Below, one piece after another: positions 1 to 64,000 of a stretch of 64,000 nt of DNA. This DNA comes from Clostridia bacterium. Lineage in GTDB: Bacteria > Bacillota > Clostridia > Christensenellales > DTU072. The notes under the pieces were generated by a model. That model was not told where the DNA came from, did no database searches, and was given only the letters and a program-made list of their open reading frames with translations. Each line of letters opens with the position of its first letter. The first letter of the stretch is position 1. The translations under genes were made by a program, and so were the position numbers. The DNA lies in the NCBI GenBank assembly GCA_017476265.1, contig JAFVAC010000036.1:2345-66344 (forward strand), in the 5' to 3' direction.

Positions 1-692
1 AAGCACTTCCGTCTTGTCGTCGGCGCGCCGGGACCGTGACGTAGTACGAAAGAAGAGAGAAGGACAGACGATCGGTCTTTCACGCCGACGGCAAAAAGGA
101 CTTCGGGCAAAGAGACGCTCCCCCTTCGGTCGTCGCAGGAATATCCCTGCGGCGACCGTAAACCGCCGCAAAGAATCGGAAAGTCGGGCACACCGACAAG
201 CCGCAACAAAGGTCGTCCAATAGACCAAGAGGAGATCACAAGCCCGTAACAGGCACTGAAAAAAAACGGAAATAAGAGGTATAATGATTTCGCAAGATAG
301 GAGAGAGTGCGTATGAAAAAGAGTTTTAGACTGTTTTTATTTTTTTACTATTCGTTTTATTGACCGTCAGTTTGGGCGGGTGTTTCTTCAAAGAGACCGA
401 GTTTTCCAAAAACCAAAAGAGAATTTTTGAGACAGAATATACAGAGCCTCATCTTTAATAGAGACACTTCGTCGAAAGGGGAACGCAAACGTATATATTT
501 TATCGGAAAATTCAGACGATTTAAGCAATCCGTACATAGATCTTTGTACTGTAACTTCAGACAAAAAATACAACATAACTCGCTTTCCTTTGCGGAGGGC
601 GGGCGTGTGTTCAAGAAAAAGTTCGGAAAGAGGCGTTCAACAAATTTGATAAAATATTTTTTTGACGATTTTATAAAAAACTAAAATACATA

Positions 693-721
693 TTGACAAA
701 AGTGCCTTTGCGTGGTATAAT
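693..721 (+). promoter_or_regulatory. Sigma-A (sigma-70) type promoter candidate upstream of the helicase operon
   Basis: TTGACA at 693-698, a 17-nt spacer, then an extended -10 TGgTATAAT at 713-721. It lies in AT-rich intergenic DNA about 180 nt upstream of ATG 903. Confidence 0.55.
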
Positions 722-902
722 ACGCCCGATGATGGAGGAAAAATTCGAGCGGGAGCCGGGGCGTTTTGTCCTTGGCGAGAGTGTTATCGCGCCGGGCGCG
801 AGTTTTTCCCATCGGAAGAAAGTATAATGTGTCTTATGCGGGTGACCGCACCGAGTGCCGCCGTTTGGCGGCGTGGCGTACAGTCGTTTTTTTGGGGGAA
901 AT

Positions 903-3900
903 ATGAATAACGACCAACAACGTAAGGTAGACGCAATGTGGGAGATGGTGCTTCGGTGTTTGACCGAGGCGCTGAACGGGACGAGAGTGCTGACCGAGAG
1001 TCAGTTCTCGATCATTGATCGTATCGTGACGTCGGAAGAGACGGCGAGACCCACTTCTCACTTGTTGGAGAGGCAAGTCGTAGTCAAGTTCACGACCTAC
1101 AAACTGAAGCTTGCGGACGAAGAAAAGGAGCGTGCGCGCGCGGAGAAGGCTCGTCTGACGGAAGAGGAGCAGGAGCGGCGGCGGCTTCTTGCCGAAGAGC
1201 GCAAGAGGGCGCGGCTGGAGGAAGCCAAGCGGCGGGAGGAGGAGCGGCTCCGGGAGGAGGAAGAACTTCGCCGTCGGGAGGAAGAAGAGGCGCGCAGGGC
1301 GCAAGAGGAGCGGGTCCGTGCGGCGACGTCTATGGACCTGCCGTTGGACTTTGAGAACGCTTTCTCCGACGACGACCGCGTCAAGGACGTGCGAGCCGAG
1401 GACCCTGCGGACGGGCTCTTTTTGTCGTTGCGGAATCTCGGACGGGTGGATATGGAGTATGTGTCCGCCGTCTGCGGCATGCCGCTCAAAGACGTCGTGA
1501 CCGCGCTTAAGGGCGTGGTGTATCAGAACCCGGAGACCTGGGGGGAGTGCTTTTATAAAGGGTGGGAGACGGCTGACGAATATCTGACCGGCGCGCTCAA
1601 ACGGAAGCTGACCGTCGCCAAGTCCGCCAACGTGGTCTACGAAGGGTGGTTCGACGACAACGTGCGCGCGCTCGAAAAGGTCCTCCCGCCGACGGTGCGC
1701 GGAGAGGAGATCTTCGTGACGTTGGGCTCGCCCTGGGTGCCCGCCGACGTCATAGACGAGTTTATTTTGTACCTATTGGGCAAGCCGGTCGGCTACTCCG
1801 CCGATTTTCGGGTGACGCCGCCCTCGTTGCAGGTGCGACACGACGAGTACACGGGCACGTGGGACATCCCGGAAAAGACCCGCTACGTCGGCATGGCGCT
1901 CTCCAATTCCGTCTACGGGATCCCGCGCATGACCGCGCTCAACATCATCGAGCGGACCCTCAATATGAAGACCGTCGTCGTCAAGGACGAGGTGTACGAT
2001 CCGCACCAAAAGAGCAATTTTCGGCGGGTCGTCAACAAGAAGGAGACCGTCGCGGCACTCGAGCGGCAAAAACTCATTCTAGACAAGTTCCGCTCCTGGA
2101 TCTGGACCGACCCGGACCGAAAAAAACGCCTTGAGGAGATCTACGAAGAGAAGTTCGGGTCCTACAAGCGGCGTCGGTTCGACGGGTCTTTTTTGCGCTT
2201 CCCGAATATGAGTCCGAAAGTGAGTCTGTACGACTATCAGAAGGACGCGGTGGCGAGGATCCTCTTTTCGCCCAATACGCTGCTTGCGCACGACGTGGGC
2301 AGTGGCAAGACGTACGTCATGATCGCCGCGGCGATGGAGATGAGGCGGATGGGCGTAGCCAAAAAGAACCTTTTCGTCGTCCCCAACAACATCGTCGGGC
2401 AGTGGAAAGAGATCTTTTTGACGATGTACCCGGACGCCGATCTCTTTATCGTCGAGCCGAAAATATTCTCTCCCGCCAAGCGCAACGAGACTTTGCGCAA
2501 GATCAGGGACGAGGACCACGACGGGATCATCATGGCGTATAGCTGTTTTGATCGGATCCCGCTGTCGCTCAAGGCGAAAAACGAGCAGATCACCGAGGAG
2601 ATGGAGGCGCTCAAACGGCGCAAGGAGTCCATCATGTCCGATACGCACGCCGTGGACCGTCGCATCACCGCCTTAAGCAAGCGTTTTGCCGAACTGTTAC
2701 AGATCAAAGAGGCGCTCAAAGACGTCGTCTGCTTCGACGAATTGGGCGTGGATCGTCTGTATGTGGATGAGGCGCACAATTACAAGAACGTCCCCATCGA
2801 CACGCAGATAGACGTCCTGACCGGCATCAATCCGAACGGCAGCGTCAAATGCCGCGAGATGATGGAAAAAGTCCACTTCGTACAGAAGAAAAACGGGGGC
2901 TCCGGCGTGGTCATGGCGACGGGAACCCCGATCACCAATTCCATCACCGACGCCTATATCTTCCAAAGGTATTTGCAGAGCGGAGAATTGGCTCTGATGG
3001 ACCTTCTCAGTTTCGACGCGTGGGTGGGGATGTTCGCCGAGCGGGCGACGGAGTTCGAGATAGACGTGGACACGTCCTCCTATCGCATGGCGACGCGCTT
3101 TTCTCGCTTTCACAATCTGACCGAACTGACCGCCCTTTTGTCCTCCATCGCCGACTTCCACCGGGTGGAGGGAGAGGCGGACTTGCCCGTCTGCAAGGGG
3201 CGCACGGACGTTTTGGTCAGAAAGACGAAGCCTTTAGCGGACTTTTTGAAGGTCATCTCCAACCGTGCCGACGCCGTCCGCAACGGCAGAGTGCGCATGA
3301 AGGAAGACAATATGCTCAAGATCACGACCGACGGGCGACTGGCGGCGCTGGATCTTCGACTCCTCGATCCCAAGAGTCCTTTTTTGACCGACAGCAAGGT
3401 GGCGTACTGCGCGAAGAACGTCTCCGACATCTGGCACCGCACCGCCAATCTCCGCTCCACGCAGCTCGTATTTTGCGACACGTCCACGCCCAAAGAGGGC
3501 TTCAATATCTACGACGATATGAAGAGGATCTTGACGACGGTCTATCGCGTGCCGGATTTTGAGATCGCGTTCGTCCACGACGCCGACACCGACAAGAAGC
3601 GGGAAGAACTCTTCGAGAAAGTCCGTCGGGGGGAGATCCGCGTCCTGATCGGCTCCACCTTAAAACTGGGTCTCGGCGTCAACGTGCAGGACAGGCTGCT
3701 TGCCGTCCATCACCTCGACGTCCCGTGGCGTCCCGCCGATATGGTTCAGCGGGAAGGGCGCATCATCCGGCAAGGGAACCGCAATAAAGAAGTGTTTGTG
3801 TACCGCTACGTCACCGAAGGCAGCTTCGACGCATATTCTTGGCAACTTTTGGAGACCAAACAACGGTTTATAGGAGCCCTTTTATCAGGTTCTCTGGACG

Positions 3901-4562
3901 TTCGGAGCGAGGACGACGTGGACGGGACGGCGCTGGATTACGGCGAAGTAAAAGCCCTTGCCGTCGGCAATCCGAAGATCAAAAAGCGGGTTGAGACAGA
4001 GAACCGTCTCAACCGCTATCGCATGATGCAGGCGAAGTGGATCGAGCAGAAGGAGTACTTGATGCTCAGGCTCGAGGAGTTGCCCAAAGAGATCGACAAG
4101 CAGAAGACTTTGATCGAGGAGGTGGGCGCGGACGTGGAGTACGTCGAAAATACCGTCCACAGGGTCGGCAACGACGAAAAGCGGGTGCTGAGCGAGCAAC
4201 TGTACGACGCCGTGCTTGAAAACGATATGAAAAACGAGGAGACGGACTACATCGAGTACCGCGGCTTTTTGATCACTCTCCCCGCCAATATGCTCAAGGA
4301 GAGTCCCTTTTTGTATCTCAAGAGGGCGCACCGCTACCGTGTGGAAGTGGGGGCGCGCGCGGGCGTCATCCGACGGGTAGACAACTGCATCGACGAATTG
4401 CGCGGCAGGCTGATAAAGTACGGCATCCGTCTGGACGAACTGACCGAGCAAAAGGCGCAGATCGAGGCGGAACTTCAGAAGGAAGTGGACTATGCCGATC
4501 GGATCGAAGTGTTGAAGCAAGAACTGAAAGAAATCGACAAGGAGTTAAAGATAGACAAATGA
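903..4562 (+). CDS. SNF2/DEAD-like superfamily-2 helicase with an N-terminal Glu/Arg-rich coiled coil
   Basis: The ORF is open 855-4562. ATG 903 is preferred because GGGGGA lies just upstream. Helicase motifs in the translation are AHDVGSGKTY (GSGKT codons 2298-2312), LYVDEAHNYKN (DEAH 2766-2777), MATGTPITNS, IRVLIGSTLKLGLGVNVQ and QREGRIIRQGN. The stop overlaps the next start (ATGA at 4559-4562). Confidence 0.85.
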   Translation: MNNDQQRKVDAMWEMVLRCLTEALNGTRVLTESQFSIIDRIVTSEETARPTSHLLERQVVVKFTTYKLKLADEEKERARAEKARLTEEEQERRRLLAEERKRARLEEAKRREEERLREEEELRRREEEEARRAQEERVRAATSMDLPLDFENAFSDDDRVKDVRAEDPADGLFLSLRNLGRVDMEYVSAVCGMPLKDVVTALKGVVYQNPETWGECFYKGWETADEYLTGALKRKLTVAKSANVVYEGWFDDNVRALEKVLPPTVRGEEIFVTLGSPWVPADVIDEFILYLLGKPVGYSADFRVTPPSLQVRHDEYTGTWDIPEKTRYVGMALSNSVYGIPRMTALNIIERTLNMKTVVVKDEVYDPHQKSNFRRVVNKKETVAALERQKLILDKFRSWIWTDPDRKKRLEEIYEEKFGSYKRRRFDGSFLRFPNMSPKVSLYDYQKDAVARILFSPNTLLAHDVGSGKTYVMIAAAMEMRRMGVAKKNLFVVPNNIVGQWKEIFLTMYPDADLFIVEPKIFSPAKRNETLRKIRDEDHDGIIMAYSCFDRIPLSLKAKNEQITEEMEALKRRKESIMSDTHAVDRRITALSKRFAELLQIKEALKDVVCFDELGVDRLYVDEAHNYKNVPIDTQIDVLTGINPNGSVKCREMMEKVHFVQKKNGGSGVVMATGTPITNSITDAYIFQRYLQSGELALMDLLSFDAWVGMFAERATEFEIDVDTSSYRMATRFSRFHNLTELTALLSSIADFHRVEGEADLPVCKGRTDVLVRKTKPLADFLKVISNRADAVRNGRVRMKEDNMLKITTDGRLAALDLRLLDPKSPFLTDSKVAYCAKNVSDIWHRTANLRSTQLVFCDTSTPKEGFNIYDDMKRILTTVYRVPDFEIAFVHDADTDKKREELFEKVRRGEIRVLIGSTLKLGLGVNVQDRLLAVHHLDVPWRPADMVQREGRIIRQGNRNKEVFVYRYVTEGSFDAYSWQLLETKQRFIGALLSGSLDVRSEDDVDGTALDYGEVKALAVGNPKIKKRVETENRLNRYRMMQAKWIEQKEYLMLRLEELPKEIDKQKTLIEEVGADVEYVENTVHRVGNDEKRVLSEQLYDAVLENDMKNEETDYIEYRGFLITLPANMLKESPFLYLKRAHRYRVEVGARAGVIRRVDNCIDELRGRLIKYGIRLDELTEQKAQIEAELQKEVDYADRIEVLKQELKEIDKELKIDK

Positions 4563-5674
4563 GCGAAGGAAAACTGAACGCCGCCCTGATGACGGTAGAC
4601 AAAGTGGTATCGGTCCTGTCCGACGCCTATGTGAGCGTCCTCGAAAAGGGACTCCCGGCAAAAGCCTTTCCGTCCGTGATGCTCTGGGGCGCGCCGGGCG
4701 TAGGCAAGTCGCAGGCGGTACGGCAGATCGCTGACGAAATCACCTATCGAACCGGCAAAAAGGTCGTGGTGACCGACGTAAGACTCCTCCTATTCAATCC
4801 CATCGACCTGAGGGGCATTCCTACCGCCAACGAGGACAAGACCGAGGCGGTTTGGCTCCGTCCGCAGATCTTCCGTATGGACGGGGGAAAGAACGTGGTC
4901 AACATTCTCTTTTTGGACGAGATCTCGGCGGCGCCGCCCTCGGTACAGGCGGCGGCGTATCAGATCGCCCTGGATCGGACGGTGGGAGAGCATCGCCTCC
5001 CCGACAACTGCATCGTCCTCGCCGCCGGCAATCGCTTGACCGACAAGTCCGTCGCATACAAAATGCCCAAAGCTTTGGCAAACCGCTTTTTGCATATCGA
5101 GGTGGAGCCGAGTTTTTCTTCCTGGAAGAAGTGGGCGATCGGCGCGGGGATCCATCCGACCGTCGTGAGCTTTTTGTCCTTCCGCAGGAACTATCTCATC
5201 GACGAGAGTCCCCTGTCCGAAGCGGTCGCCTATCCCACGCCGCGTAGCTGGGAGATGGTCAGCGACGTATTGAACAACGTCTCCGACGACGTTTCGGTCG
5301 TCTATGACCTGATCGCAGGATTGGTCGGATCCGGGATCGCCGTGGAGTATCGGACGTATCTGAAGATCTTCTCTACGCTCCCCGACGTCGCGGAGATATT
5401 CCGGGGGCGGGAGCCGACCGCGCCGAAAAGTAACGACGCCGTATACGCTCTGGTGGAGGCGATGACGTCCTACGCCCGCGCCCACAAGACCGACTACACC
5501 GCGATAGACCACTCCATTCGCTACGCGTCGAGGTATCTGTCACCCGACTTTTGCGCCGTCCTTTTGCGGAACTACACCTATCTCGAAAAGGACTATGTGA
5601 AAAAACTCTTGCAGATGGAATCCTACCGCAGATGGATGAGCGTCCACGGAAAACTGTTAAACGGAGCGGTCTGA
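4559..5674 (+). CDS. MoxR-like AAA+ ATPase (AAA_5 type)
   Basis: Walker A GAPGVGKS (4688-4711), Walker B ILFLDEI (about 4907-4924), AAGN sensor and ALANRF. The size (371 aa) and single AAA module are typical of MoxR/RavA/NorQ-type ATPases. The start overlaps the helicase stop. Confidence 0.85.
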   Translation: MSEGKLNAALMTVDKVVSVLSDAYVSVLEKGLPAKAFPSVMLWGAPGVGKSQAVRQIADEITYRTGKKVVVTDVRLLLFNPIDLRGIPTANEDKTEAVWLRPQIFRMDGGKNVVNILFLDEISAAPPSVQAAAYQIALDRTVGEHRLPDNCIVLAAGNRLTDKSVAYKMPKALANRFLHIEVEPSFSSWKKWAIGAGIHPTVVSFLSFRRNYLIDESPLSEAVAYPTPRSWEMVSDVLNNVSDDVSVVYDLIAGLVGSGIAVEYRTYLKIFSTLPDVAEIFRGREPTAPKSNDAVYALVEAMTSYARAHKTDYTAIDHSIRYASRYLSPDFCAVLLRNYTYLEKDYVKKLLQMESYRRWMSVHGKLLNGAV

Positions 5675-5770
5675 GTCGCTTGCGGGAACGTAATGGTATT
5701 ATTGCGCAGATTACACGCGAAGTGAAGCAAGCGTATATCGCATATGAAATATATATCGCCAAACAGCTAA

Positions 5771-6161
5771 GAGGGGGAAAATTATGAGGGAGGGGAGAGA
5801 GTTTGAGAGAGGGTTTGGAGCGATAGCCCTCTCTCAATTTTACTCCGTCCAATACGGGTATTGGACGGCAAAATCCACTAATCGGATTTTTAGGGCAGAG
5901 CCCTGAAACGTGCCGGGGTGCTTTTTCGACCGTCATCCTGACCGAGCGAGTGCAACGAGCGCGTGGAAGGATCTCGGGGATGGTTCGACTTCGCCACTCG
6001 TATTTACCGATTATATGTTCTGGTTTGGTCTATGCGTATAAGTCAATACTGTTTTTGGTTTTTGTTTTCCCTCGTCAGTTTGCCCTTTGGGCAAATTGCA
6101 CCATGACGATAGTGCCCCTGCCGTTCGTTCGGTTCCTTTCTTTGCGCTCAAGAAAGGAACG
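5771..6161 (+). repeat. Dispersed hairpin-rich repeat, copy 1 (long form with the 109-nt internal module at 5993-6101)
   Basis: Aligns by eye end to end with the reverse complement of 29231-29617, and with 12193-12486 apart from the module. It contains at least 5 stem-loops, e.g. TTGAGAGAGGG..CCCTCTCTCAA, CCGTCCAATA..TATTGGACGG, AGGGC..GCCCT and GTTCCTTTCTT..AAGAAAGGAAC. Boundaries are accurate to about +/-10 nt. Confidence 0.8.
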
Positions 6162-6200
6162 TATATTACTCCGACAGGGAGAAAGGACTGTGGAGGTCAT

Positions 6201-7544
6201 ATGAACGTCACACAGGAAGAGGTACGGGCGTACGTCCGCAGATTGATCGTCTCGAGGACGAGGCTGCTTGTCAAAAGCGGCTTTTTCGGCTTGCTGTTGA
6301 TGAACGCGACTTTTGCTTTGGACGAGACGTTGACGACGGCGGCGACCGACGGAGAGAAAATCTATTTTTCGCCGACGTTTTTGTCCGGATTGACCGACGA
6401 GCAACTCGACTTCGTGGTCCTGCACGAAGTGATGCACATGGCGCTGTCCCACTGCAAGCGGGGAGAGACATTCGATCAGAGGCTTTTCAATATCGCCTGC
6501 GACATCGTCGTCAACAGCACCATCTTCCGCTCTATGCCGGGTTTGTCCACCGTCCGGGTCTGCGGGGAGGAGCCCATGCGTCTCACGCCCGACGGACGGG
6601 AGGGCGCCGACTTCACCGCGGAAGAGGTCTACGCGATGTTTTTGTCCGACGGACAAAAGAAAAAGGGCAGCCGGGAGAAAACACGGGGCTCGAAGGGCAA
6701 GGGTGATCCCGGCGCGGGCACAAGCGGGTCGGACGGTCAAAGATCGTCCGGAGACCGACAAAAGGGCTCCGGCGAGGGCGTTCGGGAAGAGGCATCAGAT
6801 ATGGACGACGGGCAATTCGACAGTCACGCCAAGTGGCGGGAGGAGGACGATTCCCGCGAGAATGCCGACCTGTGGAGAAAGCGCGTCGCGGACGCCGCCG
6901 AGGCGGTCCTTATTCGTGATCCGACCAATTCACAAGGGGACGTCCCGGCGTTCGCCGCAAGGGTATTGCGCGACTTAAAGGACCCGCAGACCGATTGGCG
7001 CACCGTCCTCAACGACTTTTTGAGCGAGGAGCGGGTGGACTATACCTTTTTCCCGCCCGACCGCAGGACGGACGGACCTTTCTTTTTGCCGGACTTTAAC
7101 GAGTTCGACGTGACGGCGACGGACGTCTTGTTTATGATCGACGCGTCGGCGAGTATGTCGGACGAGATGTTGACGGAGGCGTATTCCGAAGTCAAGGGGG
7201 CGATCGACCGCTTCGGCGGCAGACTCAACGGACTGCTCGGCTTTTTTGACGCGGCGGTCACCGAGCCGAAACCCTTCTGCAACGAGGAGGATTTTTTGAA
7301 GATCAAGCCCTACGGCGGGGGCGGGACGAGCTTCTTTCCCGTGTTCGAGTGGGCGAGAAAGTACGCCGAGGACCATCCTTTGGTCGGGATCGTCGTCTTG
7401 ACCGACGGATACGCGCCCTTTCCCGACGAGTCGATCTCCGGCGGGATCCCCACCGTCTGGGTCGTCAACAACGAAGTGCGCACGCCGCCTTGGGGAAGGG
7501 TCACGCGCATTAAGAGCGGTATAGGGTCCGAAAAGCCGAAATAA
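6201..7544 (+). CDS. Putative zinc-metallopeptidase (HExxH) + von Willebrand factor A (VWA) domain protein, DUF2201-like
   Basis: ATG 6201 is preceded by GGAGG. The longer ORF from 6087 runs into the repeat and was not used. HEVMH lies at 6423-6437. A MIDAS-like DxSxS motif (MIDASASMS) lies at about 7135-7160, followed by a C-terminal VVLTDGYAPFP. A Gly/Ser/Lys-rich low-complexity linker lies at about 6650-6800. Confidence 0.8.
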   Translation: MNVTQEEVRAYVRRLIVSRTRLLVKSGFFGLLLMNATFALDETLTTAATDGEKIYFSPTFLSGLTDEQLDFVVLHEVMHMALSHCKRGETFDQRLFNIACDIVVNSTIFRSMPGLSTVRVCGEEPMRLTPDGREGADFTAEEVYAMFLSDGQKKKGSREKTRGSKGKGDPGAGTSGSDGQRSSGDRQKGSGEGVREEASDMDDGQFDSHAKWREEDDSRENADLWRKRVADAAEAVLIRDPTNSQGDVPAFAARVLRDLKDPQTDWRTVLNDFLSEERVDYTFFPPDRRTDGPFFLPDFNEFDVTATDVLFMIDASASMSDEMLTEAYSEVKGAIDRFGGRLNGLLGFFDAAVTEPKPFCNEEDFLKIKPYGGGGTSFFPVFEWARKYAEDHPLVGIVVLTDGYAPFPDESISGGIPTVWVVNNEVRTPPWGRVTRIKSGIGSEKPK

Positions 7545-7653
7545 AGAAGACCAAAATCAAGAATAATAGTTTTTTCATCGGGAAAGATGATCTTAAAAGA
7601 GGACGGAGACGAATCGTTTGCCAACCGCCTCTTTTTATGATACTATAATAAGT

Positions 7654-9897
7654 ATGAAGAGATATTCCGTTTCGGGTATGACCTGTTCCGCCTGTTCGGC
7701 GCGGGTCCAAAGAGCCGTCGAAAAGGTGGACGGCGTGGAAAGAGCCGACGTCAATCTCCTCACCAACTCGATGACGGTGGAGGGGACGGCTACCGACGCC
7801 GCCGTTTGTCGCGCCGTCAAAAAGGCGGGCTATGGCGCCCGACCGTATTCCGACGCCGTCGAGGAGACGGACAAAGGAGGACTGTCGAAAAAGCTCCGTT
7901 TGATTTTGTCCTTCGTCTTTCTCGTGCCCCTGTTCTTCCTTGCGATGGGTCCCATGATGGGGATCCCGATGGACGGACTGACGAATATACATTGGTTGTA
8001 TGTTACGATCCAGTTCGTTTTGACGGTGCCCATCATCGTCCTCAACTTTTACTATTTCACGAACGGCTACAAGTCCCTTTTTAAGGGCGCGCCGAATATG
8101 AACACGCTTATTGCCGTGGGTAGCAGCGTGGCGTTTTTGTACAGCGTGTTTTCCTATGCGATGGTCGTATACCACACGGCGGTGGGATCTTCGCACGAAG
8201 TTTTGCACGAGTACGCGCACAGATTGTACTTCGAGAGCGCGGGGATGATCCTGACGCTCATCTCCTTAGGCAAGTATCTGGAGGCGATCTCCAAAGGGAG
8301 GACCACTTCGGCGATAGAAAAACTCCTCCGTTTGGCGCCCGACGAGGCGACGGTATGGCGCGACGGACAAGAGTGCGTCGTCCGTTCGGACGAGGTCCTT
8401 TTGGGCGAGACGGTGATCGTCCGTACCGGGGAGAGGATCCCGCTCGACGGCAGGATTGTCGAGGGCAGAGGTGCGATCGACGCGTCCGCGGTCACCGGAG
8501 AGAGTCTGCCGCAGGCGGCGGAAGTCGGCGACGAAGTCGTCGGTGGGACGCTCCTTGTCGGCGGGTATATCGAGTTCGTCGTGACGGCGGTGGGCGAGGA
8601 TACGGCGCTGAGAAAGATCGCGCGGTTTGTTGAAGAGGCGGCGAGTTCGAAGGCACCCGTCAGTCGTCTTGCCGACAAAATAAGCGGGATATTCGTCCCG
8701 ACGGTGATGGGCATAGCCGCGATCGCCTTCGTCGTATGGATGATCGTGACAAGAGACCTCGCCTTTTCGCTCAATATAGCCGTGTCCGTTTTGGTCATCT
8801 CCTGTCCCTGCGCATTGGGACTTGCGACCCCCGTCGCCATTATGGTGGGCACGGGCAAGGGCGCGGAGAAGGGTATTTTGGTCAAGAATGCCGAGAGCCT
8901 GGAGACCTTGCACAAGATAGACGTCGTCGTGTTCGACAAGACGGGCACCGTGACCGAAGGAAATCCGTCGGTCGTATCGGTTGTTTCTGAAGACGTCGAT
9001 AGGACGATGACGATAGCGTACTCGATGGAGAAGTTGAGCGCGCATCCTCTCAGTGCGGCGATCTGCGCCGAAGCGGAGCGGATGGGACTGGCGGAAAAGC
9101 CCTCGGAGGACTTTGCGGAGGTCGCCGGACGGGGACTGACGGGCAAGGTGGACGGAAAGGTCGTTCTGGTCGGAAACGACAGACTTCTTTTGGAGTCGGG
9201 AGTGGATCTGCCGTATCGAGGCAAGGGGACGACGGTCTACGTCGCGGCGGGGGGAGAATATCTCGGCGCGATAGAACTCGCCGACCGCCCCAAGGACTCG
9301 GCAAAACGCGCGGTTGAGAGACTGCGGGAGATGGGCGTAAAGACGGTGCTTTTGACCGGGGACAACGAGTCCGCCGCAAAAGAGGTCTGCGACCAAGTGG
9401 GCATAGAAGAGTATCGTGCCGGGGTCTTCCCGGAGCAGAAAGCGCAATATGTGGACGGCTACAAACGTTCCGGCGGGTCGGTCGCGATGGTGGGGGACGG
9501 GATTAACGACGCTCCCGCGCTCACCGTAGCGGACGTGGGGATCGCCATCGGCGCTGGCACGGACGTCGCCATCGAGAGCGCCGACGTCGTATTGGTCAAG
9601 AGCGACCCCACCGACGTAGCGGAGGCGATCACCCTCGGCAGGCAGACGATGCGGATCATCCGGCAGAACCTCTTTTGGGCGTTCGGGTACAACGTCCTCG
9701 GCATACCGATCGCGGCGGGCGTACTGTATCCGGCGATCGGACTGCTTCTCAATCCGATGATCGCGGCGGCGTGTATGAGCCTGAGTTCAGTCACCGTCGT
9801 CACCAACGCGCTGCGCCTGCGCAAGATGAGATCGAAACGAGAAAAGGCGAAAAAAAGGGCGGCGAAATCGGAGCGGAAGCGCGCGGAAAAGAAATAG
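7654..9897 (+). CDS. copA: Copper-translocating P1B-type ATPase
   Basis: N-terminal HMA domain MKRYSVSGMTCSACSARVQ, transmembrane CPC motif (8803-8811), DKTGT phosphorylation site (8935-8949) and GDGINDAP hinge. An alternative TTG start at 7618 with an upstream GGAGA cannot be excluded. Confidence 0.9.
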   Translation: MKRYSVSGMTCSACSARVQRAVEKVDGVERADVNLLTNSMTVEGTATDAAVCRAVKKAGYGARPYSDAVEETDKGGLSKKLRLILSFVFLVPLFFLAMGPMMGIPMDGLTNIHWLYVTIQFVLTVPIIVLNFYYFTNGYKSLFKGAPNMNTLIAVGSSVAFLYSVFSYAMVVYHTAVGSSHEVLHEYAHRLYFESAGMILTLISLGKYLEAISKGRTTSAIEKLLRLAPDEATVWRDGQECVVRSDEVLLGETVIVRTGERIPLDGRIVEGRGAIDASAVTGESLPQAAEVGDEVVGGTLLVGGYIEFVVTAVGEDTALRKIARFVEEAASSKAPVSRLADKISGIFVPTVMGIAAIAFVVWMIVTRDLAFSLNIAVSVLVISCPCALGLATPVAIMVGTGKGAEKGILVKNAESLETLHKIDVVVFDKTGTVTEGNPSVVSVVSEDVDRTMTIAYSMEKLSAHPLSAAICAEAERMGLAEKPSEDFAEVAGRGLTGKVDGKVVLVGNDRLLLESGVDLPYRGKGTTVYVAAGGEYLGAIELADRPKDSAKRAVERLREMGVKTVLLTGDNESAAKEVCDQVGIEEYRAGVFPEQKAQYVDGYKRSGGSVAMVGDGINDAPALTVADVGIAIGAGTDVAIESADVVLVKSDPTDVAEAITLGRQTMRIIRQNLFWAFGYNVLGIPIAAGVLYPAIGLLLNPMIAAACMSLSSVTVVTNALRLRKMRSKREKAKKRAAKSERKRAEKK

Positions 9898-9902
9898 CGA
9901 GT

Positions 9903-9929
9903 CGGACGAAAAAAATCGTCCGTCTTTTT
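9903..9929 (+). terminator. Rho-independent terminator candidate after copA
   Basis: CGGACGA-aaaaaa-TCGTCCG stem-loop followed by TCTTTTT. Confidence 0.55.
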
Positions 9930-9930
9930 C

Positions 9931-9960
9931 TTTACAAAGGACTTTTGTCGGGGCTATAAT
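9931..9960 (+). promoter_or_regulatory. Sigma-A type promoter candidate
   Basis: TTTACA (9931-9936), an 18-nt spacer, then TATAAT (9955-9960), about 48 nt upstream of ATG 10008. Confidence 0.5.
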
Positions 9961-10007
9961 GGACGTGGAAACAGAAAAAACACGATTTTACGAATGGAGG
10001 TTATGAT

Positions 10008-10580
10008 ATGAACAGAGCGGAAAAGAAAGATTTTCAACAAAAATTCGACGTAAAAAAATGGGTCGAGAGTGAAGAAGCGGGCAGAGACAAGTGCGGGGAG
10101 TACGACTTTTGCAACAAGTGCGACAAAAACCTGTCCGAGCCCTGCGCCGAAGCCAACGCCGCCGCGCGCGGAGTCAGCCTGAAGGAGAGTATGGCTATGG
10201 CGGACAAGGGGACCTCTTCGGTCGTCAACAAAAAGTTCGTCGCGGACTATCTCGAAGAGACTTTCGGCGACAAAGTGGAGACCTACCGCCGCAACAACAC
10301 GATCCGGAGCGGACGTCTGCCGCTTGCCGATACGCACTACGTCGTCGGCGACAAAAAGAAGTGCTTCATCTATGTGTACGAGACCGTCAAGGGCGGGACG
10401 ATGTTCTTGATCAAAGTCCCCGCGGACTACGCCGAAGGACTGAAAAAGGCAAACAAGAGCGTCTATTTGAGCGCTTTTCCCAAGGCAAAAACCCCTTGGT
10501 ACACCGTGATCGCGGACGAGAATCTTTCCGCGGAGGACGTCAAGACCCTCCTCAAGGACCTCGTCGCGCTCAACGCCTGA
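10008..10580 (+). CDS. Hypothetical protein; the C-terminal half may be MmcQ/YjbR-like (weak recollection)
   Basis: ATG is preceded by GGAGGT. The N-terminus carries a Cys cluster, CGEYDFCNKCDKNLSEPC. The C-terminal pattern KKCFIYVY..MFLIKVP..AFPKAKTPWYTVIADENLSAEDVKTLLKDL resembles the YjbR fold signature. This was not verified. Confidence 0.7.
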   Translation: MNRAEKKDFQQKFDVKKWVESEEAGRDKCGEYDFCNKCDKNLSEPCAEANAAARGVSLKESMAMADKGTSSVVNKKFVADYLEETFGDKVETYRRNNTIRSGRLPLADTHYVVGDKKKCFIYVYETVKGGTMFLIKVPADYAEGLKKANKSVYLSAFPKAKTPWYTVIADENLSAEDVKTLLKDLVALNA

Positions 10581-10601
10581 CAAAATTGATCATCGAAAAA
10601 G

Positions 10602-10632
10602 AAGCTCGCGCCGCAAGACGCGGGCTTTTTTT
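10602..10632 (+). terminator. Rho-independent terminator candidate
   Basis: AAGCTCGCG-ccgcaaga-CGCGGGCTT stem (one U-G pair) followed by a T7 run. Confidence 0.6.
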
Positions 10633-10660
10633 ATCGGTCGAAAAGGGATAAAAACGGGTC

Positions 10661-10689
10661 TTTACGCCGAACGGAAAAGATGGTACAAT
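10661..10689 (+). promoter_or_regulatory. Sigma-A type promoter candidate very close to the start codon
   Basis: TTTACG (10661-10666), a 17-nt spacer, then TGgTACAAT (10681-10689). ATG 10699 is only 9 nt after the -10, with no Shine-Dalgarno sequence between them. Confidence 0.45.
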
Positions 10690-10698
10690 AGACGTATT

Positions 10699-12129
10699 AT
10701 GAAAAAGAAGATCGTCCTTACTTTTGTTTTGTTCATTTTGGTTTTTACCCTCGTCGTGGGACTCGCAGGTTGCGGCAAAAACTATGAGACGAGGGAGGGG
10801 TACACCCACGTTGTGTTCTATAACAACGGCGCCGACGGAAAAGAATCGGAAGAGAGCCTGTTCGTCGAACACGATACTACCTTTCCCTTGCCCACCGGGT
10901 TGACGAAAGAGGGCTATGCTTTCGTTGGTTGGAAGCACGGAAGCGGTCTGTCCGTCCGCGACGAGTGGTACAGTGGAAAAAACGATCTAATGACCTTTTC
11001 GGCGATCTTCGAGAGGGACTACCGCGACCTCGACGCGACTTGCGCCGTTTGGGACAACAAGGGCGCGGACTATACCGACTACGCCGTGGGCGAGTACGAC
11101 GATCTCAACGTCAAAGTGATGGACGTCGTGGTAAGAGCGGGGTATAAGGCGACTTTCTACAGCAAACGGGGCTACAAAGGCAGAGCGGACGTGGTCTGCT
11201 ACAAAGGCTTTTTGAATCGTCGCGTCCACTCGATGAAGGTGGAGCGGATAGCGTCGGAAGAGGAGACGTTCGATCACGCGTTGACGGACGACGACTACGC
11301 CTACCTTCTGAAAGAGTACGCCCCCAAGATCTGGTGGGACAAGGAGGAGGAGTACTTCGCCTCCACCGTGGAGGACGGAATGGCGAACCTGACCCGAACC
11401 GCCTCGTCCGACGGGTATTACTACGAGATCCCCGGGATCACCGATCCGTATTTTATGAACGACTTTTTGAAAGGCAAAAAAGACGGTGCCGAAATTTACG
11501 GCTTCGCGGTCAAAAAGGAGTACAGATATCTCAGCTTGTGCTACTACATCTACGAACCCTACAACTACGGCAAAAAAGTCATGGGGACCTTGTACGGGAA
11601 CCACGTCGGCGACTGGGAGCACGTCTCCGTTGCGCTCTCGCTGGAGGAGAACGCGGACTCTGCGACCGTCCGACCGCTCTTTATGGAGACGTCCTACCAC
11701 GAGTGGCGGGACTATACCCCCTACGACGCACTGGAAAAGGAGGGCAAGCACCCCGTCGCATATATCGCAAGCAAGAGCCACGGGACTTGGGCGAGCGAGG
11801 GGACGCATCCTTATCTCGATCTCGTGGTGTTCAAGTTGACCGACCAGACCTCGAAAGGTTACGCCTGGGACACCTGGAAGAGCATTGAGACTTACGTTTA
11901 CGACGCCCTCTCCTGGCAGGGCAGAGGGGTGGGAGACAGCGAGTGGAACACTTGCTTTGACAAAGACGTCTTTGACCCGAACAGCCGCTCGGTCATCCAT
12001 TGGGGCAATAAAGGAATGGATAAGGGAATCATATATAAGTACTTTGTGACCGGACCGACGGGACCGGAACAGAAGACGAGCCTTTACAACTACTATACTC
12101 TGAATATTCCCCAAACCTACCGCATATAG
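10699..12129 (+). CDS. Lipoprotein with a Listeria-Bacteroides (Flg_new) repeat and a Vps62/DUF946-like domain
   Basis: Signal peptide MKKKIVLTFVLFILVFTLVVGLAGC with a perfect lipobox LAGC. A Flg_new-like segment reads GYTHVVFYNNG..LTKEGYAFVGWKHGS. Vps62/DUF946-like signatures are EYAPKIWWDKEEEYFAS, GNHVGDWEHVSV and KHPVAYIASKSHG. Confidence 0.85.
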   Translation: MKKKIVLTFVLFILVFTLVVGLAGCGKNYETREGYTHVVFYNNGADGKESEESLFVEHDTTFPLPTGLTKEGYAFVGWKHGSGLSVRDEWYSGKNDLMTFSAIFERDYRDLDATCAVWDNKGADYTDYAVGEYDDLNVKVMDVVVRAGYKATFYSKRGYKGRADVVCYKGFLNRRVHSMKVERIASEEETFDHALTDDDYAYLLKEYAPKIWWDKEEEYFASTVEDGMANLTRTASSDGYYYEIPGITDPYFMNDFLKGKKDGAEIYGFAVKKEYRYLSLCYYIYEPYNYGKKVMGTLYGNHVGDWEHVSVALSLEENADSATVRPLFMETSYHEWRDYTPYDALEKEGKHPVAYIASKSHGTWASEGTHPYLDLVVFKLTDQTSKGYAWDTWKSIETYVYDALSWQGRGVGDSEWNTCFDKDVFDPNSRSVIHWGNKGMDKGIIYKYFVTGPTGPEQKTSLYNYYTLNIPQTYRI

Positions 12130-12162
12130 CGGCGGCTTGCATAGCAAGGCGCTTTACGCAAC

Positions 12163-12192
12163 AAAAACCGAGCTGCAATAGGCTCGGTTTTT
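12163..12192. terminator. Bidirectional terminator candidate between convergent genes
   Basis: AAAAACCGAGC-tgcaatag-GCTCGGTTTTT, i.e. an A-run and a T-run flanking a 6-bp GC-rich stem. Confidence 0.6.
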
Positions 12193-12486
12193 CGTTCCTT
12201 TCTTGTGCGCAAGAAAGGAACCGAAAGAACGGCAGGGGCACTATCGTCATGTTGAGCGAAACGAAGTGAAGTCGAAACATCCCCGGGGATCCTTCCACGC
12301 GCTCGTTACACTTGCTTGGTCAGGATGACGGTCGAAAAAGCACCCATCACGTTTTAGGGCTCTGCCCTAAAAATCCGATTAGCGGATTTAACCGTCCAAT
12401 ACCGTATTGGACGGAGAAAAGTTGAGAGAGGACTATCGCTCTAAACCCTCTCTCAAACTCTCTCCCATTCCTCATAATTTTCCTCC
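12193..12486 (-). repeat. Dispersed hairpin-rich repeat, copy 2 (short form without the internal module)
   Basis: Collinear with copy 3 on the same strand, except that the 109-nt module is replaced by the 16-nt filler TTGAGCGAAACGAAGT (12252-12267). Confidence 0.8.
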
Positions 12487-12558
12487 TTTTGGGTGTAATA
12501 GAGTTTTGGGAAAATGATACGTTTTTCCTTCCGCACGGCGTACGTCGTGCATATCACT

Positions 12559-12593
12559 CTTGCTATGCAAGGAATTCCTCCTTTCATAGCAAG
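12559..12593 (-). terminator. Strong stem-loop immediately downstream of the SipL-like stop (no U-tract)
   Basis: CTTGCTATG (12559-12567) pairs with CATAGCAAG (12585-12593), with an inner AAGGA/TCCTT extension. It lacks a T-run, so its function as a terminator is uncertain. Confidence 0.3.
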
Positions 12594-12598
12594 ACTAT

Positions 12599-14071
12599 TT
12601 ATTCTTCGGGCAGGGAGAGTTCGCTATACATCAAGATCTTTTCGCCACCCGTGAGGGGGAGGGTCAGGTCGGGATTGAGACTAAGCAGGGTCTCCTCTTT
12701 TACGCCGAGGGACTTGGCCACGTCGAAGAGGTCTTCGCCGGGGCGGGTCAGATAGAGGCTGATGGCGATATCGTCGGGCTCTTTCGGTGCGCCGAGGGTG
12801 ACTTCGGTGACGCAGGACAGCGTTTTTTCATCGGTCCCGCGGACTTTGACGTCGTACTCTGCGGAGACTTCGATATCGGTCCCGGTCTTGAGCCTTGCGC
12901 CGATCCCCTTGACGGTCAACGTAGGACGGAGGTCGGAGGAGCAGCCGTAGGCGCCGTCGATTTTGAGACTGACGGGGATGTCCAAAGAGCGGCTTGCCGG
13001 GAGGTTGTTTTCATCGGCGTACAGCACTGTGGCGGTGAGGACGCCTTCGACAAGGATGCCGTTATCGTTGACGGCGGAAAGAGTCTTGACCACGGGACCC
13101 AGGCAGGCGTAGACTTCGTTGACGACGGCTCCGGTGTTGAGGACGGCGGTAGATCGGTCGGATACGGTGCGCGAGCAGAAAGACGCGTCGTAGGTCGCCG
13201 CCTCCGTCTGAGCGGAACAGTCGTAGTCCACCGAGTAGCAATCGGTCATGACCGTCGTCTCGGACTCATACCCGAGCGTGGTCAAAAAGGTCAATTCCAG
13301 ATCGGTCAGGATCCCGCGCGGATTGCCGTCGGAGAGGGAGACGTCGCAGCGTGTGACGAGGCACTCCACGTCCGTCTTGACGTCCCCGTCGCACTCGCAT
13401 ACGACGTCGGTACCGAAGGGATGACTGAAAGTCTGTGTAAAGAACTGGTCGTTGTCGCTTACGGCGACGACGCGAAGGGTGATCTCGCCGTCCAGACGGA
13501 ACGCCCCCGCCGAGGGATAGCAGTCGGTCACGACGACGGTAGCGGAGCAGTCCGCGACCGATTTGACGGGCATACGCATCTCGTCCGATTGGGTTAGATA
13601 CAGATTGGACTTGTTGAGGTCCTCCCGGACCGTCTTTTGGTCGGATAGGCGACACACAAGGTCCTCCGACGGCGTGGCGATCGAGATCTGTCCGGGCAGG
13701 ATATACTGTCCGCGCACGGTCTCTTCGGCGACGAGTTTTCCTTCCGAAGCGTCGTAATAGCACTTGTTGACGTCAACGGCAAAAGAAGACTTTGTAGTCC
13801 CGTCTATGCCTTGTTGGGACACCGAACGAACTGTTTCTGCCGTAGTCGCTCTTCTTTCATAAGTCCCGGAGTCCGTCAAAACAAGCGCGTAAAAAGTCGT
13901 CTTGACTCCCACGCGGAACTCGTCCGTGAGAGCGTCGCACGAAGTCGCGTGCGCCTCTGCGCGCACCGCGAGGATCTTTCCGTCCGCCGCGTCCGGCACG
14001 GCGCTCTCCACGACCCGGACGACGCCGGTGTTGACCTTTTTGTCCACGACGACCACTTTCTTTTCCGTCAT
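12599..14071 (-). CDS. DUF3794-type repeat protein with a C-terminal LysM domain (SipL/SpoVID-like sporulation protein)
   Basis: I chose ATG 14071 (MTEKKVVVVDKK..), preceded by GGAGGGG, over the ORF-track start at 14263. The C-terminus DDIAISLYLTRPGEDLFDVAKSLGVKEETLLSLNPDL..GEKILM is LysM-like. The Val/Thr/Asp-rich beta body and the position next to veg fit clostridial SipL-type proteins. The family call is from memory. Confidence 0.7.
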   Translation of the reverse strand: MTEKKVVVVDKKVNTGVVRVVESAVPDAADGKILAVRAEAHATSCDALTDEFRVGVKTTFYALVLTDSGTYERRATTAETVRSVSQQGIDGTTKSSFAVDVNKCYYDASEGKLVAEETVRGQYILPGQISIATPSEDLVCRLSDQKTVREDLNKSNLYLTQSDEMRMPVKSVADCSATVVVTDCYPSAGAFRLDGEITLRVVAVSDNDQFFTQTFSHPFGTDVVCECDGDVKTDVECLVTRCDVSLSDGNPRGILTDLELTFLTTLGYESETTVMTDCYSVDYDCSAQTEAATYDASFCSRTVSDRSTAVLNTGAVVNEVYACLGPVVKTLSAVNDNGILVEGVLTATVLYADENNLPASRSLDIPVSLKIDGAYGCSSDLRPTLTVKGIGARLKTGTDIEVSAEYDVKVRGTDEKTLSCVTEVTLGAPKEPDDIAISLYLTRPGEDLFDVAKSLGVKEETLLSLNPDLTLPLTGGEKILMYSELSLPEE

Positions 14072-14186
14072 ATAATACCCCTCCGAAAATTCATTCTTGC
14101 TACACGATATTCCGGCGGGAAAGAAAGTATGACTAAAAAGTTTTTTTTCGGCAATACTTCGGACTATGAGAGAGGCAAAGAGCGAC

Positions 14187-14402
14187 ATGAATGCGACCGT
14201 AAGCCTGATCAAAGAGGCGGTGGGAAAGCGCGTCGGGATCCGGGTCAATCGCGGCAGAAACAAGATCGAGGAGATGGTCGGCGCGGTGGAGAACGTCTAT
14301 CCGCGCATATTTACTTTCCGCGCGGACGACGGGAGTCTGAATAGCTTCTGCTACGCCGACGTCGTGAGTAAAAACATCCGATTCTTTCGCGTGAGAGAGT
14401 AG
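14187..14402 (+). CDS. veg: Veg family protein (DUF1021)
   Basis: MNATVSLIKEAVGKRVGIRVNRGRNKIEEMVGAVENVYPRIFTF..SFCYADVVSKNIRF is collinear with B. subtilis Veg as I recall it (..[40 protein letters not shown]..). The ORF is also open from ATG 14166. Confidence 0.8.
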   Translation: MNATVSLIKEAVGKRVGIRVNRGRNKIEEMVGAVENVYPRIFTFRADDGSLNSFCYADVVSKNIRFFRVRE

Positions 14403-14478
14403 AGATCCGTCCGGATCGGACCGGGCATTCCGTCGAAAATATTCCGATTTCGCGCGTTTACGGGCGAACGATCGGAAA

Positions 14479-14515
14479 GAACGCCTTCGAAACGGTCGAA
14501 GGCGTTCTCCTTTTT
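14479..14515 (+). terminator. Rho-independent terminator candidate after veg
   Basis: GAACGCCTTCGA-aacgg-TCGAAGGCGTTC (12-bp stem) followed by TCCTTTTT. Confidence 0.65.
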
Positions 14516-14570
14516 CAGCGGATCTTGCGAGACTTCCGACGACGTAAAACGACCCGCTTAGATCGTCGTT

Positions 14571-14828
14571 TTAGCAGTCCCTCGTCAGCCAAAACGCCAA
14601 CAGGATGACCGCCGGGAGGCGGTTTTTTCCTTTGGTCGGATCGGACGGAGCGGGTTTTTGCTCGATCGGGAAGGGGAATTTTTGCGGGTGACAATCACAC
14701 TCGCAGCGGCAGTAGTAGGTCCTCTCTTCTTCGCAGGGACAAGGCGTTGTGTCCCACGGATCGAGAGGTCGATAGGGCGGACGACCGACGGGGTCGTCGC
14801 ACATGCAGTTTTTTCTTTTTTCGTTCAT
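14571..14828 (-). CDS. Small Cys-rich protein with a hydrophobic C-terminal segment (hypothetical)
   Basis: ATG 14828 is preceded by AGGAGGAAAG. The 85-aa product is MNEKRKNCMCDDPVGRPPYRPLDPWDTTPCPCEEERTYYCRCECDCHPQKF...LPAVILLAFWLTRDC. It has 10 Cys, mostly in CxC pairs. Confidence 0.6.
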   Translation of the reverse strand: MNEKRKNCMCDDPVGRPPYRPLDPWDTTPCPCEEERTYYCRCECDCHPQKFPFPIEQKPAPSDPTKGKNRLPAVILLAFWLTRDC

Positions 14829-15000
14829 CTTTCCTCCTGTAGTATGTAGGACTTTTTCCTTTACCCTCCCACGCCATACTATGCCGGGCAAGAGACTTTC
14901 GTCGCAAAAAGCGGCGATTTTTTATTTTTACCGCAAAAAAGCGGCTGGTTTTTCCGAAAAAATGGGCGTTCTCGCAAGAAAAATTTTTCAAAAAAAGATA

Positions 15001-15029
15001 TTGAATTACGCGCGCAAATATGATATTAT
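15001..15029 (+). promoter_or_regulatory. Sigma-A type promoter candidate for the large surface-protein gene
   Basis: TTGAAT (15001-15006), a 17-nt spacer, then TGaTATTAT (15021-15029), with an A-rich tract upstream. Confidence 0.5.
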
Positions 15030-15076
15030 TAATATATCTATCGGTATATACCGAAGGTGAGGAATGAGGAATAGGT

Positions 15077-17614
15077 ATGACAAAGAAATTACGTTTGATA
15101 TTTGCGGCATTGACGGCGCTGACCATCCTTTTGGCGGCGCTGATCGGACTCGCGCCGGCGCAGGCAGCGCAGGCGGACGGGTTGACGTGGGAGGTCCGCG
15201 TGACCAAGTACGTCAACGCCACCTACGTTGACGTCGGGACCGAGAGCACACTGACCGACGCCTCGAGCATAACCATTCTGATCAAAAACAACGGATCCGC
15301 CGGTGACAATTTCTCCTACTATTCCTCCGCCGAAAAAATCGACACCGACGACTTGAAAAACCGCACCAACGGTTGGTCCGACATCTCCTCTTCCTCCACG
15401 ATGGTCGTGGACGGAGACACCTACCTTTTCGCCAACGAAGCCTTCGGCGGAAAGACCCAGCGGTATTTTTATTTCCGCAGACAGTATTCCGTGGAAGAAA
15501 ACGGAGTCGTTTCGTACAAAAACGAATACTATTCCCGCTACTGGCACGTCGTGGTCAACGCCGATCTGCAGGAGTCCGACCTTGCGATCGAACGGATCGA
15601 CGCGCGCTACAGACGGACGGGCGGGGACTACGAGGAGTACGGCGGCGAGTGGATCGGCGTGGATCTGACCTTCACGGTCACCACCAAATACATGATCGAG
15701 CGAAACGGTGGCGCGTTTGACCCCGGCAGCGAAAAGCTCCGCTATTCCATTGACGGCAAAAACACCGACGACCGCACCAAGGTCTGGATCCCGATGTCAA
15801 AAAACACCGTCTCGATCAAAAACAGCCTTAAGAACGGCAAGGTGGACTTCGAACTGACCGATATCGATCGCAACTTTTTTAAATACTCCACCTACTCCAA
15901 GCGCGTCAACATCGACGCCGAAGAGCCGATCTTTACCGTATCGGCGACGACCAGAGACGCCGGCGGAGAGGAAAAGACGTACAGTAACGGCGAGTGGAGC
16001 TGCGCGGATATATTGTTCACGCTGACCGACCGCTCCGCTTGTATCAGCGACGTGGAGTACTCCGTCTCCACCGACGGGGCGAACTTCGCCCGCATGGAGA
16101 CCGCCAATTACCGCGTCAGTACGACGACCCGCGGACTGAAATTCCGCGCGACCAACCGCGCCGGCGTGATGTACACGGTGGACGCCTCCTATTCGGCGTT
16201 GATCGACGTGGTGCGACCCGGCGTCGCGGTGAGAGGTTTTACGCCCGACCCGGACGAGGAGACCACCCAAAAAGCCATCGTGGACGGCTACGCGAACGGT
16301 TCCGTCACCCTTAACGTCTTCAACAGGGACGTCGCGGGCGATACGGTCACCAATACTTCCGACGTGCGTTGCTACTACCGCGTCAAGGTCAACGACGGGG
16401 AATATTCCTCGGATATGGAAGCGACCAATTACACTTACGACGGAGAAAAGTACTTCATTCTGACCGGCGCCATCGGCAAGAACGTGGTCCTCGAAAAGAG
16501 AGAATACGTCTTCTACTTGGTCAGCGGAGCGGGCTTGAAGAGCAACGAGACGTCCTATACCGTGACTTTGGTCAACTCGGTCTTCGATATCGAGGTGGAG
16601 GAGATCACATACGTCACCAACGCGTCCGGCTGGTCCGCTACGCCCATCGACGTCCGCGTGACCGTGCCGACAGACTCCAGGATCGTCCGCGACTACGAGG
16701 GCAACATCGTCGAGTACTCCGTCCCGACGGCGAAGTACACTTTCGTCTACGCCCCCGTCAATATAAGTGGCGTCTCCTACAAGGCGGAGGGATCTTATTA
16801 CAGCAACGTGGAAGGAGAAGAGGGCAAGTCGGTCTACACCTTCAAGTTGGACGCCAGCGCGGAGTCCGTCTTCACCGTCTACGCTCTGAACGCCGCCGGC
16901 AAGCGGAGCGCATCCACTTTCACCAGTGCGAACGTCATCAAGATCGACACGCAGCAGCCGACCGTTGAGATCACCGGCTACGTCAAAAACGGCGACGTCT
17001 CCGGCGACGACTCGGTGGATCCCATCTATATTTCGAGCGGAACGTGGGTCAACGGCAGAGTCAACCTGACCCTGACCGTAAAAGACGGCGTGTCCGGCGT
17101 ATCGGTGCGCGATATGCACTATGCCGTAGACGGCGCCGGCAATCCCGTCTATGACGCTTACGGCAATATGGTCTGGCAGGAGTCTTCCACGACCCGCCCC
17201 TGGAACGGGCAGCTCAATCAGCCCGACGGGAGCAGATACTTCGTCTACAACGTGGTCGTGGGCGTACCCAATTCCACGGTGACCAAGATGAGCGAGGAGT
17301 ACCGCTTCCGCGTGTATACCGGGTCCGGCGTGTACAAGGACGTGTCCTTCCTGGTCAATATCGACCTCAACACCATTATTTTGGAGCGGGTGGAGTACTC
17401 CTTCGGCGAGATCGAAGGGGACGTCTCGGTCTCGGACAGCGACATCACCACCGCTTCGGTCTGCGCGGACGGCAAAGTGACCCTGTTCTCCAACGAGGCG
17501 CAAAGAGGGCACTTTGACTATTATCTCTACGACGAGACGGCGGAAAACTATGTTTTGGTCGAGAGCAACGAGATCTCCTTCGAGGTCCCGGTAGGCAGGC
17601 GCGGCACGCTGTAA
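15077..17614 (+). CDS. Secreted multi-module surface protein, N-terminal part (ends at the in-frame TAA 17612-17614)
   Basis: RBS AGGTGAGGAATGAGGA. Sec signal peptide MTKKLRLIFAALTALTILLAALIGLAPAQA|AQA. Recurrent module boundaries of the form (I/V)D-x3-P, e.g. VNIDAEEPIF, LIDVVRPGV and IKIDTQQPTV. Confidence 0.8.
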   Translation: MTKKLRLIFAALTALTILLAALIGLAPAQAAQADGLTWEVRVTKYVNATYVDVGTESTLTDASSITILIKNNGSAGDNFSYYSSAEKIDTDDLKNRTNGWSDISSSSTMVVDGDTYLFANEAFGGKTQRYFYFRRQYSVEENGVVSYKNEYYSRYWHVVVNADLQESDLAIERIDARYRRTGGDYEEYGGEWIGVDLTFTVTTKYMIERNGGAFDPGSEKLRYSIDGKNTDDRTKVWIPMSKNTVSIKNSLKNGKVDFELTDIDRNFFKYSTYSKRVNIDAEEPIFTVSATTRDAGGEEKTYSNGEWSCADILFTLTDRSACISDVEYSVSTDGANFARMETANYRVSTTTRGLKFRATNRAGVMYTVDASYSALIDVVRPGVAVRGFTPDPDEETTQKAIVDGYANGSVTLNVFNRDVAGDTVTNTSDVRCYYRVKVNDGEYSSDMEATNYTYDGEKYFILTGAIGKNVVLEKREYVFYLVSGAGLKSNETSYTVTLVNSVFDIEVEEITYVTNASGWSATPIDVRVTVPTDSRIVRDYEGNIVEYSVPTAKYTFVYAPVNISGVSYKAEGSYYSNVEGEEGKSVYTFKLDASAESVFTVYALNAAGKRSASTFTSANVIKIDTQQPTVEITGYVKNGDVSGDDSVDPIYISSGTWVNGRVNLTLTVKDGVSGVSVRDMHYAVDGAGNPVYDAYGNMVWQESSTTRPWNGQLNQPDGSRYFVYNVVVGVPNSTVTKMSEEYRFRVYTGSGVYKDVSFLVNIDLNTIILERVEYSFGEIEGDVSVSDSDITTASVCADGKVTLFSNEAQRGHFDYYLYDETAENYVLVESNEISFEVPVGRRGTL

Positions 17615-17752
17615 AAGCGACTGTACCTCGTCAGCCGCGCCATCGACTATCTGGGCGGCAAGTACACGACCGACATTGCGTATCCGTACATCATCCGCGT
17701 CCCCTACAACACCCTCAACATCTCCATCGAACGTAGCATCGTCAAGGACGGC

Positions 17753-20700
17753 GTGATCGGGGAAGACGACGACTGGGTGGACAGCGACGTGACCGTGCAG
17801 GTAAAACTGCTCGCCAACGACCTCGGCGGCGCGAGCGAACTGTCCAGCGCCGACAAAAACAAATATTCTTATTACTATATGTTGATCGCGGCGGCGGACT
17901 CCGCCGACCTCAACGCCGCCATCAAGGGAGGCGAATGGGTACTCGCGGACAACGGTTCTTACGACGGCACCAACGCTTTCGTCTTCACGGTCAAGTTCAC
18001 CAATACCAGCTTCTACGGTTATCTGGCGCTCAGCGTCACCAATGAAGCGGGCTTCCGCTCCGCCGACGGCGGCGATATGGCGACTCTTCTGAAGATCGAC
18101 CGTACCACGCCGAGCATCACCGATATGATCGCGGTCACGGCGGGGACCAACGAGGACAACCTGACCGGGGAGTATCATACCGTAACCTACAACTCCAAAG
18201 ACGACGTGATCCTGACGCCTAAGCGGTTCGAGGACCGTTCGTCGATCTACTACTTCTATGCGGAGATGTCGGAGTCCGGCGTCAAACCCGTCACCGAAAA
18301 TCCGGAGCGGACGGAGGACGGCTGGGAGTTGCACGGCTGGACCCGTCTGACGGGGGACACCGCTTTGACCGCGCCGGAAGGCTTTGCGCGGCACTACTAT
18401 CTCCTGTACGCCATTAACGAACTGGGCAAGTACGCCGGCGGACTGACCGCAAGCGGAGACCTCGCCACGCAGTACGAGTTCGTGATAGACTCTTTTGCCA
18501 TGACCGGCAATCTGACCTACAAGGAGTCGGAAGGGGGCTACTTTGACTCCTCCCTCAATATGTACACCTATATGTGGGAGAAAGAGGCGGTCATCACCCT
18601 CTACGTCGAGGGGAGCAACACCCGAGTCAAATATATGTACAGCGTCGACGACGGTGCGACGTGGGAAGAGTATCACGAGTCCGACGGAATAGCCGTCTAC
18701 TATGACCCGGGGTACAAAAACGCTAAAGCGTTGCGGTTCGACGAGCATTACTTCCCCGAGGGGATCAACGGCGCCTTCACCTTCAAGGCGGTCAACAAGG
18801 CGGGCACGGAATACATCTACGATCAAAAGATATACATCGCCATCGATACGGTGGTGCCCGACTTTGAGATCATCACGACGGTGGACAGCGTGGAGTACCA
18901 TAGCGAACGGTTGACGCTGGTCCTGTCCGACAAGAGCGCGGCGGAGTGGTCCAGCAAGCCCGTCACGATCACCATCAATATGCTCAACCTCAACAAGTCC
19001 GGCGTTCGTCTGACCTACACTTTGCAGTACATGGTCAACAACACCGAGATGCCGGAGACCGAGGAAAGAGAGTTGCCTTCCTATACGTCCTTTACGACCG
19101 ATAGGCTGGACGGCTTCGGCAAAAACAGGGACGCCATCATCACGATCTATGCGACCAGTCGCGCCGACGGGACCAAGCGCACACAGCACAAAGTCCGCGT
19201 CAAAGTGGACCAGATCGTGCCGGTGTTTACGCTGACGGGACACGCCTCCGACGACGACTCCAGCGAGGCAAAACTCATCGAGAGCGGGCAGTGGACCAAC
19301 CGCCGCCGCGTCACCGTGTCAAAGGCGTCCAGCCCCGACTACGTCAACGTGTCCGGCGTCTCCTACCGCTACAAGTACAGCGACCTGGAGAGTACGGGCG
19401 TGACGGAGTACAACTGGCCGGACAGCAATCCGTACTTTGAAAAGATCTGCTCGATCGAAGTGACCGCGACGACCGAGGCGGGACTGACCTACACCCAAGT
19501 CTTCGACGTCAATATCGACACCATCGCTCCGGTCATTAAGTTTATGTCCAACATCACCGTCGTCGAGTACGAAAAGCACTACATCGACCTCAAAGTGTAC
19601 GTTGAGGAAGAGAACATCGACATCTGCGAGTACATCACGACCAAAGGGGAGACGAGAGGGTTCGCCCTCGACCCGACGGGCTACGTCATTTCGACCAGCA
19701 GCGTGGACAACACCGTCAAAAACGATCCCGCGGACAACAACAGCGAGTACCGCGGTTACGTCAAGATCTACGTCAAGGACTACGCCGGCAACGAGGCTAC
19801 TTTCGAGTTCTATATGTTGCCTTTCGCCCTCGACGTCAACAACGTCACCCTTTCCGACGCCGATCGTCGAACGGTAGACAAGTACGAAGAGGACCTGAAC
19901 GAGGCGGAGACCTATATGGAGGCAAGCCGCGTGGTCTACTTCCGGAATCTCATCTCCCGTCTGCGCGACCGCATTCACACGTTGGAAAACGAGATCGACA
20001 CCTACCGCGCCTATCTTGAGAGACTGGCGCAGAGGACCAGCTTCGAATTGCGCTCCGACTATGCCGAGATGTACAGCTATCTGGAGACCTACAACAACTA
20101 TCGCCTGTACGGGCAAGGATGGATCCAGGACGCCATCAAGGGCGACAGCGGCAGCAAGTATTACGGCTATTTCCAGAACTTGGAGAACGTATTCAAGGAC
20201 CTCCAGGGCAAGATGAAGAACGTGTTCTCGGTGGAGGACGAGACGAGGTTGCTCCCGGCGATCAATATGGTCACCGCCGCCGAGTACACCAAAGTGCTCA
20301 ACGTGTACGCGCACTATCTCGATCTGACGAGCGACCAAAAGGCGTGCTTTAACAGCAATCTGTACGCGAAGTTGCTCGATCTGAAGAAGAAGTGCGAAGT
20401 GATGCTTCTGTCCGACGAAAAGACCGGCATCAGTTTGGACGCCGAGTTCGCGCCCGGCGCCAGAATACAGGTCGAGACCTTCTCGAACGAGTCGGAGTAC
20501 TTCACCAACGCGCAGCAGGCGCTCATGAACACCATCACCGAAAACGAGGCGCGGGCAGTCGTGTCCATCTACCGTATTGGCTTGCGCGGAGAGGCGAGCC
20601 AGACCAACACCGGAGAGGTCACCGTCAATATGCCGATCCCCGAGGACTATCAGCAATATATCCGCTTCGCCGTCTACAAGATGGGCGTGGACGGGACCAT

Positions 20701-21091
20701 CACCAAAGTAGAGAATATGCAGATCGAGGGCGACGGTCAGTCGGTCACCTTCGTAGCGGACGAGTTGTCCACCTTCGTCTTGGCGGCGAGAGCCAATATT
20801 CAGCAGTCGCAAGGCAGCGAGGACAACTACGGCAAGTTCCTCGGGTTGGATATCGACACGACGATGATACGGACCTTCCTCATCATCGGAGCGGTCCTGC
20901 TCGGTTTGCTCTTGGTCATTGTGATCATCGCCGGACTGCGCCACCGCCGCTTCCTCAACACCTACAACCGCGCGTACAGGAGCGGGATCTACCGTCGGGG
21001 CATACAGAACATCCCGAAGGGCAACACCGTCCCCAGGCGCAATCCCATGTCGCCCAACGATCGTGTGAGAGACAACAAGGGACCGTATTAA
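17753..21091 (+). CDS. Continuation of the same surface protein, in the same frame as 15077-17614, with a C-terminal TM anchor
   Basis: The frame is open from 17615, directly after the TAA, and the first start-like codon is GTG 17753. The same (I/V)D-x3-P modules continue: LKIDRTTPSI, IAIDTVVPDF, VKVDQIVPVF and VNIDTIAPVI. There is a C-terminal TM segment FLIIGAVLLGLLLVIVIIAGL plus a basic tail, but no signal peptide of its own. Confidence 0.7.
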   Translation: MIGEDDDWVDSDVTVQVKLLANDLGGASELSSADKNKYSYYYMLIAAADSADLNAAIKGGEWVLADNGSYDGTNAFVFTVKFTNTSFYGYLALSVTNEAGFRSADGGDMATLLKIDRTTPSITDMIAVTAGTNEDNLTGEYHTVTYNSKDDVILTPKRFEDRSSIYYFYAEMSESGVKPVTENPERTEDGWELHGWTRLTGDTALTAPEGFARHYYLLYAINELGKYAGGLTASGDLATQYEFVIDSFAMTGNLTYKESEGGYFDSSLNMYTYMWEKEAVITLYVEGSNTRVKYMYSVDDGATWEEYHESDGIAVYYDPGYKNAKALRFDEHYFPEGINGAFTFKAVNKAGTEYIYDQKIYIAIDTVVPDFEIITTVDSVEYHSERLTLVLSDKSAAEWSSKPVTITINMLNLNKSGVRLTYTLQYMVNNTEMPETEERELPSYTSFTTDRLDGFGKNRDAIITIYATSRADGTKRTQHKVRVKVDQIVPVFTLTGHASDDDSSEAKLIESGQWTNRRRVTVSKASSPDYVNVSGVSYRYKYSDLESTGVTEYNWPDSNPYFEKICSIEVTATTEAGLTYTQVFDVNIDTIAPVIKFMSNITVVEYEKHYIDLKVYVEEENIDICEYITTKGETRGFALDPTGYVISTSSVDNTVKNDPADNNSEYRGYVKIYVKDYAGNEATFEFYMLPFALDVNNVTLSDADRRTVDKYEEDLNEAETYMEASRVVYFRNLISRLRDRIHTLENEIDTYRAYLERLAQRTSFELRSDYAEMYSYLETYNNYRLYGQGWIQDAIKGDSGSKYYGYFQNLENVFKDLQGKMKNVFSVEDETRLLPAINMVTAAEYTKVLNVYAHYLDLTSDQKACFNSNLYAKLLDLKKKCEVMLLSDEKTGISLDAEFAPGARIQVETFSNESEYFTNAQQALMNTITENEARAVVSIYRIGLRGEASQTNTGEVTVNMPIPEDYQQYIRFAVYKMGVDGTITKVENMQIEGDGQSVTFVADELSTFVLAARANIQQSQGSEDNYGKFLGLDIDTTMIRTFLIIGAVLLGLLLVIVIIAGLRHRRFLNTYNRAYRSGIYRRGIQNIPKGNTVPRRNPMSPNDRVRDNKGPY

Positions 21092-21111
21092 GAAATATAT
21101 ATATGGATAGA

Positions 21112-21148
21112 AGCGAGCGGGTGAGTCCGCTCGCTTGACGATTTTTTT
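21112..21148 (+). terminator. Terminator candidate after the surface-protein gene
   Basis: AGCGAGCGG-gtgagt-CCGCTCGCT stem, with a T7 run starting 7 nt later. Confidence 0.45.
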
Positions 21149-21162
21149 CGGGGGAAAGTACA

Positions 21163-22479
21163 ATGTGCCTCTTTGGCTATCGGAAAAAGATGCTGCAACA
21201 GCAGAAAGAAGCGACCGAACAGATCCGTCTGATGACCGATCTCGTCAAAGCGATGGAAGAAAAGGTCGCGGAGGCGGAGAGAAAGCTCTCCGATCTGGAA
21301 AAAAACCGCGCCGCCGACCGCGAGGCGGTCACCGCGGCGATCAGCACCTCCAACGCCGCATTGGCGACGGGTGTGCAGGGACAGATGGAACTGGTCCGCG
21401 CCGGCATCAAGGACAATATGGACGTCGTGGTGGGCACCGTCAAGACCCTTTCGGACGTCAATTCCGCCAAGATCGGCGAAATGAAGACCGACCTCAACCG
21501 AAATCTGACCGAGATCAGGCAGAACACCGAAAAGAGCCTCAAAGACGTCCGCGAAGACAACGAAAAACAGTTGTCCGAAATGCGGAAGGTGGTGGAGGAC
21601 AAGTTGACCGGCACGCTCAACGAGCGTCTGAATCAGACCTTCGGACAGATCAACGAGCGTCTGGACGCCGTCAACAAGGGACTGGGTGAAATGCAAGCCC
21701 TCTCCGGCAGCGTGACCGATCTGAAAAAGGTCTTAGGCAACGTCAAGACCCGCGGAATGTGGGGCGAGGTCAGTCTGGAGAATCTGCTCGACGGCATTCT
21801 CACGCGCGAGCAATACGTCATCCAGCAGAACGTCTCGGGCAAAAAGAACGCCGAGCGGGTGGACTTTGCGGTCGTCCTGCCCGGCAGCAAAGGCAACGAC
21901 AAAGTGTACTTGCCCATCGACGTGAAGTTTCCCATCGAGGACTATCAGAGACTGGTCGAGACGAGCGAGCAAGGGGACAAGGAGCGCGCGGACGCGTATG
22001 CGAAAGCGCTTGTGGACGCCGTCAAGACGCAGGCAAAGTCCATCTCCGACAAGTACCTCAACCCGCCGCACACGACGGATTTTGCCGTGATGTATCTGCC
22101 GATCGAGGGACTGTACGCCGAGATCGTCCGCAATCCGGGACTGGTGGAAGAGTTGCAGTCAAAATACAAGATCCTGCCCGCCGGACCGACGACGATCAGC
22201 GCGCTTCTGAACAGCTTGCAGATGGGCTTTAAGACCCTCGCCATACAGAAGTCGAGCCGGGAGGTCTTTAATCTGCTCGCCGCGTTCAGGAAGGACTTCG
22301 GCAAGTACGTCTCCGATATAGAGCGGGCGCAAAAGAACGCCGAAGGCGTCAACAAGGCGCTGGAAGAAGCGTCCAAGCGCAACGATATGATCATGAAAAA
22401 ACTGGACAAAGTAGAAAAAATGGACGTGCCGGACCCGGATCTGACGATCGGGATCGGCGGCGGAACGGAGGGACTATGA
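21163..22479 (+). CDS. rmuC: DNA recombination protein RmuC
   Basis: A long N-terminal coiled coil is followed by the RmuC core: VDFAVVLPG..KVYLPIDVKFPIEDYQRL and DFAVMYLPIEGLYAEI. GGGGGAAAG lies upstream of the ATG. Confidence 0.85.
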   Translation: MCLFGYRKKMLQQQKEATEQIRLMTDLVKAMEEKVAEAERKLSDLEKNRAADREAVTAAISTSNAALATGVQGQMELVRAGIKDNMDVVVGTVKTLSDVNSAKIGEMKTDLNRNLTEIRQNTEKSLKDVREDNEKQLSEMRKVVEDKLTGTLNERLNQTFGQINERLDAVNKGLGEMQALSGSVTDLKKVLGNVKTRGMWGEVSLENLLDGILTREQYVIQQNVSGKKNAERVDFAVVLPGSKGNDKVYLPIDVKFPIEDYQRLVETSEQGDKERADAYAKALVDAVKTQAKSISDKYLNPPHTTDFAVMYLPIEGLYAEIVRNPGLVEELQSKYKILPAGPTTISALLNSLQMGFKTLAIQKSSREVFNLLAAFRKDFGKYVSDIERAQKNAEGVNKALEEASKRNDMIMKKLDKVEKMDVPDPDLTIGIGGGTEGL

Positions 22480-25307
22480 AAAAGATTCTGAAGGTCATTC
22501 TTTTGGCGGCGGTGCTGACTCTCGCACTTGCGTGCGCCGCGTGCGGACTCACCGGGTTCATCTCCTCGAGAGAGGGCACGGTGACGGGCACCGACTACAA
22601 GGTCACTGTCAGCCTTGACGGCGGCAAAGGCGTCACGGCAAAAGACTTTGTTTCGGGATCCAAACTGGTAGAACCGGTAGCTCAACCGACCAAAGACAGA
22701 TACGTTTTCGACGGTTGGTATGCGGACGCGGAACGCAATGAAAAGATCAAGTTTAACGTTACGATCACGTCCGACGTCAAGATCTACGCCAAGTGGACGC
22801 CGAAAGCGTCCGAGGCGACGTTCGTGTTCGGTGCGGGGATAGAATCCGTCACGGTGGTCGCAGAGGAGAACAAGTATTCTCCGCCGACGACTCCGGAGCG
22901 GCTTGGGTACACGCTCGTCGGATGGTACACCGACAATACCCTCCGGGAGGAAGCGGACTTTGACCAAGTGGCGGTGGACGGCGCCACCTTCTACGCCGAC
23001 TGGTCGGCAATCGAGTACAAGGTGACCTACGACTTCGACGGACTCGGAACGGCGGGCGCTGGGACGGTCACGACCTATACCGTTGAGGACTCTTTCCGAC
23101 TGGTAGAGCCGACCGTCGTCGAGTCCGGATATGAGTTCTTGCACTGGACGGACGAGGAAGGGGAAGAGCAGTATTCGGTCGCAAAAGGCACCGTCGGCGA
23201 CAAGGCGTACAAGGCGATCTATTTGTCCCACAACAATACCGTAGACGCCCTTGACAGGGTCGGCGGACTGATTTCAAGCGACGCCGTGACCATCGGCGTG
23301 CGTTACACCACGACCGCTATCAACCCGTACGAGATCCTCTCCGTGGACGAACGCGCCACCGTAGAGATATATGACGGAGAGACGCTTTTGGCAAACGAAA
23401 AGGTCGCGCTCAACGTCGGTACCAAGAATTATACCTTGAAGATCACCGCCGAAGCGGGGGAGAAGAAGGAGTACACTCTTTCGGTCACCCGCTATGACGA
23501 GGGGAGCGCGATCGTCCGCTTCTACTTCCCGGACGAAACCTTTGAGGAAAAAGCGGTCGAGATCGGCGGTACGGTCAGCGCGCCGGAAGCCAAGTCGATC
23601 CTCGCGTATGCTTTCGCCGGGTGGTATAAGGAGTCCGCGTACAAGAACTATTATCACTTTGAGGACGCGGTCGTGGAGGATATCGACCTCTACGCCAAGT
23701 ATATCCCCGTCGTCTATAGCGTCTCGTACCACTTCGGGATCGGTTCCGCACCCGCGACGTATGCGCAGAGCTATACTTATGAGACGGGCGTAACGCTTGC
23801 CGCGCCGAGCGCTCCGAGCGGATACGAATTCGCCGGGTACGTCGATGAAGACGGTTTGGATATCAGCGCGATCCCCGTCGGCTACTACGGCGACGTAGAG
23901 GTCTACGCAAAATACAATCGCATAGGCGTGGACTTTTTGACGGCAAGTTACACTGCCGACAATCAGCCTCTCACCAAGGAGGAATTGACCGACTACATCA
24001 ACTGGGCGGTCGCCTATCGCTATACGACGGTGACGTTTGAATTGACGGACGAGACGACGCATACCGAACTGTCCGAGGTACTGAATCTCAAGGGCGTGAC
24101 CGTCCTCAACTCTTCGGTATCGATGCATTCCGATTCCTATTCTTACAATCCGACCACGGGAGTCGTTACGACGCCGGTTACGGTACACTTCACCTATGTG
24201 GAGCCCGCCAAAGCCGCGGCGGAAGAGGACGCGTATACGCAGCTGGGGTACTATGCCCACGACGCCTACACCTCGAAGAGAGCGAATGACTTTGACGACT
24301 TCAAGATCGAGTCCATAGCGACCGGCGTGTCGGTCGAAAACAGTGATCAACTGGTCTATGCGACGATGAGTGGCTATCGCCCGGTGCCCGTAGCGGACAG
24401 CCCTGCCGAAGCGATGTACGCCGCGGCGAAGGCGGTACTGCGACAGATCGTAGACGACGATATGACCGATATAGAAAAGGCGCACGCCATCTACGACTGG
24501 CTCATCGACTACGTCGTGTACGACCATGATCTGGCGTACGTCGTGCCCGCTACCATTGCGGAAGAAAGGAATGCCCTTGTGACGGAATATAACAATATGT
24601 CCGAGGGCACCGAAAAAGAGGAAAAACGTAAAGAGATCGACGCAAAGGACAGAGAAATAAAGACGTACAAGGGCTTCTATCTCGAGGGCGTCTTCGTCGA
24701 TCGCCGCGCCGTCTGCGACGGTATATCCAAAGCGTATGCGCTCCTCTGCAACATAGAAGGGATCGAGTGCGTCCAGGTCACCGGATATGCTTGGAAAACG
24801 GACGAGAACAGAGAGTTCGTCCTCGACGCGCAAGGCAACAAGGTCCAAGGGACCGGACACGCCTGGAACAAGATCAAAATAAACGGCTTTTGGTTCGTCG
24901 TCGATCCCACGCACGGAGGCACCGTCATCAGCAGTATGGAGGTCCTGAACCACGGTTACTTCTTCATCACCGACGCCGAAAGAGACGTCACCGCCAGAGC
25001 GACGGACCACACCGACCTCGTCGCCGATATGACGTACGAAGCCTACGAAAATATCACGTTCACTTTCGACGAGAAGGAGTACGATATGGTCGTAGAGAGT
25101 CGGGCGGAATTACGCGTCGTCCTCGAATACCTGTCGTATCTCAAGAAGACCTATGGCAATGGACAGACGCTCGACGTGCGAATGGACTATGCCTATGAAG
25201 ATATCGGTTCCGAACTGAGTGCCGCGGCGGCGGGTACCGGGCTGTCGTATTCCTACTCCGGCGGAGCGAAACGAGGGGACGTCCTCATACTGATCGTAGT
25301 GGAATAA
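22476..25307 (+). CDS. Lipoprotein with multiple Flg_new (Listeria-Bacteroides) repeats and a C-terminal transglutaminase-like cysteine-protease core
   Basis: The ATG overlaps the rmuC stop (ATGA). Signal peptide MKKILKVILLAAVLTLALACAAC. Repeat signatures are YVFDGWY, YTLVGWY, YEFLHWT, YAFAGWY and YEFAGYV. The transglutaminase-like core reads RRAVCDGISKAYALLCN..GHAWNKIKINGFWFVVDPTHG, a C..H..D arrangement. Confidence 0.85.
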   Translation: MKKILKVILLAAVLTLALACAACGLTGFISSREGTVTGTDYKVTVSLDGGKGVTAKDFVSGSKLVEPVAQPTKDRYVFDGWYADAERNEKIKFNVTITSDVKIYAKWTPKASEATFVFGAGIESVTVVAEENKYSPPTTPERLGYTLVGWYTDNTLREEADFDQVAVDGATFYADWSAIEYKVTYDFDGLGTAGAGTVTTYTVEDSFRLVEPTVVESGYEFLHWTDEEGEEQYSVAKGTVGDKAYKAIYLSHNNTVDALDRVGGLISSDAVTIGVRYTTTAINPYEILSVDERATVEIYDGETLLANEKVALNVGTKNYTLKITAEAGEKKEYTLSVTRYDEGSAIVRFYFPDETFEEKAVEIGGTVSAPEAKSILAYAFAGWYKESAYKNYYHFEDAVVEDIDLYAKYIPVVYSVSYHFGIGSAPATYAQSYTYETGVTLAAPSAPSGYEFAGYVDEDGLDISAIPVGYYGDVEVYAKYNRIGVDFLTASYTADNQPLTKEELTDYINWAVAYRYTTVTFELTDETTHTELSEVLNLKGVTVLNSSVSMHSDSYSYNPTTGVVTTPVTVHFTYVEPAKAAAEEDAYTQLGYYAHDAYTSKRANDFDDFKIESIATGVSVENSDQLVYATMSGYRPVPVADSPAEAMYAAAKAVLRQIVDDDMTDIEKAHAIYDWLIDYVVYDHDLAYVVPATIAEERNALVTEYNNMSEGTEKEEKRKEIDAKDREIKTYKGFYLEGVFVDRRAVCDGISKAYALLCNIEGIECVQVTGYAWKTDENREFVLDAQGNKVQGTGHAWNKIKINGFWFVVDPTHGGTVISSMEVLNHGYFFITDAERDVTARATDHTDLVADMTYEAYENITFTFDEKEYDMVVESRAELRVVLEYLSYLKKTYGNGQTLDVRMDYAYEDIGSELSAAAAGTGLSYSYSGGAKRGDVLILIVVE

Positions 25308-25324
25308 CGGAGCGAGAGTAAAAA

Positions 25325-25363
25325 AGGGCTGTTAAGAAACACGTTCTTAACAGCCCTTTTTTC
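25325..25363. terminator. Bidirectional terminator candidate between convergent genes
   Basis: AGGGCTGTTAAGAA-acacg-TTCTTAACAGCCCT (14-bp perfect stem), flanked by AAAAA upstream and TTTTTT downstream. Confidence 0.7.
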
Positions 25364-25383
25364 ATGGGATGAAAGACAAGGAA

Positions 25384-26145
25384 TTATTCGAGAGGGAGCG
25401 ATGAAAGGTCTTCGTAAAAGACGTCTTTCAAGTACAATCCGTGCGGGGGGAGGGTTTTGCCGCCTTTTTTGCGGTCGCCGGTCAAGAGCATATCTTGTAC
25501 GGCGGTGACGGGGAGTTTGCCGATGCCGATCCAGACGAGGGTTCCGACGGCGATACGGACCATGTTGTACAAAAAGCCGTTGCCGGTGATCTCGAATTCG
25601 ATATCCTCTCCCTCCCGACGGAGCGAGGCGTCGAAGACGGTCCGGACGGTGTTTTTGACGTGACTGCCCGTCGCGGCAAAGGCGGCAAAGTCGTGCGTGC
25701 CGATCAGATCTTTGCACGCTTCCTGCATTTTGTCGAAGTCCACGTCGTCGTAAGAGATCTGCGCGGAAAGAAGATTTTTGACCGGGTGTAGCGTGCGAGA
25801 GACGTACATTTTGTAGAGATAGGTCTTTCTTTTTGCCGAATATTGGGCGTGCAGATCGGAGGGGACCTCTATCGCTTCCAGCACGCGGATGTCGTCCGGC
25901 AGGGTGGTATTGACGGCGTACGCCATCTTTTTGACCGGGAAAAATCCCTCGTAATCGAAGTGCGCCTTTTGCCGCAACGCGTGGACGCCTCGATCGGTCC
26001 GACCGCTGGCGACGAGGACGACTTTCGTCTGCAAGATGAGTCCGAGCTTTTCTTCCAGCACCTGTTGTACGGCGAGAGCGTTCTTTTGTCTCTGCCAGCC
26101 GGCGTAGTTTTTGCCGTAGTATTCGACGGTGATGAGTACGCGCAT
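25384..26145 (-). CDS. truA: tRNA pseudouridine(38-40) synthase TruA
   Basis: MRVLITVEYYGKNYAGWQRQ.., catalytic motif SGRTDRGVHA, and the conserved position after ecfT. Confidence 0.9.
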   Translation of the reverse strand: MRVLITVEYYGKNYAGWQRQKNALAVQQVLEEKLGLILQTKVVLVASGRTDRGVHALRQKAHFDYEGFFPVKKMAYAVNTTLPDDIRVLEAIEVPSDLHAQYSAKRKTYLYKMYVSRTLHPVKNLLSAQISYDDVDFDKMQEACKDLIGTHDFAAFAATGSHVKNTVRTVFDASLRREGEDIEFEITGNGFLYNMVRIAVGTLVWIGIGKLPVTAVQDMLLTGDRKKGGKTLPPHGLYLKDVFYEDLSSLPLE

Positions 26146-26146
26146 C

Positions 26147-26971
26147 CTACAGTACCCCGTTCAAAAGACCGAACAGTCCGAGTCGGAGCAAAATCACCGC
26201 CGTCAAAAAGACCGCCGTCACTATCGCGGCGACAGCGTCTCGCCAAGTCAGAGTCAGTTTTTTCATCTTGGTCCGCTTGTCGGTGGCGTTATAACAGCGG
26301 GCGTCGAGCGCCATTGCCAGTTCGTCCGCACGACGAAACGCGGAGACGAACAGCGGTATCAAGACAGGCAAAAGAGCCTTGGCGCGCTTGATGAGTCCGC
26401 CGTTGTCGAAGGCGGCGCCACGCGCCTTTTGCGCCATCATGATCTTGTCGATCTCTTCGATAAAAGAGGGGATAAAACGCAACGCGATACTCATGATGAT
26501 CGCCACGTCGTGCACCGGGAACTTGATATATTTCAAGGGCGTCATCAGATTCTCCAGTCCGTCGGTCAGATTCATCGGCGTGGTGGTGAGCGTCACAAGA
26601 GACGTCGCAATCACCAAAAAGATCAAACGCATCGCCATCTTGGAGGCGAAGATAAGACCGGCGTCGGTGATCCTGACGATCCACCACCCGAATAAAAGAT
26701 TCCCGTCCGAATAAAAAAGCACGTTGATAATAACGGTGATGAGAACGATAAATAAAACGCCTTTTACCGTCTTCAGGACACTTTTTATCGTGATTCGGGA
26801 CACCAAAACCATCGTTGCAAGAAAAACAAAGCAGGCGAGATAGGAGTAATAATTGGTGCAGAGGAAGATGGCGACGATATAGACGACGCTTGCGATCAGT
26901 TTCGTCCTGGGGTCGAGTTTGTGAATAAAAGACCCGGAGGGATAGTATTGACCGAAGGCGACGTCACGCAT
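26147..26971 (-). CDS. ecfT: Energy-coupling factor transporter transmembrane component EcfT
   Basis: N-terminal GQYYPSGSFIHKLDPRTKL, a polytopic hydrophobic body and a conserved ARG..F region. The start overlaps the ecfA2 stop by 8 nt. Confidence 0.9.
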   Translation of the reverse strand: MRDVAFGQYYPSGSFIHKLDPRTKLIASVVYIVAIFLCTNYYSYLACFVFLATMVLVSRITIKSVLKTVKGVLFIVLITVIINVLFYSDGNLLFGWWIVRITDAGLIFASKMAMRLIFLVIATSLVTLTTTPMNLTDGLENLMTPLKYIKFPVHDVAIIMSIALRFIPSFIEEIDKIMMAQKARGAAFDNGGLIKRAKALLPVLIPLFVSAFRRADELAMALDARCYNATDKRTKMKKLTLTWRDAVAAIVTAVFLTAVILLRLGLFGLLNGVL

Positions 26972-27821
26972 GGGCTTTCCCTCCCAAGTGGGTCAGTAGG
27001 GCTTGAGTCAAGTCCTTTTCCGTCAGGGCGTGCGGGATGGAAAAACCGCGACTCTCCAGCGTCTTGACGACGCGAACCGCGTGGGGGAGGCTCAGCCCGA
27101 GACTCTCGACGTCGTGATGATAAAATAGCTCTTCCGGCGTGGTGTCGTAGAGGAGTTTTCCTCCGCCGAGTACCAGGACTCTTTGGCAGAACTCGGCTAT
27201 CTCGTCCATATTGTGACTGACGGTGATGACGGTCTCCACAAAGGACTGTTTCAGAGAGTCGATGAGGGTGAGCATTTCCCTCTTTCCGGCGGGGTCGAGT
27301 CCGGCGGTGGGCTCGTCCAGGATCAATATTTTCGGACGGTACGCGAGGACTCCCGCAATCGCCACGCGGCGTTTTTGTCCGCCCGACAGGTCGAGTGGGG
27401 ACCGCTCTTTAATGACGTCGTAGTCCAGTCCGACCAGCGTGATCGCTTCTCGCGCCGCCTCTTCCGCCTCTTCTTTGCTCATGCCGAAGTTCTGCGGGCC
27501 GAACTTGACGTCTGCCGCGACCGTATCGGCAAAGAGTTGATACTCCGGGTACTGGAAGAGCATTCCGATGCCTCTTCGCAGAGCCTTATAGTCCGGCTTT
27601 TTTGCCGACAGGTCGATGTCGAGGACGGTCACTTTGCCCGACTTTAGTTTGATAAGCCCGTTGAGATGCTGGATGAGGGTGGACTTGCCGCTCCCGGTAC
27701 AACCGACTATGCCCACGCTCTGTCCCGCCTCTATGCAAAAGCTCACGTCGTCGAGGGCGCGCTTTTCAAAAGGAGTCTTTTCACTGTATACGCAGGAGAG
27801 GTGGTCTACGACAATTTGCAT
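26964..27821 (-). CDS. ecfA2: ECF transporter ATPase component EcfA2
   Basis: I chose ATG 27821 (MQIVVDHLS..); the ORF-track start is 27833. Walker A GCTGSGKST, signature LSGGQKRRVAIAG and Walker B ILILDEPT. Confidence 0.88.
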   Translation of the reverse strand: MQIVVDHLSCVYSEKTPFEKRALDDVSFCIEAGQSVGIVGCTGSGKSTLIQHLNGLIKLKSGKVTVLDIDLSAKKPDYKALRRGIGMLFQYPEYQLFADTVAADVKFGPQNFGMSKEEAEEAAREAITLVGLDYDVIKERSPLDLSGGQKRRVAIAGVLAYRPKILILDEPTAGLDPAGKREMLTLIDSLKQSFVETVITVSHNMDEIAEFCQRVLVLGGGKLLYDTTPEELFYHHDVESLGLSLPHAVRVVKTLESRGFSIPHALTEKDLTQALLTHLGGKAHA

Positions 27822-28642
27822 ATTGCCTCGCAAAGTTCTTCGTCGGTCAGACAGAGGGGGACGTCGTAGCCCGCGGCGGACAGGTCCGCGCTAACCGAAG
27901 TGGCTACGGGGAGCTCCAGTTTGGTCGCTCGGATCGTATCGGTCTCGGAAAAGACCTCCCGCGGAGTGCCGCGCAGGATGCAGCGACCTTTGTCGAAGAC
28001 GAACACGCGGTCGGCGCCGACGGCTTCGTCCATATAGTGCGTGATCAGGATCACCGTCACCCCGTCTTCCCGATTGAGACGACGGACGACGTCGAGGACC
28101 TCGCGTCGCCCTTCGGGATCCAGCATGGCGGTGCTTTCGTCCAGGATGAGGACGGAGGGGCGCATGGCGAGGATGGCGGCGATGGCGACCCGTTGCTTCT
28201 GCCCGCCGGAGAGTTTGTGCGGGGTGCGGGTGCGGTACTCGGTCATGTTGACGGCATTGAGGGCGGCGTCCACGCGCTGAATGATCTCTTCCCGAGGGAC
28301 GCCGAGATTTTCGGGACCGAACGCCACGTCGTCCTCTATGATGGAGGCGACCATCTGATTGTCGGGGTTCTGGAAGACCATCCCGACTTTACTTCGGATG
28401 TCATACACGCGCTGTTCGTCCTTGGTGTCCACACCGTCCACGAATATTTCTCCCTCGTCCGGCAAGAGAAAGCCGTTCAGGAGTTTGGCAAAGGTGGATT
28501 TGCCGCTGCCGTTGTGTCCGAGGATCACGCAAAACTCCCCCCGATTGACGTCGAGGGAAAGATCCTGTACTCCGACGGTGACTTCGTCGCCGTTTTTGTA
28601 GGAGTAAGAGACGTTTCGTGCGGTAATGAGCGGTGTTTCCAT
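27806..28642 (-). CDS. ecfA1: ECF transporter ATPase component EcfA1
   Basis: Walker A GHNGSGKST, signature LSGGQKQRVAIA and Walker B VLILDEST. ATG 28642 or TTG 28648 could be the start, and no clear Shine-Dalgarno sequence is seen. Confidence 0.88.
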   Translation of the reverse strand: METPLITARNVSYSYKNGDEVTVGVQDLSLDVNRGEFCVILGHNGSGKSTFAKLLNGFLLPDEGEIFVDGVDTKDEQRVYDIRSKVGMVFQNPDNQMVASIIEDDVAFGPENLGVPREEIIQRVDAALNAVNMTEYRTRTPHKLSGGQKQRVAIAAILAMRPSVLILDESTAMLDPEGRREVLDVVRRLNREDGVTVILITHYMDEAVGADRVFVFDKGRCILRGTPREVFSETDTIRATKLELPVATSVSADLSAAGYDVPLCLTDEELCEAICKLS

Positions 28643-28749
28643 ACGCAACAGTTTAGCACAGCGAAGAGAGAAAAAGCAACTTTTTGACAGGGTAACGCGC
28701 GCAATAATTGTGCGTGAGAGGATTTTGGCGGCAAGAACGGACTTTTTAC

Positions 28750-28778
28750 TTTACAAAAGAGCGATTTTAGCGGATAAT
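28750..28778 (+). promoter_or_regulatory. Sigma-A type promoter candidate
   Basis: TTTACA (28750-28755), a 17-nt spacer, then GATAAT (28773-28778). Confidence 0.45.
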
Positions 28779-28794
28779 AGAGTTCGAGGTGACT

Positions 28795-29124
28795 ATGGAT
28801 CCGATACTGATTGCCGTCGTCGTGGTGTTGTGCCAGTACCCGCTGGCGATTCTGACTTTGATAAAAATGTTCCGTTGCGATCTGGACAGAGCAGCAATGC
28901 TCGTCTGGAATTTCGCCATCATTTTGCTCCCCTTTATCGGGGCGGGCGCCTTTTGGATCTATTACCTATCCGGCAAAAAGCGAATCGAAAAAAACGCGTC
29001 GGACAAGCGTACCACCCGATCGATACAGGCGCGGAAACAAGAAGAGGAGAACGTTCGAGAACCGACAGAAGAGGGACCCGAAACGGAAACAAAGGGAACC
29101 GAAAGCGACGATTCCAAAGAATAA
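28795..29124 (+). CDS. Small membrane protein, PLDc_N (cardiolipin-synthase N-terminal)-like, with a charged tail
   Basis: GAGG lies 5 nt upstream of ATG 28795; the ORF is also open from GTG 28789. Two TM helices (ILIAVVVVLCQYPLAILTL and WNFAIILLPFIGAGAFWIYYL) are followed by a Lys/Glu-rich tail. Confidence 0.7.
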   Translation: MDPILIAVVVVLCQYPLAILTLIKMFRCDLDRAAMLVWNFAIILLPFIGAGAFWIYYLSGKKRIEKNASDKRTTRSIQARKQEEENVREPTEEGPETETKGTESDDSKE

Positions 29125-29143
29125 TTTAAACAACAAAAACGAA

Positions 29144-29163
29144 GCGCCGAAAGGCGCATTTTT
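29144..29163 (+). terminator. Weak terminator candidate
   Basis: GCGCC-gaaa-GGCGC followed by ATTTTT. Confidence 0.4.
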
Positions 29164-29230
29164 AGAGTTGAATTATGCGTAATTCGTAATGCGTAATTAG
29201 AGGCGTCGGCGAATGCCGTCATATCCTGTA

Positions 29231-29617
29231 CGTTCCTTTCTTAGCGTAAAGAAAGGAACCGAAAAAACGGCAGGGGCACTATCGTCATGGTGCAATTTGC
29301 CCAAAGGGCAAACTGACGAGGGAAAACAAAAACCAAAAACAGTATTGACTTATACGCATAGACCAAACCCGAACATATAATCGGTAAATACGAGTGGCGA
29401 AGTCGAAACATCCCCGGGGATCCTTCCACGCGCTCGTTACACTTGCTTGGTCAGGATGACGGTCGAAATAGCACCCATCACGTTTCAGGGCTCTGCCCTA
29501 AATACCCGATTAGGGGATTTTGCCGTCCAATAGAGGATTGGACGGAGTAAAGTTGAGAGAGGGCTATCGCTCCAAACCCTCTTTCAAACTCTCTCCCATT
29601 CCTCATAATTTTCCCCC
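29231..29617 (-). repeat. Dispersed hairpin-rich repeat, copy 3 (long form, module at 29290-29398)
   Basis: Reverse complement of copy 1. The module differs from copy 1 at 1 of 109 nt, while the arms differ at roughly one position in ten by my manual alignment. The copy ends 58 nt before the -35 of the giant-gene promoter. Confidence 0.8.
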
Positions 29618-29674
29618 TTTGTCTGTAACAAACTTTGGGCGAAGCGATAATTGACCATATCCGAAAATTGACTA

Positions 29675-29703
29675 TTGACACGCGAGCGGGTTTGTACTAT
29701 AAT
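29675..29703 (+). promoter_or_regulatory. Consensus sigma-A type promoter candidate for the giant-gene pair
   Basis: TTGACA (29675-29680), a 17-nt spacer, then TATAAT (29698-29703). GGAGG lies upstream of ATG 29755. Confidence 0.55.
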
Positions 29704-29754
29704 ATATTTACTAATATATATACGAGCGCGCATACACTCGTGCGGAGGTAGGGT

Positions 29755-32700
29755 ATGAAAAACATCGGACGGAAGAAGATATTGAGGGCGGTACTGCTCT
29801 TTGCGGCGATAGCGGTGGCTATCGTCTCTTTGGCGGCGTGTACCCTTTCCGATCCCGATACCTCCACGAAATTTCTGATCGTCAACAACGAAGAAAACCG
29901 TCCCAACATCGACACTACGACCCGCGATGAGGCGATTGACACCGTCACCGACGGACTGGAAGCATTGCGCGTCTATCTCGACAATCCCGACGTCGCCAAT
30001 ACCGGTTACTATATGGGGTTGGAATTCAACATCAACACCAAAGACACGAGGACCAACGTCCTCACCAACTTCCGCCTCAAGGTCCAGGCGCATCTGTTTA
30101 CTTACAAGTACATTGACGACGACGGGAACCCCATTTACAAGTACCACGACAAGCGCGACGGTAAGTATTACGACGTGCAGAACGCCGAAGGCACGCGCGA
30201 GTTGGTGAGCGCCGAGTCCATTCACAACGAGGTCATCAAAAAGAGCGACGTCCTCGTGGAGTGGTACGACGGCATCAACAACGAGATGCTCATCGGTCTT
30301 TATTACGACGGACTGAACGGCAACAGCGAAGACCCCGGCAACGTGATGTATCTCAATATCCAAGGCTACAAGAGGTCCTTCCAGGACTGGGGCGACACCG
30401 TCCTGTATCAACAGTTGATACGTCTTTTGATGAACCTGTCCATCGACAAACTCCTCGTTGCCGCCAACATCCAGGGCGACAGCGGTACTTCGACGCTGCG
30501 ACAGGTCTTCGAACTGCTCGTCACCGACAACTATAAGACCGTCTTAAACGGCGACGTGACCAGCACCCTGTTTTACGATATGAACGCGACCGCTATCGCG
30601 GAGACGTTGACCAACTTTATCCAAGGCGTCTTCCGTACTTTCCGTAACGACCAGACCAACGAGTACCCGCTGGACCCGTTCACCAACAAGTACCTCGGCT
30701 TCAAGTTCTCGGTCATGGGCGCCGCCGTCCTCAACGCCATCGCGACGGACATGCAGTTCTTTACCGAGCCCGACCCGACCGACGGGACCAGCGAGATACT
30801 GACCGGCGCGCACCTCTTCTTCGACGGAGCGGCGACCTCTTTGCGTAACAACTACGACTACGTCTCCGACGCCACTTTCGAGTACGGCGCGTATCCGCCC
30901 GAGGACATTCCTCTCGACAGACTCTTCTATACCCCGTACGAATACGGCAAGTACGAGTTCACCGGGAATCTGTACATCCCGCTCATCAACGCCAACTACG
31001 ACGCCCTCATCCGTACCAATCTGACGCAGTTCTATAACTACGAAAACAACATCTTCATGGAGTACCGCGACATCGCCAACGGCGAATTGATGATCGGCGC
31101 GTACTACCGAGGCGACATTGCGGCGAGCCCCGACGTAGACAGGATCAACGTCCACGACGAGCTGGTCCACGACAAGCAGGGGCGGACCTTCCTCGATATC
31201 TCCGGTATGGAATATCTGTACGGGTGGATCGACCTGAATCAACTTGGCTTCCCGAAAGTCTACGACGAACACATCAATATGGCGGACCAGATGGAGTCGT
31301 TCTATCGCGGCGTCAACAACGGCATCGTCAGTATCGTGGACAGCATCCTGAGTCCGGACAAAAACGACAAAGAGAACATGCTCATGACTTACCTGATGCG
31401 TAAGATGAGCAAGACGGAAAAGGTCGAAGGCGACATCTTCAGCCGCAACACGGAGACTTTGCTCGTCGATATGGAACTCATCAAGCAGTTCTTGCGGGAG
31501 ACGGGCGTGGGCGACTATACGACCAGACAGGTCATCAACATCCTCGACTCCATGATGCCCTACACGATGGACCAGATCGCCATCATGCTCGGCGTAGCCA
31601 ATGCGGAGATCATGTTGGACAACACCTACTTCACTTTCCGCTGGGACGTGGACACGCAAGAGATTCGTATCTGCATGTACACCAACGTCAATCGTACCGA
31701 GGAAGAGGGGTCTTTGTTGATCTTCCAGTTGGACCTCGTCCCCGTCATCGTCGGTGAACAGGTCAACATCGCCGACCTCAATTTCGACAACTTCAATCCG
31801 CTCGAGCAGATCTATACGTACTCCGCCACGATGAACGGGAACTTCATCTTCTCCACGGCGGAGACGGTGGACTTGTCAAAACTGCTCAGTGCGACCATCG
31901 GTGAAAATTCCGGTCTCAATACGCCGTATCAACTGGCGCAGAACGCCGGTATCACTTTCCGACTCATTTACGACCAGTTCGTGACCGATCACGAGGTGGA
32001 AGGGGTGATGCGGTACCAGGGCAGGAGCGCGTTCGAGCTCAACGTCTGGCTGACGGGCGCGGAGTCCAGCGTCATCATTCGTCTCGCCTCCGACGACGTC
32101 GCCTTCAACAACGACGTCTACAAAGAACAACCGCAACGCGCGGACGAGTTGGGCTACGTCTGGGTCAGTATCGAGTGCGTCACCGACAACGGCATCCAGC
32201 GCGTCCCCAAAGTGAAGATCCGCGAGGATATCTTCATGAGTTCCATGCAGGCGTATATGAACGGTACCAAGATCTCCGACAATGCCGCCGACTTAGGCAA
32301 CTCCGAGATCAACCTCTCCATCACCAGTATCCTGTTCGCCCTCGTGGAGGACAGCTACGTCGTCATGGAGCCGGAGCAGATGGAGATCACTTCCAGCAAC
32401 GAGACTTTGCAGAACCTCTTCCGCGTCAAGGGCTTGATCGGCAATATCCGCACCGACGCCGGGTTCACGCACCGCGTCTCCGGTCTGCAATCGGTCAAAA
32501 ACGATTACGGGATGTATCAAGTGGGGCAGTTCGAGAATTTGGAAGGTAACAGCCCCTATGACACGGCTCTGCATCAGACCATACCGGTCTACTTCTACGA
32601 GGACTACGTCAACTACCACTTCATCAAGCAATACGAGGACACTTTCGACTCCTTCAAGCCGAACAAGACTTCGGAGGGGCTGGACGGGTACAATTTAGGG

Positions 32701-35700
32701 AACCGCCCCAACACGTACACCTGGGAGATGTCCCGCGGCGCGTCGGGAGAGACCGAACGGCAGAGACTGTACGGCGTGTACGACGCCATAAACGACCCCG
32801 ACAAAAAGCTCACCGCGCTCTATACGGCGGACAACGGCGCCGGCGTGGTCAACAACGTTTTCGCTTCGTTGATGCCGGAGGACTTCGATATAAGAGCCTT
32901 CTTGACCATCGACGGGCAGAATAGTCTGGTGATGAGCAACAAGGTCCTCTATGGACAGAGCTACGTCAAGACCGACGAGGTCGTCATCGAGGCGGGGACC
33001 TATTACAAGATCACCTTCAAAGCCAAGACCCTCCTCGCCGACAACGTGAACGCGCAGTTCCGGTTCTTGCTCCAAGGGGAGGACGAGACGCTCTCGACCC
33101 TTACTTCGCTCAACGTCAACACTTCGGGCGACGGTAGCCTGTACGAGGCGAAGGAATACACCGTCTACGTCTACAATCCGTACGCCGACTTCTTCAAAGC
33201 CAAGTGGTCCTTCGTCTTGGGAGACGCCGCCGGCAGAAGCGCCATTACCGATACCGGGCTGGTCCTCGGTATGATGGTCGTGGACGACGTGATTTTCGCT
33301 TCGGTGGACGAGGAAGAGTTCGCCGCGGCGCGGGAGATCCACGACGCGCTTGACCGCGAGGGACAGCGCGCGGCTTCCACGAGGGTCTATACCTACTCGG
33401 TAGACAACGGCGTCCCGGCGCAAAAACTCGACTTTTACGATCCGCTCAAATACGACCTGCGCGTAGACCGCGAGACGGGTATGATCCGCGTGTACGAAAA
33501 GGGCGGTCGGGTCTCGATCTATCGGGAGAACATAGAATACGCAGCGGACTCCTTCTTCAATCAGGAGGACGCCAACAACCAGGACATCTCCAAAGTCCGC
33601 TTCCGGATCGAGTCTCTGCCTTTCGTGTACAGGAACGGCGATCGCTACTGCTATCTCGACTATGAGGGAGAAGAGGTCGTCATCGGCGAAAATTACGTCC
33701 GCACCGAGGCGTCGCAGACCTACGTCTACTTCCTTGGCGTGCAAAAACGCGTAGAGCATCTCGGCGGCGCGGAGTACTGCTGGTACGACGGGGACAAAGC
33801 CGTATTGGACGGAAACGGCGACTTTGTCACCTTCTATACCCAAGTCAACAGGAAGTTCTTATTCGAGTACGACCCGGCGAGCATAGAGATCACCGAGCAG
33901 TGCAAGACGCAGTATGCGCCGCGTATCAACGGTAGCTTTATGGGCGTCATCCGTCGGTACATTCTTGTCTTCACGTCTCCTCTGCCTGTCGAGCGCGGCA
34001 AATTGATCGAGTTGTACGACAGGAATTTTTATAGCGAGGAGGACGAAAACCACTCCATTCAGATGTACGACGAGGACGGCGTGCCCATCGGAGAGCCCAT
34101 TCCCGACCCCATCGTGCTGTACGTTATGGAGCCGTGCGAGCCTTTGACCGAAGAGGCGGCGGTGACCATTCAGGTCAACAACAACTACGAGTACTACGTC
34201 CTGACCGCTCGATTCGAGATCGATTGGGAAGCGGTCACGCTCAAGGGCTATATGGAAGTGACCGAAGTCACCATCGCCCCGGGCATGATGGGCGAGCAGA
34301 CCTTCCCGGTGCGTATCATCGTCACCAACCGCGAGACCATATCGCTCGATACCGTCGGCGTATATCTGTATGAGACGGACTACCTGTCCGAAGAGGTCCC
34401 TGTCGTAGACGTGATCGAAATCGATCCGTACGACTATATCATCGCCAAAAACGACTACTTTATGGACGTCGGCAACTACAACCCCGATCAGTACGCGTCG
34501 AGCGGAGAGGACCCGGAGTATCTGCGCCGGTACCGCGAGAAGGAAGCGGAGTTCGTCAAGCAATATTTCTCCACCTACGTCTTTAATATCCGCTTCGATT
34601 ACACCAACAGCTACCTGTACAAAAACGACGTCAAAGAGGAGTACATAGCCGTCTCTTACGTCAACACCGAGGACGGTCATATCGTGCCCTACGATTGGGC
34701 TTTCGACGCCTACTCGGAGGGGAACTATACCGAAGATAAGATCAAGGCGGTCGCCGACGGCGACGCCACCCACACCGCGCTGTATCTGCACACCTATTTC
34801 AAGGGGCAGTTGATCGCGCTGCAAGTCAACGTGGGGACGAGAAAACTCTCCCATATCAAGTTCTCGCAGGACGACGACTTCGATCCGACCGTCGCCAACC
34901 CGGGCAAACAACCCGGCGATCAGGGTTATATTTACGGACACTATATCGCCAACTATTTCGACGCGGACAGCTATACCGTCCCGCTCAATCCCATCTTCGT
35001 CTTCACCGACGGCGCGGGACACTACTACGAAAAGGTCTTCGATATGCCCTTTATCGCGGAGCTCGCCGACAACGGCAGTTACGTCATAGAAGATTCTTTC
35101 GGACTGAGCTGGGGCAATCCGGTTATCACCTACATCGGCGCCAACGGCTCCTACTACTACAAGGAAGTCTGGTGTGAAGAGCCGGTGGAAAAAGAATTGA
35201 CCAACGCCAAGATCTTCGTCGAGTACTGCGACGACGACGTGATCGGCAAGATCGGCGACGGCGCGGAGGAGATATCGAATCATACCGACGCGGAGATCGA
35301 CTCCGCCATCCTCGACTTGACCGACGCCGCGGCGGAAAAGTATGCCGCGCTCTTATCCGACTTCGCTTCGCCGAGCGGCTCCTATCCCTTGACGGAAGGG
35401 GAGGTCGGATACGAACACTATCAAGCGTTCTTTGCCGCGATCAAAGCGCTCTTTGACGGGAGCAATCACCGCGTGTCCACCCTGCCGGAGTACGGAGAGA
35501 CGGACGGCGTCCTCCTCGGACTGACCTCTTCCTTTACGCTGTTGCCGGCGGCGGACGACTATAGCTACGATCAGTGGCTGACGGTGGCGTCCCGACTCTT
35601 CGGGTGCGACGACGTAGCGACTTTCCAAACCGCTCTTGCCGAAGTGGTCTCTCGCCTGTCGGCGGAATCCCCGATCAACAGGTTCGCGTTCGACGGGGCG

Positions 35701-38700
35701 GTCTATACGACGTCGGGACTCTACGTCCTGCCGTATGCCTTCCGTTACAATCGTCTCAGCGTGGAGAGAGTGGTCCTCGGCGCGCTGTTTGTCGAGAGCG
35801 ACGGCACCGCGGTGCTTTGGCTCAGCGACCGGGAGGGCGCGAGAGTGGTCTCCAACGCCGCCGACGTCAGTTATGACACCCGTCCCACCGTGCGACTGTA
35901 CGGCAGATGCCAGCTTCTGGAATTCGGCAAAGTCCTCGTCAACAGACCTTTCGATATCAGCCACGTCGTGCGCGACGAAAACGGCAACGTGCTGGACGAG
36001 GGCGACCCGGAGGAGAAGTATCCGGAAGACGTGACCAGCGCGAGTATAAACTGGTTCGATATCATGAGTATCTATAAGCCCGACCGCATTCTCGGCGCCT
36101 ATCAGGGGACGTGGAAGACCATCCACCTGATCGCGGGGGACGAGACCTACAGCGGCTTCATGACGACGGTGGTCCGCATCACCGTTGAGTGCCCCAAACT
36201 GGACGTCGCCGAAGTGACCGAAGGGGGAGAGCCTGTCCTGGAAGCGGACGACCTCGATCGGGACGGCGCGGGCAATAAGGTCCTCTTCACGCCTGCTTAC
36301 GTTGACTTCGGGACCGGTGCCAATCCGGGCTACTACTTCATCGACCCGCTCGACGCGACGACGTTGGAACTGCCGACTTCGGTCAAGATCGGGTTCACCG
36401 ACGACTCCGGCACTCGTCTCAGTACGCACGTCTTCGTCAACATCAAGTGGCGCGCCTCCTTTGACAAGACCGACGGGCAGTACTACGGCGACGGACGCCT
36501 CGTCAACGACTCCGGCGTGGAAGTCCTCCGTTATGACGCGGAAACCGGCAAGTATTACTTCAATCAGCCGACCGACGAGCCGCTCTACACCAAGATCATG
36601 GCAAAGATCGGCAGCGAGCTGTCCGGCTATCAGTATGTCGTCGTCTGCGTAAGGGTCCTGTCCAAAGACCCGCAGGAGGTCGAGTTCTATCACGGCACCC
36701 GCGACAACAACACTCGTCTCTATGCGATCGAAAGAATGGACACCGACTTTTTGTACAGCGATGCGGACAAGGCGAGCGAGTTCACCTTCTACACCTACTA
36801 TGTGGACACTTTCGCCAACTTCCCGATGCCGACCTTCATCAAAGCGTACTTCGGCGCCAACAAGGAGCGTAGCGCTTACTACGACGTGACCTGGCGCGCC
36901 GCCAACTTCGCCGAAGGCTTGTACTACAACCCCAACTCGATCCGCAATATGGTGGCGGAGATCGGCACGGGCGACATCATCATCTACATCTATCTGTCCG
37001 TCGTCGTCGCCAATCATACCATCAAAGACGTCCGTCTCAACGGCGGACTGGAAGGTTACTACGTCCGCGTAGGCACCGGCGGGGACTATGTGATGGTGGA
37101 AGACCTCTTGCAGGAGTCCTTCGGACTCACGCAGCAGCTCGGTCTGTACCGCACCGACGGCATCATCGAAGACTATATCCTTATCAACAACGTCGACGAC
37201 GAAGAAGCGGGACTGGTCGCCGGAATGGTACCCTTGTACGTCCGCTACGCCGGCTCCTACGTCCTGTCCAAACAGCTCTATCCGTACGACTTCATCGAGC
37301 AAGCCTATTCGGTGATGAGCATTTCTTTCAACAACGGCAACGCCGTCGATCTCCCCGACGTGGAGAACTTCTTGGGAGAGTTCGGCAATGACGAACTCGG
37401 CGTCAAACTCTACCGCAGACTGGGACTCGCCACCGAGATCGAATACGCGTACGACGCCTCATCGGGCAAGGACAAGATGAAGGTCACTTTCCGCTACACA
37501 AGCGGCGGCTTCGACTATTTTATGCAACCCAACGCAAGGGGGCTGGTGTATCTGTCCACCGACGGAGGGAACACTTACGACTCCGCTTTCACGCTCAACG
37601 AACTCGCCATCCTCTATTCCTATGCCGAACTCGCCAAGCGTTACGATCAAAAGACGGTCGCCCGGATCGTCACGCCGACGGAGGAGTACGATCTGACCGG
37701 GACGGGGACGACGTTAAAGAACCTCTACGTCTACGACGCCAACGTGCTTTCCTTCGTGTACGAGGGACAGGAGCTGTCTTTCAGCAGGATCGAATTCGAG
37801 GACGGGACGAGCGCGGGCTATAACGAACTGCTCTATCGCGTGCGCTATCTAGAAAGACGCCGCAGCAGCAACTATCACGTCAGCAATATCAACAATAAGT
37901 CCACCGTCATTAACGACTTCGAAGGGATCTTCTACGTCAACGACGTCGTCCGTCCCATCGGCGGCGCCTTCCTGCCGTCGGACAAGTATGCCGTCAGCCT
38001 TGGCACGGGCAGAGGGGCATACGACGTAAAACTGAAGTTGGTCTTTGACGGCGGCTATCGTATGACGATCGACAGCGAAGAGACCTCGGAGATCGAGATC
38101 CGCCCCTATACCGGGTCCGGCTACGCGCAGTACGGCACGAGAGGATTCGTCTTCGGCGATGAGATCCTCGTCGAGACCAGAGCGGTCGCCCAGGACGGCA
38201 GAGGTATGGTGGAGCGCTTCTATTACGGACCCGACGACGTCAACAAGGACCGTTTGGACAAGTGGTACGTCGAGGCGAGTACTTTTGACGAACTGGTCCC
38301 GGGGACCTTCATTCTGAGCGTCCCGCAGAGCATCATTTACTCCCCGATCAACGGCGAGGTCACGGTCAGCACGCTCACCAAAGAGGGCTTCCGGATACGG
38401 CGCGTGTTGCGCTTCGACGGCGTCCCGAGCGAACTGAACGAGTACAACAGCGTCAATCAGACCGGACTGCTTATCCGTAGCGGCAATATCAACATCGCGG
38501 ACATCTACGACTATACGCCCATGACGACGTACTTCTCGGGGACGGCGTATCTGCCGACCACGCTGGAAGTGATGATGGGCACCAACCGCGTCACGGTCAG
38601 CAACGTCGCCTGGAAGATCCTCGAGTCCTGGTACGGCGCGATCAGCGTCGACTCGTTGGGCAGGCGCGTCGGCGTGGGAGAGCTGGACCGTATGACCTAC

Positions 38701-41700
38701 AACGGCACCTACAATCCCTTCTCCGACGTCGTGAGCGAAGTCGCCATGGCGACCGCCGAGATCCTCGGCTGGACGGACGCGGAGGGGAATTATCACGACC
38801 GCATCACCGTCACGCTCACCATCACCATTCCGTCGGCGGAGATCATCGGTCTGCCCTGGACGGAGGGTACGCTTGCGCTCAATACGCAGTCCGTCGTCAC
38901 GGAAGACGACTCGTATCGCTTCGACGTGGAAGTGGACGCCTTTAACGACGCCGGATCCTCCGCCGTTAGCGGCGACGCTTTCGTCCTGCCCAAGGACATC
39001 CGGGTCACCTACCGCAGCGGCAAGGTCCACGTCTTCCGTTCGGTGACGTACAGGTACAACAACCTTGTCCTGACCTCGATACCTTATAATATACGAGGCA
39101 TTGACACCGCCGCCCTTGCGGAGAGTTTCGGCGTGAGCGAAGCGTTCTTCCCCACCACCGATCACATCGATCTGACCGTGGACGTCGGACTCAACCAGAT
39201 CCTGACCATACGCTTTATGTTCTTCGACAAGACGGTGGATTCGGTCAGTGCGGTTCTGGAGCCCAACGACAGCGTCCTGCGCGAGCAGGTCCGCGCGGTC
39301 CTTTCCGACGACGCTACCGACAAAAACAATTCTCTTCTGGCTTCGTTCAACAATACGAGGATCAAGAAGAACATAGAAAATATGTACGCCCAGGCGCGTG
39401 CCGTCAGAGAGCAGGTGCCTTTGGCGACGACCGACGATATTATGAATATCAGCCGGACGAATCAGAGCAAAGCGTACATCAAGAGCGTCCTGTACGTGGA
39501 GGAAGCGTTCTCTTCTCTGAAGTACGCCTCTCCGTCGGAGAGCGTCAACGCGGTCAAAAAGACCCCCTACGCTCTTGACGCGATCAAGAACTACGTCTTA
39601 GACAAACTCTCCGCCGCGGCGGAGGCAGCCGCCGAGACCTATTCTTCGGTCCTGTACGACATCGTCCGCGACGACAGCGTGTCCGTCACCCAGCGCCGCG
39701 CCAACGTGTCCCGACAGATGGACAACTTCGTCGCCGCCCTTTTCAACAACGGGTACGACGCGATGATCGGCGACTATCTGAAGCTGGAGATGAGAAAGGT
39801 GTTCGAGGAGGATCTGTACGCCTCTTCCACCGATTTCGTCACCACCGCCGTCGCGTTCAAGAACGAGGTGGAAGGCGCCTTCGAGTACGACGAGGTCATC
39901 AAGTCGATCTACCGCATCCGCAAGATGGCGAGTGAGTCGAAAGACGTCCTCGCGGAGATCGATCGTCTCGGGTCGGAAGAGGACTATATGAAGGTCGTCG
40001 TAAAAGAGGTCCTCGTCGAGTACGTCAACAAGGCTTTGGCGGAGGCGAAAGAGACGGTGACGACCGTCTCCGAAGAGACGATATCCTTGATTGAAAATAT
40101 CCTTTGGATCAAACTCGGCGTCCAAGAGCGCGGCTCCAGTCAGTACGACGAAGACAGCAACGTGGAAAACTTCGTCTCCAACAACTATTCCAAGGATAAG
40201 AAAGCGCTTCGTATCGCCCTGCGTAACTGGATCGGCGGACTCTTCGACTTCACGATAGACGCGTTCCGTCCCAATCAGATCGCGGAAGTCAACAGACTTG
40301 TCGGTCTGATCGTCGGCGACAGCCTGAATTCGATCCAGAACTATTCGGTCACCGTTAGCGCCATCAGGCGTAACCTCAACACGTCGGTGGACATCTCTTC
40401 GATGCTCGCCACGCTCCTGTCCCGCGGCGTCAAGACCTATGTGGACGGCGTGTATATGGAGAGTCGGATCGTCTCGGCGATCAAGAGGGCGCAGAAGATC
40501 AATCTGCAGACCTCCTCCGACTACGGCTATTACTACATCGACCCGTACTACGACTTCCGTATGGTGCCCACAAGACTGGTGGTCAGCTTCGACGAGGAGT
40601 CGGGCGGCTTCGACTACTCCTATTCGGTCAACTGGCTCTCCGACTCCGTCAGCGGCAACGTAAGCTACGACGGGAACAAGCGCCTCGACTGGTTCGGCGA
40701 CCTCTACGCCTACTACAACGCGTACGTCCGCTATGGCGAAAACGATCTGCTCCGCAGTATCATGCTGGAGACCGTCCTGCCGCAGGAGTCGGGCAAGAGC
40801 GCCGCGACGATAGCGGATGAAGTGGGGACGAAGACTTTTGTCGAGATCCGGGAGGATCTGCCCGCGTTGGTCGGCAAGACCTGGGCGGAACTCCGCGCGA
40901 CCCACCAGACCGAAAACAACGTGATGGAGTCGATCGCGTCCTATGCAAGCACCTTCTTTGCCGACGTGGACGACGACACGAGAGAGGCGCGCTACATCGA
41001 GTTGTACCTCTACTATCGCGCGGGACAAGCGCTCCTGACCTACTCCGACTCCGAGATCGAAAACGACTTCGGAATGGACGTCGCCGCCATTCGCCGCGAC
41101 TTCGATCGGTACCGCTACGACGACCTGGTCGCCAATCTTTATAACACCAACACCGGCGAAAATCAGTCCGTGTCTTTGATCGCCGAGGTCAAGGACAGAA
41201 GCCTGTCTCAGGGACAACTGGTGGTCCTGGACGACAATCTGCTCGCGCAACGCTCGTACACGATCGAGAATCCTTTCGAGGCGTCGGCATCCGATCTGCC
41301 GCACTTGATCAAAGTCGGCGACGAGTACCTCAACATCATCTGGAACAACGTCCAGATCGGACCCGCGGGTAACTTCTCCTCCGTCTCCGCCGGAAACAAC
41401 TATATCCGGGGCAATATCGGAAACGAGGGCGGACAGGAAGTCACCCTGGCGCTGTTCGTTCCGCGTTGGGAATACGCCGGCGTGTACGAACTCATCGACG
41501 GCGAGTACGTCCTGATGAACACGGGCAGCAACCATGTGATGGACTTCTACTACAACGAACAACTGAACTATTCGGCGAAGGAATCCTATCAGGTCCGCTT
41601 TAACGTCTACACCATCGGGCAGAACGCACGCGGAAAGTACGAGGAACAATACGACGGGTACAAGTCCTTCCTGTTCTATCCCGAGGACTCCGTGCTTTTG

Positions 41701-42852
41701 GTCAACGCGGAAGACGATGAAAAGATGACGGAAGTCAACGAGAGAAAGAACTACGTCATGTACTGGGACGAGATGGCGGTCGCGCAGGTAATCACCAACA
41801 GGGCGTCCTCCGTCATCGGCAATCTCTTCTTAGGCAACGAGTCCATCGGCAAGCACAACGTGACGACGCTGTCGGTCGGATCCGCCAATGCCGCTCTCGC
41901 GCGGTCGGCGGCATACCACTACGAACGGATGAAGGTGGACAGACTGGCGCTTGCGACGCTTAGCGGAGAGTGGCAGTATAGCGTGGACGGCACGGCGACC
42001 TACGTCACCGATCCCTTCGACACGCTGCCGGAGACGGGTGAAGTGGACCTGTTCCACAACAACATCGACTACGATTCGGACAAGATCGAAGTCCGCGTAC
42101 TCTGGAATCGCACCTACAACGCCGCCATCAACGCTTTGGTCAACTTCATCGAATACGCCTTCCCCGAAGTGGAGGGCGCGGCGCGGACGCAATACGCTCG
42201 AAGCCTCTTGATGGACGAGTGGCGGACTCTCCGCCTACGGACGGGCGACGTGTACGAAGCGGCTCTCGACTACGTCAGGTACCGGGACGCCTCTCTGACC
42301 GAGGAGGAGGCTATGCGCGCCGCCGATCAGTTGCTGATGGTCAACGAGCGCTACGACTACAGTCGTCGATCCGACTTTTTGCAGGGCGGATCGTACGCCA
42401 ACTCCACCGTGGACATCCTGATCCGCTACGAGAGCGAGTCCAACCTCTACGTCGAAGAAGGATTCCGCGTGCGTCTGGTGTTCGCCGACTATTCGCCCGT
42501 CAAGTACTACTTGCGCGACGATCAGACCGGACACTACAACGCCATCGACTCGATCGAGGATGGCACGGACTTAAGCGACCTTTATATCGGCGTGCGTAAG
42601 AAGTACTGGTACGCGGATAGGAATAAGGACGCCTACACCGTCGAGGGGAAGAACACCCCGTACGACAACGTGGGCGACGTCAGCTTCAAGCTGATGGAAG
42701 AAAAATATAACGTAGACTACGGCACCGAGGAAGCGGACGGACTGCGGATCGTCCACGTGTCCGACGTCGTGTACGAGAGCGGATCGTATCGCTCGATCTC
42801 GTTTTCGATAGACGGCGTGACTTATCGCTCGAGTATGATCAACGTGCGGTAA
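29755..42852 (+). CDS. Giant lipoprotein 1 (4365 aa), function unknown
   Basis: Uninterrupted ORF. Signal peptide MKNIGRKKILRAVLLFAAIAVAIVSLAAC with lipobox LAAC. It contains a CBM/jelly-roll-like segment (about 32920-33310), many divergent beta-type modules and a long helix-prone segment (about 39230-41200). Codon bias matches the neighbouring genes. Confidence 0.85.
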   Translation: MKNIGRKKILRAVLLFAAIAVAIVSLAACTLSDPDTSTKFLIVNNEENRPNIDTTTRDEAIDTVTDGLEALRVYLDNPDVANTGYYMGLEFNINTKDTRTNVLTNFRLKVQAHLFTYKYIDDDGNPIYKYHDKRDGKYYDVQNAEGTRELVSAESIHNEVIKKSDVLVEWYDGINNEMLIGLYYDGLNGNSEDPGNVMYLNIQGYKRSFQDWGDTVLYQQLIRLLMNLSIDKLLVAANIQGDSGTSTLRQVFELLVTDNYKTVLNGDVTSTLFYDMNATAIAETLTNFIQGVFRTFRNDQTNEYPLDPFTNKYLGFKFSVMGAAVLNAIATDMQFFTEPDPTDGTSEILTGAHLFFDGAATSLRNNYDYVSDATFEYGAYPPEDIPLDRLFYTPYEYGKYEFTGNLYIPLINANYDALIRTNLTQFYNYENNIFMEYRDIANGELMIGAYYRGDIAASPDVDRINVHDELVHDKQGRTFLDISGMEYLYGWIDLNQLGFPKVYDEHINMADQMESFYRGVNNGIVSIVDSILSPDKNDKENMLMTYLMRKMSKTEKVEGDIFSRNTETLLVDMELIKQFLRETGVGDYTTRQVINILDSMMPYTMDQIAIMLGVANAEIMLDNTYFTFRWDVDTQEIRICMYTNVNRTEEEGSLLIFQLDLVPVIVGEQVNIADLNFDNFNPLEQIYTYSATMNGNFIFSTAETVDLSKLLSATIGENSGLNTPYQLAQNAGITFRLIYDQFVTDHEVEGVMRYQGRSAFELNVWLTGAESSVIIRLASDDVAFNNDVYKEQPQRADELGYVWVSIECVTDNGIQRVPKVKIREDIFMSSMQAYMNGTKISDNAADLGNSEINLSITSILFALVEDSYVVMEPEQMEITSSNETLQNLFRVKGLIGNIRTDAGFTHRVSGLQSVKNDYGMYQVGQFENLEGNSPYDTALHQTIPVYFYEDYVNYHFIKQYEDTFDSFKPNKTSEGLDGYNLGNRPNTYTWEMSRGASGETERQRLYGVYDAINDPDKKLTALYTADNGAGVVNNVFASLMPEDFDIRAFLTIDGQNSLVMSNKVLYGQSYVKTDEVVIEAGTYYKITFKAKTLLADNVNAQFRFLLQGEDETLSTLTSLNVNTSGDGSLYEAKEYTVYVYNPYADFFKAKWSFVLGDAAGRSAITDTGLVLGMMVVDDVIFASVDEEEFAAAREIHDALDREGQRAASTRVYTYSVDNGVPAQKLDFYDPLKYDLRVDRETGMIRVYEKGGRVSIYRENIEYAADSFFNQEDANNQDISKVRFRIESLPFVYRNGDRYCYLDYEGEEVVIGENYVRTEASQTYVYFLGVQKRVEHLGGAEYCWYDGDKAVLDGNGDFVTFYTQVNRKFLFEYDPASIEITEQCKTQYAPRINGSFMGVIRRYILVFTSPLPVERGKLIELYDRNFYSEEDENHSIQMYDEDGVPIGEPIPDPIVLYVMEPCEPLTEEAAVTIQVNNNYEYYVLTARFEIDWEAVTLKGYMEVTEVTIAPGMMGEQTFPVRIIVTNRETISLDTVGVYLYETDYLSEEVPVVDVIEIDPYDYIIAKNDYFMDVGNYNPDQYASSGEDPEYLRRYREKEAEFVKQYFSTYVFNIRFDYTNSYLYKNDVKEEYIAVSYVNTEDGHIVPYDWAFDAYSEGNYTEDKIKAVADGDATHTALYLHTYFKGQLIALQVNVGTRKLSHIKFSQDDDFDPTVANPGKQPGDQGYIYGHYIANYFDADSYTVPLNPIFVFTDGAGHYYEKVFDMPFIAELADNGSYVIEDSFGLSWGNPVITYIGANGSYYYKEVWCEEPVEKELTNAKIFVEYCDDDVIGKIGDGAEEISNHTDAEIDSAILDLTDAAAEKYAALLSDFASPSGSYPLTEGEVGYEHYQAFFAAIKALFDGSNHRVSTLPEYGETDGVLLGLTSSFTLLPAADDYSYDQWLTVASRLFGCDDVATFQTALAEVVSRLSAESPINRFAFDGAVYTTSGLYVLPYAFRYNRLSVERVVLGALFVESDGTAVLWLSDREGARVVSNAADVSYDTRPTVRLYGRCQLLEFGKVLVNRPFDISHVVRDENGNVLDEGDPEEKYPEDVTSASINWFDIMSIYKPDRILGAYQGTWKTIHLIAGDETYSGFMTTVVRITVECPKLDVAEVTEGGEPVLEADDLDRDGAGNKVLFTPAYVDFGTGANPGYYFIDPLDATTLELPTSVKIGFTDDSGTRLSTHVFVNIKWRASFDKTDGQYYGDGRLVNDSGVEVLRYDAETGKYYFNQPTDEPLYTKIMAKIGSELSGYQYVVVCVRVLSKDPQEVEFYHGTRDNNTRLYAIERMDTDFLYSDADKASEFTFYTYYVDTFANFPMPTFIKAYFGANKERSAYYDVTWRAANFAEGLYYNPNSIRNMVAEIGTGDIIIYIYLSVVVANHTIKDVRLNGGLEGYYVRVGTGGDYVMVEDLLQESFGLTQQLGLYRTDGIIEDYILINNVDDEEAGLVAGMVPLYVRYAGSYVLSKQLYPYDFIEQAYSVMSISFNNGNAVDLPDVENFLGEFGNDELGVKLYRRLGLATEIEYAYDASSGKDKMKVTFRYTSGGFDYFMQPNARGLVYLSTDGGNTYDSAFTLNELAILYSYAELAKRYDQKTVARIVTPTEEYDLTGTGTTLKNLYVYDANVLSFVYEGQELSFSRIEFEDGTSAGYNELLYRVRYLERRRSSNYHVSNINNKSTVINDFEGIFYVNDVVRPIGGAFLPSDKYAVSLGTGRGAYDVKLKLVFDGGYRMTIDSEETSEIEIRPYTGSGYAQYGTRGFVFGDEILVETRAVAQDGRGMVERFYYGPDDVNKDRLDKWYVEASTFDELVPGTFILSVPQSIIYSPINGEVTVSTLTKEGFRIRRVLRFDGVPSELNEYNSVNQTGLLIRSGNINIADIYDYTPMTTYFSGTAYLPTTLEVMMGTNRVTVSNVAWKILESWYGAISVDSLGRRVGVGELDRMTYNGTYNPFSDVVSEVAMATAEILGWTDAEGNYHDRITVTLTITIPSAEIIGLPWTEGTLALNTQSVVTEDDSYRFDVEVDAFNDAGSSAVSGDAFVLPKDIRVTYRSGKVHVFRSVTYRYNNLVLTSIPYNIRGIDTAALAESFGVSEAFFPTTDHIDLTVDVGLNQILTIRFMFFDKTVDSVSAVLEPNDSVLREQVRAVLSDDATDKNNSLLASFNNTRIKKNIENMYAQARAVREQVPLATTDDIMNISRTNQSKAYIKSVLYVEEAFSSLKYASPSESVNAVKKTPYALDAIKNYVLDKLSAAAEAAAETYSSVLYDIVRDDSVSVTQRRANVSRQMDNFVAALFNNGYDAMIGDYLKLEMRKVFEEDLYASSTDFVTTAVAFKNEVEGAFEYDEVIKSIYRIRKMASESKDVLAEIDRLGSEEDYMKVVVKEVLVEYVNKALAEAKETVTTVSEETISLIENILWIKLGVQERGSSQYDEDSNVENFVSNNYSKDKKALRIALRNWIGGLFDFTIDAFRPNQIAEVNRLVGLIVGDSLNSIQNYSVTVSAIRRNLNTSVDISSMLATLLSRGVKTYVDGVYMESRIVSAIKRAQKINLQTSSDYGYYYIDPYYDFRMVPTRLVVSFDEESGGFDYSYSVNWLSDSVSGNVSYDGNKRLDWFGDLYAYYNAYVRYGENDLLRSIMLETVLPQESGKSAATIADEVGTKTFVEIREDLPALVGKTWAELRATHQTENNVMESIASYASTFFADVDDDTREARYIELYLYYRAGQALLTYSDSEIENDFGMDVAAIRRDFDRYRYDDLVANLYNTNTGENQSVSLIAEVKDRSLSQGQLVVLDDNLLAQRSYTIENPFEASASDLPHLIKVGDEYLNIIWNNVQIGPAGNFSSVSAGNNYIRGNIGNEGGQEVTLALFVPRWEYAGVYELIDGEYVLMNTGSNHVMDFYYNEQLNYSAKESYQVRFNVYTIGQNARGKYEEQYDGYKSFLFYPEDSVLLVNAEDDEKMTEVNERKNYVMYWDEMAVAQVITNRASSVIGNLFLGNESIGKHNVTTLSVGSANAALARSAAYHYERMKVDRLALATLSGEWQYSVDGTATYVTDPFDTLPETGEVDLFHNNIDYDSDKIEVRVLWNRTYNAAINALVNFIEYAFPEVEGAARTQYARSLLMDEWRTLRLRTGDVYEAALDYVRYRDASLTEEEAMRAADQLLMVNERYDYSRRSDFLQGGSYANSTVDILIRYESESNLYVEEGFRVRLVFADYSPVKYYLRDDQTGHYNAIDSIEDGTDLSDLYIGVRKKYWYADRNKDAYTVEGKNTPYDNVGDVSFKLMEEKYNVDYGTEEADGLRIVHVSDVVYESGSYRSISFSIDGVTYRSSMINVR

Positions 42853-42875
42853 AGTAAGGTGTATCGGAGGTAAAG

Positions 42876-45800
42876 ATGAAAAAGAAAAGACTGTTTTTGT
42901 TGATAGGCATGTTGCTCGTGCTGGCGCTGTGCGGCTGTTTGGTCGCGTGTAGCGGCGGTTCTTCCACGGAGGAAGAACCGGACGATCCGGTCACTCCTTC
43001 CGGTCGGACGCTTTCGCCCCAGCAATCACTCGACAAAGTCTACAACGGGCTCCTTGCCGGAGGGTCTTCTATCGAAAACGCTACGACGTACGGCGTGGAC
43101 ACCACCTTTACCGTATACACCCGACCCGCTTCGGGCGTAGGGTTCGGGATGCTCAATTACACCCTGACCTACAAAGCCAACTACAATGAGAACTACGCCG
43201 ACAGCAGGATCTATATAAGAGCCTTCGACAACAACGCGCACAAGGACCGCTTCGTCGTCTACTTCGACGGGAGCGATCTGTATTTCCGCTCGGTGGACGA
43301 GGCGTATGTGATCAGCCGCTTCTCGACGACGATGATGTTTAACGTCTTCTTCGAGACCTGCCGTGAGCTCGATATGACGATGCACTTTTTCAGTAACGAC
43401 TTGGGGAGCATCTTCAACAGAAATTCCACCGCCAACCTCGGACTCATCGTCAACGGCAACAATACGAAGTACCGCTATGCCGGAGCCAACAAGGAGGTCG
43501 TGGAATATGCGGGGCTGGAGTTGACGATCCTCAACGAGAGCGTCAACAACGCTATGGAGAACTACTTCCGCGGCGTGGGCGATAAATTCGACCTGATCTC
43601 GCAAAAATACCTCGGCTTTTCGGTCAACCGCCTCGCGGAGACGAGACTCAATACGATCATAGCCGACCTCATTCAGACCCGTCTGACCAACAACGTCGCC
43701 ACCGAAACGGTTTGGGAGATCGGCGGCAGACTGCAAGACACCAGCTACTACAAGATACAGGCGGACGTCGGCTACAACGACGGCACGGGTGCATTAGTTG
43801 ACAAAGACGCCTTCGTCAAGAGTACCTATACCGAAGCGAGCCTGGGACAGAACAGACTCCTCGGCTCCATTCTGATCCCGGCGTTCAGCGACGTGGAGTA
43901 CGACGCGGAGATCATCACCGACATCCACACCAACGACAACCTCGCCAACGAGATCAGCGTCAGGATCCTCGACGCCGTGGGGACGGACTTCTTCTCGGCG
44001 TATTATCGCACCGGCAAGGCGTACGTCAACGTCAGCGGCATCGACGAGTGGCTGGACGGAGCCATCGACATCGACGCGCTCAATCTGCCCAAGGTCTACT
44101 TCCCCGATATCGACGTCAGCAAACTCATCAACGCCGCCTACAACAACGTGGTCAAGAGTATGCTCCGCGCGGTTCAAAAGGGCGTCGACGGGACGGCGAT
44201 CGATCGTGAGACGTACGAGACCGTGATGGAGAACTTCGGCAACGACGGCGTATCCTACGTCTACTATATCTTCACCGAAGAGTGGTATCACAAGATCAGC
44301 GGGGACGAAGAGCCCATTATGGACAAGGTCGCGCGCGCGTTAGGCGTGGAAAAGGCGCAACTGGAGTCCTATCTCGGGTCGGATTTCTTCCTCGACGCCG
44401 AGGCGGAACTCGGCTACGACCTTGAGAGCGGCGTGGTCACGTTCATCTTGCGCGAGGCGGGAGAGGACCTGTTTATCCTGCACGCGGAGCGGGACGCTTA
44501 CCGCGGCGTGACTTTCCCCGCGGACGTCTACGAGGGGACTCCGACCTACGCTCGGTTGAAGCTCCCCGACGTCATCACGATGGATTTTTCGGCGGAGTTC
44601 GCCGTCCGCAACGGCAAGACTTCGACCGAGTTGTCTTACGTCCTCGGCACGCTCATCGGAGATCCGTCGGGTATCAATAGCAAAAACATCCTCCGGAGTA
44701 CCGAAGTCCTCTTAGCCGAAGGCTCCGTCAGCGAGATATTCTACGTCAACGCCGACGGAGAGACCGTCTCCGACAACGTGGTCGATCTATCCTTATATAT
44801 AAGGAAGAACAATTCCACCGAAAGAGTCCCCGTCGTCAACGTCCGCACCAACCCCAACGACAGGACGGAACTATTGGTGTCCTACTATGTGGCGATGGGC
44901 GTGGACCTGTCCGCCGAGGACAACAAGTCCGGGCTCTTCTACCGCTTGAAAAAGCAGGTCGTCTCGGACAGCTTCGACGAGTTGCTCGGCGAAGACAATC
45001 TCTTCTCGGAGACCAACGTGGTGACCATATTGGACAAGATCCTCACCACCAAGGGCATTTCGCAGGTGAGCAAGATCGGCGGGTGGTTCGAGTTCTCTTT
45101 GGTGGTCTCGGAGAGACAAGACCCGGTCAAGGAGCTGTTGGGCGTTGCCGACACCACCGCCACCGTCAAGGCGAGGATCAAGTTCATCGGACCGGACAAT
45201 GAGATCGACCTGAGCGGATTCGTCGTGCCGACTATCACCCCGCTCGAGAACATCGTCATCGGCACGGTCTACGACGCGTCCAGCGCATGGAAGGACCGTG
45301 TGGAAGTCATCATCAACGGGACCTTGTTCCATTGCCAACCGAACTATTTCGAGGAGAGCGTCACCGTCGTCACCGGAAAGACGGTCTATCATCCGACGGC
45401 AAAACTCTTCGGCAAAGAGATCGGGTACGAAGTGGTCGTCACCGACGAGGTGGGCACCTACCGCATCAGCCGACTGTACGATCCGATCATCATATTGGAT
45501 CCGACGCAGACCTCCGTCCTCCCCGACAAGGTGGAAGTCGTCTACGACAACGGCGTCCGCGGTTATCTGACTTGCAAGATAGAAGGATTCGAGGAGAGCA
45601 ATATCACGCTCGCCGGGTACAATCTGTCGGGCTTTGCCAACGTGTTCGACGACAGCATGAAGAGTACCGTCGTCATCGGCGTGGACAGCATCATGAACGT
45701 CTCCTTTGACGTCTATATCCTGGTTCACAACCGCAAGATCATCCCCGCGACCGAAGGCGGCAGGACGCTGACGGACGGCAACGGGGTCCCGGTGGTCGCC

Positions 45801-48800
45801 ACAGTGCTTGTCGATCCCTACACCTACGCTATGCGTCTGCGCGACGATCCGTCCTACGACCCGGTCAAGGACGGTTTGCGCCGGACCCAAGCCGAATTGC
45901 TGTTCGAAAACGTATACGGGCAAGAGGAAGTGCCGGTGGACGACTCCATCGTTGTGCGTGACCTCACATACGACGTATTGGGCTACAATCGCTTCGTTCT
46001 TTCCGACCTCGACGTAGCGTGGGACTATGATCCGGAGAGGATCTCCTGGCAGGGCAGCAGCGGTTACGCTTACGCCCGTTTCGGGTCCGACCAAGGAGAG
46101 GCGCTGGATATCGCCGTCCGCATGATCGTCGCGGCGCAGACCGTGGACCACATATCCATCGACGACGAGGACAACGACGTCTACACCATCGACTTCTTGC
46201 AGCGCGCCACCTACAACATCCCCACGCAGACCAACGCGTTGCATACGGTCCGGATCTTCTTCAAAGGTCAGGACTCCGTCTATATGAAGTACCGCTACGT
46301 GTCTTTAAGCCGTCCCGACGGCTTGACCGACGACGAGTACCACGACAACTATCTTGCCGTCACCCTCAACTGGGACGGCATCGCGCGGGAAGTCGCCGAA
46401 AATCCCTACGTCATCACCGCCTCCAGGAACGATCAGCAGTCGGTCTCCGCCACCTTCGGATCGGCGCTCAAAGTGGGGACGCAGACCGTGCGTCTTACGG
46501 TGGAGATCCCCGAGCGCACGCAGGACAACTCCGCCGCCGAAGCACACTATGTGGCGACGTCTTGCGTCGAGAACGAGTACGGCGATTATGAATTTGTGAA
46601 AAACAACGTCTCTCCGAGCAAGGCGTATTTCCCCAAGACCGACGGGATCGAGTACGGTTTTTACGAATATCTCAGGATCAACCCGTACGACTCGGCGTTC
46701 AGGATCCCCAACAGCGTGTACTTGGAAGTCCCCAAGGTCTCCGGCTACAAGGCCGCCACCGTGGTCAAGAAGTACGACGTCCGCTGGGTGACCACCGACC
46801 CGAACGGCAACGAACTCAACCTCATCGAAGAGAAAGTGGGCGGCGGATTCGGACTCAAGCACCCCGTCACCGACGAGATGGATCTGGTCGTCTACGGTAT
46901 GATCGGCGACCGCGGCAACGAACCCAACAACAACCGCAATTTAGGCTACGTCTGGGTGGTCATGATCATCCGCAACGAGAAGTCGCAATTACAGTCCATT
47001 CGATACAGCGGTCTGGAGGAGGGCGAAGATACCATTTTCGGGATCGATCCCTATGAGGACTATTTCCTGCCGTACAGCTTCGTCGCGGTATTGGAGAGCG
47101 GTCGCACCATCGAGCGCTACGGCGTCGAGTGGGAAGTCCGCGTAGGAGAAGAGGGCAGCTACGCCTGGTATCCGGCGACGTATACGCCCGGATCGGGTGC
47201 GCCCGAGCAGTATTACAAGGACGGCAAGTTCGTCTTCGATCGCAAAGGCGGCTATACCGCCATCCGCTACGTCATCGAGGGGGACAGCGAGTCGATCAGA
47301 CAGACCCTCTCGCTCAACGTGGAAGTCTTAAAGCGCACCCTTGCGTCCGACCGCGTGGACATCTACGCCGTCGAGGGCGACCAGCCAAAACAAGGCTATG
47401 CCGGCATCGACGTGTACGAAGAGGGCTCGCAAAAGATATACGACCGCTTCGTGGAGATACGGGACGGAGACGACGTCGCCGGCGTCACCTTCGTCGAGAC
47501 GGGCAGCTACGGTGTGTATGTGCCCAAGTACTTGTCGGTAGACTGGACGAGAGCCCTTCCCGTAGACGGCGACTATTCGCACAGTCTGGACTATCTGATG
47601 GTGCTTTTGACTTCGGCGGATGCCGTACAAGAACTGTTACAGGTCTCCATCGACGGGTCTATGACTCTTACGGGTACCATCTATACCGGCACGATCAACG
47701 AGCAGACGCTGTCTGTCAAGTTCTCTTTCGAGGACAGAAAGATCGCGGATATTCTTCTGACGAGGATGGCATACGCGCAGGAGAAAGACGCCGTGCGTAT
47801 CGGGACGATCACTCCGGAGACGGTCGCACTTGATCCGTATGCCGACGACGAGGAGAGGAGCGCCAATCGTCGCGTCAGTCTCCTGTCCTTAGGCGACCCG
47901 CACGTCCTCAATATCCGTCTGGACAAGCCTTTCGCACTCACCGCGCCCGACGCGCAGGATCAGGAGCGATACGCTTCTCCGTCGGCTTACTTCGACTACA
48001 TCCTCGGCTTGGTACAGATCAGCTTCACCGGGAGCGCGGCGGAAAAAATCGTGACCCCCACGCTGTCCTATCCGAAGGACAAAGACGCTTTCGACGCGGA
48101 GGTTCTTTCTCCCGCATCCACTTACGGCACGTTCAACTTTACGATCGAAAAGTTGTCGGCGGGCTCGGCGATCGACAGGATCACGGTCAACGTGTACGTC
48201 CTCAAAGACGAGCGTCTGGGCGACTCCGATTCCATCACGCCGGAATTGTACGACGAGACGGGCAAGCAGCTCTACTCCGAGAGCAAGCCCTACTATCTGC
48301 CCGAGTACATCAACGTCGAGTACAAAAACAGCGGCGTCGTCCGCTACGACGTGCCCGCGTGGAAAGCGGAAGGCGTCGGCATGGAAGAACTCTTCGGCGG
48401 AGAGTATACGCCCATCATCGAAGCGAAACTCCTGAACGTCATCCGCTCTTTTGCCGACAGCGACAAGCAGGCGAACCTCTACAACTTCGCCTACGATCTG
48501 CCCTGCGTGGACGCGACCTATCGCATCACCGTCTACGTCCCGAAAAAGGACGTCAAAAAGACGAATTACCGCGCCGTCGGCGAGACCTCGCTGTACGATA
48601 TCAAAGACGGCGTGTTGACGATCGACAATCCCTATCTGTACTACGACCCCGACGTGGAGTACGTGGACGGCAAAAAGTACGGCTTCGACGTGTCGAAGGT
48701 CCCGTCCACCATCGTCCCCAACGTAGACGGGTTCGACTTCTGGGCGACCGAAGTGACTTCGTACGACGTCGCTTGGCAGTTTATCGAAGGGGTCTTCACC

Positions 48801-51800
48801 TCCGACCTGTTTGCGACGGGCACCGCAGATAATCTCCTGTTGGCGAAGGCGATCCTGCCGGCATATTACGACTACAACAACGGCGAATACGTCGCGCAGA
48901 ATCAGGAGATCAACCTCTATCTCAAGGTCAATGCGCTCAGCTTCGACGGGATCTCCGCCGACAGAGTCAACGTGGTCGAACAAGAGGGGACGGGCGTCAG
49001 GAACGTGATCGAGATCGACCCGTATAACGATATAAACGGCTATGCCGGCAGATTCAATATGCCGGTCAACGGGCTCACCGTCCGCTTCGGCGCGGAGAGC
49101 TACGTCTTCAACGACGTGATGTTCTATCTCCGCAGCAAGACCGGTTCGGAGTACCCCACTCGCATTATGACGGTGGAGTACAACGAGCGCGGACACCTCT
49201 TCGATCGAGCGGACTATCCCGACCTCAGAGAGGACGGCGTATTGGAGTTCAATATGTACCTGCCCGGGTTCGGCTTGTCCTATGACGAAGAGGGAGAAGC
49301 GGTGCGCGACGACGCGAAAGCCTTGCGGATCTATCTCAACGTCCTGAGCAAGGTCATAGACACCGCCTTTGTCCCCAACGTCGTGTACGACTCGCTCGGC
49401 ATAGCGAGACGGACGACCTATGTGGATGAGACGGGCGCGGAAAAAGACGTCGCCGAGACGAAGTACCTCCCGGCATTGTACTACATCGACCCGTACAACG
49501 CGGCGACCTTTGCGCTGCCGACCGAAATGCGCGTTCTGTTCGTCGGATACGACGTCACGGAGGATATCACCATCAGCGGCTGGCAGATCCGCGACGAAGA
49601 GACCGGCGTTTGGTCGGACTTCGGGACCGACGCGACGTCCGATTTCTACGCTCGCACCGCCACGGGGGACAGCTCCGTCCGCTACGGCTACTACAATCCC
49701 GGCGCATACGGCTACCAAGGCAAGGTGTACGACAATATCCGCGGCTACATCTCCATGGGCAGGAGCATCTCTAACGAGATCACCAAGCAGTTCTTTGCCG
49801 TGACCATCATCGTCCTCAATCGCTCCTTGAAGGCGACCTACACCACCTCCTATCGGTATGAAGACCCGTTTGGCGGGCTCCTGTCCTACATCGGCGGCGA
49901 GACGAACGAAGATATGTTCGTCTCCTACGAAAAGTATTACGAAGAGTACTTCGTGGAAAAGGGGCTGGACGAAGAGTACAAGTACTCCGCCTTCGGCACG
50001 CCCGTCGTACCGAGCATCAACTGGGCGGTCTACAATGAGGAGTCCGTCATCGAGCCCTTGGGCGGCTTCGACAAGGAGATCGGCGGCAACGTGTACTTCG
50101 GCGCGACCCACAGAGACAATTCTTACGTCGGGATCAAGGCGGCGCAGGACGAAAGGTTCGAGCAACTCGCCCGCGCGTTGACGTTTGACGCGTACTTCAC
50201 CGAAGGCGGCTATCCCCTTGCGTATTACTCGGCGAACACGACGAACAATCTGAACGCGCTCTCCGCCGCGTTAAAGAACGACGTGATCTACCGCACTTAC
50301 GAATTGTTGATCGAAAAACTGGCTTCTTCCGACGAAGAGACCGAAAAGCAGTACGGCAACTATCTCACGAACGGACTCGTCAACGAGATCGTCGCCGAGC
50401 ACAACTACAGTCGTGAGTCGCAGATGACGCGTATTGTCGTCACGATGTACAACTTGTTGAAAGAGGAGTACGAGGCGCAGTCTTCCGAGCGCTCGGCTAT
50501 CTATAAGTTGTGGCAGGAGGTGTACGAAGAGTTCGTCACCGCCGGGTCCGCGACCGATCCGAATCTGTCCGAGTATCAACGCTTGAAGGCGCACTATTAC
50601 GCCCTCGCCAACGACGACAGCGCGCCGACCTTCACCGAACAGGAGAAGATCTCCACCAACGCGCCCTTGCGCGCGGCGATAGACAGCCGCCTCCGCTGGT
50701 ATGAGAAGGCGACTATCTACGACGAAGTCTATGACCACGCCACCGCCGCCGAGCGCGCCGTTATGGACAGGATCCTCCTTGTCGCCGCCGACACCGACAG
50801 CGTCTTCGAGGGCGTCCCGCTCGTCACGATCTATCGCGCCGTCGCGTTGGATATGTACTTGCAGAGTTCGATCGCCTCGCTCGGCAGCGTGGGCGAAGGC
50901 ACCGTCGCGCGCGTCACCGCGCCCGCGATCACGTTGGGCGACGTGTACGATCTGACCGCTCGGGACGAGCACGGAGAGTATCCGATCCTGACGGAGTTCT
51001 TATTCAACTTGTTCAGCGAAGAGCCCTACCTGACCGAAGTGGGCGTCTCCTTCGTCGCCAACTACGCCAACGTGTACGCCAAGTATATCGAAGAGGGCAT
51101 TCGCCTTGCCGTGGAGCAGTACCGCGCCCGTCCGGAAGCCAAGCAGTACAGCCTGACGGAATACGTCAAGGAGAGAGTCAGACAGTACGTCAACGACATC
51201 GTGCCGCTTGTGGACGATCCGGACAAGACCGGCGGCGAGCAAAAGCCCTTGATCGACTTCACATACGAGACCTACGGCGACAACGTCAATCGGTACCCCG
51301 ATTATTGGCGTGCCTTGTACGCCTATCACGAGCAAGAGTCGCAGACCTATCTGGCGGGATACGAGCGGTATACGACCTATCAGGAGCGCTGGGAGATGGC
51401 GATCCGCGCCCACGTTTTGCGTGACGAACAGTACATCGTGGACGAGATGGAAGAGATCTATGCGCGGGCTCTCGCCAACGACGAGATCCCCGGCGGAGAT
51501 CCAAAGTATCAGACGGCGTGGGAAGGGTACGTCAAATTGACCCACGACTACTATCTTGTCGAGATGGATCCGCCGCTTGAAAGGGCGATCATGGAAGCCA
51601 ACGCGGCTGTCGCCGACAACGTCTTCGCCTTCGGCAACTGGCTTGCGCCTTTGACGAGTGCCGGCGGCGGAAACTACGGGACCTATTCGACCATCTTCTC
51701 GCGGATGTACGGCGATCTCCTCGTGGAGGCGTATGACGTCCTTTACGCCAGCCTCGCCTTCGACACTTCGTTGCAGGCGCGTCTCAACGCCGAGTATCTC

Positions 51801-54800
51801 GCCAACTCTATGGACAAGGGCGTGACGATGCACAGCGTCATGTCCAACAACACCCTCGACAGCACCATCGTCAGCCGCGCCAATTATATTTTCTTGTGGA
51901 AGTTGGGCAGTGCGGACGCTTGGGACGTCCTGTACGAGAATGCCGAATCGGTCGGATACAGCCGGGTCGCCCTCGACTATATGATCGAAGTCGCTTCCAC
52001 CGAGAAGGGCTATTTGCGTGAGACGAACTATAACGTGGGGACCGGGAGCGGGGCTGCGTTCAGCGAGGACGAATTCGCCTCGTACGGTAAGACCGTCTTG
52101 CTCGAGAGGATCATCTCCGCCACGACCAACGTAGACAACAAGGCGAAGATAACGGCTTGGAGAGACGCCGCCGTCAATCCCGCCAAGAGCGCGGCATTCG
52201 AGTCCTTCCACCACGTCATTCTGGACGAGGACCACAGGGATACCGACGCGGAGACGTTATATGCGATCCGCGACGTGCAAGGCAACGTGTACACCAACGC
52301 CTTCCGGTACTTCGTCGCGGGCAGGGAAGCGCTCGGCGACAGTTTGAACGCGTCCATAGACGATCTGCGCGAAGAGTACTACGACCGCGTCGTCTTTGAC
52401 AGCTCCTCGCTCGCGGTGGAGAGACTGCTGTCCGACAGTCTGTTCGCCTACAAGCAGTATCTGACGCAGACGGCGGAGCAGACCGCCGACTACAAGGCGC
52501 GGGCGATCGCCTACTATGAAGAGAAGTATGCGACCCATCACGAAAAAGCCGTGATCGAGGTCGAAAAGGTCAAGCACTCGACCGACGCCGAGACGTACGA
52601 CGCTCTGCTTGCCCGTGCGGACGTGACCGACGCGCTCAAAAACGGATTGCGTAACGGCTATGCGACCGTCGTCCTCAACGAGACCTTCGATCGCATCAAG
52701 GTCGATATCGAAGAGGAGATCAGGGGCAAGATCGAAAACAACGAGGAGTCGAGCGACGCCACCTTTACGAACATCAGCGACAAGAACGTGACGACTTTCA
52801 TCAACGTCTCCGCCAGCGACTACACGCTGGACAACGCGCAGCCGGGTATGATCCGCGAGGTCAGCATATACGACTACGTCCGGACCGTATTCACGCAGAA
52901 GACGGAGTCGTACAATACCTTCGTCGCGGACAAACGCACCGCCGCGCGCGACGACGCGACTGCTGTCGCCTACGAGTCGCTCTATGGATCGGACCAAGCG
53001 TTGTTCGACGAAGTACTGGATCGCTACTACGTAGCTCTTGCCGCTGATCCCGTCACAGCGGGCGACTCGATCAAGAATTACCTCGCCTTTAACGCGATCA
53101 TCGACTTGTTGGCGCAGGAAGAGCTGGCGCACTATAACGACGCCGTGGCGGAGGTGACCGCCCTTGCCGTCGCGTCGGAATTGTACGACGATCTCGGACG
53201 GTTCGACAAGATCCACGCCCTTGCCGAAGCGGAGGCGCTCCTTGACGCCTATCGCGCGGTGGCGGACGGATTCGTCGGGGAGGAGAGAGACGTGCTCAAT
53301 AGGGTCGTGTCTCTCGACGCGCTGTTTACGGACAAGACGACCGCCCAAGCCCTCTTAGCGGTGGCGGAGCAATACGAACTCTTGCTCGACCGCGAGGTCG
53401 CGGAAGAAGTCAAGCCGCTCGTGGAAAGGTTCCTGTCCGGCATAAAGACCGTCTCGGACGCGTTCTTGTCCAACACGTCCACCGCTTTTGACGCGGCGCT
53501 CAGCGTCGCCATAGCGGCGTCCTATGACGAGAGGATCAAAGAATCGGGCGGCACGGTCAACGAAAAGGCGTCCGCGACAAACGGCGCCGTGGCGATCGCC
53601 GTCGTCCTGTACGAGACGGAAAGCGCAAGCGAAAAGATCGCCCGCGACTATCTCTCCAACGACAACCTCTCCGGCGACTTCTCCGTCACGGGAGACGAGT
53701 ACCGTCACGCCTATGTGGAAGGGCTCAAGAAGGTCCTCTCCGACAATAAGTATCTATCGGCGACGGCATACGTCGAAAAGACAGAAGAAGGATACGAGGA
53801 CAGCATCGTCGCCGACGTCGACGGCAAAGAAAAGATCTATGCGACGGTCATAGCCAAGTTGCTTTTGACCGGAGACGGTCCCACGGTCAGAAAGACCTTC
53901 GCCGAAGAAGTCAGAGCGTATGAGTCCGCGGTAGAGGACTCGTTGACGACGATCGCTCAAGGCAAGTTGTACGCCGATTTGGGCGCCTATCGTATGCTTA
54001 CGGGAGACGGAACCGAACTCTTCGAGCAATTTAAGACCGTCTATAACGGGTTGACCGCGGGGGATAAGTCCGCGATCGACAGGTGCTTCGATTCCGATCT
54101 GTTTACGACGACCTACGCCTCTGCGGACGCAGCCTACGCCGCCTTCCTGGACGCGTACGACGGGCTGTTGCAGAGCGGCGGCACCGGTTCGCAAGAGCAG
54201 ACGAACCGCGTGTTGAATCTCTTCGAGTCCGCCGCTGCCGCTTACCGTTCGACGGTCTCCGATACGGCGGTCGCCACAGCCATTACCGACGGCGTCGTTA
54301 CGTCCGTCTCGGACGCCTACAGGCTCGCCGACAGCTATGACGCTCGCGGCGTGGTCGTGCGCGGGATGATCGGCGTGGCGAAAGTGCTGGCGCACACGGT
54401 GACGATGCGCAGCGGCATTCCGTCGTCCTACTTCACGACGGACAATCTCGCCGGAGACTATACCGTCACGGGCGCCTCCTACAACGCTTCGTACGTGTCC
54501 AATCTGATCGGGGCGATCCGTTCGTTCGGATATACGAGCGCGGTCACGGTCTCGAACGGTTATCTGGACGGATACAAAGAGGGGATCTACTCCGACGAGG
54601 AGAGTCTAGTCGTCCTGAACACATACGTCAGGAACAAACTTCTCCAGACCTATTCCGCCTCGATGACCGAAAAGTTCATGACGCAATTCGGCGCGGGACG
54701 GACCGACCTTATGACGTTGTTGAACGAGGGCTACGCGATGATCGACACCGACGCCTTCGTCACCGCCAAGACCTCTTCGATCGAGGCGCGCCTGAACGAG

Positions 54801-57800
54801 TACCGTCAAAAGGCGGAAGGGAGCAGGACAGACGCCGCTTACGAGAGCGTATTTTCGGCGATGCAGTCCGACGAGGACGCCGTCGTCAAGCCCTTCCGGA
54901 CCGACGTCTACGCGACGGTGGACGACTATGCGCTCGGCTCCGACTTCTACGCGTCCCGCGTGGGAAAATACGGCATTGTCATCGACGCGATCGGGCTTAC
55001 GCAGTCTTCGGACAATTACTATAACAATGCAAAACTGCACATCCTCAATGGCTACAAGATGGACGACTTCGATCTTGTCCGCGACGGCTGGAGGATCCGT
55101 TTTGCCTCCGTCACGCCCACGGACGTCGACTTCTACGGCGGCGCATACATTATGACGGATTCGGACGGCAATTACGTACTGAAGGATGCCGAAGACGCCG
55201 CAGGATTTGCCAATACGCTGGTGATCGACCCGCTCGCGCCCATATTGCCCGACAAAGTGCAAGCGTACGGCAAGTACAACCTGCCGGAGGGCGGAGTGAG
55301 ACTGTACGATCTCGGCACGCCCGCCGTCGAATACGGCGACCTCTTCTACGAAAACGTCTATGACGGGCAGGAGCAAAACGACACCGACTACGTCATCAAT
55401 CTGATCGACTCCCGCGGCAGAAGGTACCCGGTGACCGTCGCCGTGACGTATCTGGACGCGAGCGTAGAGCGGATCAGCGTCACCGACTCGAAGAACTACG
55501 GCGGATCGGAGGACGAATACAACACCGGCTACTACACTCTCTACGACGAGGAGACGGGCATCAACCGCATCCTCATCGACCCGATCAACGAGGACATCAT
55601 CGACGTCGAAAACAAGAAGTACGTCTTGCCGACCGAGATTTTGGTCACCTACGCCAATCTGACCAACGAGGACGGGAGCAAGAAGCAAGCCGCCCTCAAC
55701 AACGTGACCTGGGACGACTCCGCGGTCAAGTACAGTCTGACGGGACAGACGGACGTGCAGATCCGCCCGCTCGGCTATACGGTCAGAATGGACGGCGTAG
55801 AGTACACGGTTCGCTTCGATTACAGCGGGACGGGTTCGATCGCCGTCAGCGCCAACGGGACCGCCGTCGTCATGCGCAACGCGCCGGGGTACGAAGTCTT
55901 CAACATCGTCCTCAGCGTGACGGACAGAACGGTGACTCGCCTGTCGGTCCGGGGAGAAGAACGCGAGACGACCACCTTCGGGACCTATGACGAAGAGGGC
56001 GCTTATATCGACGTCTCCGCAGACGTGCATACGCTCAATCCCTTCGATATCACCTATCCCGACAAACTGGTCCTGGACTTCAACGGCGGGGACCAAAAGG
56101 ACTACGCCATCACCGACTGGGCGCTCGAGTACGGCGCGACCGGTTCGTTCAAGATGGCGGATATCATTCAGAACAACGCCCTCGACTATCACGCCGTGGC
56201 GCAGTTCAGCTATCTCGGGTACACCATTCGCGTCCGCTATGTGGTGGAGGACATCCACATAGAGGGCATAGAGCAAGACGCCTCGGGCGAGAGGATCTAT
56301 ATCGACGGTGGGACCATCTACCTCGTCGCCGGCGGCGGCAGCGCAGGGGATCAGCTCGCCAAGAACTATCCCTATTTGTACTACAACTTCGGGACCGGGG
56401 CGCGCGCGGACTTCCGCAAAGTCGCTTTGAGTTTTGCCGATATGTGGCTCAACGACGTCAGCACCGAGTCTCCGGGCACCTACGAATCGGTGCTGGGCGT
56501 ACTCGGCTGGGACAAGGTGGCATATCCGAGTCTGGGGCTAACGAACAACATCACCTTCCGGGTGGAGGTCATCAATCCTCTTATGGTGGCGCTCTTGGAC
56601 GACGAATATAATCGCTACGTCCGTATGGACTACACGAGCGTCCCGTATGACAACAACTTCCAGCGGGCGAACTACAGCGAAGAGCCGGCAGGGACGATCC
56701 CCGACGCCATTGTCAGTCTGACCGATAGCGGCAGGACGGAGTTCGTCCTCGACAAGGACGCGACCTCCTACGATATTTTGGGTAAGAAAGCGACCTTCCG
56801 GTGCCTGTTCGATCTCAACGGCAGCAACTTCCGCGTGGCGGCGGACGAAAACGGAAATCGCACGAAAGCGTTCTTTGTGACGATGCCTTTGGACGCGTAC
56901 CTGCATACCGCGGTGACCGACGCCGTCTTCGATCCGACTCCGGTCAAGGACGGCTACGGCGAGGACGTCTGGACCTGGGCGGGCAACGAGGACGGAGACG
57001 CCATCTTATGGAAGTTGGGCAAGGAGCTCAGGTCGAGCGATCTGCCTCGTCTGACCTACGTCTACGAAGGCGACGTGTACGAGATCAAGCCCTTGTGGGA
57101 TCTGACGGGACTGAACGTCAACCGCGCGACCGAGGACGGCTACACGATCTACGCCTTCTATTACGACAGGAACGGCGCTTGGAGAGAGTTGCCTCTGACC
57201 GTCTATATCGACAAGGTGGACATCACCGAAAAGATCCTCGCGGCTGTCGGCGGCAATATGGCTTTGGAATACAGCTATGACGCCCACTACTACCGTCTGC
57301 CGCTGGACCTCAACGCCGATGTGATGACGGTCCTCCGTGAAGACGGCTCCTATATGGCGCTGGACGGCTCTGCGGTGGATATCCGCTACAAATTGTCGTC
57401 CGCTCCCGAAAGAGACTACTCCAGGACCAACTACCCCATCGACGTCGGAGAATATACGATCAAAGTCAACGTCTTCGACTACAACGCTATGCTCGTAGAC
57501 GAGATGCTCTTCCGTCTGACGATCACGCCGATCAGGATCCCGATCGCGGCGATCGAGTTTGAAAACAGACTCAACAACGTCGTCCAGTATACCTATGACG
57601 GCACCGCTAAGCCGCTCACCGTCGAGTCCGGTCTGCCCTACGTCACCGCGGACAACTGGTTCTCTTCGCAAGAGGAAAAGAACAGGCTTGTGGAAGTGCA
57701 GCGTCAAGCGAATCCGGGCATCTCCACCGTCACCGCCAAGTCGTACGCGTATCTGGAGTTGTTCGGTCGCGTGCCGGGCGGAGCCAAGAGCCGCTTGACC

Positions 57801-59894
57801 GAAGTGTCCATGCAGATCCGTCAAGAGACCGGACTGCTCGGAGAGGAATTAAACGCCACCGTGTTCGACTCCCTGACGCCCGACTTCACCTATGTGGAGG
57901 TTGCGGTCAAGGTGTCCTATACGCAGGGCAATAAGGAGATAGGTTCGATCCCGACCGACGTCGGATCCTACACCGCTCTGTTCTCTTTGGATTCCGTCCA
58001 AAACCGCGGCAATTACGAACTGGGCTATGGAGATCAGACCACCATCGCCGTCGCGTTGAACATCGAAAAGCCGAATATCGAGTACTCCTACGTCTCCACC
58101 GATCTGGTGTATAGCGGCAGGATGCAGAATCCGCTCATCAACGGCTTGCACGACGAGGAAGGCAATCTCCCCGCCGGCGTCCGGGTCCACTATACCTACA
58201 AACGGAACGTTTCCGGCGAGGACGTCTATTTGGAGGACGGCGTGATCAACGTCGGCTCGTATCTGTGCGAAGCTCAGATCGACGGTGGCAACAACTATCA
58301 CAACGCCACCCTCAACACGACTACGGTCAACGTCTTGCCCAAGACGCTTTATGTCCGACTCAAGGACGCCGGTTCGGATTATCTGGACGAGGTGGCGGAC
58401 CTGCATAGCTATCTCGAGTTCGTCGGGTTGGTCGGCGGAGAGGACGCGTCCGTCTTCGGCTATCCCGACGTGATCACCGACGTCCGGGACTACTTCACGA
58501 TCGGCAACGGCTACGAGTACGAACTGGACGGCTTCAAGATCGATATCAACCACGCTACGCCCTACACCTACGAGGTGTCGGAGAAAGAGATCGACGGCGT
58601 GACCTACAAGAGACTGGCGCTCAGACCCATTCCGGAGCCGGGTAGCTTGTACGGTTACGTCAATGGAGACGGTAGCTACTCCTATGCGTCGCTCATCTCC
58701 AGATTCGACAACTACGAAGTCTACGTCCAGAAGACGGGAAGATACATCATCTCCGTCTCTGGCGGGACCGGGCTGTCGATCAGACGGGCGGGAGCGGAAG
58801 ACCGCACGGGTCTGATCGATATCGTCGCTACCGTCGTCTCCGGGGAGAGGACGGAGATCTATCTGCCTTACGACTACGTCGGCGACGCCGTAGATACGAC
58901 GTACGGTGCGCTCCGCGTGACGGGGACCGCTATCGTCACGTTGTATCGCTACACGGACGACTCCAAGTCGAGCGCCGAGTGCCTAGGAAGCGTGCGTTCG
59001 GTCGGCGGACAGAAGGTCAAGGTTTACGAAGTGTCGAGTGACGCCGAGTTCGCCTCCGCCGTGTCCGGCGCGAGAGACGGCGCTCGCGTGGAGGTCTATC
59101 TCAAGAGCAACTTCGACGCCGAAGGCAAGCCGATCGAAAAGGACTATGGCAAGGTCGAGATGAACGTCGCCGGATCGGTGTCGATATACGGCTGCTATGA
59201 CAAGGACAAGAACTTGGTCACCTGGCTGAACGGCATCACCGTCTCCGACGGCGCGTTGGATCTGCATATTGTCGGATTCCGGACGGCGGCGGGCGGCGAT
59301 ATCTGCGTGGATATTGGACCCGGCGCCGACAACGTCCGCATCAGCGACGGCTGCCGCTTCTATAGCTATCACGAAGAGGAGCAGGATGGCGAGACGGCCA
59401 CCATCTCGGATAAGAACACCGTCGGCGTCCGTACCGACGCCAACTATACCGGCACGTTGACGATCAGCGGATGCGTCTACAGTGGCTTCCGTCGGGCGGT
59501 CGAACACGTCGGCGGCAATCTCCGTATCGAAGACACCGACTTCTCCGACAACTATATCGGTCTGTCGGTCGAGAGCGTCAGCGGCGACGTGAACGTCTTA
59601 AGCGACCGCTTCTCCGGTAACGAGGTCGGTATCGTGATCCGGTACGGGAAGTTCTCGCAAGGGAGCGTCGATCAGAGCGCGATCACGATCGGCTACAACA
59701 TCCGCTTCAATACGCTGGTCAGAAATCGCTTCGGTATCGTCGTGGACGACAGCATTGCCGATCTGACCGAACTGACCGAGGACTCCTTGGTCGGCGGCAA
59801 CAACACCGACTCCGGCGCGTACGTCTTCGACGACACCAACGTTGTCAAGGTCGCCACCTCCACGCAATGGGCGGCGACGCAACAGGGCGCATAA
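42876..59894 (+). CDS. Giant lipoprotein 2 (5672 aa), function unknown; C-terminal MBG-like adhesin modules and a parallel beta-helix
   Basis: GGAGG lies within the 23-nt spacer after gene 1. Signal peptide MKKKRLFLLIGMLLVLALCGCLVAC with lipobox LVAC. The N-terminal ~500 aa are collinear with those of giant 1. A helix-prone region spans about 50170-54900. MBG-like signatures are YTYDGTAKPL, VGSYTALF..NYEL and VGSYLCEA..NYHNA. PbH1-like beta-helix repeats span about 59340-59760. Confidence 0.85.
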   Translation: MKKKRLFLLIGMLLVLALCGCLVACSGGSSTEEEPDDPVTPSGRTLSPQQSLDKVYNGLLAGGSSIENATTYGVDTTFTVYTRPASGVGFGMLNYTLTYKANYNENYADSRIYIRAFDNNAHKDRFVVYFDGSDLYFRSVDEAYVISRFSTTMMFNVFFETCRELDMTMHFFSNDLGSIFNRNSTANLGLIVNGNNTKYRYAGANKEVVEYAGLELTILNESVNNAMENYFRGVGDKFDLISQKYLGFSVNRLAETRLNTIIADLIQTRLTNNVATETVWEIGGRLQDTSYYKIQADVGYNDGTGALVDKDAFVKSTYTEASLGQNRLLGSILIPAFSDVEYDAEIITDIHTNDNLANEISVRILDAVGTDFFSAYYRTGKAYVNVSGIDEWLDGAIDIDALNLPKVYFPDIDVSKLINAAYNNVVKSMLRAVQKGVDGTAIDRETYETVMENFGNDGVSYVYYIFTEEWYHKISGDEEPIMDKVARALGVEKAQLESYLGSDFFLDAEAELGYDLESGVVTFILREAGEDLFILHAERDAYRGVTFPADVYEGTPTYARLKLPDVITMDFSAEFAVRNGKTSTELSYVLGTLIGDPSGINSKNILRSTEVLLAEGSVSEIFYVNADGETVSDNVVDLSLYIRKNNSTERVPVVNVRTNPNDRTELLVSYYVAMGVDLSAEDNKSGLFYRLKKQVVSDSFDELLGEDNLFSETNVVTILDKILTTKGISQVSKIGGWFEFSLVVSERQDPVKELLGVADTTATVKARIKFIGPDNEIDLSGFVVPTITPLENIVIGTVYDASSAWKDRVEVIINGTLFHCQPNYFEESVTVVTGKTVYHPTAKLFGKEIGYEVVVTDEVGTYRISRLYDPIIILDPTQTSVLPDKVEVVYDNGVRGYLTCKIEGFEESNITLAGYNLSGFANVFDDSMKSTVVIGVDSIMNVSFDVYILVHNRKIIPATEGGRTLTDGNGVPVVATVLVDPYTYAMRLRDDPSYDPVKDGLRRTQAELLFENVYGQEEVPVDDSIVVRDLTYDVLGYNRFVLSDLDVAWDYDPERISWQGSSGYAYARFGSDQGEALDIAVRMIVAAQTVDHISIDDEDNDVYTIDFLQRATYNIPTQTNALHTVRIFFKGQDSVYMKYRYVSLSRPDGLTDDEYHDNYLAVTLNWDGIAREVAENPYVITASRNDQQSVSATFGSALKVGTQTVRLTVEIPERTQDNSAAEAHYVATSCVENEYGDYEFVKNNVSPSKAYFPKTDGIEYGFYEYLRINPYDSAFRIPNSVYLEVPKVSGYKAATVVKKYDVRWVTTDPNGNELNLIEEKVGGGFGLKHPVTDEMDLVVYGMIGDRGNEPNNNRNLGYVWVVMIIRNEKSQLQSIRYSGLEEGEDTIFGIDPYEDYFLPYSFVAVLESGRTIERYGVEWEVRVGEEGSYAWYPATYTPGSGAPEQYYKDGKFVFDRKGGYTAIRYVIEGDSESIRQTLSLNVEVLKRTLASDRVDIYAVEGDQPKQGYAGIDVYEEGSQKIYDRFVEIRDGDDVAGVTFVETGSYGVYVPKYLSVDWTRALPVDGDYSHSLDYLMVLLTSADAVQELLQVSIDGSMTLTGTIYTGTINEQTLSVKFSFEDRKIADILLTRMAYAQEKDAVRIGTITPETVALDPYADDEERSANRRVSLLSLGDPHVLNIRLDKPFALTAPDAQDQERYASPSAYFDYILGLVQISFTGSAAEKIVTPTLSYPKDKDAFDAEVLSPASTYGTFNFTIEKLSAGSAIDRITVNVYVLKDERLGDSDSITPELYDETGKQLYSESKPYYLPEYINVEYKNSGVVRYDVPAWKAEGVGMEELFGGEYTPIIEAKLLNVIRSFADSDKQANLYNFAYDLPCVDATYRITVYVPKKDVKKTNYRAVGETSLYDIKDGVLTIDNPYLYYDPDVEYVDGKKYGFDVSKVPSTIVPNVDGFDFWATEVTSYDVAWQFIEGVFTSDLFATGTADNLLLAKAILPAYYDYNNGEYVAQNQEINLYLKVNALSFDGISADRVNVVEQEGTGVRNVIEIDPYNDINGYAGRFNMPVNGLTVRFGAESYVFNDVMFYLRSKTGSEYPTRIMTVEYNERGHLFDRADYPDLREDGVLEFNMYLPGFGLSYDEEGEAVRDDAKALRIYLNVLSKVIDTAFVPNVVYDSLGIARRTTYVDETGAEKDVAETKYLPALYYIDPYNAATFALPTEMRVLFVGYDVTEDITISGWQIRDEETGVWSDFGTDATSDFYARTATGDSSVRYGYYNPGAYGYQGKVYDNIRGYISMGRSISNEITKQFFAVTIIVLNRSLKATYTTSYRYEDPFGGLLSYIGGETNEDMFVSYEKYYEEYFVEKGLDEEYKYSAFGTPVVPSINWAVYNEESVIEPLGGFDKEIGGNVYFGATHRDNSYVGIKAAQDERFEQLARALTFDAYFTEGGYPLAYYSANTTNNLNALSAALKNDVIYRTYELLIEKLASSDEETEKQYGNYLTNGLVNEIVAEHNYSRESQMTRIVVTMYNLLKEEYEAQSSERSAIYKLWQEVYEEFVTAGSATDPNLSEYQRLKAHYYALANDDSAPTFTEQEKISTNAPLRAAIDSRLRWYEKATIYDEVYDHATAAERAVMDRILLVAADTDSVFEGVPLVTIYRAVALDMYLQSSIASLGSVGEGTVARVTAPAITLGDVYDLTARDEHGEYPILTEFLFNLFSEEPYLTEVGVSFVANYANVYAKYIEEGIRLAVEQYRARPEAKQYSLTEYVKERVRQYVNDIVPLVDDPDKTGGEQKPLIDFTYETYGDNVNRYPDYWRALYAYHEQESQTYLAGYERYTTYQERWEMAIRAHVLRDEQYIVDEMEEIYARALANDEIPGGDPKYQTAWEGYVKLTHDYYLVEMDPPLERAIMEANAAVADNVFAFGNWLAPLTSAGGGNYGTYSTIFSRMYGDLLVEAYDVLYASLAFDTSLQARLNAEYLANSMDKGVTMHSVMSNNTLDSTIVSRANYIFLWKLGSADAWDVLYENAESVGYSRVALDYMIEVASTEKGYLRETNYNVGTGSGAAFSEDEFASYGKTVLLERIISATTNVDNKAKITAWRDAAVNPAKSAAFESFHHVILDEDHRDTDAETLYAIRDVQGNVYTNAFRYFVAGREALGDSLNASIDDLREEYYDRVVFDSSSLAVERLLSDSLFAYKQYLTQTAEQTADYKARAIAYYEEKYATHHEKAVIEVEKVKHSTDAETYDALLARADVTDALKNGLRNGYATVVLNETFDRIKVDIEEEIRGKIENNEESSDATFTNISDKNVTTFINVSASDYTLDNAQPGMIREVSIYDYVRTVFTQKTESYNTFVADKRTAARDDATAVAYESLYGSDQALFDEVLDRYYVALAADPVTAGDSIKNYLAFNAIIDLLAQEELAHYNDAVAEVTALAVASELYDDLGRFDKIHALAEAEALLDAYRAVADGFVGEERDVLNRVVSLDALFTDKTTAQALLAVAEQYELLLDREVAEEVKPLVERFLSGIKTVSDAFLSNTSTAFDAALSVAIAASYDERIKESGGTVNEKASATNGAVAIAVVLYETESASEKIARDYLSNDNLSGDFSVTGDEYRHAYVEGLKKVLSDNKYLSATAYVEKTEEGYEDSIVADVDGKEKIYATVIAKLLLTGDGPTVRKTFAEEVRAYESAVEDSLTTIAQGKLYADLGAYRMLTGDGTELFEQFKTVYNGLTAGDKSAIDRCFDSDLFTTTYASADAAYAAFLDAYDGLLQSGGTGSQEQTNRVLNLFESAAAAYRSTVSDTAVATAITDGVVTSVSDAYRLADSYDARGVVVRGMIGVAKVLAHTVTMRSGIPSSYFTTDNLAGDYTVTGASYNASYVSNLIGAIRSFGYTSAVTVSNGYLDGYKEGIYSDEESLVVLNTYVRNKLLQTYSASMTEKFMTQFGAGRTDLMTLLNEGYAMIDTDAFVTAKTSSIEARLNEYRQKAEGSRTDAAYESVFSAMQSDEDAVVKPFRTDVYATVDDYALGSDFYASRVGKYGIVIDAIGLTQSSDNYYNNAKLHILNGYKMDDFDLVRDGWRIRFASVTPTDVDFYGGAYIMTDSDGNYVLKDAEDAAGFANTLVIDPLAPILPDKVQAYGKYNLPEGGVRLYDLGTPAVEYGDLFYENVYDGQEQNDTDYVINLIDSRGRRYPVTVAVTYLDASVERISVTDSKNYGGSEDEYNTGYYTLYDEETGINRILIDPINEDIIDVENKKYVLPTEILVTYANLTNEDGSKKQAALNNVTWDDSAVKYSLTGQTDVQIRPLGYTVRMDGVEYTVRFDYSGTGSIAVSANGTAVVMRNAPGYEVFNIVLSVTDRTVTRLSVRGEERETTTFGTYDEEGAYIDVSADVHTLNPFDITYPDKLVLDFNGGDQKDYAITDWALEYGATGSFKMADIIQNNALDYHAVAQFSYLGYTIRVRYVVEDIHIEGIEQDASGERIYIDGGTIYLVAGGGSAGDQLAKNYPYLYYNFGTGARADFRKVALSFADMWLNDVSTESPGTYESVLGVLGWDKVAYPSLGLTNNITFRVEVINPLMVALLDDEYNRYVRMDYTSVPYDNNFQRANYSEEPAGTIPDAIVSLTDSGRTEFVLDKDATSYDILGKKATFRCLFDLNGSNFRVAADENGNRTKAFFVTMPLDAYLHTAVTDAVFDPTPVKDGYGEDVWTWAGNEDGDAILWKLGKELRSSDLPRLTYVYEGDVYEIKPLWDLTGLNVNRATEDGYTIYAFYYDRNGAWRELPLTVYIDKVDITEKILAAVGGNMALEYSYDAHYYRLPLDLNADVMTVLREDGSYMALDGSAVDIRYKLSSAPERDYSRTNYPIDVGEYTIKVNVFDYNAMLVDEMLFRLTITPIRIPIAAIEFENRLNNVVQYTYDGTAKPLTVESGLPYVTADNWFSSQEEKNRLVEVQRQANPGISTVTAKSYAYLELFGRVPGGAKSRLTEVSMQIRQETGLLGEELNATVFDSLTPDFTYVEVAVKVSYTQGNKEIGSIPTDVGSYTALFSLDSVQNRGNYELGYGDQTTIAVALNIEKPNIEYSYVSTDLVYSGRMQNPLINGLHDEEGNLPAGVRVHYTYKRNVSGEDVYLEDGVINVGSYLCEAQIDGGNNYHNATLNTTTVNVLPKTLYVRLKDAGSDYLDEVADLHSYLEFVGLVGGEDASVFGYPDVITDVRDYFTIGNGYEYELDGFKIDINHATPYTYEVSEKEIDGVTYKRLALRPIPEPGSLYGYVNGDGSYSYASLISRFDNYEVYVQKTGRYIISVSGGTGLSIRRAGAEDRTGLIDIVATVVSGERTEIYLPYDYVGDAVDTTYGALRVTGTAIVTLYRYTDDSKSSAECLGSVRSVGGQKVKVYEVSSDAEFASAVSGARDGARVEVYLKSNFDAEGKPIEKDYGKVEMNVAGSVSIYGCYDKDKNLVTWLNGITVSDGALDLHIVGFRTAAGGDICVDIGPGADNVRISDGCRFYSYHEEEQDGETATISDKNTVGVRTDANYTGTLTISGCVYSGFRRAVEHVGGNLRIEDTDFSDNYIGLSVESVSGDVNVLSDRFSGNEVGIVIRYGKFSQGSVDQSAITIGYNIRFNTLVRNRFGIVVDDSIADLTELTEDSLVGGNNTDSGAYVFDDTNVVKVATSTQWAATQQGA

Positions 59895-59934
59895 ACGGAC
59901 AGTCCGCTTTTCCCGCCTCCGAATAAGAGGCGGG

Positions 59935-59965
59935 AGAGCGTCGACAGGGAAAAACGCTCTTTTTC
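59935..59965 (+). terminator. Terminator candidate after the giant genes
   Basis: AGAGCGT-cgacagggaaaa-ACGCTCT followed by TTTTTC. It is preceded by a second hairpin, CCCGCCTC..GAGGCGGG (59912-59934). Confidence 0.45.
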
Positions 59966-59984
59966 AAAAAATGTTTACAAACGC

Positions 59985-60013
59985 TTGAAAAAGGACGAAT
60001 AGTGTGTTAAAAT
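59985..60013 (+). promoter_or_regulatory. Sigma-A type promoter candidate for secG
   Basis: TTGAAA (59985-59990), a 17-nt spacer, then TGtTAAAAT (60005-60013). Confidence 0.5.
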
Positions 60014-60045
60014 AATTCAGCATAATATCTTGTTAGGAGTGAAAT

Positions 60046-60348
60046 ATGTTCGGAATGATGCTTTCGGCGGTACAAGCCTACACCGTGTACACCGTCTTGT
60101 GTTCCATCTTTATGGTGCTTATGGTGTTGCTTTCTATCGCCATGATCATAATCGTAGTCCTTCAGCAGGGCAATACCAACAATCTCGGCGCTATCGCCGG
60201 CGGAGCGGAGTCCTTCTTTGGCAAGAATAAGGCGCGCAGTCTGGACGGGAAGTTCAAGAGATGGACGATCATCATCGCCGCCGCGATCCTGGTCACCAGC
60301 ATTCTGTTCTTCGTCTTTATGATCTTGCGCAACGCGTTGCCACAATAA
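60046..60348 (+). CDS. secG: Preprotein translocase subunit SecG
   Basis: AGGAGTG RBS. The 100-aa product has two TM helices flanking QQGNTNNLGAIAGGAESFFGKN, the SecG Gly-rich loop pattern. Confidence 0.8.
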   Translation: MFGMMLSAVQAYTVYTVLCSIFMVLMVLLSIAMIIIVVLQQGNTNNLGAIAGGAESFFGKNKARSLDGKFKRWTIIIAAAILVTSILFFVFMILRNALPQ

Positions 60349-60389
60349 TCGAAGACGTCCGATCGGCAAGGTGAAACCAAACTTTTTCG

Positions 60390-60422
60390 AGCTCCTGCTG
60401 AGATTGGCGGGAGCTTGTTTTT
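60390..60422 (+). terminator. Rho-independent terminator candidate after secG
   Basis: AGCTCC (60390-60395) pairs with GGAGCT (60410-60415), followed by TGTTTTT. Confidence 0.55.
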
Positions 60423-60450
60423 CGTAAGAACAGAAGAGGAAGTAGACGAT

Positions 60451-61983
60451 ATGTACAAAGTGGCAATGACTGGTGCGAGCGGCGCTATGGGAAAAGAGAC
60501 GCTCAAATACGTCCTGACGGACCCTGACATAAAGCTTTTGCGCGTTCTGTCTTTGGACACGGCGAAGGACAGACGGTTTTTCAGGAAGATGAAATCCAAG
60601 TACGGCGAGCGGCTGGAGGTATTTTTCGGGGACGTCCGGTCCTATGAAGACTGCCTTCGTCTGACCGCCGGAGCCGACTACGTCTTGCATCTTGCCGCGG
60701 TGATCCCGCCCAAAGCCGACCACAATGAAGAGCTGACCGTCACCACCAACTTCGACGGCACTGTCAATATGGTAAATTCGGTGATCGAAAACGGCAATTC
60801 GGCAAAATACATCCATATCTCCACCGTCGCCGTATACGGCAACAGGAACGAACTCCATCCTTGGGGGAGGGTGGGGGATCCTCTGCTTACCAGTGCGTAC
60901 GACGTATACGGCACCAGCAAACTCCGCGCCGAGCGGTACGTATTGGAGTCGGACTTACGGTGCTGGGCGGTCCTTCGACAGACGGGGATCCTGTATGACA
61001 ATATGCTGATGAACAACATCTCCGACGGCTTGATGTTCCACACCCCATGGGACGTGCCCATCGAATGGGTGACGGCAAAGGACAGTGGCATTCTGATGCG
61101 CAACATCCTGCAAGCCGACCGAAAAGGAGCGTGCGACGACTTTTGGAAGAGGGTCTACAACATCGGAGACGGGCAGGCGGCGAGACAGACGGGGTACGAG
61201 ACCTTTGACGACGGCTTCAAACTGATCGGCGGGTCGGTCAAAGCGTTCTTTTCGCCCGACTGGGAAGCGAAGAGGAACTTCCACTGCTTCTGGTTTTCCG
61301 ACAGCGACGTTCTGGAAGAGATGTTCTCCTTCCGAACGCAGGGGTGCGAGGACTTCTGGGCGTGGTTTGCCTCCCGACACAAGATCTATGCCGTGGCGAA
61401 GATCTTGCCGGCAAAATTCCTCCGCAAACTGGTCATAGAGCCCCTCTTGAAAAACGACAACGCCCCGGCCTACTGGGTCAAACACGGCGACGAGGGACGG
61501 GTGACGGCGATCTACGGCGGTACAGAGGAGGCGAAGGCGCTCTCCAAAGATTGGGCGGACTACGACCTCTTGTGCGAAAGACCGGACTATGAACAGAAGA
61601 AGATCTACGACAGATCGTTCGATCTCGACCACGGGTATGACGAAAATAAGCCGGATAAAGAGATCGACCTCGACGACTTACGCGCGGCGGCGACCTTCCG
61701 CGGAGGGGAGTGCCTGACCGAGGAGATGCAAAAGGGCGATCTGTACACCAAGGTCAAGTGGAGATGCCACGACGGGCACGAGTTTTTCTCCTCGCCGTAC
61801 ACCGTTCTCAAGGCGGGACACTGGTGTCCGTGCTGTATGCCCGATCGGGAGTGGAAGTTCGACCTGTTGGCAAAAAAGATCCCCTTCTTTGCCCAAGTCT
61901 GGTACGATAGCCACGACAAAGGGGAAAACTTTATTTACAGAATACAAGACGGCAAGTCGTCTTACGAAAGGGTGGAGGAGTAA
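60451..61983 (+). CDS. NAD-dependent epimerase/dehydratase-family protein with a C-terminal zinc-ribbon-like motif
   Basis: ATG 60451 is preceded by GAGGAAG. The Rossmann N-terminus is MYKVAMTGASGAMGKE, with YGTSK (the YxxxK catalytic pattern). The C-terminus WRCHDGHEFFSSPYTVLKAGHWCPCC resembles the DUF4379-type probable zinc ribbon (from memory). Confidence 0.8.
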   Translation: MYKVAMTGASGAMGKETLKYVLTDPDIKLLRVLSLDTAKDRRFFRKMKSKYGERLEVFFGDVRSYEDCLRLTAGADYVLHLAAVIPPKADHNEELTVTTNFDGTVNMVNSVIENGNSAKYIHISTVAVYGNRNELHPWGRVGDPLLTSAYDVYGTSKLRAERYVLESDLRCWAVLRQTGILYDNMLMNNISDGLMFHTPWDVPIEWVTAKDSGILMRNILQADRKGACDDFWKRVYNIGDGQAARQTGYETFDDGFKLIGGSVKAFFSPDWEAKRNFHCFWFSDSDVLEEMFSFRTQGCEDFWAWFASRHKIYAVAKILPAKFLRKLVIEPLLKNDNAPAYWVKHGDEGRVTAIYGGTEEAKALSKDWADYDLLCERPDYEQKKIYDRSFDLDHGYDENKPDKEIDLDDLRAAATFRGGECLTEEMQKGDLYTKVKWRCHDGHEFFSSPYTVLKAGHWCPCCMPDREWKFDLLAKKIPFFAQVWYDSHDKGENFIYRIQDGKSSYERVEE

Positions 61984-62074
61984 AAAGGAGATCCGCCTTC
62001 CCGCTTTTTTGGAAGTGTTTGCGTATCGTACAAAAATATGGTACAATACGGAATGGCGTATTGCGCGAGGGAAT

Positions 62075-62530
62075 ATGAGAGAAGAGATCAAGATCATCGC
62101 GACCAACAAAAAGGCGTATCACGACTTTTTCATCGAAGATACGTTTGAGGCGGGCATTCAGCTCGTCGGGAGCGAAGTAAAGAGCCTCAGGTGCGGCGGA
62201 CTGAACCTGAAAGACAGCTTTGCCTTCATAAAAAACGGCGAAGTTTTTCTCGTGGGCGCGCACATCTCGCCGTATAAGATGGGCGGGTGCTTCAATCCGG
62301 ACCCGAGGCGGGATCGGCGACTCCTCTTGCACAAGAAGGAGATCGAGCGCCTGCGCGGCAAGGTGGAGCAAAAGGGCTATGCCCTCGTCGTGACCAAGGC
62401 GTATTTCAAGCAGTCGCTGGTCAAGGTGGAGCTCGCCCTTGCCAAGGGAAAAGAAGCGCACGACAAGAGACAGGCGCTCAAAGAAAAACAGCAACAGCGC
62501 GATATCCAACGCGCCCTTGCGGACTATTAG
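62075..62530 (+). CDS. smpB: SsrA-binding protein SmpB
   Basis: I chose ATG 62075. ATNKKAYHDFFIEDTFEAGIQLVGSEVKSLR..RDRRLLLHKKEI..LVVTKAYFKQSLVKVELALAKGK is a canonical SmpB sequence. Confidence 0.92.
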   Translation: MREEIKIIATNKKAYHDFFIEDTFEAGIQLVGSEVKSLRCGGLNLKDSFAFIKNGEVFLVGAHISPYKMGGCFNPDPRRDRRLLLHKKEIERLRGKVEQKGYALVVTKAYFKQSLVKVELALAKGKEAHDKRQALKEKQQQRDIQRALADY

Positions 62531-62587
62531 ACTATTGCGGGTCCCAATCGATAAATTTTGGGGACCGAAACAGATAAAAACTAATAT

Positions 62588-63883
62588 ATGGAGAAAGGCA
62601 TTATGACCAAATTGGATACCAAGTGCGTCCAGTCCGGATACACACCGAAAAACGGCGAGGCGAGAGTCCTGCCCATCTATCAAAGCACGACGTTCAAGTA
62701 CGACACCCCGGAGGAGATGGGGGATCTGTTCGATCTGAAAAAGTCCGGGTTTTTCTACACTCGTCTGGGCAATCCGACGGTGGACGCTCTGGAGAAGCGT
62801 ATAGTCGACCTTGACGGCGGCGTCGGCGCGATGGGGTGCGCCTCCGGCATGGCGGCGACCACGCTCGCCGTCCTTAACGTCTGCCACGCCGGCGACAACG
62901 TGATCTCGCTGTCCACCATTTACGGCGGCACCTACAATCTCTTTTCCACCACGCTCCCGAAGCTGGGGATCGAGTGCCGTTTTGTGGAGCCGACCGCGTC
63001 GCAAGAGGAGATCGAGGCGCTCGTGGACGACAAGACGAAGCTCCTATTTTGCGAGACGATCGCCAATCCGGCTATGTACGTCGCCGACTTTGACAAACTC
63101 TCTTCCGTCTGCAAAAAGTTCGGATTGATGCTCTTTGTGGACAATACGCTCGCCACTCCTATCATCTGCCGACCGATCGAGCACGGAGCGGACGTCGTAC
63201 TCTACTCCACGACCAAGTATCTCGACGGGCACGCGACGAGCGTTGGCGGTATGATCGTGGACGCGGGCAATTTCGACTTTTCCGCGAGCGACCGCTATCC
63301 CGACTTCGTCACCCCGGACGAGAGCTATCACGGGATGGTCTACGCACGCGACTGCGGCAGGGCGGCGTTCATCACCAAGGCGCGCGCGCAATATATGCGC
63401 GACCTCGGGGCGCAGATGGGTCCGATGAACGCGTTTTTGACCTTCCTCGGGACGGAGACGGTGCATCTCCGTATGCCGCGACACAGTGAGAACGCCCTCC
63501 GCGTGGCGACTATGCTGGCGCAGAGCCCCGACGTGGAATGGGTCAAGTACGGCGGACTTTCTTCGGATGAGAACTATCCTTTGGTCCAAAAGTACTTTGA
63601 CAAAGGAATGGCGTCCGGCATGGTCACCTTCGGCATCAAAGGCGGCAGAGAGGCGGCGAGCAAGTTCCAGAAAGCGCTCAGGATTTTCTGCATCGTCACG
63701 CACATTGCCGACGCGAGGAGCTGCGTACTGCATCCGGCAAGCACCACCCACAGACAGCTGACCGACGAGGACCTCGTCGCGTGCGGCATCAGCGACAATC
63801 TCATCCGTCTGTCCTGCGGGATCGAGGACGGAGACGACCTCGTGGAGGATGTCAAGAACGCCCTCATCGCTTCGAGGAAATAG
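62588..63883 (+). CDS. metY: O-acetylhomoserine sulfhydrylase / aminocarboxypropyltransferase (PLP-dependent, Cys/Met metabolism family)
   Basis: GGAGAAAGG RBS. ..PIYQSTTFKYD.., FYTRLGNPT and STTKYLDGHATSVGG (PLP lysine). The length is 431 aa. An alternative ATG lies at 62603. Confidence 0.85.
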   Translation: MEKGIMTKLDTKCVQSGYTPKNGEARVLPIYQSTTFKYDTPEEMGDLFDLKKSGFFYTRLGNPTVDALEKRIVDLDGGVGAMGCASGMAATTLAVLNVCHAGDNVISLSTIYGGTYNLFSTTLPKLGIECRFVEPTASQEEIEALVDDKTKLLFCETIANPAMYVADFDKLSSVCKKFGLMLFVDNTLATPIICRPIEHGADVVLYSTTKYLDGHATSVGGMIVDAGNFDFSASDRYPDFVTPDESYHGMVYARDCGRAAFITKARAQYMRDLGAQMGPMNAFLTFLGTETVHLRMPRHSENALRVATMLAQSPDVEWVKYGGLSSDENYPLVQKYFDKGMASGMVTFGIKGGREAASKFQKALRIFCIVTHIADARSCVLHPASTTHRQLTDEDLVACGISDNLIRLSCGIEDGDDLVEDVKNALIASRK

Positions 63884-63932
63884 ACCGTAACGGAAAAAAG
63901 GGCGGGCGGATCGACCCGCTACAGGAGAATAC

Positions 63933-64000
63933 ATGCCCATAGTCATACCCAAGGATATACCCGCTTTCGACGTGCTGACCAGGGAGAACATCTTCGTGAT
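63933..64000 (+). CDS. metA: Homoserine O-acyltransferase MetA, 5' end only (runs off the window)
   Basis: AGGAGA RBS. MPIVIPKDIPAFDVLTRENIFV matches the conserved MetA N-terminus (MPIKIP..LPA...L..ENIFVM). Confidence 0.75.
   Translation, partial: MPIVIPKDIPAFDVLTRENIFV

Follow-up and report, generated by a model that had tools for sequence, protein, structure and literature searches.

Introduction

Several described systems share parts with the locus analyzed here. The characterised MoxR-vWA pairs NorQD and RavA-ViaA are maturation chaperones (PMC9976466, PMC13036017). For the vWA-MoxR ternary systems, an NTP-dependent role against invaders has been predicted (Kaur, Burroughs, Iyer, Aravind 2020, eLife; PMC7159879); a peptidase occupies the effector position in about 9% of them, and metallopeptidases do so "on rare occasions" (PMC7159879). 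MoxR-vWA modules with peptidase effectors and a third component as sensor are predicted conflict systems (PMC7159879; PMC12839542). In a survey of jumbo phages the same MoxR and peptidase-vWA pair as in our locus was reported, and a function in virion assembly and proteolytic processing was proposed (PMC7824862). DarB-type methylase-helicase dyads are proteins of the invasion phase (PMC5512222). Here, we describe a locus encoding a DarB-type helicase together with a MoxR ATPase and a peptidase-vWA protein.

The trio is encoded in a predicted operon with its own promoter

The following features were assigned in the window, that is, the whole stretch of DNA analyzed (64,000 nucleotides).

693 to 721, forward strand: predicted sigma-70-type promoter (TTGACA, 17 nt, TGGTATAAT; extended -10)
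722 to 902, forward strand: 5' leader, about 180 nt long; terminator-like hairpins at 787-801 (then a T-run) and at about 858-895
903 to 4562, forward strand: helicase gene, 1219 aa, ATG start at 903
4559 to 5674, forward strand: AAA+ gene, 371 aa, its ATGA shared with the helicase stop
5675 to 6200, forward strand: non-coding, lineage-specific spacer of 526 bp, with a hairpin at 5787-5854 and a terminator-like site at 5900-5919
6201 to 7544, forward strand: zincin-vWA gene, 447 aa

The operon promoter matches the consensus at 12 of 12 positions and has the TG extension. Its -35 and extended -10 hexamers are kept at the orthologous locus L108, whereas the remainder of the leader is not. Since the leader is not conserved there, folds at the level of shuffled sequence (z = -0.41) and gave zero matches in an Rfam search, we do not claim a regulatory RNA. 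The helicase stop and the AAA+ start overlap in an ATGA at 4559-4562 that can be read directly in the sequence, confirming the translational coupling proposed in an earlier sequence-only reading of this DNA. For the zincin-vWA gene, a TTG at 6087 was considered as start and rejected; the ATG at 6201 has a GGAGG site upstream. No GC anomaly was detected in the trio region of the window. Positions 693-7544 are best described as a self-contained three-gene operon, predicted to be co-transcribed from its own strong promoter.

All three open reading frames of the cassette described in the earlier reading are present as stated; however, the 526-bp spacer separates the third gene from the second. This arrangement is atypical: about 70 related loci show an overlap of about 11 nt between the AAA+ and vWA genes. 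The spacer sequence occurs once in the window and could not be aligned with its counterpart in L108, a 78%-identical relative in which the spacer measures 285 bp; a promoter scan of its forward strand gave zero matches, and an Rfam search yielded nothing meaningful. With its terminator-like hairpin, the spacer may leave the vWA gene uncoupled from the rest of the operon in this genome.

The helicase belongs to the DarB type and lacks the methylase

The helicase exceeds the cut-offs of Pfam Helicase_C, ResIII and SNF2-rel_dom, and the precomputed Pfam families on it are WH_1, DUF8437 and Helicase_dom. Motif I (DVGSGKT, aa 464-470, nt 2292-2312), motif II (DEAH, aa 622-625, nt 2766-2777) and motif VI (QREGRIIRQG, aa 949-958, nt 3747-3776) are invariant in 63 homologues. 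The protein consists of a variable head (aa 1-142), a conserved N-domain (143-440), the core (441-1040) and a coiled-coil tail. The head contains an E/K/R-rich charged helix (aa 62-141) with 66% charged residues; together with the reading frame and the Pfam domains, this agrees with the previous description of a 1219-aa SF2 helicase with a charged head. The trio helicases of the different loci are 1068-1360 aa long, and the head varies among relatives from 0 to 282 aa. Such a variable, fast-diverging head would suit a component engaged in an arms race.

The best-matching family is phrog_10089, 'DarB-like antirestriction' (E 1e-234), with aa 169-1217 aligning to profile positions 2111-3210 of 4647. 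In tblastn searches, aa 164-1219 are 30-39% identical to proteins of a phage collection that are annotated as DarB-like, DNA methylase or PLxRFG. Phage-collection proteins with 35-39% identity over this stretch include a relative of 1955 aa, L111, in which an Eco57I-type methylase (aa 506-593) lies N-terminal of the helicase. In the helicase of the trio, no methylase domain was found with Pfam, with NCBIfam or in PHROGs alignments of aa 1-168. We classify the protein from these profile matches as a DarB-type SF2 (SNF2-related) helicase module without methylase. The former label, SNF2-type, is correct as far as the SF2/SNF2-related domains are concerned; the DarB-type assignment is the more exact one.

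This kinship brings up the alternative that the trio is an anti-restriction or establishment module, the remnant or part of a mobile element, which would strip host restriction complexes from incoming DNA or degrade them. In its favor are the best family of the helicase, the methylase-helicase fusions among its phage-collection relatives and the action of DarB-type dyads in the invasion phase (PMC5512222); the methylase, however, which is the defining function of the DarB type, is missing.

The AAA+ ATPase and the zincin-vWA protein form a pair known from phages and plasmids

The AAA+ protein matches Pfam AAA_3 (MoxR family) with 40.7 bits (cut-off 27) and AAA_5 with 24.2 (cut-off 22); Pfam AAA is also matched, and phrog_1297 is matched over the full length (E 1.6e-92). 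A total of 6613 database proteins reach E <= 1e-10, and plasmid homologues are named 'MoxR family ATPase' in RefSeq. An alignment of 20 homologues has 134 invariant columns, among them Walker A (G44-S51, nt 4688-4711) and Walker B (D120 and E121, nt 4916-4921). We assign the protein to the MoxR class on the basis of these matches.

In Pfam, the third protein matches the putative metallopeptidase domain DUF2201_N (E 5e-35) and the VWA-like domain DUF2201 (E 7e-16); it also matches phrog_1314 over its full length (E 4.5e-72). It is arranged as peptidase, G/K/S-rich disordered linker (aa about 150-206, mostly net-positive), helical subdomain and vWA domain. The zincin motif HExxHxxxxH (H75, E76, H79, H84; nt 6423-6452) is invariant in 42 homologues, as are the MIDAS residues D314, S316, S318, T376 and D402 (DxSxS at nt 7140-7154). 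In AlphaFold models, aa 1-155 reach a pLDDT of about 90 and the vWA domain one of 80-90. With Foldseek, the C-domain finds solved VWA/MIDAS structures including CLCA1, TEM8 and the MIDAS domain of MDN1 (E about 1e-4). The nearest structures of the N-domain, all weak, are the minigluzincins selecase and jannalysin, and SPRTN, BlaR1 and PprI are also found (E >= 0.06). Pfam, the invariant residues and Foldseek together uphold the earlier view of a HExxH N-domain fused to a MIDAS-VWA domain. With helicase motifs, Walker A/B, HExxH(+H) and DxSxS-T-D all invariant, the trio appears enzymatically intact.

The AAA+/vWA pair is present in 386 phage records. In N4-like phage Presley the gene order is ATPase-gp25-like-helicase-polymerase, in phiFa the pair lies near RNase H and DnaB, and Thermus plasmid pTHEOS01 has the order MoxR-VWA-hyp-UvrD-like. 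On Burkholderia and Rhodovastum plasmids the pair is located beside PRTRC, T4SS, ParB and toprim genes. Distant pairs are also found in defence islands, with WYL, Sir2 and DUF262 on a Sphaerotilus plasmid and with toxin-antitoxin genes and DUF262 on Synechocystis pSYSA.

The pair could also be a dedicated chaperone that assembles or processes a specific complex, the helicase being its client or an unrelated passenger. The characterised pairs are maturation chaperones, and virion assembly and processing has been proposed for the pair of jumbo phages. Yet the neighbourhood contains no conserved client gene besides the helicase, virion genes are absent at the cellular loci, and the pair of N4-like and Thermus phages is located in early or replication regions, not in structural modules. 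We regard this explanation as very improbable.

The trio is conserved as a unit in changing surroundings

In 80 of 80 related genome loci, as far as the contig extends, the helicase, AAA+ and vWA genes are present in one order and on one strand, with helicase and AAA+ genes abutting or overlapping; the surroundings differ between loci. These three are the only gene clusters common to the compared loci. Judged by the fixed order, the overlaps and the three shared clusters, the trio is probably one functional unit. The ATGA overlap and the conserved promoter in the window are consistent with that view. In a Eubacterium lineage a transposon disrupts the helicase, and the AAA+ and vWA genes are intact.

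Close relatives of the AAA+ protein, all about 60-65% identical to it, occur in about 490 of 185,579 GTDB species genomes (one genome per species), in Bacillota. Their distribution is patchy and broad, with carriers in Acutalibacteraceae, Lachnospiraceae, Oscillospiraceae, Christensenellaceae, Peptostreptococcaceae and Erysipelotrichaceae; the trio hosts are gut and rumen Clostridia. Lachnospiraceae bacterium AC2029 and Faecousia intestinalis CLA-AA-H192 are cultured carriers with an intact relative. Within the clade of the window itself, locus L108 shows vertical inheritance.

Among 273 flank proteins, families of integrases, transposases, phages or conjugation do not recur, so that the check for a mobile-element module called for in the earlier reading was negative. 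Pfam and inspection of the neighbours in the window also agree with its statement that no methylase, nuclease or integrase is adjacent. In 2.9 million viral contigs only two close relatives were found, each on a short contig. In 72,556 plasmids no relative exceeded about 42% identity, and the trio was essentially absent. On these counts, the trio does not belong to the modules of phages or plasmids. These data weigh against the anti-restriction alternative: although the AAA+/vWA pair occurs widely in phages and adjoins transfer-type genes on plasmids, the trio is chromosomal with some housekeeping flanks, is essentially missing from viral contigs and plasmids, shows an unremarkable GC content in the window and is vertically inherited within the clade of the window. 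We consider it quite improbable that the trio serves anti-restriction.

Most neighbours overall are housekeeping genes, and loci L092 and L084 have housekeeping flanks. Other loci lie in defence islands, with AbiEii, Fic and WYL at L002 and Fic, RtcB-PrfH and TIR-TPR at L093; defence-type flank genes overall comprise WYL regulators, AbiEii, GmrSD, IetA-like, Fic and TIR. In the 123 immediate neighbours, PADLOC detected WYL 8 times and IetA-like 7 times (raw counts), in addition to AbiEii, SoFic, PDC-S02/S23/S26, HEC-06 and mad3. Of about 72 loci, 27 have WYL-WCX regulators, which lie immediately next to the trio in 9. A soluble, FtsH-like AAA+M41 protein (cluster c8) is nearby in only about 6 loci. 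The association with defence genes is at most a moderate argument for a function in defence.

WYL regulators include sensors of single-stranded DNA and DNA damage, for example PafBC and DriD. Their frequency near the trio is also compatible with a function in repair, the clearance of DNA-protein roadblocks or crosslinks: the translocase would meet a bound protein, MoxR would unfold it and the zincin would digest it, in analogy to eukaryotic SPRTN/Wss1 with p97/Cdc48 and a helicase. Weak matches of the peptidase domain are SprT-like in Pfam (E 0.004) and, at Foldseek rank 8 with a probability of 0.72, SPRTN (6mdx); the mostly net-positive linker could bind DNA, and in the unrelated elements pTHEOS01, Presley and phiFa the pair adjoins helicase or replication genes. 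However, the similarity to SprT/SPRTN is below significance and the closest folds are minimal zincins of a generic kind, the flanks are not enriched in repair genes, and the patchy occurrence at variable insertion sites is unlike a housekeeping repair pathway. The mechanism would be the same as in defence, and the sole difference is the substrate, which is either damage to the cell's own DNA or an invader. Repair is, in our view, unlikely.

The trio as a candidate anti-invader system

PADLOC found only weak, generic helicase-domain matches on the trio (DrmD, DpdE, ZorD) and zero matches on the vWA protein. NCBIfam scores were far below the cut-offs (DrmD 41.9 against 610, ZorD 24.9 against 1500), and in the searchable literature we found no paper describing a helicase-AAA+-vWA trio. 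The trio can still not be assigned to a named system, as had been noted before. The synteny and the lack of a match to a named system support the hedged proposal of the sequence-only reading, a possible NTP-driven cassette for conflict or remodelling. The defence role itself is our inference.

Our best explanation, held with middling confidence, is that the trio is an uncharacterised anti-invader (defence or conflict) system of Bacillota, passed from genome to genome as a whole. We read it as a three-gene form of the MoxR-vWA-peptidase conflict systems. It merges two modules otherwise found on mobile elements, the DarB-type helicase half without methylase and the phage/plasmid-type pair of MoxR ATPase and zinc-peptidase-vWA protein. 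In such a system the helicase would load on DNA and translocate, serving as sensor or engine. Through its MIDAS site, the vWA domain would capture a protein by one of its acidic residues; this would be a DNA-bound protein or else the variable, charged head of the helicase itself. The MoxR hexamer would remodel the captured protein using ATP, and the fused zincin peptidase would cut it. As a result, a DNA-bound protein of the invader would be destroyed or an abortive response released. That the three proteins act as one machine, that they attack a protein on DNA and that immunity results are all points that we infer.

Several observations are counterpoints to a defensive function. Among them are the many housekeeping neighbours, the spacer in this genome and the disrupted helicase of the Eubacterium lineage. 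The closest characterised or annotated relatives of both modules are offensive, namely DarB antirestriction and pairs with phage early/replication or plasmid transfer neighbours. An obvious toxic effector (nuclease, NADase, pore) is absent, and a peptidase effector is unusual.

A more specific version of the anti-invader reading would be a new type of immunity, in which a DarB-derived translocase patrolling DNA hands invader proteins via MIDAS to a MoxR-gated zincin peptidase. Candidate targets would be DNA-bound or covalently attached proteins such as terminal proteins, relaxases, replication initiators and end-protecting proteins. We consider this version unlikely. If true, it would be immunity aimed at the invader's proteins on DNA and not at the DNA, a bacterial counterpart of proteolysis by helicase, p97 and SPRTN, and a module taken over from phages and plasmids, in which the same AAA+/peptidase-vWA pair serves offence.

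Comparison with known systems

With DISARM DrmD, Zorya ZorD and Dpd DpdE the trio has an SF2/SNF2 C-terminal lobe in common (PADLOC E 1e-12 to 1e-7, about 100-180 residues). This likeness is confined to the generic helicase lobe (NCBIfam 25-42 bits against cut-offs of 610-1500), and the partners DrmABC/MI, ZorABC and DpdA-K are missing from the trio locus. Like NorQ-NorD, RavA-ViaA and CbbQ-CbbO, the trio has a MoxR-class AAA+ protein with an adjacent gene for a cognate MIDAS-VWA partner; in contrast to these, its VWA partner bears a peptidase and no metabolic client operon is nearby. NCBIfam gave no match of the trio to the families of these three pairs.

The helicase is homologous to the DarB-type methylase-helicase dyad of phage P1 and to polyvalent proteins (PMC5512222) over about 1050 residues, including the conserved pre-core region, as judged by the phrog_10089 match and the 30-39% identity. 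It differs in lacking the N6-adenine methylase and the LPD36 domain and in its length (1219 aa compared to about 1900-4600 aa). Whereas the dyads are virion- or plasmid-borne, the trio is chromosomal, and its helicase is translationally coupled to the AAA+ gene, which the dyads are not. The phage/plasmid pairs of MoxR ATPase and metallopeptidase-vWA protein (phrog_1297 and phrog_1314; N4 gp25-like) match over the full length and have the same domain order in adjacent genes. They are 25-50% identical to the pair of the trio, one or more genes often intervene, and they are located in replication or transfer regions; unlike the trio, they have no DarB-type helicase within 10 kb.

The vWA-MoxR ternary systems share with the trio the MoxR AAA+ protein, a MIDAS-vWA protein with a domain in effector position, a third protein and the operonic arrangement of the genes. 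In the trio the effector position is taken by the N-terminal zincin peptidase with its invariant HExxH, and SF2/SNF2 helicases are among the effector domains of the ternary systems (PMC7159879; PMC12839542). The third component of the trio is a stand-alone DarB-type helicase, whereas that of the ternary systems is VMAP, iSTAND, FtsH or a beta-propeller. Furthermore, the AAA+/vWA pair of the trio belongs to the phage-type DUF2201 family, and its hosts are unicellular gut and rumen Clostridia, in contrast to the multicellular actinobacteria or cyanobacteria that carry the ternary systems.

Organization of the operon

Region 903-7544 of the window contains three long open reading frames on the + strand, encoding an SF2 helicase, a MoxR-class AAA+ protein and a protein with a putative metallopeptidase and a vWA domain (together: the trio). 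The region is organized as follows.

693-721, +: operon promoter, perfect sigma-70 consensus (TTGACA, 17 nt, TGGTATAAT) with extended -10
903-4562, +: helicase gene, 1219 aa counted from the ATG at 903
4559-5674, +: AAA+ gene, 371 aa, start within the ATGA that overlaps the helicase stop
5675-6200: non-coding spacer of 526 bp between the AAA+ and peptidase-vWA genes
6201-7544, +: peptidase-vWA gene, 447 aa, real start at the ATG at 6201 behind a GGAGG site
7618-9897: downstream gene for a copper-translocating P-type ATPase (HMA, E1-E2_ATPase, Hydrolase), unrelated to the trio

The ATGA overlap was read directly in the sequence, in agreement with the translational coupling of helicase and AAA+ genes proposed by the sequence-only reading. 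The promoter precedes the helicase gene, and its two hexamers are conserved in L108, the orthologous locus from a relative with 78% identity. The 180-nt leader showed no conservation in L108 and folds no more stably than shuffled sequence (z = -0.41), thus attenuation is not claimed. No GC anomaly was detected over the trio in the window. In the window and in L108 the trio occupies the same chromosomal neighbourhood, with a Spo0A_C-domain gene upstream and the copper ATPase downstream, showing that it is vertically inherited within this clade. The ATPase gene probably starts at an ATG near 7654, behind a promoter-like site (7618-7646), and not at the TTG at 7618.

Approximately 1.1 kb upstream of the operon promoter (window 1-690, continued as 5186-5442 in L001, the record carrying the upstream continuation) contain no convincing ORF and no Rfam match. 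Since L108 holds two genes at the corresponding position, for an MFS_2 transporter and a 155-aa protein, this stretch may have decayed or suffered a deletion. Farther upstream (L001 3527-4364) are three small genes of the XRE-type HTH class. The Rfam scan of window 1-16000 and the L001 upstream region yielded only spurious microRNA-type matches and no tRNA was found in the window; therefore no riboswitch, ncRNA or att-tRNA is claimed.

The spacer had gone unmentioned in the sequence-only reading. About 70 related loci have an overlap of ~11 nt between the AAA+ and vWA genes instead, the lineage of the window being the exception. The spacer contains a hairpin (5787-5854), at which a mir-8521 match proved spurious, and a terminator-like site (5900-5919); no + strand promoter match was found inside it. 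It was rejected as a repeat or MITE, since the window has a single copy and the 285-bp spacer of L108, the nearest relative, shows no relationship to it. The vWA gene behind the spacer still has every invariant residue.

Domains and predicted active sites

Pfam searches and motif alignments bore out every domain call of the sequence-only reading. The helicase matches Helicase_C, ResIII and SNF2-rel_dom, all over the cut-off, the AAA+ protein AAA_3 (MoxR family) and AAA_5, and the third protein DUF2201_N (putative metallopeptidase domain) and DUF2201 (VWA-like domain). In an alignment with 63 homologues, helicase motifs I (DVGSGKT), II (DEAH), III and VI are invariant, as are Walker A and Walker B of the AAA+ protein among its homologues. 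The same is true across 42 homologues of the third protein for H75-E76-x-x-H79 and H84 of the peptidase and for D314, S316, S318, T376 and D402 of the MIDAS, the metal-binding site of the vWA domain. Judged by these residues, all three enzymes are apparently active.

AlphaFold modelled both folded parts of the third protein with confidence, and a fold search matched the C-terminal domain to solved VWA/MIDAS domains. For the N-terminal domain modelled alone, the nearest structures were the minimal zincins selecase and jannalysin, followed by SPRTN, BlaR1 and PprI; none of these matches was significant (best E 0.06). A zincin fold is thereby supported, a specific peptidase family is not. Because no fold match was significant, a relationship to SprT/SPRTN is kept as a lead and not as a result. 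Searches by sequence found no closely related solved structure for the trio proteins, only generic matches to XPB/Rad54 lobes, RFC and selecase (E 0.14).

Affiliation of the helicase

The sequence-only reading had called the helicase SNF2-type. This holds for the Pfam domain; the protein is not a generic SNF2 helicase, since its best match by far is PHROG 10089, 'DarB-like antirestriction' (E 1e-234), in which residues 169-1217 align with positions 2111-3210 of 4647. Residues 164-1219 share 30-39% identity with proteins of gut 'Bacteriophage sp.' contigs (tblastn), and phages with genes annotated as DarB-like, DNA methylase or PLxRFG were matched as well. In one relative a single ORF of 1955 aa encodes an Eco57I-type adenine methylase domain ahead of the helicase; this is the methylase-helicase dyad known for DarB and polyvalent proteins of phages and plasmids (PMC5512222). 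In contrast to this fusion, the window helicase and its 63 close homologues lack the methylase. Its place is taken by a variable head of 0-282 aa (median 83), in which a short amphipathic helix usually comes first and an E/K/R-rich helix second. The short helix of the window helicase has the pattern [ST]xx[DE]Lxxx[IL]xxL. In blastn of window 1-8000 against phages and plasmids, only a ~220-320-bp region around helicase motifs V/VI was matched, which is uninformative past family membership.

Distribution of the trio

One genome per species (GTDB) was scanned using the AAA+ alignment as query. Close relatives were present at 487 loci, 80 of which were retrieved. All 80 belong to Bacillota, mostly gut or rumen MAGs, and represent at least six families. 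The sequence-only reading had left open whether the genes are syntenic in other genomes: tblastn detected helicase, AAA+ and vWA genes with conserved order and orientation in 80/80 loci where the contig was long enough, with helicase and AAA+ genes abutting or overlapping. Clustering of all flank ORFs showed that only the three trio genes are common to the loci. The trio is one unit.

The cassette is also found in thousands of metagenomic proteins, and cultured carriers are Lachnospiraceae bacterium AC2029 (trio at L002 6198-12500, with the usual overlapping AAA+/vWA junction) and Faecousia intestinalis CLA-AA-H192. Among 2.9 million viral contigs only two close matches were found, both on short contigs. 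More distant phage loci contain the AAA+ and peptidase-vWA genes (the pair) with no DarB-type helicase within 10 kb, and no plasmid relative exceeds about 42% identity. The trio is thus essentially absent from mobile-element collections.

In Eubacterium sp. contigs of several samples (L084 923-10011; L085-L089), a Tn4451-like element has inserted into the helicase gene, leaving an N-part of 890 aa and a C-part of 252-288 aa. The element encodes a large serine recombinase, TnpV, Mob_Pre and tetracycline resistance of the ribosomal-protection type; the AAA+ and vWA genes are intact. Loci L059 and L060, labelled Anaerovoracaceae and Erysipelotrichaceae, share ~90% nucleotide identity over the whole 21-kb locus. 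They were left out as evidence for transfer, since a taxonomic-label or binning problem is more likely than a recent transfer.

The pair in phages and plasmids

Full-length matches were obtained for the AAA+ protein with PHROG 1297 (E 1.6e-92) and for the peptidase-vWA protein with PHROG 1314 (E 4.5e-72). The pair is present in 386 phage records, including N4-like phages (gp25-like), Bacillus phage G, cyanophage S-TIM5 and Asteriusvirus-size coliphages. A survey of jumbo phages recorded it as a 'MoxR-vWA pair with an N-terminal metallopeptidase' and proposed that it takes part in virion assembly (PMC7824862), whereas in Acinetobacter phage Presley and Thermus phage phiFa the pair is located among early/replication genes. 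Phage homologues of the peptidase-vWA protein (PHROG 1314; in RefSeq, for example, NC_023719 gp576 and NC_023581) are widely labelled 'HNH endonuclease'. The window protein showed no HNH domain, nor is the PHROG 1314 label backed by any domain detected; it looks like a propagated misannotation.

Distant pairs were detected in defence islands of Sphaerotilus (592-aa gene, MoxR and VWA amid WYL, Sir2 and DUF262) and Synechocystis pSYSA, as well as in plasmid transfer/establishment regions, adjoining PRTRC and T4SS genes in Burkholderia and toprim and ParB genes in Rhodovastum. Two pairs are encoded with helicases unrelated to that of the trio:

L112 6923-14149, Thermus oshimai pTHEOS01: MoxR, VWA, hypothetical and UvrD-like helicase genes, in this order
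L091 6220-10366, Acinetobacter phage Presley (N4-like): pair with a 408-aa DNA helicase

These operons hint that the pair may generally work with DNA motors. Rhodococcus pYLC2, an actinobacterial plasmid with a DarB-type helicase, was rejected as a pair carrier: its 1782-aa helicase lies beside a relaxase, with no AAA+ or vWA gene.

Genomic neighbourhoods of the trio

The flanks vary between genomes. Some loci have housekeeping genes (L092, L084), others have genes typical of defence islands, such as AbiEii, Fic and WYL (L002) or Fic, RtcB-PrfH, TIR-TPR and ADP-ribosylglycohydrolase (L093). In a Pfam analysis of 273 flank proteins WYL was the commonest family (20 proteins), followed by SpoVK/IetA-like AAA, WCX, GmrSD_N, Metallophos, soluble FtsH-like M41, Fic and AbiEii; many single housekeeping families were also present. 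PADLOC, applied to 123 immediate neighbours, reported WYL in 8 and IetA-like proteins in 7, and further AbiEii, SoFic, PDC-S02/S23/S26, HEC-06 and mad3.

No integrase, transposase, phage or conjugation family recurs among the 273 flank proteins. Together with the scarcity of the trio in viral and plasmid collections, this argues against a mobile-element module, one of the refutations that the sequence-only reading had named. That the trio is an anti-restriction or establishment module of mobile-element origin is quite improbable, since the methylase is missing and mobile-element genes are lacking.

A WYL-WCX regulator is encoded within 10 kb in 27/~72 loci, and in 9 loci its gene abuts the trio on the same strand (<= 120 bp), for instance upstream in L005, L021, L052 and L059 and downstream in L032, L034, L050 and L071. 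No such gene is found in the window; WYL-WCX is a possible facultative regulator. In about 13/72 loci (L004 5614-8535, L005, L007, L082, L015 4460-13234, L027) two extra genes lie beside the trio, encoding a protein of ~670 aa with a C-terminal IetA/SpoVK-like AAA domain and one of ~280 aa without Pfam hit. They either follow the vWA gene together or flank the trio on opposite sides, and may form a five-gene variant with it. A soluble FtsH-like AAA+M41 protein also recurs nearby.

Predicted function

The data establish an operon that has its own promoter, is translationally coupled and keeps strict synteny, together with a patchy distribution and variable, partly defence-type flanks. We propose that the trio proteins work as a single machine. 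In it, the DarB-derived translocase would be the sensor or engine on DNA, a protein ligand would be captured through the MIDAS site and remodelled by the MoxR ring, and the zincin peptidase would cleave it. An anti-invader role is the likeliest reading, with about an even chance of being correct. The same mechanism would also suit a non-immune clearance of DNA-bound proteins, which we regard as rather unlikely, and a dedicated chaperone or assembly system is very improbable.

Should the anti-invader role apply, a cassette widespread in gut and rumen Clostridia (about 490 species genomes) would be added to the catalogue of defence systems, its effector being a protease that is coupled to a DNA translocase and for which a MoxR-vWA remodeller serves as the gate. 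We know of no characterised example of this combination. The cassette would further offer a first clue to what is done by the MoxR and peptidase-vWA (DUF2201) pair, common in N4-like, jumbo and other phages and in conjugative plasmids, and the locus would illustrate how one module serves offence in mobile elements and defence in the host. With AC2029 and CLA-AA-H192 as cultured carriers, the hypothesis is directly testable.

Comparison with known systems

PADLOC (2023) returned only partial, generic helicase-lobe matches for the helicase (DrmD, DpdE, ZorD, DrmA), a marginal mad8 match for the AAA+ protein and no match for the vWA protein. NCBIfam scores were one to two orders of magnitude under the family cut-offs, and no account of the trio turned up in full-text literature searches (DUF2201/PF13203/PF09967; MoxR/vWA with defence terms). 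As in the sequence-only reading, these searches assign the cassette to no named defence system.

The nearest concept is that of the vWA-MoxR ternary conflict systems (Kaur et al.), in which MoxR and a vWA protein with an effector-position domain are combined with a third sensor component (PMC7159879). The effector position is sometimes taken by a peptidase, rarely by a metallopeptidase, and SF2/SNF2 helicases are among the effectors (PMC7159879). The cassette fits this theme. However, its third component is not VMAP, iSTAND or FtsH, which places the trio outside the described membership, and the trio uses the phage-type DUF2201 pair. Taken together, the cassette is genuine, well delimited and apparently undescribed. 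It would group with the MoxR-vWA-based conflict systems as a further form, and phages and plasmids share the parts of which it is built.

Follow-up and report, generated by a model that had tools for sequence, protein, structure and literature searches.

Several described classes of dispersed bacterial sequence come close to the element analyzed here. In REP sequences, BIMEs and REPINs a short, conserved hairpin preceded by a constant 5' motif is combined with other motifs into mosaic intergenic elements, and the RAYT (TnpA-REP) enzyme of the REP/REPIN systems is encoded elsewhere in the genome by a single-copy gene. The PATEs of the IS200/IS605 group carry strand-specific subterminal hairpins and a structured RNA-like body within a few hundred nucleotides. 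TnpB omega-RNAs lie in the right ends of IS200/IS605 elements and are also known as stand-alone copies. Classical MITEs (Correia/NEMIS, RUP, ERIC/IRU, bcr1) are small, non-coding, multi-copy and intergenic, with internal-deletion variants, and in bacteria such elements may sit in operons and be co-transcribed. The bcr repeats of the Bacillus cereus group (~100-400 nt) are lineage-restricted and hairpin-rich; some are thought to be RNAs and some MITEs, bcr1 having terminal inverted repeats (TIRs) and a TTTAT duplication. Type I toxin loci such as hok/sok, txpA/ratA and fst are multi-copy, intergenic and highly structured as well. As far as our searches and knowledge reach, no REP/RAYT-type repeat system has been worked out for gut or rumen Firmicutes. 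RAYT group 1 transposases have been reported in Clostridia (PMC5581495).

The repeat family described here consists of three copies of ~390-430 bp in the genome of an uncultured rumen Clostridia bacterium. It is non-coding and hairpin-dense, and it ends in a hairpin module that recurs in other Clostridia, among others in a repeat here named Family A. The element appears to resemble REP, BIME and REPIN sequences in that a short, conserved hairpin next to a constant 5' motif forms part of a mosaic in intergenic DNA. As in the REP/REPIN-RAYT systems, stems are compensated in the related families, density is high in some genomes (Family A) and TIRs and target-site duplications (TSDs) are absent. 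Unlike REP, which measures 30-100 nt and carries the 5' motif GTAG, the unit is 390-430 nt long with the motif CTTTC, and no RAYT gene was seen at the loci examined; the hairpin occurs once per element and not as the inverted doublet of a REPIN. With the IS200/IS605 PATEs it shares the strand-specific subterminal hairpins, the size, the RNA-like body, the lack of TIRs and TSDs and, directly on the 5' side of the hairpin foot, a short conserved sequence in the place where the 'guide' tetranucleotide of TnpA is located. However, no autonomous tnpA/tnpB parent was found, the left end is poorly conserved, the element ends 0-3 nt past the hairpin and not ~10 nt, and a TTAC-like 5' target is present in only two of the three copies, where the likeness continues upstream. 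The general features of classical MITEs are found as well, without their defining TIRs and TSDs. The bcr repeats of other Firmicutes are alike in size and in their richness in hairpins, a likeness by description and not by sequence, whereas the TIRs and target duplication of bcr1 are missing.

Sequence analysis was based on a window of 64 kb, the whole stretch of DNA that was analyzed. The three copies given in a preliminary description of this window were all recovered by blastn. The copies and their immediate context are as follows:

5771..6161, plus strand: body of copy 1 (blastn, MAFFT; Pfam for the neighbours)
5739..5770, plus strand: diverged 5' leader of copy 1, CGCATATG..TATCGCCAAACAG.. 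(alignment and direct reading)
12193..12486, minus strand: copy 2, without 93 nt of the central module
12163..12192, no strand: bidirectional intrinsic terminator abutting copy 2 (context, outside the repeat)
29231..29617, minus strand: copy 3 (blastn, MAFFT)
29144..29157, no strand: bidirectional terminator-like hairpin, 75 nt downstream of copy 3 (context, outside the repeat)

The ORF listing, Pfam and the ENA gene calls agreed with the earlier statement that all copies are intergenic; they sit among unrelated genes and in both orientations. Copy 1 is flanked by a MoxR-like AAA gene (4559-5674) and a DUF2201 gene (6201-7544) and lies on the same strand as both. Copy 2 comes after a SipL-like gene (12599-14263, minus) and ends 4 nt from the bidirectional terminator. 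Copy 3 is located between the terminator of the gene at 28626-29129 (plus) and the promoter of a 4365-aa gene (29755-42852, plus), on the strand opposite to both neighbours. Pairwise identity among the copies was 90-93% (blastn: copies 1 and 3, 93.3% over 391 nt; copies 2 and 3, 93.2% over 219 nt and 90% over 63 nt). No fourth copy was found by blastn in the 64-kb window, nor an additional one when the source contig was extended 5 kb upstream. A riboswitch or leader of the DUF2201 gene was considered and rejected, since downstream of copies 2 and 3 there is no gene.

Copy 1 lies within a conserved AAA-VWA gene pair. In the nearest relatives of the host the orthologous spacers are 238-285 nt long and contain no remnant of the repeat. 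When sister strains were sought by exact identity of the protein Veg, the source contig alone was recovered; no database holds a close relative of the host, and an exact empty site is therefore unavailable.

The two ends of the element differ. The 3' boundary is sharp, 0-3 nt past the terminal hairpin, while the 5' end is fuzzy (~65%) and more diverged than the body. This weak likeness (~65%) runs ~40 nt beyond the 5' ends of the copy bodies, to roughly 5739, 12524 and 29660, and between the leader of copy 1 and those of the other two copies the similarity is ~65%, with indels. The ends of mobile elements are usually their best-conserved part. Each end has a subterminal hairpin: on the 5' side this is H1, on the 3' side the terminal hairpin. 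Copies 2 and 3 have TTAC ahead of the body, copy 1 has AAAC, and here too the ~65% likeness continues ~30 nt further upstream. No TIRs were found; all inverted repeats, including the blastn self-matches, were local hairpins without pairing between 5' and 3' ends. Direct repeats in the flanks reached at most 8, 6 and 7 nt for the three copies, at inconsistent distances; shuffled flanks typically gave 6-7 nt, and at least 8 nt in 11% of trials, which puts the observed repeats at chance level. Flanking CATATGAA and GGATATG were for the same reason rejected as TSDs. The preliminary description had called the element MITE-like or a structured RNA. In outline this stands for a non-coding, structure-bearing element, but it is not a strict MITE, because TIRs are absent and no TSD exceeds chance.

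The element is a mosaic in which three or more modules can be told apart: four hairpins make up the 5' block (~220 nt), the central block (~104 nt) is optional, and a terminal module closes the 3' side. The modular composition follows from the central 104 nt, which resemble a separate repeat beside tRNA-Pro. In copy 1 the modules are arranged as follows:

5794..5907, plus strand: four consecutive 5' hairpins, H1-H4 (fold and inverted-repeat reading)
5794-5846, plus strand: H1, GGAGAGAGTTTGAGAGAGGG/CCCTCTCTCAATTTTACTCC
5845-5868, plus strand: H2, perfect palindrome CCGTCCAATAC/GTATTGGACGG
5872-5888, plus strand: H3, AAAATCC/GGATTTT
5889-5907, plus strand: H4, TTTAGGGC/GCCCTGAAA
5995..6098, plus strand: AT-richer central module M2 (copy 3 equivalent 29293-29396, minus)
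6122..6161, plus strand: 3' module, linker GTTCGTTC and hairpin C-G-GTTCCTTTCTT-TGCGCTC-AAGAAAGGAAC-G (metagenome scan)

Module M2 carries the hairpin CAGTTTGCCC-TTT-GGGCAAATTG and is missing from copy 2 (93-nt gap). Copies 1 and 3 differ within M2 at one position in 104 nt (99% identity) and elsewhere at 26 of 287 (p=0.003). The repeat beside tRNA-Pro, here named R2, is located upstream of the window in the same genome and is distantly related to M2; between the hairpins of M2 and R2 three pairs are compensated. A tRNA-derived origin of the central module was rejected, the likeness to the T-arm of tRNA-Pro being limited to a few bases.

The 3' module consists of a YCTTTC linker and a hairpin of 11-12 bp, GTTCCTTTCT..AGAAAGGAAC, with equivalents at 12193-12232 (minus) in copy 2 and 29231-29270 (minus) in copy 3. 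It is the only part of the element with relatives outside the host genome.

Selection on secondary structure had been proposed from the copies themselves. The terminal hairpin does keep its stem while the loop varies: no copy has a mismatch in GTTCCTTTCTT/AAGAAAGGAAC, and the loops read TGCGCTC, GCGCAC and TACGCT on the element strand, of which the preliminary description gave the complements. The second stem is constant too, CCGTCCAA(T)/(A)TTGGACGG, with a differing apex, as had been described. A compensatory change from TCC..GGA to CCC..GGG reported for copy 3, however, is not real once the copies are in register; at this stem copy 3 shows a changed loop base, one U-A to U.G change and one A.A mismatch. 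Double changes were found at none of the 102 pairs predicted by RNAalifold. With no true covariation in three copies, their own substitution pattern fails as an argument for structure selection. Variable columns were commoner at unpaired (28/192) than at paired positions (15/204; Fisher p=0.024), and the fold of copy 1 was more stable than that of shuffled sequences on both strands (z = -3.8 sense, -5.1 antisense). One-sided changes of pairs on the element strand led to G.U eight times and to A.C once. Support for structure selection is provided by repeat families with the 3' hairpin module in other Clostridia, which have compensatory changes and strand-specific G.U pairs, and further by the hairpin of the central module, which covaries with the second repeat of the same genome. 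The full-length element was found in only three copies and without covariation in the data reached, but its modules were not so confined.

The 3' hairpin was found in 50 metagenome loci, where we estimate a chance expectation of ~1-2. These 50 loci also carry the CTTTC linker, although the scan did not require it, and the hairpin with its linker is dense in Oscillospiraceae contigs. In the host genome this 3' handle was seen three times, each time within the larger element. The link between the element and the other families consists of these ~40 nt alone.

Family A, from gut Oscillospiraceae, is ~290 nt in size and occurs in up to four copies per 11 kb among housekeeping genes. Its structural covariation is strong and strand-specific: pairing was 98.3% compared with 93.8% in shuffles, and nine pairs had double changes, a number reached by none of 500 shuffles. 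Flank-anchored variants of the hairpin (GTTAC..GTAAC and CCTAC..GTAGG) are fully compensated. Conserved unpaired motifs lie between the covarying stems, many U.G pairs are present on one strand only, and a terminator-like GC hairpin comes next. In the loci L050 and L053 the repeat begins directly after the stop codon of a small XRE gene. Copies are retained at orthologous positions across species with 75-92% identity, which also fits a functional RNA. A single presence/absence polymorphism was found (n=1). L050 contains ~1.03 kb with two inverted Family A elements, whereas at the same site of its relative L058 the called genes are separated by 22 nt (blastn leaves 57 nt unaligned), and 22 kb of L058 contained no hairpin. 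A recombinase core site or an HTH operator was rejected for the terminal palindrome, since the spacing of its arms varies from 3 to 8 nt between families.

No transposase had been noted in the window, and the scan of its ORFs agreed: Y1/HUH, TnpB, IscB, IS110 or any other transposase was absent, as was any IS. Around the hairpin modules in other genomes 219 ORFs were collected (98 large and 121 small). Neither Y1_Tnp nor any other transposase family turned up for the 121 small ORFs adjoining the modules, a result that refers to loci and not to whole genomes. For the 98 large ORFs, no transposase, Y1_Tnp, TnpB, IscB or IS110 was among the 25 of 92 families listed.

Neither Rfam nor the plasmid, phage and viral-contig collections nor a set of 5.8 billion proteins contained a named element matching the whole repeat. 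The preliminary description could not match it to a named RNA family, and Rfam likewise gave no match in the 64-kb window, at gathering as well as at E-value thresholds; a sensitive Rfam scan yielded only miRNA matches far below the gathering scores, and Family A had no Rfam match. With blastn, neither the element nor Family A matched plasmids or phages, and the scans of viral contigs as well as a metagenome scan with ATGACGATAGTGCCCCTGCC gave no matches. The invariant 20-mer TTTCGACCGTCATCCTGACC had one chance coding match among genome contigs, in Rhizobium. Literature searches with the hairpin string and repeat keywords retrieved nothing relevant.

We tentatively favour the explanation that the element is a non-coding, modular dispersed repeat which acts, and is copied or maintained, as a folded single strand, non-autonomously and following a logic like that of REP/BIME sequences or IS200/IS605 PATEs, and that it is neither a protein gene nor a MITE of the classical cut-and-paste type. 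Since its last ~40 bases are a hairpin module common to repeats of gut Oscillospiraceae that are very abundant and conserved in structure, it probably represents in its host a wider class of repeats that depend on hairpins and have yet to be described. The 3' module would be the recognition handle; it also ends otherwise unrelated structured repeats of these Oscillospiraceae. An enzyme encoded elsewhere in the genome would recognize the hairpin on single-stranded DNA and mobilize the element in trans, by analogy with RAYT on REP/REPIN and TnpA on IS200/IS605 ends (PATEs). Such a route would leave neither inverted terminal repeats nor target duplications. After insertion the copies may swap segments by gene conversion, which would result in a central block that is 99% identical compared with ~91% elsewhere. 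The sequences show the multi-copy status, the probably non-coding nature of ORF1, the modular composition, the common 3' handle and, in the related Family A, the covariation and the single polymorphism; the mobility of the element in its host, the single-stranded DNA route and the enzyme are what we infer here. Points against this explanation are that no partner enzyme was seen at the loci covered, that full-length copies number three, that the 5' end is more diverged than the body, that these copies have no compensatory change among them, that Family A stays at orthologous positions, and that the link to the other families spans ~40 nt.

The following ORFs were found in the element:

5784..5906, plus strand: ORF1 (Shine-Dalgarno and codon comparison)
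5980..6204, plus strand: ORF2 of copy 1, 74 aa (open reading frame, candidate gene)
29241-29411, minus strand: ORF2 of copy 3, 56 aa, MFRLRHSYLPIICSGLVYAYKSILFLVFVFPRQFALWANCTMTIVPLPFFRFLSLR (open reading frame)

A strong Shine-Dalgarno sequence (AGGGGG/AGGAGG-N7-ATG) precedes ORF1 in all copies, but due to a frameshift after codon 25 in copy 1 and to three synonymous and eight non-synonymous codon changes between copies 2 and 3, ORF1 probably evolves neutrally and is not a gene. ORF2 could be a small membrane-peptide gene (56 aa) behind a long structured leader, inactivated in copy 2; the palindrome GGATCCCCGGGGATG would hide both its Shine-Dalgarno sequence and its ATG. Comparable loci would be those of type I toxin-antitoxin systems (hok/sok, txpA/ratA, fst, C. 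difficile CD-RCd), which are typically multi-copy, intergenic and highly structured, measure 300-400 nt, and place a small hydrophobic ORF with a sequestered start behind a long folded leader. None of the three copies interrupts the frame, and the gap of copy 2 (93 nt, 31 codons) preserves it; in copy 1 the TGA overlaps the ATG of the DUF2201 gene. Between copies 1 and 3 ORF2 is less diverged than the upstream part (6/170 compared with 21/210 positions, p=0.016), and the mean hydropathy of +0.94 comes with a transmembrane-like stretch. However, the hydrophobicity results from a T-rich tract (TGTTTTTGGTTTTTGTTTTCCC), and copy 2 is without the hydrophobic segment. The five substitutions between copies 1 and 3, three synonymous and two conservative (V/F), form a split that is not significant (~0.2 by a binomial estimate of ours). 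Indels in the loop of the terminal hairpin give each copy a different C-terminus, and R2 does not preserve the frame. The concatenated ORFs of the element had no homologue among 5.8 billion proteins, ORF2 had a single match, judged low-complexity or repetitive, among 1.84 billion representatives, and a consensus scan revealed no antisense promoter within the element. We therefore regard a peptide gene as improbable.

A structured RNA family is a more serious candidate, although we still consider it rather doubtful. Copies would be transcribed alone or within the mRNA of a neighbour and act as RNA, as a stability or processing element in 3' UTRs or inside operons or as a trans-acting sRNA; a conserved nuclease or RNA-binding protein would bind the likewise conserved 3' hairpin, and copies would arise by duplication or recombination and not by transposition. 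The strand-specific pairing of the element and of Family A is in line with this, as are the unpaired motifs, the orthologous retention, the terminator-like hairpin and the start next to the XRE stop codon in Family A. Copies 1 and 2 are co-oriented with the upstream gene, a terminator follows 4 nt past copy 2, and the divergence of the 5' leaders resembles promoter regions of paralogous genes. On the other hand, no consensus promoter was found upstream of any copy, a terminator is lacking between copy 1 and the next gene, both neighbours of copy 3 are antisense or divergent to it, and Rfam gave no match even below threshold. Furthermore, the palindromes H2 and ATCCCCGGGGAT are perfect and their loops measure 0-2 nt, which is better suited to DNA hairpins, and the density of Family A together with its insertion polymorphism looks selfish. 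The size of 300-400 nt, the dense structure without TIRs and TSDs and a scaffold ending exactly at the element boundary would also be expected of stand-alone guide-RNA scaffolds (omega-RNA or bridge-RNA) of a TnpB, IscB or IS110 encoded elsewhere. This is very unlikely, since tnpB, iscB and IS110 were lacking in the window and in the 25 of 92 families listed for the large ORFs, all Rfam models including HEARO were silent on the element, and no remnant of the 3' coding sequence of a nuclease gene was recognizable upstream of the hairpin. The copies could finally be functionless relics, segmental duplicates of old intergenic sequence with incidental hairpins; three known copies without covariation would agree with this. 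Such a reading is already disfavoured and hardly credible, as the flanks are unrelated beyond ~40 nt, the folding energy is well below that of shuffles on both strands, substitutions avoid stems, and the modules recur with compensated stems in other repeats and other genomes. A group II intron, a retron and a DGR repeat were rejected as well; their motifs were not found on reading the sequence, and no RT is nearby.

A wider and speculative reading, which we consider unlikely as it stands, would be that modular elements of gut and rumen Clostridia, structured as single strands, belong to one large and so far undescribed superfamily whose common handle is YCTTTC with the GTTCCTTTCT..AGAAAGGAAC hairpin. 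Bodies would be swapped freely while the handle is kept and read by a trans-acting protein. Besides the repeat of the host MAG, members may include Family A, with as many as one copy per 3 kb, and two or more other families. If true, this would be a new mobilization or RNA-processing system and not a variant of REP/RAYT or IS200/IS605.

For the 64-kb window alone the finding is a modest one, a lineage-specific repeat with three visible copies. Should our reading hold, the repeat families that fill intergenic DNA in Firmicutes ranking among the most abundant of gut and rumen are linked by a conserved handle of 40 nt. Such repeats sit inside operons and 3' UTRs and could alter expression, and they could point to an unrecognized enzyme, a transposase or an RNA-binding protein, that reads the hairpin. 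Family A provides a ready, covariation-rich alignment for structure work. In addition, repeats of this kind break metagenome assemblies: the short-read assemblies of the sample break at the element, and three such breaks were found.

The hairpin-rich repeat of the preliminary description (here called the element) is real, as both sequence reading and alignment confirmed. The copies and the parts of the element are located as follows.

Copies of the element (direct reading and alignment) and order of its parts
5771-6161, + strand: copy 1
12193-12486, - strand: copy 2
29231-29617, - strand: copy 3
Start of body: strong ribosome-binding-like site, AAAGGGGG or AAAGGAGG, then N7 and ATG
5794-5907 in copy 1, after the ribosome-binding-like site: four hairpins (H1-H4)
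Between the four hairpins and the central block: region with the palindrome ATCCCCGGGGAT
5995-6098 in copy 1: AT-richer central block
End of element: 3' module, consisting of the linker GTTCTTTC and the terminal hairpin

Copies 1 and 3 shared 93.3% identity over 391 nt; for copies 2 and 3 the identity was 93.2% in the first 219 nt and 90% in the final 63 nt (blastn). Copy 2 lacked 93 nt of the middle, and no fourth copy was found in the window. Divergence between copies 1 and 3 was uneven: the central block had 1 difference in 104 positions, the remainder 26 in 287 (p=0.003). The pattern suggests that this block either underwent gene conversion recently or is under a special constraint.

The window derives from the ENA scaffold XIEF21-1_SAMN15829995_METAG-scaffold_656 of a ruminant-gut 'Clostridia bacterium' MAG (NCBI tags IJ735_), and a single sample contained this organism. 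At 6127, in the linker of copy 1, the window carries G and the scaffold T (GTTCGTTC versus GTTCTTTC). Additionally, the scaffold contains a 10-N gap from 15220, beyond which the coordinates are shifted. These are possibly repeat-induced assembly or consensus differences. The Logan contigs of the same run ended on either side of copy 1, as would be expected of a repeat.

The 3' edge of the element was sharp (0-3 nt past the hairpin). The 5' edge was fuzzy, since a similarity of about 65% with indels continued for about 40 nt upstream of the body, and this argues against a simple transposon. Terminal inverted repeats were not found in the element, and its flanking direct repeats of 6-8 nt were of the length that shuffled flanks give; lacking both inverted repeats at its ends and a target-site duplication above chance, it fails as a MITE in the strict sense. 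An 11-nt motif between H1 and H2 of copy 1 (ATTTTACTCCG, 5837-5847) recurs directly 3' of the element as ATATTACTCCG (6163-6173), which at this length can be chance.

All local hairpins described earlier were present. The stem GTTCCTTTCTT/AAGAAAGGAAC was perfect in every copy with loops differing three ways, and CCGTCCAAT/ATTGGACGG had a variable apex. On both strands the element folded far better than shuffled sequence (z = -3.8 and -5.1), and variable columns lay preferentially outside predicted stems (28/192 vs 15/204, p=0.024). The compensatory change that had been proposed for one stem, AAAATCC/GGATTTT, was not confirmed: the presumed C of copy 3 is a loop base, and the stem itself has gained U.G pairing at one position and an A.A mismatch at another. 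Double changes among the three copies were seen in none of 102 pairs (RNAalifold), and covariation cannot show in three sequences at 93% identity.

Copy 1 is flanked by a MoxR-like AAA gene and a DUF2201 VWA/metallopeptidase gene, all on the same strand. Copy 2 is located 3' of a SipL-like gene and adjoins a bidirectional terminator. Copy 3, on the strand opposite to its neighbours, has a terminator on one side and the perfect promoter of a 4365-aa gene on the other. A consensus promoter was found upstream of none of the three copies, and the window ORFs scanned included no transposase, integrase or RT. The DUF2201 protein had best homologues at only 60-63% identity; the syntenic AAA-DUF2201 spacers of relatives (238-285 nt) showed neither similarity to the element nor the hairpin module.

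The genes around copy 1 (936-7544, +) encode a SNF2-like helicase (WH_1/DUF8437/ResIII/Helicase_C), a MoxR-like AAA_3 ATPase with overlapping stop and start, and the DUF2201 metallopeptidase/VWA protein. This three-gene synteny was conserved in two relatives (L004 and L006). PADLOC gave only generic helicase-core matches (DrmD/DpdE), and the set could represent a defence or remodelling module not yet characterised. Furthermore, two giant ORFs are arranged in tandem (29755-42852, +, 4365 aa; 42876-59894, +, 5672 aa). The former had zero Pfam matches and is preceded by a TTGACA-17-TATAAT promoter at 29675-29703.

Searches for the complete element gave no Rfam match in the window at gathering level, and the sensitive scan returned only miRNA matches far below their own gathering scores. 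No match was found in plasmids and phages, in viral contigs or, with an internal 20-mer, in JGI/ENA metagenomes. In GTDB representative genomes, a 20-mer shared unchanged by the three copies had only a chance match. Nothing known matches the full-length element.

The 3' module, however, recurs elsewhere. A pattern scan for CGGTTCCTTTC-N6-10-GAAAGGAACG identified 50 metagenome loci, where we estimate about 1-2 by chance. Their likeness to the element was confined to the last 40-70 nt (nhmmer). The (Y)CTTTC linker, which the pattern did not demand, was located directly 5' of the hairpin in almost all loci, and the loci sort into families.

One of these, Family A, spans about -250 to +45 around the hairpin and reaches 4 copies per 11 kb among housekeeping genes; Rfam has no model for it. 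Family A belongs to Oscillospiraceae; the MnmG beside one copy had next-best database homologues at 89-92% identity, the named ones being Oscillospiraceae or Clostridiales MAG proteins. The alignment contained conserved unpaired motifs between stems. In the RNAalifold structure 98.3% of cells were paired compared to 93.8% in shuffles, and pairing fell to about 50% in slid controls. Double changes occurred at 9 pairs, a count reached in 0 of 500 shuffles, and flank-anchored copies carried the fully compensated hairpin variants GTTAC..GTAAC and CCTAC..GTAGG. One-sided changes were overwhelmingly to G.U on the aligned strand, indicating that it is one strand of Family A that folds.

An insertion polymorphism was found in the Metallophos-gidA spacer (locus L050). 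At the filled site, about 1.03 kb is occupied by two copies, one Family A-like and inverted and the other Family A, together with a small XRE gene. A relative whose GidA is 92% identical has only 22 nt between the called genes (57 nt unaligned by blastn), and 22 kb of this relative contained no hairpin. One other assembly breaks exactly within the 3' module. Y1/RAYT or other transposases near the modules were absent from all 24 families listed for 121 small ORFs and from the 25 of 92 families listed for 98 large ORFs.

The central block is probably related to R2, a 129-nt repeat found twice upstream of the window near tRNA-Pro(CGG) and several tRNA fragments. The alignment of R2 to the central block, as found in copies 1 and 3, comprises three blocks (CACTCGTA, CCGATT and CCTCGTCAG) as well as the hairpin, in which TTTGCCC/GGGCAAA corresponds to ATTCGCC/GGCGAAT with three compensated pairs; the match is a weak one (77% over 43 nt, E=0.011). 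Since the 3' module recurs elsewhere and the central block resembles R2, the element may be regarded as a mosaic of modules found in other combinations.

Two small reading frames were considered. ORF1 starts at the strong SD and carries a frameshift in copy 1; our comparison of copies 2 and 3 gave 3 synonymous and 8 non-synonymous codon changes, and the frame is without protein-level selection. That ORF2 (56 aa and hydrophobic in copy 3) is a gene for a small hydrophobic peptide is improbable. Its frame is open in all three copies, the gap of copy 2 being in frame, and its stop in copy 1 overlaps the ATG of the next gene. Copies 1 and 3 differ by 3 synonymous and 2 conservative changes, and ORF2 has diverged less than the part upstream of it (6/170 vs 21/210, p=0.016), a pattern that is suggestive but not significant. 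The hydrophobicity stems from a T-rich tract, and no homologues were found among 5.8 billion proteins or 1.84 billion representatives.

Our results agree with a repeat that is non-coding and acts in folded, single-stranded form, with the 3' hairpin module as recognition handle. We tentatively favour that it was mobilised in trans via ssDNA, followed by gene conversion between copies, because its features follow the logic of REP/BIME/REPIN-RAYT and IS200/IS605 ends (PATEs): strand-specific hairpins without TIR or TSD, a short conserved motif at the hairpin's 5' foot, a mosaic build, a dense sister family and one insertion polymorphism. RAYT group 1 has been reported in Clostridia (PMC5581495). 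The element cannot be filed under REP/RAYT or IS200/IS605, which need the enzyme, and we rate it among the hairpin-based interspersed repeats.

The main alternative is a structured RNA family whose hairpin would bind a protein and whose members would act either in trans or, inside UTRs or operons, in cis. We consider this somewhat less likely than mobilisation, with the G.U bias, the retention of Family A at orthologous positions and the terminator-like hairpin after Family A in its favour. Since REP-like repeats have often been recruited to roles as RNA, mobilisation and an RNA role are not mutually exclusive. As a three-copy repeat in one MAG the element is modest; it would carry more weight if the hairpin handle defines a Clostridia-wide system.

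Further repeats were noted in the neighbourhood of these loci. On the source contig (L061, 6450-7160), some 2-3 kb before the window begins, the tRNA-Pro(CGG) gene lies amid three partial copies of its own 5' half, together with a pseudo-tRNA whose anticodon arm is interrupted by a 43-nt hairpin. The two R2 repeats there are 100% identical and fused to the T-arm-like GTGGGTTCG. The region looks like a rearranged integration hot spot. An Oscillospiraceae metagenome contig (L057) carried further unrelated intergenic repeat families, e.g. at 5129-5773, 6645-6696 and 8992-9232. One of them (GGAAGCGGAGC..GCGGACTTTGCGACGACGAGTTTCACGTGAAAC) had direct and inverted copies and also preceded Family A in L016 and L026. 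Such genomes seem unusually rich in mosaic repeats.

Next to the tRNA-Pro region (L061, 7150-7987, minus strand) three small XRE-family HTH genes of 71, 68 and 75 aa are arranged in tandem, each with a separate AT-rich upstream region. Similar small XRE genes directly precede the Family A element in L050 and L053, both Oscillospiraceae. In L050 (reverse complement, 4245-4456) this gene has ATGGTTCCTTTTACAAAACGTTTGAAAGAAGCC at its 5' end, a sequence resembling the conserved hairpin GTTCCTTT..AAAG.A.C. The resemblance is either coincidental or hints at how the module arose.
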